Program-made: the position numbers and the translations under genes
The notes under the pieces: generated by a model
What the model was told of the DNA's origin: nothing
Seen by the model: the letters and a program-made list of their open reading frames with translations, nothing else
Database searches by the model: none
In this document: positions 1 through 32,000 of the stretch, in pieces
How positions within the stretch are numbered: position 1 is the stretch's first letter
Layout of the letters: every line of letters starts with the position of its first letter
DNA from: Propionibacterium ruminifibrarum
Lineage (GTDB): Bacteria > Actinomycetota > Actinomycetes > Propionibacteriales > Propionibacteriaceae
Assembly (NCBI RefSeq): GCF_900289195.1
Contig: NZ_OMOH01000010.1
Coordinates: 53,235 to 85,234, forward strand
Reading direction: 5' to 3'
Length of the DNA stretch: 32,000 bases

Positions 1-1504
1 CGGCGGCGCCGTCCTTGCGTTCGAGCCCCAGTTCGAGGGCCTCGATGCGGGCGCTGAGCGTGGCGACCTGCTGGTCCAGCCTGACCCGCTCGGTCTCGCA
101 GCGTTCGATCCGGGCGCGGGCGGCATCGACCTCATCGGTCGCCTCCTCGTAGCGGGCGTCGAGGTCCGACTCCCCCTCGCCCAGGCCGGTGATCCGCGCC
201 TCGAGGGCGACGTACTGGCGGTCGGCCTCGGCGGCCCGCGCGAGCGCCTCGTCCCGGCGGGTCTCCAGCCGATCGGTCTCCTCGCCGCCCGCCTCGAGCC
301 GGGAGCGCAGCGAGGAGACCTGGCCGCCCAGCCGCGCCAGGCCCTCACGGCGGTCGGCGATGGCCCGCAACCGGGCGGCGTACTCCTTCTCCGCCTCGGC
401 GTGCTCGCGTTCGAGGCGGGTGCGGTCGGCCCCGGCGGCCTCGAGCCGGGCCTGGGCCGTCTCGATCTCGGCGCGCAGCCCCTCCTCCTGCTCACGGAAC
501 TCGGCGGCCTCGGCATCCAGCTCGTCGGGGTCCCTGCCGTTCGCCCCGGGATTGTCGTCGACCCGGTGCCGCATGCGTTCGGCGCTGATCGAGACGACGG
601 TGGAGACCCGCTCACGCAGGGCCCTGGCCGCGTACCACTGCTCCTGGGCCCTGGTCAGGGCGGGCTGGGCGGCCGCCGCGTCGCTCTCCGCCCGGGCCTG
701 GAGGCGGCGGGCGGCGTCCAGGCGTTCCTGGGCGCGGGCCTTCTGCTCCTCGCGGGTGGCGGCCGAGGCCATCTCCGACTCGAGGGCCAGTGTGGCGGCG
801 GTCAGGTCGTCGGCCATGAGCCGGGCCCGGGCGTCACGCAGCTCGGCCTGGACGACCGCGGCCTTGCGGGCCACCGCGGCCTGGCGGCCGAGCGGTTTGA
901 GCTGGCGGCGGATCTCGGAGATGAGATCCCCCAGCCGGTCGAGGTTCGCCGAGGTGGAGTTGAGCTTGCGGACGGCCTTCTCCTTGCGGCGGCGGTGCTT
1001 GAGGACCCCGGCGGCCTCCTCGACGAAGCCGCGGCGCATCTCCGGGGTGGCCTGCAGGATCTGGTCGAGCTGCCCCTGCCCGACGATGACGTGCATCTCA
1101 CGGCCCATGCCCGTGTCGGACAGCAGCTCCTGCACGTCGAGCAGCCGGGCCGTCTGCCCGTTGATCGCGTACTCCGAGCCGCCCGCCCGGAACAGGGTGC
1201 GCGAGATCGTCACCTCGGTGTAGTCGATGGGCAGTGTGCCGTCGGTGTTGTCGATCGTCAGGGTGACCTCCGCCCGGCCCAGGGGGGCGCGCCCCGCGGT
1301 GCCGGCGAAGATGACGTCGTCCATCCTGCTGCCGCGCAGGTGCTTGGCGCCCTGCTCGCCCATGACCCATGCCAGGGCGTCGACGACATTGGACTTGCCC
1401 GAACCGTTGGGGCCGACGATGGCGGTGATGCCCGGCTCGAAGTTGAGGGTGGTTGCCGAGGCGAAGGACTTGAAACCCTTCAGCGTGAGCGATTTCAGGT
1501 ACAT
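1..1504 (-). CDS. smc: Chromosome partition protein SMC, N-terminal ~500 aa (gene continues past window start)
   Basis: Absent from the ORF track because it runs off the edge. My reverse-strand translation from ATG 1504-1502 gives MYLKSLTLKGFKSFASATTLNFEPGITAIVGPNGSGKSNVV (SMC head, Walker A GPNGSGKS). The rest of that frame appears E/A/R/L-rich, as expected for a coiled coil. Confidence 0.93.
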   Translation of the reverse strand, partial: MYLKSLTLKGFKSFASATTLNFEPGITAIVGPNGSGKSNVVDALAWVMGEQGAKHLRGSRMDDVIFAGTAGRAPLGRAEVTLTIDNTDGTLPIDYTEVTISRTLFRAGGSEYAINGQTARLLDVQELLSDTGMGREMHVIVGQGQLDQILQATPEMRRGFVEEAAGVLKHRRRKEKAVRKLNSTSANLDRLGDLISEIRRQLKPLGRQAAVARKAAVVQAELRDARARLMADDLTAATLALESEMASAATREEQKARAQERLDAARRLQARAESDAAAAQPALTRAQEQWYAARALRERVSTVVSISAERMRHRVDDNPGANGRDPDELDAEAAEFREQEEGLRAEIETAQARLEAAGADRTRLEREHAEAEKEYAARLRAIADRREGLARLGGQVSSLRSRLEAGGEETDRLETRRDEALARAAEADRQYVALEARITGLGEGESDLDARYEEATDEVDAARARIERCETERVRLDQQVATLSARIEALELGLERKDGAA

Positions 1505-1571
1505 GCCGTCCCGATCCCCCGGGGAGGACGGAGCCCGACGCCGCCCATGGGGCCTCCGGCACCGGCCGCGT

Positions 1572-2195
1572 TCACGGGTGCTCCTGACGGGCCGGGTCGC
1601 CGGAGGGGGCGTCCGACGGTGCGGCGGGCTTCTTGCCGCGGAAGGTCCACAGCTTGTTGACGACGAAGTTGATCGGCATGGTGACGAGCACCGACAGGGC
1701 GTGCGCGACGTACTCGGGCGAATGGCAGGCGTCCTCGAGCTGCGCGAGGATGCTGCCGCCGTGGCGCCACGTCCAGGCGTCGAACCATTCCCCGCGCAGG
1801 GTGATGGCATTTCCCGGACTCATCATGAGGGCCTTGAGGATCATGCCGATGAGGGCCGCGACCGCGCCGATGGACAGGAACTGCCAGAAACCCTTCCACC
1901 AGCCGCGGGACGTGCCGCGAAAGGTCCAGCTGCGGTTCAGCTGGTAGTTGTAGGTGTTCGCGACGAGGAAGGCGACGACCCACACCAGCGAGCTGAACCG
2001 GAAGTTGAAGCTCGTGCCGGGGATGGGGAACAGGATCTGCGTGGCGTTGGCCGAGCCGCCGTTCAGCTTGTTCAGGACGACGGCGACGGCCATGTTGACG
2101 ATGACACCCGATCCGCCGACGACGGCGAACCGGACGAACTGGCCGATCAGCCTGCCCCACCGGCCGCCACGAGCGCCCATGGTCTGCTCACTCAT
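1572..2195 (-). CDS. GtrA-family membrane protein
   Basis: C-terminal 207 aa of track ORF 1572..2558. Start chosen at ATG 2195 (MSEQTMGARGGRWGRLIGQFVRFAVVGGSGVIVN), preceded by GAAGGG. Four hydrophobic segments and the ending INFVVNKLWTFR are typical of GtrA-like proteins. The upstream extension is R/P-rich junk overlapping mutM. Confidence 0.8.
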   Translation of the reverse strand: MSEQTMGARGGRWGRLIGQFVRFAVVGGSGVIVNMAVAVVLNKLNGGSANATQILFPIPGTSFNFRFSSLVWVVAFLVANTYNYQLNRSWTFRGTSRGWWKGFWQFLSIGAVAALIGMILKALMMSPGNAITLRGEWFDAWTWRHGGSILAQLEDACHSPEYVAHALSVLVTMPINFVVNKLWTFRGKKPAAPSDAPSGDPARQEHP

Positions 2196-2206
2196 GGTTG
2201 ACCAAC

Positions 2207-3103
2207 CTACCCTTCCGTCGCCTCGTCCGTGCCGCGATTGCTCTTTCCTGCCCCGGGAACGTCCGAGCGGGGAGGACGCTGGCATCGGGGGCAGAGGTAA
2301 CTCGAGCGGTTCATGAACCGCTCGCGGACGATGGGTGTGCCGCAGCGCGGGCAGGGCTCCCCGGCCCGCCCGTAGACGGCCAGGGCGCGGTCGAAGTAGC
2401 CGCTGTCGCCGTTGACCTGGACGTACAGCTCGTCGAAGCTCGTGCCGCCGCAGGCCAGGGCCTCGCACATCACCTGCTGGGCGGCGCGCAGCACCGCGCG
2501 GGCCCGGCGGGTGCTGAGCGCCGGGGTGGGGAGGTCGTAGTGGGAGCGGGCGCGCCACAGGGCCTCGTCGGCGTAGATGTTCCCGATGCCCGAGACGAGG
2601 GTCTGATCGAGCAGGGCGCGTTTGAGGGTGGATCGCCTGGCCCGCATGGCCCGGGCGACACCGGGCACGTCGAAGCGTTCGTCGAAGGGGTCGAGCGCGA
2701 TGTGGGCGATCTCGTCGGGCAGCTCCGCGCCGCCGGGACTGAACGAGAGACCACCGAAGAGGCGCTGGTCGACGAACCGCACCTGGGTGCCGTCGTCGAG
2801 GTCGAGCAGGATGCGGGTGTGGCGCACCGGCGGATCGTCGGGCGAGCCGACACGGAACTGCCCGCTCATGCCCAGGTGCGCCACGATGGCGTCACCGCCG
2901 GTGGTGGGGAACCACAGGTACTTGCCGCGGCGCGCCGGACGGGTCAGGTCGAGGCCGGTCAGCCGCTGGGTGAAGTCGGCGGCGCCCGCCGCGTGCCGGC
3001 GCACTGCCCGCTCGTCGAGAACCCTGACACGGGTGATGCGCCGGCCGGTCAGGTAGGGTTCGAGCCCGGCCCTGACGACCTCCACCTCGGGCAGCTCGGG
3101 CAT
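2207..3103 (-). CDS. mutM: Formamidopyrimidine-DNA glycosylase (Fpg/MutM)
   Basis: N-terminus MPELPEVE (catalytic Pro2/Glu3), a helix-two-turn-helix region, and a C-terminal zinc finger [25 protein letters not shown]. Confidence 0.95.
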
Positions 3104-3849
3104 CAGCTCCGACTCGTCTCGGCCTGCTGGTCCAGGTCGTCCTGCTGGCGGTCGCGTTCCCGTTCGAGTGCCTTGAATGCGTACTCGGCGGCGCGTTGTT
3201 CGGCCTGTTTCTTGTTGTGGCCCTTGCCCGCGTTGAAACGGCGTCCGGCCGCGAGGGCCGTGGCGACGAAGTGCTTGTTGTGGTCGGGCCCGAACTCCTC
3301 GATCTCGTACTCCGGGGGGTCCACGCCCAGCCAGGCGCAGATCTCCTGCAGGGAGGTCTTCCAGTCCAGACCGGCGCCGGTGCGAATGGCCTGGTCGACG
3401 AGCGGGTCGAAGATGTGGTGCACGAAGGTGGCCGCGCCGGCCGGGTCCGTGAGGTACATGGCGCCGATGAGCGCCTCGGTCGTGTCGGCCAGGATGCTCG
3501 TCTTGTCACGTCCGCCGGTGGTCAGTTCACCGTGACCGAGCTTGACCAGCTGGCCGATGGACAGCGCCCGGGCCACCTTGGCGAGACTCACCGCGCTCAC
3601 CACGGAGGCACGGACCTTCGCCAGGCGTCCCTCGGGGAAGTCCGGGAACCCCCGGTACAGGTAGTCGGTGACGTTGACACCGAGCACCGAGTCGCCGAGG
3701 AACTCGAGCCGCTCGTTGTGGGGGATCTGCCCGTTCTCGTACGCATAGGAACGATGCGTCAGGGCAAGCTCAAGGAGCTCGGCGTCCAGCGGGATGCCGA
3801 GCTCCTTGATCAGCGCGTTGAATTGGTTCGCAGGTTTACTCGAACTCAC
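3103..3849 (-). CDS. rnc: Ribonuclease III
   Basis: Signature LTHRSYAYE...[13 protein letters not shown] and a C-terminal dsRBD-like [19 protein letters not shown] start. Its stop overlaps the mutM ATG by 1 nt (TGATG). Confidence 0.95.
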
Positions 3850-4048
3850 GAGTGTTCAGGCTCCCCACCACCGTGCGAGTGCTCTCGCCAGTGCCGTACT
3901 GGTGGCACTTCGGGCACGCGGTGTGGGGCAGGTGCTGGGTTCGGCACGCGGGGTTCGGGCAGGTCACCAGCGTCACTGGCGCAGCCTTCCACTGCGAGCG
4001 GCGCGACCGCGTGTTGCTGCGGGACATCTTCCGCTTCGGGACAGCCAC
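3836..4048 (-). CDS. rpmF: 50S ribosomal protein L32 (Cys-containing zinc-ribbon form)
   Basis: [21 protein letters not shown] with CPNPAC...CPKC. GAGGAG Shine-Dalgarno 7 nt upstream. The 3' end overlaps the rnc start by 14 nt. Confidence 0.93.
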
Positions 4049-4131
4049 GTTAGTTCTCCTCGATCATGGTCTCTCGGCACGCCTTGCACGGGCACGCAAC
4101 GTATAAGCATACCCCCTGACCCTGCCAGCGC

Positions 4132-4692
4132 CTAATCCTCGTTGTCAGGGCCGCCTGGGGTCATGTCGCCGCCGAGACCGGCGAGTTTGCTCCACCGCGG
4201 GTCGATGGCGGCCTCGTGCCGGTGGTCGGGGTTCTCGTTGAGGTTGGCGCCGCAGGTGGGGCACAGGCCCCGGCAGTCGGGGCGGCACAGCGGGCTGAAC
4301 GGCAGTTCGAGGACGATGGCCGCGCGGAGGGCGGGATCGAGGTCGAGCAGGTCGTCCTCGAGGAAGAGCTCGTCCTCGGCGGCCTGCCGGCCGGGGTAGT
4401 TGTACAGCTCGGTGACCCGGTACGTGCCCCGGTCGCTGAGGGGGGTGAGGCAGCGCGCGCACTCCCCCGCCAGCGGCACCTCGACCGTCCCGGTCACCAG
4501 CACGCCCTCCACGACGGACTCGAGGGTGAGATCGAGCTGCATCGGGGCGCCCTCGGGCACGCCGATGAGTTCGATGCCCAGGTCGGCCGGGGCCTCGATG
4601 GTGTCGCGGAGCCGCCTCAGCGCACCTGCCTGGCGGGCCAGCTCGTGCGTGTCGACGACGAGCGGGTCACGGGCGTCCAAGTGGGTACTCAC
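4132..4692 (-). CDS. DUF177/YceD-family protein (large-subunit rRNA accumulation protein)
   Basis: Cys motif CARCL...LCRPDCRGLCPTCGANLN and the conserved position upstream of rpmF. GTG start. Confidence 0.85.
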   Translation of the reverse strand: MSTHLDARDPLVVDTHELARQAGALRRLRDTIEAPADLGIELIGVPEGAPMQLDLTLESVVEGVLVTGTVEVPLAGECARCLTPLSDRGTYRVTELYNYPGRQAAEDELFLEDDLLDLDPALRAAIVLELPFSPLCRPDCRGLCPTCGANLNENPDHRHEAAIDPRWSKLAGLGGDMTPGGPDNED

Positions 4693-4698
4693 GCCACC

Positions 4699-4704
4699 AG
4701 CCTA
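4699..4704 (-). promoter_or_regulatory. -10-like TAGGCT, 6 nt upstream of DUF177 GTG (leaderless-type promoter)
   Basis: Minus strand reads caTAGGCTggtggcGTG. Confidence 0.5.
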
Positions 4705-4779
4705 TGGCCCCGCCCAACCCCCTCAACGCGGATCGGGTGCAGCACCCGGCGGGGTCGGCGCGGGTGCCACCAGCCGGGC

Positions 4780-5274
4780 CTATGGCCTGTTCTTCCGCTT
4801 GACCGCCTCGTGAACCGCCGGCGTCACGAACCGGCTGATGTCCCCGTTGTTGGCGGCCACCTCGCGCAGCAGCGTGCTGGAGATGGTGCCGTAGTCGTGA
4901 CCGGCCGGCAGGAGAACGGTCTCGACGCCCGAGAGCATGCGGTTGAGCTGGCTCATCTGCAGTTCGTAGTCGAAGTCGGACCCGAAGCGCACGCCCTTGA
5001 CGATGATGGCGGCACCGTGCTCGCGGCAGAAGTCGACGAGCAGCGCATCGATGGGCTCGACGCTCACGCCGTCCAGCCCCGAGACGGCGTCACGCACGAG
5101 CGCCAGACGCTCGTCGAGGTCGAAGAGGTAGTTCTTGGTGGTGTTGCGGCCCACGGCGACGATGACCTCGCTGAAGACGTCATGGGCCCGGGTGATGATG
5201 TCGAGGTGGCCGAGGGTGATCGGGTCGAAGGATCCGGGGACGACGGCACGGACCGGGTCGGGCATCGGGTTCAC
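4780..5274 (-). CDS. coaD: Phosphopantetheine adenylyltransferase
   Basis: PGSFDPITLGHLDII (nucleotidyltransferase T/HxGH motif) and ISSTLLRE near the C-terminus. About 160 aa, typical size. Confidence 0.93.
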   Translation of the reverse strand: MNPMPDPVRAVVPGSFDPITLGHLDIITRAHDVFSEVIVAVGRNTTKNYLFDLDERLALVRDAVSGLDGVSVEPIDALLVDFCREHGAAIIVKGVRFGSDFDYELQMSQLNRMLSGVETVLLPAGHDYGTISSTLLREVAANNGDISRFVTPAVHEAVKRKNRP

Positions 5275-5858
5275 CTTCCTGCTGGCCGGCAGAAGTACAG
5301 GGCTGTCTCACCGTAGTCCCGGCGGCCGCTCAACTCGAATCCGCCGGGCCAGGTCGGCTCAGGATCGCGCCGGGACCGCTCGACGACGAGCAGGCCGTCG
5401 GGGGCGAGGAAGCCCCCGTCGACGGCGGCCCGGAGCAGGCCGGTCAGTTCGTCGTTGGGCATGCCATAGGGCGGGTCGGCGACGATGACGTCGAAGACGA
5501 CCGGCGGCGGGCCGGCCAGGAAGGCTGCCGCGTCGCGCACGTGCAGGTGCGCGCCCAGGCCCGTCGAGGCGATGTTGCGTCGGATGACCTGGGCCGCCCT
5601 GCGGTCCCGCTCGACCAGGTGGACGGGGGCGGCGCCCCGGCTGGCGGCCTCCAGGCCGATGGCGCCGGAGCCGGCGAAGACGTCGAGGACGGCCAGGCCC
5701 GCGCACTGCGTCTCGACGGGTTCACCCGCCGTGCCGCTCCAAGTGGCGAGGGCGCTGAACAGGGCCTCACGGACCCGGTCGGTGGTGGGGCGAGTCGTCG
5801 TACCGGCAAGAGCGGCCAGCCTGGCGCCGCGTGCCCGGCCCGCGATGATTCTGCCCAC
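5271..5858 (-). CDS. rsmD: 16S rRNA (guanine966-N2)-methyltransferase RsmD
   Basis: SAM motif DVFAGSGAIGLEAASRGA and DPPY catalytic motif. 4-nt overlap with coaD. GTG start. Confidence 0.88.
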   Translation of the reverse strand: MGRIIAGRARGARLAALAGTTTRPTTDRVREALFSALATWSGTAGEPVETQCAGLAVLDVFAGSGAIGLEAASRGAAPVHLVERDRRAAQVIRRNIASTGLGAHLHVRDAAAFLAGPPPVVFDVIVADPPYGMPNDELTGLLRAAVDGGFLAPDGLLVVERSRRDPEPTWPGGFELSGRRDYGETALYFCRPAGR

Positions 5859-5864
5859 AGCTCA

Positions 5865-5870
5865 AGACTA
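5865..5870 (-). promoter_or_regulatory. -10-like TAGTCT, 6 nt upstream of rsmD GTG
   Basis: Minus strand reads gcTAGTCTtgagctGTG. Confidence 0.5.
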
Positions 5871-5936
5871 GCGATCCGGCATTTTGGGGGTGGCTTTCCA
5901 CAGGCCACCGGGCGGATTGTGAGGTTAGATAGGCCC

Positions 5937-6362
5937 ATGGCTGACACTGAAACCACGAGCCCGATTTCTGAGATCCCGGAGGAGAGCGCCTGGGGTTACC
6001 TCGCCAGCGTCGACGTGGGCCGCATCGCCGTGGCCTCCGAGGGCATTCCCGAGATCTACCCGGTGAACTTCTGCCTGGATGGCGAGAGCGTCGTCTTCCG
6101 CAGCGCCCCGGGCAGCAAGCTCGAGAAGCTGGCCCTCAACTCGCACGTCGCGTTCGAGGCAGACGCCTGGACCGATGACGGCGGCTGGAGCGTGCTGCTG
6201 CGCGGCACGGCCATGCTGATCGAGGACGCCGACGAGCTGGCGCGCCTGGCGAAGGCCCCGCTGCGCCCGTGGGTGCCCACCCTGAAGAACAACTGGGTGC
6301 GCATCGTTCCCTCCCAGCTCACCGCCCGCCACTTCGAGTTCGGCCCTGAACCCACGCAGTGA
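5937..6362 (+). CDS. Pyridoxamine 5'-phosphate oxidase-family (Pyridox_ox_2-like) protein
   Basis: Only the last 141 aa of track ORF 5541..6362 look coding (MADTETT...GRIAVASEGIPEIYPVNFCLDGESVVFRSAPGSKL...RIVPSQLTARHF). ATG at 5937. The upstream part is antisense to rsmD. Confidence 0.75.
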   Translation: MADTETTSPISEIPEESAWGYLASVDVGRIAVASEGIPEIYPVNFCLDGESVVFRSAPGSKLEKLALNSHVAFEADAWTDDGGWSVLLRGTAMLIEDADELARLAKAPLRPWVPTLKNNWVRIVPSQLTARHFEFGPEPTQ

Positions 6363-6383
6363 AACGGGCCCGGTAGCCGGCCC

Positions 6384-6424
6384 GCGCCCCACCGCCCCAC
6401 TGCCAGATGCGGGCGGTGGGGCGC
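6384..6424. terminator. Bidirectional terminator hairpin between convergent PPOX-like gene and recG
   Basis: Perfect 14-bp stem GCGCCCCACCGCCC / GGGCGGTGGGGCGC with a 13-nt loop. Confidence 0.65.
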
Positions 6425-6447
6425 GGCAGGCCGGATGAGGCGGCCGG

Positions 6448-8718
6448 TCAGTCGCGTTCGAGCCACTCGGCCGCGCTGAGCCGCTGTCCCCGGCGCAGCA
6501 TGTCGGCCGGCCCTGCGGGCAGGTTCTCAGCCGGTGTTCCGGCGAGTGTCTCGGCGATGACGCGGGCCCTGGTGATGACGTCGGCGTCATCAAGCACCCG
6601 GAGCAGCCGCAGGGAGCTGCGTGACCCCGACTGTTCCGCGCCGAGTACGTCGCCTTCCCGACGCTGTGCCAGGTCGAGTTCGGCCAGGACGAAGCCGTCC
6701 CGGGTCGCCGCGACGTCACGCAGGCGCTGGGCGGCAGGTGTCCGCGGATCGGTGGCGCTCAGCAGCAGGCAGATGCCCGGGTACCCGCCACGGCCGATGC
6801 GTCCGCGCAGCTGGTGCAGCTGACTGACCCCGAAACGGTCGGCGTCCAGGACGACCATGGCGCTGGCATTGGGCACGTCGACGCCCACCTCGATGATGGT
6901 GGTCGTCACGAGGACGTCGATCTCGCCTGCGATGAAGGACGCCATCGTCGCCGCCTTGGCCTCGTTGCCCTGCCGCCCGTGCAGGAGCCCCAGCCGCAGG
7001 CCCGCCAGTTCGTTGCCGGCGAGCCTGGCGTAGGTCTCCTCGGCGCCGGCGGTCTCCGGCGCGTCCTCAGCCCCGGCCGATGCTGGCCCGTCTGAGCCAC
7101 CGATGCGCGGGCAGACGACGAAGCCCTGGCGGCCGGCCCGGACCTCCTCGCGCAGCCGCGCCCAGACCCTGCCCGTCCAGGTCGGGTGCTCCGCGGTGAG
7201 GACCGCCGTGGTCTGCACGTCGGCGCGACCGCCGGGAAGGTCCTGGAGGGTGGAGACCTCGAGGTCGCCGAAGACGGTCATGGCGACCGACCTGGGGATC
7301 GGTGTCGCGGTGAGCACGAGTTCGTGGGGGCGCAGCCTGCTGCCGGCGGTCAGCCTGGCCCGCTGTTCGACGCCGAAGCGGTGCTGCTCGTCGATGACGA
7401 CGAGACCGAGCCCCGCGAAGCGGACGTCGTCTCCGAGCAGGGCGTGCGTGCCGACGACGATGCCCGCCTCGCCCGAGGCGATCCGGTCGAGGATCTCCCG
7501 GCGCCTGGCGGTGGGCACCGAGCCGGTGAGCAGTTCGACGCGGGTGGCGTGCTCGGGGGCTGCGAGGGTGCCGCCGGCGGCGAGGTCGCCCATGAGGGAG
7601 TCGACGGTGGCCGCGTGCTGGGTGGCGAGCACCTCCGTGGGGGCCAGCAGGACGGCCTGGCGCCCGGCGTCGACGGCGGCGAGCATGGCGCGCAGGGCGA
7701 CGACGGTCTTCCCGGAGCCGACCTCGCCCTGCAGCAGTCGCTGCATGGGCCGTTCGGAGGCCATGTCGGCTCCGATCTCGGCGCTGACCCGCTGCTGGGC
7801 GTCGGTGAGTTCGAAGGGGAGCCGGGCGTCGAAGGCCGCCAGGAGGCCGTCTGTCCGGGGGACGACGGCGGCCGCCTCGTGCGTGGCGGCCTCACGGCGC
7901 CGGTAGGCCATGGTGAGCTGCAGGCCGAGTGCCTCGTCGAACTTGAGGCGGCGCATGCCGGACTCGACGTCCTGCCTGCTGCGGGGCTGGTGGACCATGG
8001 TGAAGGCCTCGAGCAGGCCGGGCAGCTCCTCGCCGGAGCGGATCTGCTCGGGCAGCGGGTCGTCGATGCCGGTGAGCATGTCGAGGCCCATGGCGACGCA
8101 TTCGGCGATCTGCCAGGTCGGCAGGGCGGCCCGCGCCGGGTAGATGCCGATCACCTCGCCCCGGCTGACGACCTGGGCCATCTGGGTCTTCTTCTCGTCG
8201 GCGGCCCCGACGATGCGGCCGTCGCCGTCGAGCATGACGAAGTCGGGATGGCTCATCTGCAGCTCGCCCCGGAACTCGCCGATCTTGCCGACGAAGATGC
8301 CCCTGACCCCCATCGAGAGCTGGCGGCGCCAGTAGTCGACGAGGTGTTTCTTCCCGAAGAAGATGAGTTTGAGCTGCCCCCGCCCGTCCGTGAGCACCGC
8401 CTCGAGGCGCCAGCGCCGGGCGTCGCCCTTGAACGGCTGGGCGCCGACAAACTCGACCCCGGCCAGGACGGCGGCCCGCTCCCCCGGCAGGAGCGCGCTC
8501 AGGTCGCTGCGCTGGGTGCCGTAGAGGTAGTCGCGGGGCGTGTAGTGCATGAGGTCGTCGAGGGTGCGCACGCCGACCGCGGCGAGGGCCTTCGCCGTCC
8601 GCGCGCCGAACACCCCCGACAGCGGCTCGGACAGCCGCCGGTAGGCCCGGGTGCGGAACGGGCTCGCCACCTGGCCGGGACGTGCTCCCCGGCCTGCTGT
8701 TCTGGTCCCACTCACCAC
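6448..8718 (-). CDS. recG: ATP-dependent DNA helicase RecG
   Basis: 756 aa with an N-terminal wedge/OB region, Walker A GEVGSGKT, DEQH box VIDEQHRFGV, and helicase C motif QLHQLRGRIGRG. Confidence 0.95.
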   Translation of the reverse strand: MVSGTRTAGRGARPGQVASPFRTRAYRRLSEPLSGVFGARTAKALAAVGVRTLDDLMHYTPRDYLYGTQRSDLSALLPGERAAVLAGVEFVGAQPFKGDARRWRLEAVLTDGRGQLKLIFFGKKHLVDYWRRQLSMGVRGIFVGKIGEFRGELQMSHPDFVMLDGDGRIVGAADEKKTQMAQVVSRGEVIGIYPARAALPTWQIAECVAMGLDMLTGIDDPLPEQIRSGEELPGLLEAFTMVHQPRSRQDVESGMRRLKFDEALGLQLTMAYRRREAATHEAAAVVPRTDGLLAAFDARLPFELTDAQQRVSAEIGADMASERPMQRLLQGEVGSGKTVVALRAMLAAVDAGRQAVLLAPTEVLATQHAATVDSLMGDLAAGGTLAAPEHATRVELLTGSVPTARRREILDRIASGEAGIVVGTHALLGDDVRFAGLGLVVIDEQHRFGVEQRARLTAGSRLRPHELVLTATPIPRSVAMTVFGDLEVSTLQDLPGGRADVQTTAVLTAEHPTWTGRVWARLREEVRAGRQGFVVCPRIGGSDGPASAGAEDAPETAGAEETYARLAGNELAGLRLGLLHGRQGNEAKAATMASFIAGEIDVLVTTTIIEVGVDVPNASAMVVLDADRFGVSQLHQLRGRIGRGGYPGICLLLSATDPRTPAAQRLRDVAATRDGFVLAELDLAQRREGDVLGAEQSGSRSSLRLLRVLDDADVITRARVIAETLAGTPAENLPAGPADMLRRGQRLSAAEWLERD

Positions 8719-8725
8719 GTGTCCG

Positions 8726-8731
8726 AGACTA
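8726..8731 (-). promoter_or_regulatory. -10-like TAGTCT, 7 nt upstream of recG GTG
   Basis: Minus strand reads gcTAGTCTcggacacGTG. Confidence 0.5.
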
Positions 8732-8796
8732 GCGGGGCGGGCGGACAGTTCCCGGCGCCGACCTGGCCCGCGCCGTCAGGCGACGGCGGACAGGAC

Positions 8797-8826
8797 GAAG
8801 GGCCCGCTCATTAGAGCGGGCCCTTC
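8797..8826 (-). terminator. Hairpin downstream of rpmB
   Basis: GAAGGGCCCGCTC-ATTA-GAGCGGGCCCTTC, a 13-bp perfect stem 15 nt after the rpmB stop. No U-tract, which is common in actinobacteria. Confidence 0.6.
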
Positions 8827-8840
8827 GCAGAACCTGGGAC

Positions 8841-9026
8841 TCAGCGGCTGACCTTGCCGGCCTTCAGGCAGGAAGTGCAGACGTTCAGGCGCTTCGACGT
8901 GCCGTTGACGACGGCACGGACGCGCTGGATGTTGGGATTCCAACGACGATTCGTCTTCTTCTTCGACCACGGCACGTTGTGCCCGAAGCCGGGGCCCTTG
9001 CCGCAGATCTCGCACACGGCAGCCAT
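8841..9026 (-). CDS. rpmB: 50S ribosomal protein L28 (Cys-containing form)
   Basis: MAAVCEICGKGPGFGHNVPWSKKKTNRRWNPNIQ...CTSCLKAGKV. AAGGAG Shine-Dalgarno upstream. Confidence 0.93.
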   Translation of the reverse strand: MAAVCEICGKGPGFGHNVPWSKKKTNRRWNPNIQRVRAVVNGTSKRLNVCTSCLKAGKVSR

Positions 9027-9090
9027 GGCGACTCCTTGACCTCTTCGATGACAGTGAACTGCACCCGCGGGGGCGCAACTTGGTGATCAT

Positions 9091-9126
9091 ATCCCGCCGG
9101 GAAGGCGTTCCCCAAATCCCGCCGGG
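9091..9126. repeat. 11-bp direct repeat ATCCCGCCGGG x2 in the rpmB promoter region
   Basis: Copies at 9091-9101 and 9116-9126 (25-bp period) flank a small GGGAA/TTCCC hairpin. The proximal copy abuts a TATGAT -10 candidate (9086-9091, minus strand). Confidence 0.7.
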
Positions 9127-9132
9127 CCGGGC

Positions 9133-10818
9133 TCAGACGGCGATGACGACCGGGACGATCATCGGACGGCGACGGTAGGTGCTGGACACCCACTGGCCGA
9201 CCGTCCGGCGAACCACCTGCTGAAGGCGGTGTTCGTCGTCGACGCCCTCGGCGAGCGCCGCGTCGAGCGCCGCGGCGATCTTCGTCGTCACGTCGTCGAA
9301 GACGGTGGGGGCCTCGAGGAAGCCACGCGCCGAGACGTCCGGGCCGGCCACGACCTCGCCCTTGCGCAGGTCGACGGCGGCGACGATGGAGATGAAACCC
9401 TCCTCGCCGAGGATGCGCCGGTCGGTCAGGCTCGACTCGGAGACGTCGCCGACTGTCGAGCCGTCGACGAAGATGTACGAGGCGTCGACGCGGCCGACCG
9501 GCTTTGCGACCCCGTCGCGCAGGTCGACGACGTCGCCGTCGTGGGCGACGATGGCGCGTTCGCGCGGCACACCGGTGGCGACGGCCAGTTCGGCATTGGC
9601 GACGAGGTGGCGCTCCTCGCCGTGGATGGGCATCACGTTGCCGGGCTGGACGATGTTGTACAGGTAGAGCAGCTCCCCGGAGGCCGAGTGGCCCGAGACG
9701 TGCACGAAGGCGTTGCCGCGGTGCACGACCCTGGCCCCGAGCCGGGTCAGGCCGTTGACGACGCGGTAGACGGAGTTCTCGTTGCCGGGGATGAGGGAGC
9801 TGGCGAACAGCACGGTGTCGCCGGGGTTGATGCCGATGACCGGGTGGTCCCGGTTGGCGATCCGGCTCAGCGCCGCCAGGGGCTCGCCCTGCGAGCCCGT
9901 GCAGACCACCACGACCCTGTCGTCGGGGTAGTCGTTGAGCTGGGACAGCTCGATGAGGATGTCTCCGGGCACGTGCAGATAGCCGAGATCGCGGGCGACC
10001 GCCATGTTGCGGACCATGGAGCGCCCGACGTAGCAGACCTTCCGGCCGTGCCGGGCCGCCAGGTCGAGGATCTCCTGGACGCGGTGGACGTGGGAGGCGA
10101 AGCAGGCCACGACGAGTTTGCCGGTGGCCTCGGCGAAGACGCGTTCGAGGTTCGGCAGGATGTCGCGTTCCAGCGGCGTGAACCCCTTGACCTCGGCGTT
10201 CGTCGAGTCGGCCATGACCAGGTCGATGCCCTCGGCGCCGGCGCGGGCGAATCCGCGCAGGTCGGTGATCCGCCCGTCGAGGGGCAGCTGGTCCATCTTG
10301 AAGTCGCCGGTGTGCAGGACGGAACCGGCCGAGGTGCGGACGACCACGGCCAGGGCGTCCGGGATCGAGTGCGTGACGGCGAAGAACTCGAGCCCGAACT
10401 CGTCGACGTCGACCCGCTCGCCCTCGGCGACGGTGTGCAGCACGGCATCGCGCAGGCGGTGCTCCCGCAGCTTGGCCTCGACGAAGGCCAGGGTCAGGCG
10501 GCTCCCGTAGACGGGGATGTCCTGGCGCTGGCGCAGCAGATAGGGCACGCCGCCGATGTGGTCCTCGTGGCCGTGAGTGAGCACCAGGGCCACCACGTCG
10601 TCGAGGCGGTCGGCGAGGTAGTCCAGGCCGGGCAGGATGAGGTCGACGCCCGGCTGGCTCTCCTCGGGGAAGAGCACGCCGCAGTCGACGATGAGGATCT
10701 TCCCGTTGAGCTCGAAGCAGGTCATGTTGCGCCCCACGTCGCCCAGGCCGCCGAGCGGGATGACACGCAGGGTGTCGGGGTCCAGTGCGGGAGGAGTCTT
10801 CGAACCGTCATGTGTCAC
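9133..10818 (-). CDS. rnj: Ribonuclease J
   Basis: 561 aa with metallo-beta-lactamase motif LTHGHEDHIGG, a beta-CASP region and a C-terminal domain. GTG start. Confidence 0.92.
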   Translation of the reverse strand: MTHDGSKTPPALDPDTLRVIPLGGLGDVGRNMTCFELNGKILIVDCGVLFPEESQPGVDLILPGLDYLADRLDDVVALVLTHGHEDHIGGVPYLLRQRQDIPVYGSRLTLAFVEAKLREHRLRDAVLHTVAEGERVDVDEFGLEFFAVTHSIPDALAVVVRTSAGSVLHTGDFKMDQLPLDGRITDLRGFARAGAEGIDLVMADSTNAEVKGFTPLERDILPNLERVFAEATGKLVVACFASHVHRVQEILDLAARHGRKVCYVGRSMVRNMAVARDLGYLHVPGDILIELSQLNDYPDDRVVVVCTGSQGEPLAALSRIANRDHPVIGINPGDTVLFASSLIPGNENSVYRVVNGLTRLGARVVHRGNAFVHVSGHSASGELLYLYNIVQPGNVMPIHGEERHLVANAELAVATGVPRERAIVAHDGDVVDLRDGVAKPVGRVDASYIFVDGSTVGDVSESSLTDRRILGEEGFISIVAAVDLRKGEVVAGPDVSARGFLEAPTVFDDVTTKIAAALDAALAEGVDDEHRLQQVVRRTVGQWVSSTYRRRPMIVPVVIAV

Positions 10819-10824
10819 GGGCTC

Positions 10825-10830
10825 AGCCTA
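10825..10830 (-). promoter_or_regulatory. -10-like TAGGCT, 6 nt upstream of RNase J GTG
   Basis: Minus strand reads gcTAGGCTgagcccGTG. Confidence 0.5.
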
Positions 10831-10868
10831 GCGGTGCCGGCCGGCTGGGGCCGCCCGCGCCGCGGCCG

Positions 10869-10874
10869 TAGGCT
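10869..10874 (+). promoter_or_regulatory. -10-like TAGGCT, 7 nt upstream of GNAT GTG
   Basis: Plus strand reads cgTAGGCTgtgaaccGTG. Back-to-back with the RNase J box in a 63-bp divergent gap. Confidence 0.5.
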
Positions 10875-10881
10875 GTGAACC

Positions 10882-11439
10882 GTGAGCGAGCACCCGCACG
10901 ACGACGCCGCCCGGCGTCACGCCCATGGCCCGGAGCCGGGTTTCGCCCGGCTCGCCATGGCGGACGAGGCCGAACGCATCGCCGAGCTTCAGGCCGGGGC
11001 CTGGGCCAGGGCCGGGCTCGCCGCGCAGCTGCCCGATCCGGCCGCCATGTCCGCCGCGTGGCTGTCGGCGATCGTCGCTCCCCCGCTGGCGACCTACCGG
11101 GTGCTCGTCGCGACGGCCCAGGACCACCGGACGGTGCTCGGCTTCGCCGCCATCGGCCCCAGCGAGGACCCGGATGCCGACCCGACCGACGCGGTCGTCG
11201 GCGAGTTCGTCATCGGGCGGACCGGACGCGGGCACGGCTCGCGTCTGCTGAACGCCGTCGTCGACACGCTGAGGGCCGACGGCTTCGAACGCGCCACCTG
11301 GTGGGTGCCCACCACCGACGACGACCTGCGCGCCTTTCTCACCGGTTCCGGATGGGCCCCGGACGGCGCGCACCGCGAGATCGGCCCCGAGGACGGTTCG
11401 ACGAGCCTGCGCCAGGTGCGTCTGCACACCGCCATCTGA
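10882..11439 (+). CDS. GNAT-family N-acetyltransferase
   Basis: Acetyl-CoA loop GRTGRGHGSRLLNAVVDTLRADGFERA (R/Q-x-x-G-x-G/A). GTG start supported by a TAGGCT box 7 nt upstream. Confidence 0.7.
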   Translation: MSEHPHDDAARRHAHGPEPGFARLAMADEAERIAELQAGAWARAGLAAQLPDPAAMSAAWLSAIVAPPLATYRVLVATAQDHRTVLGFAAIGPSEDPDADPTDAVVGEFVIGRTGRGHGSRLLNAVVDTLRADGFERATWWVPTTDDDLRAFLTGSGWAPDGAHREIGPEDGSTSLRQVRLHTAI

Positions 11440-11549
11440 GGGCGACGACCGAGGACCGCGAGGTGGGCCGCGGCGCCGGTCATGGCTGTGGCCATCACCG
11501 CAACGCGGTGTTGCATTCAGTTGCGAACTGCTGCTTCTCGTGTTGCCTA

Positions 11550-11561
11550 ATGTCCGGACAT
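11550..11561. promoter_or_regulatory. Perfect 12-bp palindrome ATGTCCGGACAT in the long leader upstream of the MFS gene
   Basis: Read directly. Lies in a relatively AT-rich stretch together with the dyads GCAAC-GCGGT-GTTGC (11500-11514) and CAGTT-GCG-AACTG (11518-11530). Confidence 0.4.
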
Positions 11562-11819
11562 GTGTGCTAACGTCGTTCAGCGTTGTCCGAGAACACCGCA
11601 CATGTGATTCACCACGGCGCGATGTCCCCGGATCGAGACCACTGGCCCGCCGAGCGGCGGGCCGTTCTCCCGAGCAGCACGTCGCCGCCGTCTGCGCGGC
11701 CCTGGGCGAGTCGCTGTTCACCAAGCACACCGTCGCGCACCGGATCCGCACCGGGGCCATGCCCCGGGATCCGGTGCGCCCTCGCGTGTGACAAGCACGA
11801 AGAAAGAGTTGTTCGTCGA

Positions 11820-13295
11820 ATGTCCTCCCGCAAGAGCCGCAGCGTTGGTGCGGTGATCTTCGTCGTGGCCTACACGACCTTCCTCGCCACGTTCAACGAG
11901 ACCTTCCTGAACGTGGCACTGACCCCGATGATGACCGACCTGGGTGTCGGCTCGGGCACCATCCAGTGGGTCACGACCGCTTACATGCTGGCCGCAGCGA
12001 TCATGGTGCCGGTCACCGGTTTCCTGTACCGCTCGGTGCGCACCCACGGCCTGCTCATGCTCGCCCTGAGCCTGCTGCTGGCCGGTACCGTCGTCGGCGC
12101 CATCGCCCCGAGCTTCGTAGTCGTCCTCGCGGCCCGCGTCGTGCAGGCGCTGGGCACCGGCATGATCGTGCCCATCGGCATGAACCTGACGCTGGCCGTC
12201 TCGCCGCGCGAGAAGCTCGGCACCAACATGGGCATCGTCTCGGCGATGACCACCCTCGGGCCGGCCTTCGGCCCGATCATCGCCGGCTCGATCCTGCAGT
12301 TCGGCAACTGGCACACGCTCTTCGTCTGCTTCGCCGCGCTCATCGCCGTGGCCTGGGCGATCGCCTTCGTCAGCGTCGGCGACGAGGCGGAGCTCACCAG
12401 GCCGAGGCTCGACACCCTGTCGACCACGCTCATCTCGCTCGCCCTCATCGGCATGCTGTACGGCATCTCGACGATCTTCGCCGGGCCCGTCGGCGTCGCC
12501 GTCGCCTGCCTGGTCGCCGGCGTCGTCGCCCTGGCCGCCTTCGTGGTCCGTCAGGGCCGGATCGCCGAGCCCCTCATCGACCTGCGCCCGTTCGGCAACA
12601 GGGGCTTCACCCTCGGCCTGTGCGTCATCTTCCTGTCGCTCATGATCGTGTTCTCGATGAACATCCTGCTGCCGATGTTCATGCAGAGCGCCCTGGGCTT
12701 CTCGGCCTTCGGCGCGGCCCTCACGCTGCTGCCCGCCTGCATCCTGTCGTGCATCCTGGCGCCGGTCGCCGGCAGGCTGTACGACCGTCATGGCCTGCGC
12801 GTCTCGCTGCCGATCGCCCTGGTGGTCGTCACCGTCTTCACCATCGCCCTGTCGATGCTCGGTGAGGGCGCGAGCTCCTGGCAGATCATGGCCTGCTACG
12901 CGCCGGTCATCGCGGGGACGGCCTTCACGATGGGCCCGGCCCAGACCTTCGCGCTGGCCAGCCTCGAGAAGCCGATGTACTCCCACGGCACGACGATCGT
13001 CTCGACCGCCTTCCAGGTGGCCGGCTGCATCGGCTCCTCGCTGTTCATGGGCGTCCTGTCCGGCGTCCAGGCCGGCCGGCTGTCTGGCGGCGCCTCGATG
13101 GCCTCGGCCACCGCTGCCGGTTTCCACGTCGCGGCTCTGGTCGCGGTGGGTGTCGCGGCCGCGGCGCTGGTGCTGTCGTTCGCGCTCGCCCGGATCGAGC
13201 ACTCGCGCCGCAAGGAGCTGCTCACCCTCGTCGAGCCACAGCCCGAGCGCGAGCGCATCGACGCCGACGAGGCCGAGCACATCGTCATCGACTGA
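11820..13295 (+). CDS. MFS transporter, 14-TMS DHA2 (EmrB/QacA)-like
   Basis: 491 aa from ATG 11820 (MSSRKSRSVGAVIFVVAYTTFLATFNETFLNVALTPMM), many hydrophobic helices, GAAAGAG upstream. The track extension back to 11583 is S/P/R-rich and has lower GC3. Confidence 0.85.
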   Translation: MSSRKSRSVGAVIFVVAYTTFLATFNETFLNVALTPMMTDLGVGSGTIQWVTTAYMLAAAIMVPVTGFLYRSVRTHGLLMLALSLLLAGTVVGAIAPSFVVVLAARVVQALGTGMIVPIGMNLTLAVSPREKLGTNMGIVSAMTTLGPAFGPIIAGSILQFGNWHTLFVCFAALIAVAWAIAFVSVGDEAELTRPRLDTLSTTLISLALIGMLYGISTIFAGPVGVAVACLVAGVVALAAFVVRQGRIAEPLIDLRPFGNRGFTLGLCVIFLSLMIVFSMNILLPMFMQSALGFSAFGAALTLLPACILSCILAPVAGRLYDRHGLRVSLPIALVVVTVFTIALSMLGEGASSWQIMACYAPVIAGTAFTMGPAQTFALASLEKPMYSHGTTIVSTAFQVAGCIGSSLFMGVLSGVQAGRLSGGASMASATAAGFHVAALVAVGVAAAALVLSFALARIEHSRRKELLTLVEPQPERERIDADEAEHIVID

Positions 13296-13329
13296 CCTCG
13301 GCACCGGCCCCGCGCCATCTGGCATGACG

Positions 13330-13364
13330 CAGGCCCCGGTCCCCCACCAGGGGGCCGGGGCCTG
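13330..13364 (+). terminator. Hairpin downstream of MFS gene
   Basis: CAGGCCCCGG(T)CCCCC-ACCA-GGGGGCCGGGGCCTG, 15 bp with a one-base bulge, 35 nt after the stop. Confidence 0.6.
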
Positions 13365-13605
13365 CTCGCGTCCCCGGCGTCGAGGGCGCGGGGCCATGGG
13401 CGCCCGCGCCGAGCAGCCGACGAGTCCCCCGCCGGCACGAGGCGGACTCCTTGTCGAAGACCGGCGACGGCGACACGGATGGACAAGCCCTGCTGGCATG
13501 GACCGGGCACCATGTAGCAGGGCTTCCTGCCCTTGGTGCGGGGACAGGTCCCGCCGGACAGCGCGAGCCAGTTCCTCGGGTCCGTTCGGGCCGGGGTCGT
13601 AACCA

Positions 13606-13644
13606 CACGTGCCCCCGCCGGCTGCTGCCGGGCGGGGGCACGTG
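13606..13644 (-). terminator. Hairpin downstream of mannitol-DH-family gene
   Basis: Perfect 14-bp stem CACGTGCCCCCGCC / GGCGGGGGCACGTG with an 11-nt loop, 38 nt after the stop at 13682. Confidence 0.6.
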
Positions 13645-13681
13645 GATTCGGCGAGTGGCGCGGGCCGCGCTCAGCGGATGA

Positions 13682-15121
13682 TCAGGGCAGCAACGCCGTG
13701 ACGGCGTCCACGAGCTGGTCGTGCACCGAGGTGTTGCCGGGCAGGTCGGTGCCGAAGATGTCCTCGATGCCCATGAGGTTCTCGACGATGCCCAGGGCGT
13801 CCTTCGAACCGCGGACGGCGGCCAGCCGGTCGGCCATCGGGTCGTCGATGGGCAGGGGCAGGCCGTTGGCCTCGGGGGTGGCGACGTAGGCCATCCACGC
13901 GGCGACGCCGGTGATGGCGTGGGCCGGGTTGCGTCCGGCGGCCAGGTTGTCGCGGATCGTGCTGAGCAGGCGCAGCGGGATCTTCTGCGAGCCGTCCATG
14001 GCGATCTGGGTGGTCTTGTGGGCCAGGGCCGGGTTGGAGAAGCGCTTGAGCACCTCGGCGCCGTAGGCGGGCAGGTCCTCGCCGGGCGGGCACTCCAGCA
14101 CGGGGATGACGTCCTCGGTGATGAGTCCGGCGGCGAGCTCGGCGAGCTCGGGGTCGGCCATGGTGCGGGTGATCGTCGGGTAGCCGCGCAGGGCCCCGGC
14201 GTAGGCGAGCGTGGAGTGCGTGCCGTTGAGGATCCGCAGCTTCATGTTCTCGAAGGGCTCGACGTCGTCGGTGAGCTGGGCGCCGGCCTTCTCCCAGGCC
14301 GGGCGCTCGGCGACGAAGTCGTCCTCGATGACCCACTGCTTGAACAGTTCGGCGGTGACCAGGCCCTCGTCGTGCAGTCCGAGGATCTGCTCGCCCAGGG
14401 CCCAGTCGGCGTCGGTGGTTGCCGGGGCGATGCGGTCGACCATGGTGCAAGGGAAGGTGACCTTCGAGGCGATCCAGGCGGTGAGGTCGTCGTCGCCGAG
14501 CGCGGCGCAGAAGTCGTCGACGAGGCGTTTGAGGACGCGGCCGTTGCTCGCGAGGTTGTCGCAGCAGACGACGGTGATGGGTTCGGCGCCGGCGCGCTGG
14601 CGGGCCTGCAGGCCGCGGACGAGCCGGCCGACGGCGCTGACCGGTTCGCCGCCGGCCAGGTCGGCGGCGACGGCCGGGTCGGCCAGGTCGAGGCCGCCCT
14701 GGCCGTTGCGGCGGTAGCCCTTCTCGGTGACGGTCAGCGTGATGACCCGGGTGGCGGGGTCGACGATGCGGGCCATGAGCTCGGCGTTCTGCTCGGCGGG
14801 GAAGAGCACCTCGCGCACCTGGCCGACGACGCGCACCCCGGTGTGGTCGACAGCGCGTTCGAGCACGCCGTAGAGCCCGTCCTGCCCGGCAAGCTGGCGC
14901 TTGACCGTGTCGGAGCGCTGGGTGACGCCGCAGATGCCCCAGCGGTCGTCGCCGGTGGCGGCGAAGGCGTCCTGGGTGTAGACCGCCTGGTGGGCGCGGT
15001 GGAAGGCGCCGATACCCATGTGCACGATGCCGGTGCGCTGGGTGTCCCAGCCGCTCGGCGGCAGGGTGACCCCGTCGGTGTGGGCGGCTGGCAGTGTTGC
15101 CTTGGAGAGTCGTTCCATCAC
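13682..15121 (-). CDS. Mannitol dehydrogenase-family oxidoreductase (mannitol 2-dehydrogenase/fructuronate reductase-like)
   Basis: 479 aa with N-terminal Rossmann motif VHMGIGAFHRAHQAVY and long-chain polyol dehydrogenase layout. GAGGAC Shine-Dalgarno upstream. Confidence 0.85.
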   Translation of the reverse strand: MMERLSKATLPAAHTDGVTLPPSGWDTQRTGIVHMGIGAFHRAHQAVYTQDAFAATGDDRWGICGVTQRSDTVKRQLAGQDGLYGVLERAVDHTGVRVVGQVREVLFPAEQNAELMARIVDPATRVITLTVTEKGYRRNGQGGLDLADPAVAADLAGGEPVSAVGRLVRGLQARQRAGAEPITVVCCDNLASNGRVLKRLVDDFCAALGDDDLTAWIASKVTFPCTMVDRIAPATTDADWALGEQILGLHDEGLVTAELFKQWVIEDDFVAERPAWEKAGAQLTDDVEPFENMKLRILNGTHSTLAYAGALRGYPTITRTMADPELAELAAGLITEDVIPVLECPPGEDLPAYGAEVLKRFSNPALAHKTTQIAMDGSQKIPLRLLSTIRDNLAAGRNPAHAITGVAAWMAYVATPEANGLPLPIDDPMADRLAAVRGSKDALGIVENLMGIEDIFGTDLPGNTSVHDQLVDAVTALLP

Positions 15122-15318
15122 GTCCTCATCTTTCTGGACCGCGTCGGATCATGTGGCCGTCATCGAACCGCGCACGACCGCAGCGGCCGTGCTGCAATGT
15201 CTTCCCCGATGATGGTGCACCCACGTCCCACCGCCCCATGCGCTGCCATCGGTTGCCACGGGGCGTCCGGATGGGCCGGCCGGGGCGAGGAGATCCTCCT
15301 CCCGGCCAGGTCAGGCCC

Positions 15319-16261
15319 TCACCTGGCTCGCGGGTGCGCGCTCGCATAGACCTCACGCAGGTGCTGGGCGGTGACCTCGGTGTAGATCTGGGTGGTCGTC
15401 ACCGAGGCGTGGCCGAGCAGTTCCTGGACGACGCGCACGTCGGCGCCGCCCTCGAGCAGGTGAGTGGCGAAGGAGTGGCGCAGGGAGTGCGGGCCGATCT
15501 GCTCGGTGATGCCGGCCGCCCGGGCCCGGGTCTGCAGGATCTCCCAGGCGCTCTGACGGCTGAGCCTGGCCCCGCGGGTGTTGAGCAGCAGCGCCGGGGT
15601 CGCCTGGCGGGCCCTGGCGGCCAGGGCGGGGCGCCCGCGCACCAGCCAGGCGTCGACGGCCTGCCGGGCGTAGCCGCCCAGCGGCACGATGCGCTGCTTG
15701 TTGCCCTTGCCGACGACCCGCAGCCCGGCGTCCGGGTCGTCGAGCACGCGGGTGAGGTCGTCGACGTCCCAGGCCAGTGCCTCGCTGATGCGCGCCCCGG
15801 TGCCGTACAGGAGTTCCAGCAGCGCGGCGTCGCGCAGGCCGACGGGGGTCTCGCGCTCGACGGCGTCGATGAGGGCGGCGACCTGCTCGGTGGTGAGGGT
15901 GCGCGGCAGCCGCCTGCCGGGCTTGGGCGGGCGGATGGCCGACGAGACGTCCTCGGCGACCAAGCCCTCGGTGGCGGCGAAGCCGTGCAGGCTGCGCACG
16001 GCCACGACGGCGCGGGCCACGCTCGACGGCGCCAGCGGCCGGTGCTCCTCGTCGCCGGCGGACAGGTGCTGCTCGTAGTCGGCGAGCACGGCGGCGCTCA
16101 CCTGCGCGGGCCCGCCGATCCCGCGGGCCTGCAGGTAGTCGGTGTAGCGGCTCAGGTCGCGGCGGTAGGCGGCGATGGTGTTGGCCGACAGGCCGCGCTC
16201 CACGGTGAGGTGGTCGAGGTAGCCCTCGACCCAGTCCCGCAGCGCGTCGGCCCCGGTGGCC

Positions 16262-16269
<8 letters not shown>
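15319..16269 (-). CDS. xerD: Tyrosine recombinase XerD
   Basis: N-terminal SAM-like domain ([23 protein letters not shown]), catalytic residues in ARISE...[39 protein letters not shown], and the conserved position after pyrG-NUDIX. Confidence 0.9.
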
Positions 16270-20348
<4,079 letters not shown>

Positions 20349-20349
20349 G

Positions 20350-21258
20350 TCAGCCCCCCTGGCGTCTGGGCGCGCGCCAGCCCTCGACGTCGAGCCCGAA
20401 CTTCCTGACGAGCCGGGTGGTGAAGGGCTGCTCGGACAGGCGGGCGATCTGCAGGTCCTGCGGGTAGCGTTCGACGACGATCGAGTAGCCGGGCCGCAGC
20501 TCGAAGCTGCGTCGCCCGTCGCACCAGACGATGGCCGAGGACGTCAGGTCGCCCAGGAGCTGGAGCTCCACCTGTGAGCTCGGGGCGACGACGCAGGCCT
20601 GCGAGAACAGGGCGTGAGCGGCGATCGGGACGACCTCGAAGGCCTCGGTGTTCGGCCAGATGACCGGGCCGCCGGCGCTGAAGCCGTACGCTGTGGAACC
20701 GGACGCGGAGGCGACGAGCACGCCGTCGCAGGCCCACCGTGACAGCGGCCGCCCGTCGATGAGGACCATGAGGTCGGCCATCCTGCGCCGCGAGGCCTTC
20801 TCGGTGCTGACCTCGTTGACGGCGAAGGAGGTCCACACCGCGGTGCCCTCGGTGTCGAAGACGCGTACTCGCAACGTGAGGCGCTTCTCGATCACGTAGT
20901 CGCGGGCGGCGACCTTCTCGATGAGCTCGCCGATCTCGGAGGCCTCGAGCTCGGCGAGGAAACCGACGTGGCCGAGGTTCACGCCGAGCAGCGGGATGCC
21001 GCGCGGCAGCGCCCACTCGGAGGCTCGCAGGATGGAGCCGTCCCCGCCGAAGACGGCGATGAGTTCGACCTTCGAGTCGATGGACAGCGGGTCGATGCGC
21101 ACGTCGGGCAGCTGGGCGCGCACGTCGTCGAGATGGGTGGCCTCGACCATGCATTCGATGCCGTGCCGGTGCATCCCGCCGATGAACTCGACCGCGCTGG
21201 TGACCGCCTCCTGGCGGGTCGGATGGATGACGACGGCGACACGACGAGTTTCTTCCAC
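20350..21258 (-). CDS. nadK: NAD(+) kinase
   Basis: GGDGSILRA motif and NEVSTEK region. 302 aa. Stop is 1 nt before the recN GTG. Confidence 0.93.
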   Translation of the reverse strand: MEETRRVAVVIHPTRQEAVTSAVEFIGGMHRHGIECMVEATHLDDVRAQLPDVRIDPLSIDSKVELIAVFGGDGSILRASEWALPRGIPLLGVNLGHVGFLAELEASEIGELIEKVAARDYVIEKRLTLRVRVFDTEGTAVWTSFAVNEVSTEKASRRRMADLMVLIDGRPLSRWACDGVLVASASGSTAYGFSAGGPVIWPNTEAFEVVPIAAHALFSQACVVAPSSQVELQLLGDLTSSAIVWCDGRRSFELRPGYSIVVERYPQDLQIARLSEQPFTTRLVRKFGLDVEGWRAPRRQGG

Positions 21259-21265
21259 GCCGGCA

Positions 21266-21271
21266 AGCCTA
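21266..21271 (-). promoter_or_regulatory. -10-like TAGGCT, 7 nt upstream of nadK GTG
   Basis: Minus strand reads gcTAGGCTtgccggcGTG. Confidence 0.5.
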
Positions 21272-21318
21272 GCGACCGCTGCTGTCGGCCCCGGGGTGTT
21301 TCGTCGTCCGCACCCGGG

Positions 21319-22062
21319 TCAGCGGGCGCGGCGCAGGCCGATGAAGAACTCGATCGTGCCGGCGGGCCCGGGCAGCCGGCTCGGCGCCTGCCAGAAGCAG
21401 TTCCAGCCCAGCCGGGTGGCCTCGTCGAGGACCTGGTGGACGGCCCATTCGCGGTCGGCCTCGCGGGTCACCACTCCCCCGGCCCCCAGCCGCTGGCGCC
21501 CCACCTCGAACTGGGGTTTGACCAGGAGCAGCGCCGTGGCCTCGGGGGTGAGGACGTTGAGGATGGGCGCGAGGACGAGGCGCAGCGAGATGAACGAGAC
21601 GTCCCCGACGGCCATGTCGACGGGTCGGGCGTCGACATGGCCGAGCGTGAGTTCGCGCAGGTTGACGCCCTGCAGGTCACGGACCCGCGGATCGGTGCGC
21701 AACTGCCGGGCGAGCTGGTCGTGGCCGACGTCGACCGCGTAGACCTGCCGTGCCCCGCGGGCCAGGAGCACCTGGGTGAACCCGCCGGTGGAGGCGCCGG
21801 CGTCGAGGACCCTGTCCGGCACCTGCACGCCGGACTCGTCGAGGGCACCGAGGAGTTTGTGGGCGGCCCGGGAGACCCACGGGTCGGTCTCGACGTGGAT
21901 CTGGTCGTCGGGGCCGACCGGCGTCGACGTCTTCGTGACGACGGCGCCGCCGACGCGCACGCGGCCGGACCGGATCAGCTCGGTTGCCTGTGAGCGCGAC
22001 CGGGCCAGGCCGCGGGCCGGGAGCGCCTGGTCGAGCCGGCTCCGGGCGGGGCCCTCGCTCAT
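21319..22062 (-). CDS. tlyA: TlyA-family rRNA (cytidine-2'-O)-methyltransferase
   Basis: S4-like N-terminus (RLDQALPARGLARSRSQATELIRSGRVRV) plus FtsJ-type SAM motif LDAGASTGGFTQVLL. Confidence 0.9.
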   Translation of the reverse strand: MSEGPARSRLDQALPARGLARSRSQATELIRSGRVRVGGAVVTKTSTPVGPDDQIHVETDPWVSRAAHKLLGALDESGVQVPDRVLDAGASTGGFTQVLLARGARQVYAVDVGHDQLARQLRTDPRVRDLQGVNLRELTLGHVDARPVDMAVGDVSFISLRLVLAPILNVLTPEATALLLVKPQFEVGRQRLGAGGVVTREADREWAVHQVLDEATRLGWNCFWQAPSRLPGPAGTIEFFIGLRRAR

Positions 22063-22307
22063 GCCTGCCCGCCGGGTCTGGGCAGCCGGCCGCGGGTGCC
22101 GTCGAGGATCTCGGTGAGGCCCTGCTGGGCGGCGGTCAGTTTCTCCAGGCGTTCGCCGACGGGCAGGGCGTCGAGGTCGCCCAGCTCGGCGAGCACCTCG
22201 TCGACGAGCCGGTTCCCGGTCGCCGGGGGCTGCCGGTCGGCGGCGCTCCCGGGTTCGGGCGCCCCGTCGCTCTGGTCGGCGGGGGTGTTCTTCGGGAGCT
22301 CACTCAT
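22059..22307 (-). CDS. Small acidic hypothetical protein, translationally coupled to tlyA
   Basis: 82-aa ORF with a 4-nt overlap with the tlyA start and a TAGGCT box 7 nt upstream of its ATG. Helical C-terminal part (LVDEVLAELGDLDALPVGERLEKLTAAQQGL). No recognisable motif. Confidence 0.6.
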   Translation of the reverse strand: MSELPKNTPADQSDGAPEPGSAADRQPPATGNRLVDEVLAELGDLDALPVGERLEKLTAAQQGLTEILDGTRGRLPRPGGQA

Positions 22308-22314
22308 GGCGCCG

Positions 22315-22320
22315 AGCCTA
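22315..22320 (-). promoter_or_regulatory. -10-like TAGGCT, 7 nt upstream of small-ORF ATG
   Basis: Minus strand reads ccTAGGCTcggcgccATG. Confidence 0.5.
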
Positions 22321-22368
22321 GGCCACGCGGCGGGAGGGGCTCAAAGGCCGGTGGGGTCCGGCTGCCGG

Positions 22369-22896
22369 TCAGCCGAGGCCCCGGGACCGGACGAAGGCCT
22401 CGGCCCGGTCGAGGCGCTCGGCGCCGAAGACCTGGAGCAGGTCGGCGATCTCCGCGCTGAGCGGGCGGACGAGTTCGGCCGCCCGCAGGTAGTCCGAGGC
22501 CGAGGCGGTGGCGCGGAAGAGTTCCTGCACCTGGCTGGCCGTCGTCCGGTGCAGGTGGGTGGTCAGTGTCGTGGCGGAGATCTCGGTGGCGTTGTCGGCC
22601 TCCAGCTGCCCGAGTGCGGCGGCGACGGTGAGGCGCCCCTCGCGCACGTCGGAGGCCAGCGTGACCATGCGGGTCAGGCGGGCGGCGGCGACCGGGTTCG
22701 CGATCTTGATGCGGCGGGCGTTGATGAGCTGGGAGAGCATGGGGGCCGAGATGCCCAGCAGCCGGGCGAGCCCGGCCTGGTTCAGCCCCAGCGTCGCCCC
22801 GCACTGGCCGAGTACGTCGGCCAGTGGCGCCCCGTAGAGGGCGGCCTGCTGGGCGCGGACCTCCTCCTGCGTGCGGACTTCCTCGGGACCGGCCAT
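22369..22896 (-). CDS. XRE-type helix-turn-helix DNA-binding protein with an uncharacterised helical C-terminal domain
   Basis: HTH segment GATLGLNQAGLARLLGISAPMLSQLINARR (aa 33-62). 175 aa. ATG preceded by TATGAT + 6 nt. Confidence 0.75.
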   Translation of the reverse strand: MAGPEEVRTQEEVRAQQAALYGAPLADVLGQCGATLGLNQAGLARLLGISAPMLSQLINARRIKIANPVAAARLTRMVTLASDVREGRLTVAAALGQLEADNATEISATTLTTHLHRTTASQVQELFRATASASDYLRAAELVRPLSAEIADLLQVFGAERLDRAEAFVRSRGLG

Positions 22897-22902
22897 GCGG
22901 TC

Positions 22903-22908
22903 ATCATA
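22903..22908 (-). promoter_or_regulatory. -10-like TATGAT, 6 nt upstream of HTH-gene ATG
   Basis: Minus strand reads gcTATGATgaccgcATG. Confidence 0.5.
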
Positions 22909-22911
22909 GCG

Positions 22912-22930
22912 GCAATTTGCTGCAAAGTGC
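22912..22930. promoter_or_regulatory. Imperfect dyad GCAATTTGC-T-GCAAAGTGC in the HTH gene promoter
   Basis: 8/9 arm complementarity in an AT-rich island within GC-rich DNA, directly upstream of the TATGAT -10. Shares the 9-mer GCAAAGTGC with 24256-24264. Confidence 0.5.
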
Positions 22931-22959
22931 AGCGGGGCGTTCGCTCGTGGCGGCGGATC

Positions 22960-24186
22960 TCACAGGGCCAGGATGATGGCGGCCACGATGCACAGCACGC
23001 CGCCGGCGACCACCAGGATCGGGGCGATGCGCGCCGCACCGGATCTCGTGCCGGAAGCCGAGTGGGCGGGGACGGTTGCCGGGGTCTGTGCCGCTCCCGC
23101 CGGGGGCCCGCCCATGGGCGGCATCGCCTCGGGCGCCGGGCCCGGCGGAACGGGCGCGGGAGCAGGGGGGTAGGCGGGCGCGGGCATGGGCTCCGGCGTG
23201 GGGCCCGTGACCCACTGGGCAGGCACGCCGACCTGCCGCCCCTGGTCGGATGGCGGCTCGACCTCGGCCCTGGCCGGGGGCGGGGAGTAGAACTCGTCCA
23301 GGCCGCCAGGGCTCTGGGGGCTCGGCGGGCCCGGGTCCTGGACGCCGGCCCCGATGGGGCCCTGGGGCCCCCATCCCGCCGGCAGGGGCCCGATCTGGTC
23401 GAAGACCTCGACGGGTTCACCGGTCGAGGTCTCGGGGATGACGGCCGCGAGCTCCTGCCAGGCCTGGGCGGCGCTGGGGACCCTGGCCGGGAGCTCGGCG
23501 AGCAGGTGCGCCATGACCTCCCCCAGCGGGGTGCCGGCGAACCGGGCGGGCACCCGGGCCGCCTCTTCCTGGTCGGGACGCTCCCCGGTGAGCAGTTCGA
23601 TGAGAACGGTGCCCACCGCGTAGAGGTCCTGGGCGGGTTCGGGGTCGGCGCCGTAGCGTGCCTCGGGCGACATGTAGCCGGGTGTGCCGATCACCTGCGT
23701 CACCCGGGTCAGGCGGGGTTCGGCAATGGGGGCGGCGGTGCCGAAGTCGGACAGGACGATGTCGGGCACGACGCCGGGGCGCAGCAGGATGTTGGCCGGT
23801 TTCACGTCGCGGTGCACGAGCCCGGCCGAGTGGATGACGTGGAGGGCCTCGAGCAACTGGCCGATGGCCGGCAGCACCCAGGCCTGCGGCAGCGGGCCGT
23901 AGTCGCGCAGCAGGCCCGCCGCCGAACCGCCGTGCACCAGCGGCATGGCGAAGATGATGCGGTCGTCCTCTCCCGCCCAGCCGCTCGGCGCGAGGACGTG
24001 CGGGTGCTCGAAGCGCCAGCGGGCCTCGCGCATGAATCGCAGCAGCGAGGTCGAGTCGGACTGGCGGAGCACCTTCCCGGCACGGTAGCCGCCGTCCCGG
24101 TGGTCCCAGACGCGCCAGACGTCACCCATGCCACCCGTCCCGAGCAGGTCGACGAGTTCATAGCGTCCGGCGAAGATCTCTCCCAT
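22960..24186 (-). CDS. Hanks-type Ser/Thr protein kinase, C-terminally tail-anchored, no extracellular domain
   Basis: G-loop LGTGGMGDVW, Lys in YRAGKVL, HRDVKPANILL, SDFG, GTPGYMSPE, then a ~120-aa Pro-rich linker and terminal TM IAPILVVAGGVLCIVAAIILAL-stop. Start ambiguous: ATG 24186 (MGEIFAGRYEL) or in-frame ATG 24240. The track extension to 24663 is antisense to the vWA gene. Confidence 0.88.
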   Translation of the reverse strand: MGEIFAGRYELVDLLGTGGMGDVWRVWDHRDGGYRAGKVLRQSDSTSLLRFMREARWRFEHPHVLAPSGWAGEDDRIIFAMPLVHGGSAAGLLRDYGPLPQAWVLPAIGQLLEALHVIHSAGLVHRDVKPANILLRPGVVPDIVLSDFGTAAPIAEPRLTRVTQVIGTPGYMSPEARYGADPEPAQDLYAVGTVLIELLTGERPDQEEAARVPARFAGTPLGEVMAHLLAELPARVPSAAQAWQELAAVIPETSTGEPVEVFDQIGPLPAGWGPQGPIGAGVQDPGPPSPQSPGGLDEFYSPPPARAEVEPPSDQGRQVGVPAQWVTGPTPEPMPAPAYPPAPAPVPPGPAPEAMPPMGGPPAGAAQTPATVPAHSASGTRSGAARIAPILVVAGGVLCIVAAIILAL

Positions 24187-24245
24187 AACCGGTTCAGTAT
24201 CCCATAGCGCCGGTAGGGTTGACAGGTCCTGACCCAACATGAGAG

Positions 24246-24272
24246 CTTTGCAATAGCAAAGTGCTATTTGCA
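24246..24272. promoter_or_regulatory. Overlapping dyads in the kinase/vWA divergent intergenic region
   Basis: Perfect CTTTGC-AATA-GCAAAG (24246-24261), plus TGCAATAGCA-AAG-TGCTATTTGCA (24249-24272, 1-nt indel). Three TTTGC/GCAAA half sites. Contains GCAAAGTGC at 24256-24264. Confidence 0.5.
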
Positions 24273-24304
24273 GTTCTCTGTTGCACCCACCCGAAGGAAG
24301 AAGA

Positions 24305-26194
24305 ATGAACCCCAGACTGCGACATCCCCTCGTCGCACTCACCGCGCTGGCGATGATCGCCGCCCCGGCGGCCACGACGCTTCCGGTGGCGGTCGCCGAC
24401 CCGGGCACGACGAGCATGATGCTCGTCCTCGACGCCTCGGGTTCGATGGCGGCCGACGACGGCACCGGCACCCCCAAGATCGACTCGGCCCGCAAGTCGC
24501 TGACCTCCCTGGTTAACTCGCTGCCCACCGAGGCGAAGGTCGGCATGCGCGTGCTCGGCGCCACGGTCGAGGGCACCGAGCCGATGCCCGACGAGGCCTG
24601 CGACGACACCCAGCGGGTCGTCGACCTCGCCCAGAACAACCAGGCCGAGCTCATCTCGGCCATCGGCCACTACTCGCCCTACGGCTGGACGCCCATCCCC
24701 AAGGCGCTCGAGGAGGCCGGTAAGGACCTGGGCAATGACGGCAAGCGCTCCATCGTCCTCGTCTCGGACGGCGAGTCCACCTGCGGCGATCCCTGCCCCA
24801 CCGCCGAGTCCCTGGCCTCCTCCGGCGTCGACCTGACGATCGACGTCGTGGGCCTGTCGGTCGACGCGACGACGCGCGAGCAGCTGCAGTGCATCGCCGA
24901 CAAGGGCAAGGGCAAGTACTACGACGCCGACAACACCGAGGACCTCACCAAGGCCCTGCAGCAGTCGACCACCGACCGCGACGTGCGCTCCTTCGACTAC
25001 GACGGCACCGCCGTCACCGGCACCTCCAACGCCGGCAGCGCCCCCGAGCTCACCCCGGGCTACTGGAAGGACACCATCCCGGCCACCGGCAACGAGTCCG
25101 ACACCCTCACCCGCTACTACGTGGTGAAGCGCAGCGCCAAGCAGACCGACATCAGCGCCTCGGTACTCGTGACGAGCACGGCCCACGAGCAGGAACTCGA
25201 GTACACGAAGATCATGAGCACACAGCTGCTCACCGGTAACAAGACGTGCACGTCGGGCGACAGCGACTACGCGGGTTCGACCTACCCCGAGCCCTACTAC
25301 CTCTCCGGCGCCATGGCGACCGGCCACGACTACAGCGACGACTGCAACGACGCCGAGCAGCTGATCCTCAAGGTCGACCTGGAGAACTTCGACCTCAGCA
25401 GTGACCGCACACTCCAGCTCAAGGTCGGCGAGTGGCCGCGCGTCGGTGACGTCAACGAGCAGGCCTCGGCGGCCGAGACCGCCGACGAGGGCGACTTCCA
25501 GGACACGACGGGCAAGTTCGGCGGCAGCCCCACCCAGATCACCGGCGGCAGCTCGCTCGCCTCGGCGACGGGCATCGAGCAGAACAAGCTCTACCAGGCC
25601 ACCATCGTGCCCGGCGAGGTGCAGACCTTCAGCGTCCCCGTCGGTTGGGGCCAGTCGGTCTCGAGCAGCGTCAGTGTCATGCCCACCGGCGGCGAACAGG
25701 GGAAGAAACTCGACGAGCTCGACAAGAGCAACAACGAGCCGCTCATGAGTACGAACATCATCACCGGCGCGGGCAACAAGCGGGACAAGTCGACCTGCGA
25801 GGTCAGGAGCGATGGCTGCACCGCCGAGATGTCACAGCTCACCAGACCTGCGACCTATGACATGGAAAGCTCCAGTTCGAGCTCCCAGGCCGGCGCCTAC
25901 ACGGTGACCGTCGCCATGTCCGACGAGGAGGCCCTGGCCGGCTCGGAGTTCTCCTACCAGCTCTACGTGCAGACGGTCGGCGAGATCCTGCCGGCGCCGA
26001 ACTACCAGACCTACGAGGAGTCGCTCACCGCCTCGCCGTCGCCCTCCGGCTCGTCGGCGACGGCCTCCAGCAGCGCGTCCGGCTCGTCCGGGTCCTCGCG
26101 CCACTCCCTGCTGGCCGCGGCCCTGGGCAGCGTCGGCGTGCTGCTCCTCGCCGGCGGCGGCGTCGGCATCTGGTACACCCGCCGGCACCGCTGA
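24305..26194 (+). CDS. Exported von Willebrand factor A (vWA) domain protein with C-terminal membrane anchor
   Basis: ATG 24305 with GAAGGAAG Shine-Dalgarno. Sec-type signal MNPRLRHPLVALTALAMIAAPAATTLPVAVA. MIDAS residues DASGSM...GWTPI...VSDGES. About 350 aa of unassigned Ser/Thr/Asp-rich sequence, a Ser-rich stalk, TM LLAAALGSVGVLLLAGGGVGIW, and tail YTRRHR. Confidence 0.85.
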   Translation: MNPRLRHPLVALTALAMIAAPAATTLPVAVADPGTTSMMLVLDASGSMAADDGTGTPKIDSARKSLTSLVNSLPTEAKVGMRVLGATVEGTEPMPDEACDDTQRVVDLAQNNQAELISAIGHYSPYGWTPIPKALEEAGKDLGNDGKRSIVLVSDGESTCGDPCPTAESLASSGVDLTIDVVGLSVDATTREQLQCIADKGKGKYYDADNTEDLTKALQQSTTDRDVRSFDYDGTAVTGTSNAGSAPELTPGYWKDTIPATGNESDTLTRYYVVKRSAKQTDISASVLVTSTAHEQELEYTKIMSTQLLTGNKTCTSGDSDYAGSTYPEPYYLSGAMATGHDYSDDCNDAEQLILKVDLENFDLSSDRTLQLKVGEWPRVGDVNEQASAAETADEGDFQDTTGKFGGSPTQITGGSSLASATGIEQNKLYQATIVPGEVQTFSVPVGWGQSVSSSVSVMPTGGEQGKKLDELDKSNNEPLMSTNIITGAGNKRDKSTCEVRSDGCTAEMSQLTRPATYDMESSSSSSQAGAYTVTVAMSDEEALAGSEFSYQLYVQTVGEILPAPNYQTYEESLTASPSPSGSSATASSSASGSSGSSRHSLLAAALGSVGVLLLAGGGVGIWYTRRHR

Positions 26195-26222
26195 GCGATG
26201 CCACGCGACAACTGAACACACC

Positions 26223-26861
26223 TCAGACCCGAGGCCTGGCCGGCTCCTCCTCGTCGGCCAGGCCTCGCGCATGCAGGGCCTCGCCCATCGCCAGGGCACG
26301 GCCCACGGCGCCGATGACGATCGGCGTGACGAGCCGCCAGCCGGCGCGCTCGACCCCGCGCGCACGGGCGGCGTCGCGCACCTGGCGGACGCTGAGCAGC
26401 AGGCCGGGCACCGCGTTCCACATGATGGCGATGGTCAGGGCGAACTTCTCGGGTTTGGCCCCGAGGAAGCGGAACGGGCGGGCCAGGGCGGCCATGGCGT
26501 CCATGAGCACCGAGGCCGGTGTCGTGCCGGTGAGCGTGCGCGCCAGCCACAGGCACGAGAGCATGCCGGCGCAGAAGATGACGCCGTTGCGCCAGTTGAG
26601 GAAGAGACTGTCGTAGACGAGGATGAGCGCGTTCATGACGATGACGCCCAGCATCGGGTTGAGTTCGCGCGGGGGGCGCCCGGCACCGAGCACGAGGACG
26701 AGCCCGGACACGACGGCGGCCGCCACCGAGACCGGCCAGCGGCCGGCGAAGAAGGGCACGACGCCGAGTACGACGAGCAGCAGGTACTTCACCGCCACCG
26801 GCGTCCGGTGCATGAGCGAGTGGCCGGCGCGGTAGACGCCCAGGTAGTTCTCGAGCCTCAC
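26223..26861 (-). CDS. bioN: ECF transporter transmembrane (T) component, BioN/EcfT/CbiQ family
   Basis: 212-aa polytopic protein with C-terminal Ala-Arg-Gly motifs (DAARARGVE, ALHARGL). 4-nt overlap with the upstream ATPase gene. Confidence 0.85.
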   Translation of the reverse strand: MRLENYLGVYRAGHSLMHRTPVAVKYLLLVVLGVVPFFAGRWPVSVAAAVVSGLVLVLGAGRPPRELNPMLGVIVMNALILVYDSLFLNWRNGVIFCAGMLSCLWLARTLTGTTPASVLMDAMAALARPFRFLGAKPEKFALTIAIMWNAVPGLLLSVRQVRDAARARGVERAGWRLVTPIVIGAVGRALAMGEALHARGLADEEEPARPRV

Positions 26862-27589
26862 CGCCGCCCGCCCTCCTGGGCCGGCTCGGCCGTCATCTGA
26901 GCGCGGTAGCGGGCGATGATCTCGGCCGGCGGCCCGTCGGCGACAACCCGGCCGTCGTCGACGAGCAGCGCCCGGTCCATGCCGGCCGCCAGGTCCAGGT
27001 CGTGGGTGGAGCAGACGAGCTGCTGGTCCAGGGCGTCGAAGGCCCGTTCCAGGAGGATCCTGTTGCGCAGGTCGAGCAGCGTGGTCGGCTCGTCGGCGAT
27101 GACGATGGACGGCTCGACGGCCAGCACCGAGGCGAGCGCGACGAGCTGGCGCTCCCCGCCCGACAGGGTGTGGACGGAACGGTTCGCCAGGTGGGCGAGG
27201 CCGTGCTCGGCGAGCACGGCCAGCGCCCGGGTCTTCCGCTCTGCGCGGCCCTTGACGCTCGCGCGCAGGCTCAGCTCGATCTCCTCCAGGGGCGTCGCCA
27301 TGACCAGCTGGGCGCCGGGATCGGTGAACACGTGCCCCACTCTGCGACGCACTGCCCTGCCGTCCTCTGCCGGGTCGATGCCTTCGACGAGTACCTGCCC
27401 GGTGGTGGCCCTCACGAGCCCGTTGACGAGCTTGAGCAGGGTGGACTTGCCCGAGCCGTTGGCCCCGATGACGGCGATCCGACGTTCGGTCAGGCTCAGC
27501 GTGACGTCGCGCAGGATCTGAGTGGCCACCGAGGCGCCGTCGATGTCGTAGCCCTCGACGGTGACGCCTACCCCGCGGTACTCGATCAT
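26858..27589 (-). CDS. bioM: ECF transporter ATPase component (BioM/EcfA)
   Basis: Walker A GANGSGKST, ABC signature LSGGERQ, Walker B IVIADEPTTLLD. Confidence 0.92.
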   Translation of the reverse strand: MIEYRGVGVTVEGYDIDGASVATQILRDVTLSLTERRIAVIGANGSGKSTLLKLVNGLVRATTGQVLVEGIDPAEDGRAVRRRVGHVFTDPGAQLVMATPLEEIELSLRASVKGRAERKTRALAVLAEHGLAHLANRSVHTLSGGERQLVALASVLAVEPSIVIADEPTTLLDLRNRILLERAFDALDQQLVCSTHDLDLAAGMDRALLVDDGRVVADGPPAEIIARYRAQMTAEPAQEGGRR

Positions 27590-27596
27590 CCGGCCC

Positions 27597-28205
27597 TCAC
27601 CTGCTCGCGGGCATGAGCCGCGGGAAGGCCGAGAGCACGGCGACGGCGAGCAGGGCCGCGATGAGGGCCTTGACGACGTCGAACGGCAGGAACGGGGCAG
27701 TGGCGAGCAGGGCGGGACCGAGGCTCATGCGCAGATTGGGTGAGGCCATGAACCAGGCGACGCCGAAGGCGTGGATGATGACGACGCCGACGAGCGCGGC
27801 GACGAACAGCCACGCGGTGAACGCGGCCTTCGAGGGCCTGCGCCGGGCAGCGGCGGTGCGGATCGCGCCGGAGGCGAGGGCGGCGAAGATCCAGCCGATG
27901 AGGTAGCCGCCGGTGGCGCCGATGAGCACGGCCGGGCCGGACGATCCGCCGCTGAACACGGGAAGCCCCGCGACGCCGACGAGCAGGTAGAGCAGGATGG
28001 TCGCGGCCCCCCGCGTCGCGCCGAGCACGAGCGGGGCCAGCAGGACGATGATGAGATGCAGCGCGAAGGGCACGGCACCGACCGTGAAGAGGGCCGGGAT
28101 GAGGGCGAAGACGGCGATGAGGGCGGCGAAGACCGCGATGAGGGCCAAGTCGGATGCGGCGAAGCCACTGCGCCGCGCGGTGCGATTCTCAGTCCTGGTG
28201 GTCAT
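27597..28205 (-). CDS. bioY: Biotin transporter substrate-binding (S) component BioY
   Basis: From ATG 28205 (MTTRTENRTARRSGFAASDLALIAVF...), six hydrophobic helices, and BioY-like GLPVFSGGSSGPAVLIGATGGYLIGW. AGGAG Shine-Dalgarno 12 nt upstream. Confidence 0.88.
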   Translation of the reverse strand: MTTRTENRTARRSGFAASDLALIAVFAALIAVFALIPALFTVGAVPFALHLIIVLLAPLVLGATRGAATILLYLLVGVAGLPVFSGGSSGPAVLIGATGGYLIGWIFAALASGAIRTAAARRRPSKAAFTAWLFVAALVGVVIIHAFGVAWFMASPNLRMSLGPALLATAPFLPFDVVKALIAALLAVAVLSAFPRLMPASR

Positions 28206-28258
28206 TGCTGATGAACTCCTGCATGGTCTGGGCGCCCCACTGTGGTGACGCGCGACCG

Positions 28259-28264
28259 ATCGTA
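28259..28264 (-). promoter_or_regulatory. Putative bioYMN -10 box TACGAT
   Basis: TANNNT hexamer on the minus strand about 54 nt upstream of the ATG, with a TTGAAC-like -35 at 18-19 nt spacing. Confidence 0.4.
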
Positions 28265-28275
28265 CCCGACAACCC

Positions 28276-28288
28276 TGAACAGTGTTCA
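28276..28288. promoter_or_regulatory. TGAAC-N3-GTTCA palindrome (BioQ-type biotin operator candidate) upstream of bioY
   Basis: Exact TGAACAGTGTTCA, 71 nt upstream of the bioY ATG. It overlaps the -35 position (TTGAAC/TGAACA) relative to a TACGAT -10 at 28259-28264. Confidence 0.6.
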
Positions 28289-28424
28289 ATCGAGTTTCAG
28301 GCCATGTCCCCGCCCCGGAGGGGAACACGCGCCGCGGACCTGGATGCGCACCGTGACGCCGTCCTCGGCCCGAATGAGGCCGTCCTCGGCGCAGGTGCAG
28401 GCCATGAGCGCCTCGCGAGGGCAG

Positions 28425-29441
28425 TCAGTGCAGCTGGTCGAGCGCCTCGATCACTGGGCCGGGGTCAGCGCCGGACCCGCGGTCCGCGGCGCGCCAGACC
28501 AGCTGCAGCGCGGCCCAGAGCGCGTCGAGCTGGCTCTCGCGCTCAGTGCCGTGGCCGCTGATCTGCACCCGGGCGTCGTCGATCCGGGCGACTGCCGCCC
28601 CGCAGCGCGCGGTGTCGTCGCTGATCTCGACGGTGCGGGCCGGTTTCAGCAGGGCCCTGATGTCGTAGCCCACATGGGTGGGGCGCCACGAGGGATCGGC
28701 GGCGAACAGGTCCCGCATGCCGTGGGCGCCGGTGAACACGAACAGCGAGTCCATCCCGGCGTTGAAGGCGCCCTCGATGTCGGTGTCGAGCCGGTCGCCG
28801 ACGAAGATCGGGTGCTCGGCGGACAGCCGGCGGACGGTCTCGCGCAGCAGGGGCGGGAACGGTTTGCCCGCCATCTCGGGCTCGGCCCCCGGCTCCAGGC
28901 AGACCCTCAGGGTGGCGATCTGGGTGCCCAGACCCGGTTCGAGTCCGAGATCGGTCGGGCGGGTCATGTCGGGGTTGGTGGCATACCAGCGGGCACCGCC
29001 CTGCACGGCGTGCGCGGCGTCGGTGACACGCGGCCAAGTCATCTCGGGATCGTAGCCCTGGATGACGGCGACCGGCCCGTCCTGGCTGCTCCACACCGGG
29101 GTGAGCCCGACGGCTTCGATCTCGGCGGCCAGCGCCGGGGTGCCGCAGATGAGCACCTTGGCCGCTGGCGGCAGTGCCTCGGCGAGCATGCGCGCCGAGG
29201 CCTGGGCGCTCGTCACGACGTCGGCGAGCCCGCAGTCGATGCCCAGTCTCGTCAGGTGGTCGGCGACGGTCTGGGGGGTGCGCGCGGCGTTGTTGGTGAC
29301 GAAACCCACGGTGACGCCCTCGGCTCGCAGCCCCTCGACCCCCTCCGGCGCGCCCTCGACGGATCGCGGGCCTAGGTAGATGACGCCGTCCAGGTCGAAA
29401 AGCGCCGCGTCGTACCGGCCGCACAGCATGTCCCTGGTCAC
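28425..29441 (-). CDS. HAD-superfamily hydrolase, subfamily IIA (NagD/Rv1692-like phosphatase)
   Basis: Motif I LFDLDGVIY, FVTNN, motif IV VGDRLDTDIEGA, plus an extra C-terminal ~80 aa. Confidence 0.88.
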   Translation of the reverse strand: MTRDMLCGRYDAALFDLDGVIYLGPRSVEGAPEGVEGLRAEGVTVGFVTNNAARTPQTVADHLTRLGIDCGLADVVTSAQASARMLAEALPPAAKVLICGTPALAAEIEAVGLTPVWSSQDGPVAVIQGYDPEMTWPRVTDAAHAVQGGARWYATNPDMTRPTDLGLEPGLGTQIATLRVCLEPGAEPEMAGKPFPPLLRETVRRLSAEHPIFVGDRLDTDIEGAFNAGMDSLFVFTGAHGMRDLFAADPSWRPTHVGYDIRALLKPARTVEISDDTARCGAAVARIDDARVQISGHGTERESQLDALWAALQLVWRAADRGSGADPGPVIEALDQLH

Positions 29442-31609
29442 TCGTCCTCCTCGGTCTCGTCAGTCTGGAGATCCTGCGGCTCGGGCACGGTCTCGATCTC
29501 AACGGTGGCGGGGCCGGCCTCGGGTTCGGCTGCTGCCTTGGGCTCGTCGGGGGTGCCCCCAGCGTCCCATCCTGCTACCGGGGCACCCGCACCACCCGGT
29601 GCCTCATCGGCCAACCCCGGTTCCGGCTCCACGGGGACGTCGGAGTGGAACGTGATGGCGCCCTCGGGCAGCTCATCGCCATCTGCATCTGCCTCGCCGT
29701 CCGCCGGCTCCTGCTCGGGTTCGGGCTCCTGCTCCTCGACGTAGAGGTCCTCGTCGGTCTCGTCGATCGAGGCCCGGAAGTCGTCGGGTACCTCGGCCCC
29801 CAGGCTCTCCAGGCGCTCGGCGATGTCGAGGCTGTGCGCCTTGTCGAGCCGTCCCGCCGCCATGAACCACGTGATGGCGCCGCCGGTGTCCCCGCCGGCG
29901 GCGAGCAGGTCCGCGTAGGCGTACCGGAGTCTGGCCTGCGATGCGGCCTTGCCGATCTTGCTCTCGATGGCGCTGCGGAGCACGCGGAGGGCCTCGTCGT
30001 CTTGGCCCATGTCGTGTCGCAGCCCCGCCTCGACGAGGATCAGTTCGACGCGCTGGGTGACGCCCAGACGCGCCTCGTGGCCCTGGCGGATGGTGCGCAG
30101 CGCGTGGTCATGGCGGCCGATGGCCCGCTCGCAGTCTGCGATGACGGGCAGGTACTCGTCGTTGCCGGTCATGCGGGCCACGGCACGGTATTCGGTGAGT
30201 GCGGTCGCGTAGTCCTCCGCCGCGTAGGCGGTCTCAGCCGCCGCCTCGCGGACGATGGGCAGCCTGGCGGCCCGACGCCGGGCCGCCTGGGCGTGCCGGT
30301 TGGCCAGCTCCGGGTCCTCCTCGATCAGCTCGCCGGCGGCGATGAGATGGGCCATCACCTCACGGGCGAGCTCCTTCGGCAGACCACGGAGCTCGGCGCG
30401 CACTGGCGCCGACAGCAGACGGTCGTCGAAGTCGAGGCTGACCTCCGGTTCGTCCGCGGGACGCTCCAGCCCGGGGGCAGGCACCCGGGCGTCCTGGCGC
30501 GCACGCGCATCGTCATGCCCGCTGTCACGACGGCCGTCCCACTGCCGACGGTCGGAACGAGCCCCCCGCCGGTCGGTGCGGGCATTGTCGCCCCGGTCAC
30601 GGCCGGTGCCCCACTGCCTGCGGCCAGAGCGTTCACCGCGTTCGTCCCCATGCCGGTCGGTGCGGCCGTTGCCGCCCCGGTCACGACCGGTGCCCCACTG
30701 CCTGCGGCCAGAGCGCTCACCGCGTTCGTCCCCATGCCGGTCGGTGCGGCCGTTGCCGCCCCGGTCACGACCGCTGCCCCACTGCCTGCGGCCAGAGCGG
30801 CCATCACGGTCATCTGCACGACGGTCGCGTCGACCGTCGTCGTGCCAGGAACGGTCTCCCCGGCCGCGGCCGTCCGAGCTGTTGGAGAACTCTCGTTTCC
30901 CGCCCCGGTCGGCTCCGTCGCGCGGCCGGCCATCGTCGTACCAGCGACGGTCGCCCCGGTCACGGCCACCGCGCTGGCCGCTGTCCCGCTCGTCACGACG
31001 ACGGTCGTCACGGCGCGAGTCATCGCGGCGGTTCCCACCACGCTGGGTCCAACCATCGCGAGTGCGCCCTCCTCGCTCCGCTCGGCGATCGTCACCGGCC
31101 CAGCGACGCTCTGTGCGCCCAGGACGGCGATCGCCCCAGGCGCTCCGTTCGCCGCGCTCCTGACGGTCGTTCCAGCCGCCGCGGTTCTCGCGGCGTTCGC
31201 CCGCATCCCAGCGGCGCCCCGTGCTCTCGCCGGCCCGGTTCTGGCTGGGGCGCCGTCCACGGTCGGACCAGGAGACGGGGCCTCGACGCTCTCGCCGGCC
31301 CTCACCCGCACCTGTCGCACGGCCTCGATCGTTGCTGTACCGGCTGTCCCAGCCGTTGGCACCCTCGCGGGCTGAACCCGTACCGCTCTCACGGCTGTCC
31401 CAGCCGGCACGCCGGGAATCGCGGCCCCCACGCGGTGCTGAGCCATCGCGGCTCCGGCCTGTGCCGGCCCCGCGGCCACGCCATGTGTCGCGTCCGTTGG
31501 AGCGCCGATCGGAGGAACGCTCCCCCCGGCCGGTCTGAGGCCGGGTGCGTCGGCCGTCTCGCCCTCGGGAGGGGCCTCGCGAGCCCGAGTGATCCGATGA
31601 ATTGTCCAT
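29438..31609 (-). CDS. TPR-like repeat protein with ~390-aa Arg/Gly/Asp/Trp-rich disordered N-terminus and acidic C-terminal tail
   Basis: 723-aa ORF. The helical-repeat core (aa ~400-600) has TPR-like A/L/Y periodicity (AAETAYAAEDYATALTEYRAVARM...). 4-nt overlap with the HAD gene start. GGAG upstream of ATG 31609. Confidence 0.75.
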   Translation of the reverse strand: MDNSSDHSGSRGPSRGRDGRRTRPQTGRGERSSDRRSNGRDTWRGRGAGTGRSRDGSAPRGGRDSRRAGWDSRESGTGSAREGANGWDSRYSNDRGRATGAGEGRRERRGPVSWSDRGRRPSQNRAGESTGRRWDAGERRENRGGWNDRQERGERSAWGDRRPGRTERRWAGDDRRAERGGRTRDGWTQRGGNRRDDSRRDDRRRDERDSGQRGGRDRGDRRWYDDGRPRDGADRGGKREFSNSSDGRGRGDRSWHDDGRRDRRADDRDGRSGRRQWGSGRDRGGNGRTDRHGDERGERSGRRQWGTGRDRGGNGRTDRHGDERGERSGRRQWGTGRDRGDNARTDRRGARSDRRQWDGRRDSGHDDARARQDARVPAPGLERPADEPEVSLDFDDRLLSAPVRAELRGLPKELAREVMAHLIAAGELIEEDPELANRHAQAARRRAARLPIVREAAAETAYAAEDYATALTEYRAVARMTGNDEYLPVIADCERAIGRHDHALRTIRQGHEARLGVTQRVELILVEAGLRHDMGQDDEALRVLRSAIESKIGKAASQARLRYAYADLLAAGGDTGGAITWFMAAGRLDKAHSLDIAERLESLGAEVPDDFRASIDETDEDLYVEEQEPEPEQEPADGEADADGDELPEGAITFHSDVPVEPEPGLADEAPGGAGAPVAGWDAGGTPDEPKAAAEPEAGPATVEIETVPEPQDLQTDETEEDE
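30605..30799. repeat. In-frame 84-bp tandem repeat (2 full copies + 27-nt partial) inside the TPR/IDR gene
   Basis: Copies 30605-30688 and 30689-30772 differ at one base (T/C at repeat position 28). A third copy at 30773-30799 matches 26/27 and then diverges. A degenerate, shorter copy lies at ~30530-30604. The unit encodes the 28-aa sequence RSGRRQWGTGRDRGGNGRTDRHGDERGE. Confidence 0.9.
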
Positions 31610-31902
31610 GATTCCGTCCTACTCCGGCTGCGATACGACGCTATTGATGAGTGAAGAGTCAATGATGATTGAGAAGGGCGGCCGTCACCGCCTCGGGCAA
31701 GCTTACCTGCTCGCCGGCCGCCCGTGAGAATGGACCGGTCAGAGACCCGCTGGTGTGCACGTGCCGGTCTTGCCCGTGTTGGTTCTCAGCAGGCCCGCCG
31801 AGACCCACCCCGGCTACTGCGCTGAGGACGCGGACACCGTCTTTCGCGTCGGCCCCATCAAGCAGTGTCCCGTGGCCGAACAGTGCCCCGTGTTAAATGG
31901 TG

Positions 31903-31933
31903 GTGTCCCCGGCCAGCATGTGGCCGGGGACAC
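31903..31933 (-). terminator. rRNA-operon intrinsic terminator hairpin
   Basis: Perfect 13-bp stem GTGTCCCCGGCCA/TGGCCGGGGACAC with a 5-nt loop, about 14 nt after the 5S end, followed on the minus strand by CCATTTAACA. Confidence 0.75.
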
Positions 31934-31946
31934 TCGTTGTGGAATG

Positions 31947-32000
31947 TGTGCGGCGGTTTCCTACTCTCCCACACGCTCCCGCGTGCAGTACCATCGGCGC
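31947..32000 (-). rRNA. rrf: 5S rRNA, 3' portion (continues beyond window end)
   Basis: The reverse complement reads GCGCCGATGGTACTGCACGCGGGAGCGTGTGGGAGAGTAGGAAACCGCCGCACA, matching the conserved 3' half of bacterial 5S rRNA (CCGATGGTACTG...GGGAGAGTAGG). The exact 3' end is +/- a few nt. Confidence 0.9.

Follow-up and report, generated by a model that had tools for sequence, protein, structure and literature searches.

The Mycobacterium tuberculosis Hanks kinase PknL, which is almost devoid of an ectodomain, is encoded beside its small DNA-binding substrate Rv2175c; we know of no exported partner protein of PknL, and Rv2175c is not, to our knowledge, of the XRE type. The intramembrane-sensing histidine kinases BceS and LiaS are fed by separately encoded membrane partners (BceAB and LiaF), the genes of which are themselves targets of the pathway. 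In Pseudomonas aeruginosa, PpkA joins a Hanks kinase, a transmembrane (TM) helix and an extracytoplasmic vWA domain in one chain, and in the H1-T6SS threonine phosphorylation pathway its activation is believed to result from dimerisation driven by the sensor (PMC1262709; PMC3224232). Sensor-less Hanks kinases are often membrane-anchored, which need not imply a dedicated partner, and in Streptomyces coelicolor the Ser/Thr kinases PkaB/SCO2973 and SCO3860 are anchored solely by a C-terminal TM helix; the study in question (Craney et al. 2011) deals with membrane targeting only and gives no partner genes, operator or function (PMC3087755). The vWA-MoxR-VMAP ternary systems (Kaur et al. 2020, PMC7159879), which a first, sequence-only reading of the DNA studied here had wrongly taken to be vWA-kinase-PP2C-FHA systems, require a MoxR AAA+ ATPase, as does the Esr threat-sensing pathway, which also includes a beta-propeller sensor, PP2C and an FHA output protein and for the vWA protein of which no export signal has been described (PMC13622651).

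The locus considered here lies in a 32-kb stretch of Propionibacterium ruminifibrarum DNA (the window) and encodes an XRE-type HTH regulator, a Hanks Ser/Thr kinase and a divergently transcribed vWA ectoprotein (Table 1). We propose, with a probability of about one half, that these three genes form a single signalling module found across Actinomycetota, in which a repressor and a kinase are supplied with input by an ectoprotein. No description of this three-gene module was found in the literature, and it is apparently undescribed. The open reading frames place the trio at the positions given by the sequence-only reading, including the gap of exactly 63 nt between the kinase stop and the HTH start, and Pfam matches agree with TlyA, NadK, RecN, BioN/BioM/BioY and HAD as flanking genes.

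Table 1. Features of the module locus in the window (HTH protein parts are given as residues)
Feature	Position	Strand	Remarks
XRE-type HTH regulator gene	22369-22896	-	175 aa; ORF list
HTH protein, long helices	residues 68-109		AF2 model
HTH protein, Thr-rich linker, disordered	residues 109-118		AF2 model
HTH protein, C-terminal four-helix domain	residues 119-171		AF2 model
Kinase-HTH intergenic gap	22897-22959	-	63 nt
Hanks Ser/Thr kinase gene, tail-anchored product	22960-24186	-	408 aa
Kinase C-terminal TM helix	22963-23031	-	aa ~386-408
Kinase domain	23377-24186	-	about aa 1-270
Kinase/vWA divergent control region	24187-24304	no strand	118 bp
Predicted operator TTTGCAATAGCAAA	24247-24260	no strand	family consensus TTTGC-N4-GCAAA
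vWA ectoprotein gene, exported single-pass product	24305-26194	+	629 aa
Sec-type signal peptide	~24305-24397	+	
vWA/MIDAS domain	~24413-24979	+	
Beta-sandwich 1	~25019-25441	+	AF2 model
Beta-sandwich 2	~25559-25981	+	AF2 model
Ser-rich disordered stalk	~26018-26104	+	
Ectoprotein TM helix	~26105-26173	+	
Cytoplasmic tail YTRRHR	26174-26191	+	6 aa

The true start of the kinase is the ATG at 24186 (MGEIFAGRY...), giving 408 aa. The protein scores 115 bits against Pfam Pkinase and contains, as had been claimed, all Hanks catalytic motifs (GxGxxG, AxK, alphaC Glu, HRDxKxxN, DFG and (S/A)PE), which are conserved in 56 orthologues, while the activation loop has a conserved Thr within the motif ePRxTr. 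After the kinase domain come the conserved motif EVFDQ..LP..W, a Pro-rich linker and the TM helix, and the C-terminus (...RIAPILVVAGGVLCIVAAIILAL*) has zero residues past this helix, in agreement with the earlier description of a kinase without a sensor domain. Among orthologous kinases, 48 end 0-8 residues past the C-terminal TM helix and 7 more have the same tail pattern below the hydropathy threshold; strict tail-anchoring is nevertheless not universal among module kinases, because those of Janibacter and Glutamicibacter extend 90 and 25 aa beyond the helix. Kinase-domain identity is 46-64% in the genome loci, whereas a neighbouring but unrelated STPK of locus L033 has 36%.

The vWA gene starts at ATG 24305, preceded by a GAAGGAAG RBS (24293-24300), and its product scores 41.6 bits against Pfam VWA. 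The MIDAS (D-x-S-x-S...T...D) is complete, as first read, and its residues, together with six Cys, do not vary among 20 homologues; the stalk and C-terminal TM helix (AF2 model) and the six-residue tail (sequence) were likewise correctly described. The approximately 350 aa that had been called unassigned do lack any Pfam family but fold, in the AF2 model, as two beta-sandwich domains. Foldseek comparison of the structure points to adhesins and receptors (SpaC, the LapA vWA and ANTXR2, the last among the top matches). A search of the best 150 of the family's 207 representative relatives revealed no kinase-ectodomain fusion of this family. One homologue (P0454), known from one metagenomic contig, has the same ectodomain and TM helix fused to a cytoplasmic SARP/BTAD regulator; its gene adjoins a relaxase gene.

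The assignment of the HTH protein to the XRE type is upheld by its AF2 model (pLDDT 91.8, XRE-like HTH at residues 25-58), for which the best Foldseek matches are ClgR, C.BclI and lambda cI, but the Pfam HTH_3 match is only sub-threshold (E=1e-3, 19.5 bits, with a cut-off of 23 bits). The sequence LGISAPMLSQL..R.K.GNP is invariant, and conservation at T109 amounts to 77% for Thr and to 84% for Ser/Thr among 116 homologues.

All three genes occur together within a few kb in 59 of the 80 vWA-homologue loci, about one third of which are from Kribbella, so that these counts are not phylogenetically independent. Since the trio recurs so often, in six different gene orders and in several actinobacterial orders, its linkage is more than chance, and the view that it is a functional unit and not an accident of insertion is borne out. 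It was found in Propionibacterium, Tessaracoccus, Luteococcus, Microlunatus, Kribbella, Nocardioides, Aeromicrobium, Mumia, Actinopolymorpha, Jiangellaceae, Amnibacterium and Flexivirga; modules of Glutamicibacter, Janibacter and Streptomyces were located via HTH-protein searches. The HTH gene does not belong to the tlyA block; among the 80 loci, a tlyA/bioYMN context around the trio is found only in Propionibacterium. A divergent HTH<>vWA pair is the commonest layout (55/80 loci), the kinase gene then lying at another place in the cluster, and the window order HTH-kinase<>vWA is a minority (4/59). In HTH-anchored metagenome loci the HTH gene is followed by the kinase gene with operon-like spacing (gaps of 7-11 nt), and in Janibacter the two overlap by 8 nt. 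Two loci with full flanks (L041 and L080) have HTH and vWA genes with no kinase within 10 kb, and L030 has kinase and vWA genes without HTH. P. acidifaciens DSM 21887 has frameshifts or deletions in each of the three module genes, while tlyA, nadK and bioN are single-frame matches and the other flanking genes single full-length matches; this joint decay is counted in favour of one module.

Further evidence is obtained from the putative operator. The palindrome TTTGC-N4-GCAAA is found upstream of vWA in 56 of the 64 HTH-containing loci (exact in 40, with one mismatch in 16) and in 0/16 loci without an HTH gene, whereas the rest of the flanks (1.5 Mb) contains one exact and six one-mismatch sites, of which the exact site and two of the six fall within kinase-HTH gaps. 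This co-occurrence, on which the HTH-operator assignment rests, links the HTH protein to the vWA promoter as had been suggested, and there is good support for its predicted control of the surface-protein gene. The operator still precedes vWA without an adjacent HTH gene in Mumia (L018, L034, L079) and also in L071, abuts a TTGACA -35 hexamer in Kribbella, and is not recognisable in four HTH-containing loci, three of them from Nocardioides (L042, L044, L045). In the window, TTTGCAATAGCAAA is the sole operator match with at most one mismatch and sits upstream of both divergent genes, 45 bp from the vWA ATG and 61 bp from the kinase ATG, so that this single exact site could control the kinase-HTH operon as well as the vWA gene. 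The divergent region also contains an additional TTTGC half-site nearby (24267-24271) and a TTGACA hexamer (24219-24224), but does not give a full sigma-70 match in a consensus promoter scan. The motif that had been read at both promoters has the N4 spacing of the family in the divergent region; in the 63-nt gap, however, the half-sites of TTTGCAGCAAA (22916-22926) have N1 spacing, no N4 match is found, and a TATGAT -10-like hexamer (22903-22908) lies 6 nt before the HTH ATG; an N4 operator is present in the equivalent gap in Luteococcus L004 (exact) and Tessaracoccus L002 (one mismatch).

The conserved core of the third partner is a pair of unassigned beta-sandwich domains with a TM helix, which is invariably single and C-terminal and is followed by a short basic tail; the vWA domain, present in the window and first read as the ectodomain sensor, is lacking from Streptomyces-type partners. 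Every Streptomyces-type locus with such a vWA-less partner has a relaxed operator 30-85 bp upstream of the HTH start and none upstream of the partner gene. That the vWA-less partner is invariably linked to HTH and kinase despite having no operator of its own suggests a role beyond that of a regulated target. The Streptomyces module (>1000 HTH clusters) lies near gyrA/gyrB. SCO3860 probably belongs to the module kinase family, because its tail (...VALPVLLLALACYAVGFWALTRI) is almost identical to that of the Streptomyces module kinase of L169 (...VAVPVLLLALACFAVGFWALTQIQS), and the vWA-less version in Streptomyces lies beside what are probably SCO3859/SCO3860. An extra Streptomyces copy of the module adjoins OLD-TOPRIM and UvrD genes.

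In the circuit that we propose, the XRE-type protein would act as a dimeric repressor on TTYGC-N4-GCRAA before its own transcription unit and, in vWA-type loci including the window, also before the ectoprotein gene, both of which are well supported. The kinase, having no ectodomain, would be held at the membrane by its C-terminal helix and may regulate the repressor by phosphorylating a Thr, the likeliest being the conserved Thr109 on the edge of the disordered inter-domain linker, and thereby change operator occupancy. The ectoprotein might supply the missing extracellular input, which is the weakest step: its ligand- or metal-dependent clustering could gather kinases through Gly/Ala-rich TM helix contacts and allow trans-autophosphorylation of the activation loop at the ePRxTr Thr. 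With the ectoprotein gene under the operator, a feedback loop would result in which the sensor doubles as the output. We infer both kinase-to-HTH phosphorylation and ectoprotein-to-kinase TM signalling, for which the SARP fusion and the fused kinase-TM-vWA architecture of PpkA provide hints.

The ectoprotein may instead be an output only, making no contact with the kinase. The latter would sense something else, for instance the state of the membrane or envelope or a further protein, and would phosphorylate the HTH repressor, which in turn would switch on or off the synthesis of a surface protein serving as an adhesin or in ligand binding. We regard this linear pathway as a tentative alternative, less probable than the proposed circuit: it fits operators placed directly before the vWA gene and overlapping its likely promoter, the prevalence of the divergent HTH<>vWA pair, the two loci that keep this pair without a nearby kinase, and the adhesin- or receptor-like build of the ectoprotein, but it does not account for the invariable linkage of the operator-less Streptomyces-type partner, nor for the conserved tether of an ectodomain-free kinase and a partner with almost no cytoplasmic portion, and in P0454 the ectodomain appears as the input of a membrane-bound regulator. 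A kinase acting on the ectoprotein pathway (export, anchoring or turnover) or on unrelated cytoplasmic targets at the membrane, with the HTH protein merely a local repressor of the cluster, is unlikely; although the module has no FHA or other phospho-reader and the operator alone would explain co-regulation, no two genes of the module are more tightly paired than HTH and kinase, which adjoin or overlap in many loci, the Ser/Thr at the linker edge is retained in most HTH homologues, and the ectoprotein tail has neither the length nor the constancy expected of a substrate.

A kinase-based abortive or defence module with a vWA protein, similar to the vWA-MoxR ternary systems or Esr, is very improbable, in line with the sequence-only reading. 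The PADLOC PD-T4-6 and mad6 kinase models do match the kinase, and the neighbours of the extra Streptomyces copy and of the SARP fusion would fit such a role, but the kinase matches are generic to the domain, the HTH match is marginal (LmuB, E=0.0088), and the vWA protein has no PADLOC match, is exported and has conserved cysteines. Moreover, the neighbourhood has no conserved MoxR, FHA, PP2C or effector domain, and contexts are core chromosomal, as with the gyrase genes in Streptomyces.

The proposed module spans Propionibacterium to Streptomyces and offers a testable case of how "sensor-less" kinases may read the outside world. It resembles vWA-MoxR-VMAP and Esr in combining an actinobacterial vWA protein with Ser/Thr kinase signalling to a transcriptional output, but conserves none of MoxR, beta-propeller, PP2C or FHA and exports its vWA protein. 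Integrins and ANTXR-type receptors offer an analogy only: they combine a MIDAS vWA with domains of Ig-like or beta-sandwich type, a single TM helix and a short cytoplasmic tail, and show no sign of common descent with the ectoprotein beyond the vWA fold; they signal via non-covalently associated kinases, an association that is hypothetical in the module. The S. coelicolor tail-anchored kinases share the C-terminal TM helix as only anchor, and PknL/Rv2175c the pairing of a nearly ectodomain-less kinase with a neighbouring gene for a small DNA-binding protein. PpkA is alike in being a membrane Hanks kinase with a vWA as extracytoplasmic input, but PpkA signals to the FHA protein Fha1 and has a PP2C of its own, PppA. 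In the module the likely output is the XRE repressor, kinase and vWA ectodomain reside on different single-pass proteins, neither FHA nor PP2C genes are linked, and it is the beta-sandwich pair, not the vWA, that forms the conserved core of the ectodomain. BceS-BceAB and LiaS-LiaF, although built of unrelated proteins and using a His-Asp phosphorelay with an OmpR or NarL regulator in place of a Hanks Ser/Thr kinase and an XRE protein, follow the same logic as that proposed here, in which an ectodomain-free kinase has a partner that is both its input and its target.

Eighty loci around homologues of the vWA protein were compared, one genome per species, with the window proteins placed in each locus by tblastn. 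All three genes, coding for the HTH protein, the kinase and the vWA ectoprotein, lay within a few kb of each other in 59 of the 80, although roughly a third of the loci are from Kribbella and the counts are therefore not independent observations. The HTH and vWA genes alone were present in five of the 80 loci (three of these ended by a contig edge), the kinase and vWA genes alone in one, and the vWA homologue stood with neither partner in 15. Together with the co-occurrence of the operator described below, this supports the proposal, first made from the sequence alone, that the three genes form a conserved signalling module, with a shared operator closing the loop. Six gene orders were found in the 59 complete loci (H, HTH; K, kinase; V, vWA; signs, strands): H- V+ K- in 29, H- V+ K+ in 13, K- H- V+ in eight, H- K- V+ in four, V+ K- H- in four and V+ H- K- in one. 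The proposed linkage was thus borne out, but the window's own layout, an HTH-kinase pair divergent from the vWA gene, is not the usual one, accounting for four of the 59. The module kinases are 46-64% identical to the window kinase domain, as against 36% for an unrelated STPK in one locus.

The window trio, at 22369-26194, is flanked by TlyA, NadK and RecN on one side and by BioN/BioM/BioY and HAD on the other. This tlyA and bioYMN context is limited to Propionibacterium (loci L001 and L010), and the HTH gene is therefore not part of the tlyA block, an arrangement that had been named as a check on the proposal. Searches made from the HTH protein added further arrangements: in Glutamicibacter the HTH and vWA genes are divergent and are followed by a gene for a 417-aa protein and then by the kinase gene, in Janibacter the order is vWA, PfkB, HTH and kinase, with an overlap of 8 nt between the last two, and in many metagenome contigs HTH and kinase genes are followed downstream by a convergent ectoprotein gene. 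Cross-genus clustering of neighbouring ORFs gave the HTH and kinase genes as the only further conserved partners.

Several other features of the neighbourhoods were recorded. In most Kribbella loci a HAD-family gene (31-33% identical to the window HAD) and an ABC ATPase gene lie 3-6 kb from the module; they were rejected as module partners, being a matter of genus-level synteny, and the echo of the window's HAD/bioYMN neighbours may reflect residual regional synteny or coincidence. In Janibacter the module vWA gene is directly adjoined by genes for a VWA_CoxE protein and a MoxR-like AAA ATPase, which were not seen in other genera. In the window, tlyA is directly preceded by an 82-aa ORF, kept in P. 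acidifaciens (64%) and P. australiense (79%), for which neither Pfam nor NCBIfam gave a match, and a 723-aa ORF, also lacking a Pfam match, has an Arg/Gly/Asp-rich, highly repetitive N-terminal half, contains a tandem repeat and has a homologue in P. australiense that is 65% identical over the C-terminal part.

Features of the window and of the compared loci
Feature	Position	Strand	Remarks
HTH regulator gene	22369-22896	-	175 aa; ORF map and domain scans
HTH protein parts	HTH, residues 25-58; disordered Thr-rich linker, residues 109-118; C-terminal four-helix domain		AF2 model
Hanks Ser/Thr kinase gene	start ATG 24186	-	408 aa; ORF map and domain scans
Putative operator TTTGCAATAGCAAA	24247-24260		Divergent kinase/vWA region; match to TTTGC-N4-GCAAA
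vWA protein gene	start ATG 24305	+	RBS GAAGGAAG ahead of start
82-aa ORF	22059-22307	-	Directly upstream of tlyA
723-aa ORF	29438-31609	-	Repetitive N-terminal half
Tandem repeat	30568-30799		84 bp, 2.8 copies, 95% identical; inside 723-aa ORF
Two-ectoprotein clusters	L081 4675-5928; L018 12055-13053, L034, L079; L075 12436-12945		Glutamicibacter; Mumia; Nocardioides
P0454 fusion gene	L171 1596-4958		Metagenome contig Logan SRR27109252; single contig; adjoins relaxase gene (Replic_Relax)
Decayed module	L010, about 8400-11720		P. acidifaciens DSM 21887
HAD-family and ABC ATPase genes	e.g. L016 4216-7405		Kribbella
VWA_CoxE and MoxR-like AAA ATPase genes	L086 2502-4929		Janibacter
Second triad	L088 1848-5116		Streptomyces sp. 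T-3; variable region
Distant HTH relatives	L084 8001-8483; L139-L168		Streptoalloteichus hindustanus; metagenome loci

The product of the kinase gene is a Hanks-type Ser/Thr protein kinase, matching Pkinase (PF00069) with 115.4 bits (gathering cut-off 31.7), with StkP, PknA, PknE and PknB as its nearest relatives in the PDB. GxGxxG, AxK, the alphaC Glu, HRDxKxxN, DFG, (A/S)PE and an activation-loop Thr were all found, and these catalytic motifs are kept in at least 95% (some in at least 70%) of 56 orthologues. After a Pro-rich linker the protein ends in RIAPILVVAGGVLCIVAAIILAL, with the stop codon immediately following, and it falls under the definition of a tail-anchored kinase of Craney et al. 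(2011), having no N-terminal signal and one predicted TM helix at the extreme C-terminus. The same anchor recurs in the orthologues, whose total length varies from about 300 to 546 aa with a linker of variable length: 48 have 0-8 residues beyond the TM helix, seven more are alike but fall under the hydropathy threshold, and four are truncated or aberrant. The exceptions are from Micrococcales, the Janibacter kinase having a 90-aa and the Glutamicibacter kinase a 25-aa tail past the helix.

The vWA protein, 92% identical in the nearest genome, that of Propionibacterium australiense, starts with a Sec-type signal peptide followed by a vWA domain (VWA 41.6 bits, cut-off 23.8; VWA_2 34.9, cut-off 27). 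The residues of the predicted MIDAS metal site, DxSxS...T...D (D44, S46, S48, T130 and D156 in alignment numbering), are invariant in 20 homologues, as are six Cys. The approximately 350 aa that had been left unassigned form two beta-sandwich domains in an AF2 model; after them a disordered Ser-rich stalk leads to a TM helix and the tail YTRRHR. The best Foldseek matches were the structural-genomics vWA protein 4fx5, adhesins, ANTXR2 and jelly-roll or CUB-like ectodomains, the vWA structures being 4fx5, BatB and the LapA vWA. No Pfam family was found at E<=10 for the beta-sandwich region or for its Streptomyces counterpart, apart from a chance PilA4 match; its repeated PGE..Y/F..V...GQ pattern looks to us, by eye only, PPC- or collagen-binding-like. 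An exhaustive search with this region returned 207 representative clusters, in two length classes, with and without vWA.

For the HTH protein the Pfam HTH_3 match is weak (19.5 bits, E=1e-3, under the gathering cut-off of 23), and some homologues bear precomputed HTH_31 or HTH_3 matches. Its AF2 model is all-helical (pLDDT 91.8), and the nearest structures found by Foldseek are the XRE-type ClgR, C.BclI and lambda cI, with probabilities of 0.94-0.99 and weak E-values of about 0.1-0.3. A PDB profile search with the HTH alignment gave weak HTH matches only, its sulerythrin matches to the C-terminal domain being discarded as spurious, and Foldseek gave no match for that domain. Position 109, which borders the disordered linker, is Ser or Thr in 84% of 116 homologues, with variable surroundings. 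The family is very widespread in Streptomyces (>1000 clusters). Distant relatives, some aligning over the N-terminal ~90 residues only, were also found with neither kinase nor ectoprotein, for instance in Streptoalloteichus hindustanus, between ribF and a LigT-like gene and upstream of rpsO, so that the HTH superfamily extends beyond the module.

The palindrome TTTGC-N4-GCAAA shows a strict co-occurrence with the HTH gene. In the 32-kb window TTTGCAATAGCAAA is the only match with at most one mismatch; other genera have the palindrome 20-130 bp ahead of the vWA start, usually as two or three copies, and in Kribbella it comes immediately after a TTGACA hexamer. It was also found in Glutamicibacter and Janibacter. 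An exact copy was present in 40 of the 64 loci with an HTH gene and a copy with one mismatch in another 16, compared with a site of fewer than two mismatches in none of the 16 loci without one. The remaining 1.5 Mb of flanks contained one exact and six one-mismatch sites, of which three, the exact one among them, fall just ahead of an HTH gene, in kinase-HTH gaps. The palindrome precedes the vWA gene even where the HTH gene is not adjacent (Mumia L018, L034 and L079; L071), and all Streptomyces-type loci that carry the vWA-less partner have a relaxed form, TTYGC-N4-GCRAA, ahead of the HTH start at a distance of 30-85 bp. Taken as a whole, the comparison argues strongly for the HTH protein as an autoregulated repressor of the ectoprotein gene, acting at this putative operator. 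The sequence-only reading had a shared operator-like motif at both promoters, and the spacing of the second motif needs to be amended: the kinase-HTH gap of exactly 63 nt has half-sites with N1 spacing, TTTGC-A-GCAAA, beside a TATGAT hexamer, and no N4 operator. Both transcription units are probably under the one exact operator of the window, that in the divergent region. A scan of 22300-26400 for consensus sigma-70 sequences found no promoter.

The Streptomyces loci make it possible to separate the core of the ectoprotein from its vWA domain. On a Streptomyces chromosome (L169) the HTH gene lies near gyrA/gyrB and is followed by a tail-anchored kinase whose C-terminus almost equals the SCO3860 tail printed by Craney et al. 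(PMC3087755), and the Streptomyces members are therefore probably SCO3859/SCO3860 and the convergent downstream gene. In L169 this downstream gene, on the opposite strand, codes for a 470-aa protein without a vWA domain. Behind its signal peptide come two beta-sandwich domains, with homology to residues ~231-465 of the window vWA protein, then a stalk and a TM helix, and its tail is basic. Such a partner was also found in Streptomyces sp. T-3, in six metagenome loci at first taken for bare HTH-kinase pairs and, besides its vWA protein, in Glutamicibacter. The universal triad is therefore made up of a probable XRE regulator, a kinase anchored by its tail and an ectoprotein with a double beta-sandwich and a single TM pass. 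In Propionibacteriales, Micrococcales and Jiangellales a vWA domain has been added to the ectoprotein at its N-terminus. The ectoprotein had earlier been defined by its vWA domain; the domain and its MIDAS motif are present, but the conserved core is the double beta-sandwich.

Some genomes contain a vWA ectoprotein and a vWA-less paralogue (double beta-sandwich and TM helix) within one cluster. Streptomyces sp. T-3 also has a second, divergent HTH-kinase-ectoprotein triad, which adjoins OLD-TOPRIM and UvrD-helicase genes (Gabija-like) and a Prim-Pol fragment.

In P. acidifaciens DSM 21887 the module looks decayed in all three of its genes: five frame segments now make up the vWA gene, the HTH gene has a frameshift, and both the kinase and the vWA gene have lost their 5' ends along with the DNA between them. 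There, tlyA, nadK and bioN each gave single-frame matches, and the other flanking genes single full-length ones. This joint decay is a further sign of interdependence within the module. Other P. acidifaciens records include an apparently intact 159-aa HTH protein (P0125).

A split receptor Ser/Thr kinase is a plausible explanation of these observations, to which we would give, as a whole, roughly one chance in three. The exported single-pass double-beta-sandwich ectoprotein, with a MIDAS vWA cap in many lineages, would be a detachable sensor activating the tail-anchored Hanks kinase purely through TM-TM contacts; the activated kinase would phosphorylate the XRE repressor, which in turn would govern the sensor gene, amounting to integrin-like outside-in signalling with feedback, conserved from Streptomyces to Propionibacterium. 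The steps differ in strength. That from the HTH protein to the operator is well supported. That from the kinase to the HTH protein we infer because the two genes are tightly paired, often with operon-like spacing, because the kinase is intact with a conserved activation-loop Thr, and because of the conserved Ser/Thr at position 109.

Weakest is the step that leads from the ectoprotein to the kinase. It is favoured because a kinase devoid of an ectodomain stays membrane-bound and is always accompanied by a partner with almost no cytoplasmic part, and because the Streptomyces-type partner remains linked with no operator ahead of its gene, so that regulation by the HTH protein cannot be the sole tie. 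It is also favoured by P0454, a 1120-aa protein from a single contig in which the module's vWA-beta-sandwich-stalk-TM unit is joined through a cytoplasmic Pro-rich linker to a SARP-like regulator with a BTAD domain, indicating that the ectodomain is able to feed a membrane-bound regulator; this fusion resembles a ToxR-like one-component version of the module. A further argument is that PpkA of P. aeruginosa joins a Hanks kinase and an extracytoplasmic vWA sensor in one chain (PMC1262709, PMC3224232). Against the step, a Rosetta-stone search met the SARP/BTAD fusion as the sole one and no kinase-ectodomain fusion among the best 150 of the 207 representative homologues, a few loci are without one partner, and tail-anchored Hanks kinases without dedicated partners are known (PMC3087755).

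The module provides a compact, widely conserved case in which to test how Hanks kinases without sensor domains receive signals, a question that arises for many actinobacterial kinases. It occurs in genetically tractable Streptomyces; a candidate sensor can be named, as can a candidate substrate and the site in it where phosphorylation is predicted, and the putative operator is sharply defined. A regulatory context is also gained for the small uncharacterised ectodomain family and for the widespread family of DNA-binding proteins.

No published descriptions of the module, its operator or the SCO gene numbers were found in literature searches. Among known systems, PpkA-type proteins carry kinase, TM helix and vWA in one polypeptide, whereas in the window they belong to two separate genes on opposite strands; the PpkA/Fha/PppA (T6SS) pathway, moreover, has an FHA substrate and a PP2C phosphatase, neither of which is linked to the module, since no FHA or PP2C genes were found in the annotated loci and HTH and kinase genes are the only conserved neighbours across genera. 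On both grounds, the split proteins and the missing partners, the module was not assigned to that pathway. The ternary systems of Kaur et al., whose content the sequence-only reading had given in a form needing correction, are vWA-MoxR-VMAP systems (PMC7159879), and they were rejected because no MoxR AAA+ ATPase is found in the window trio or among conserved neighbours, the Janibacter AAA and VWA_CoxE pair not being conserved elsewhere. The Esr pathway, with MoxR, a beta-propeller sensor, PP2C and an FHA output (PMC13622651), was likewise set aside, as the MoxR AAA+ ATPase, FHA and PP2C were not found as conserved neighbours. The view that a defence role is less likely has held: a PADLOC scan of the trio gave generic domain matches for the kinase, none for the vWA protein and a marginal one for the HTH protein (E=0.0088), with no matches specific to a recognised anti-phage system, and no FHA, PP2C or MoxR partner is conserved. 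We take the module to be like the PknL/Rv2175c pair in architecture only, and to be closest in logic to those intramembrane-sensing histidine kinases that depend on accessory membrane sensors.
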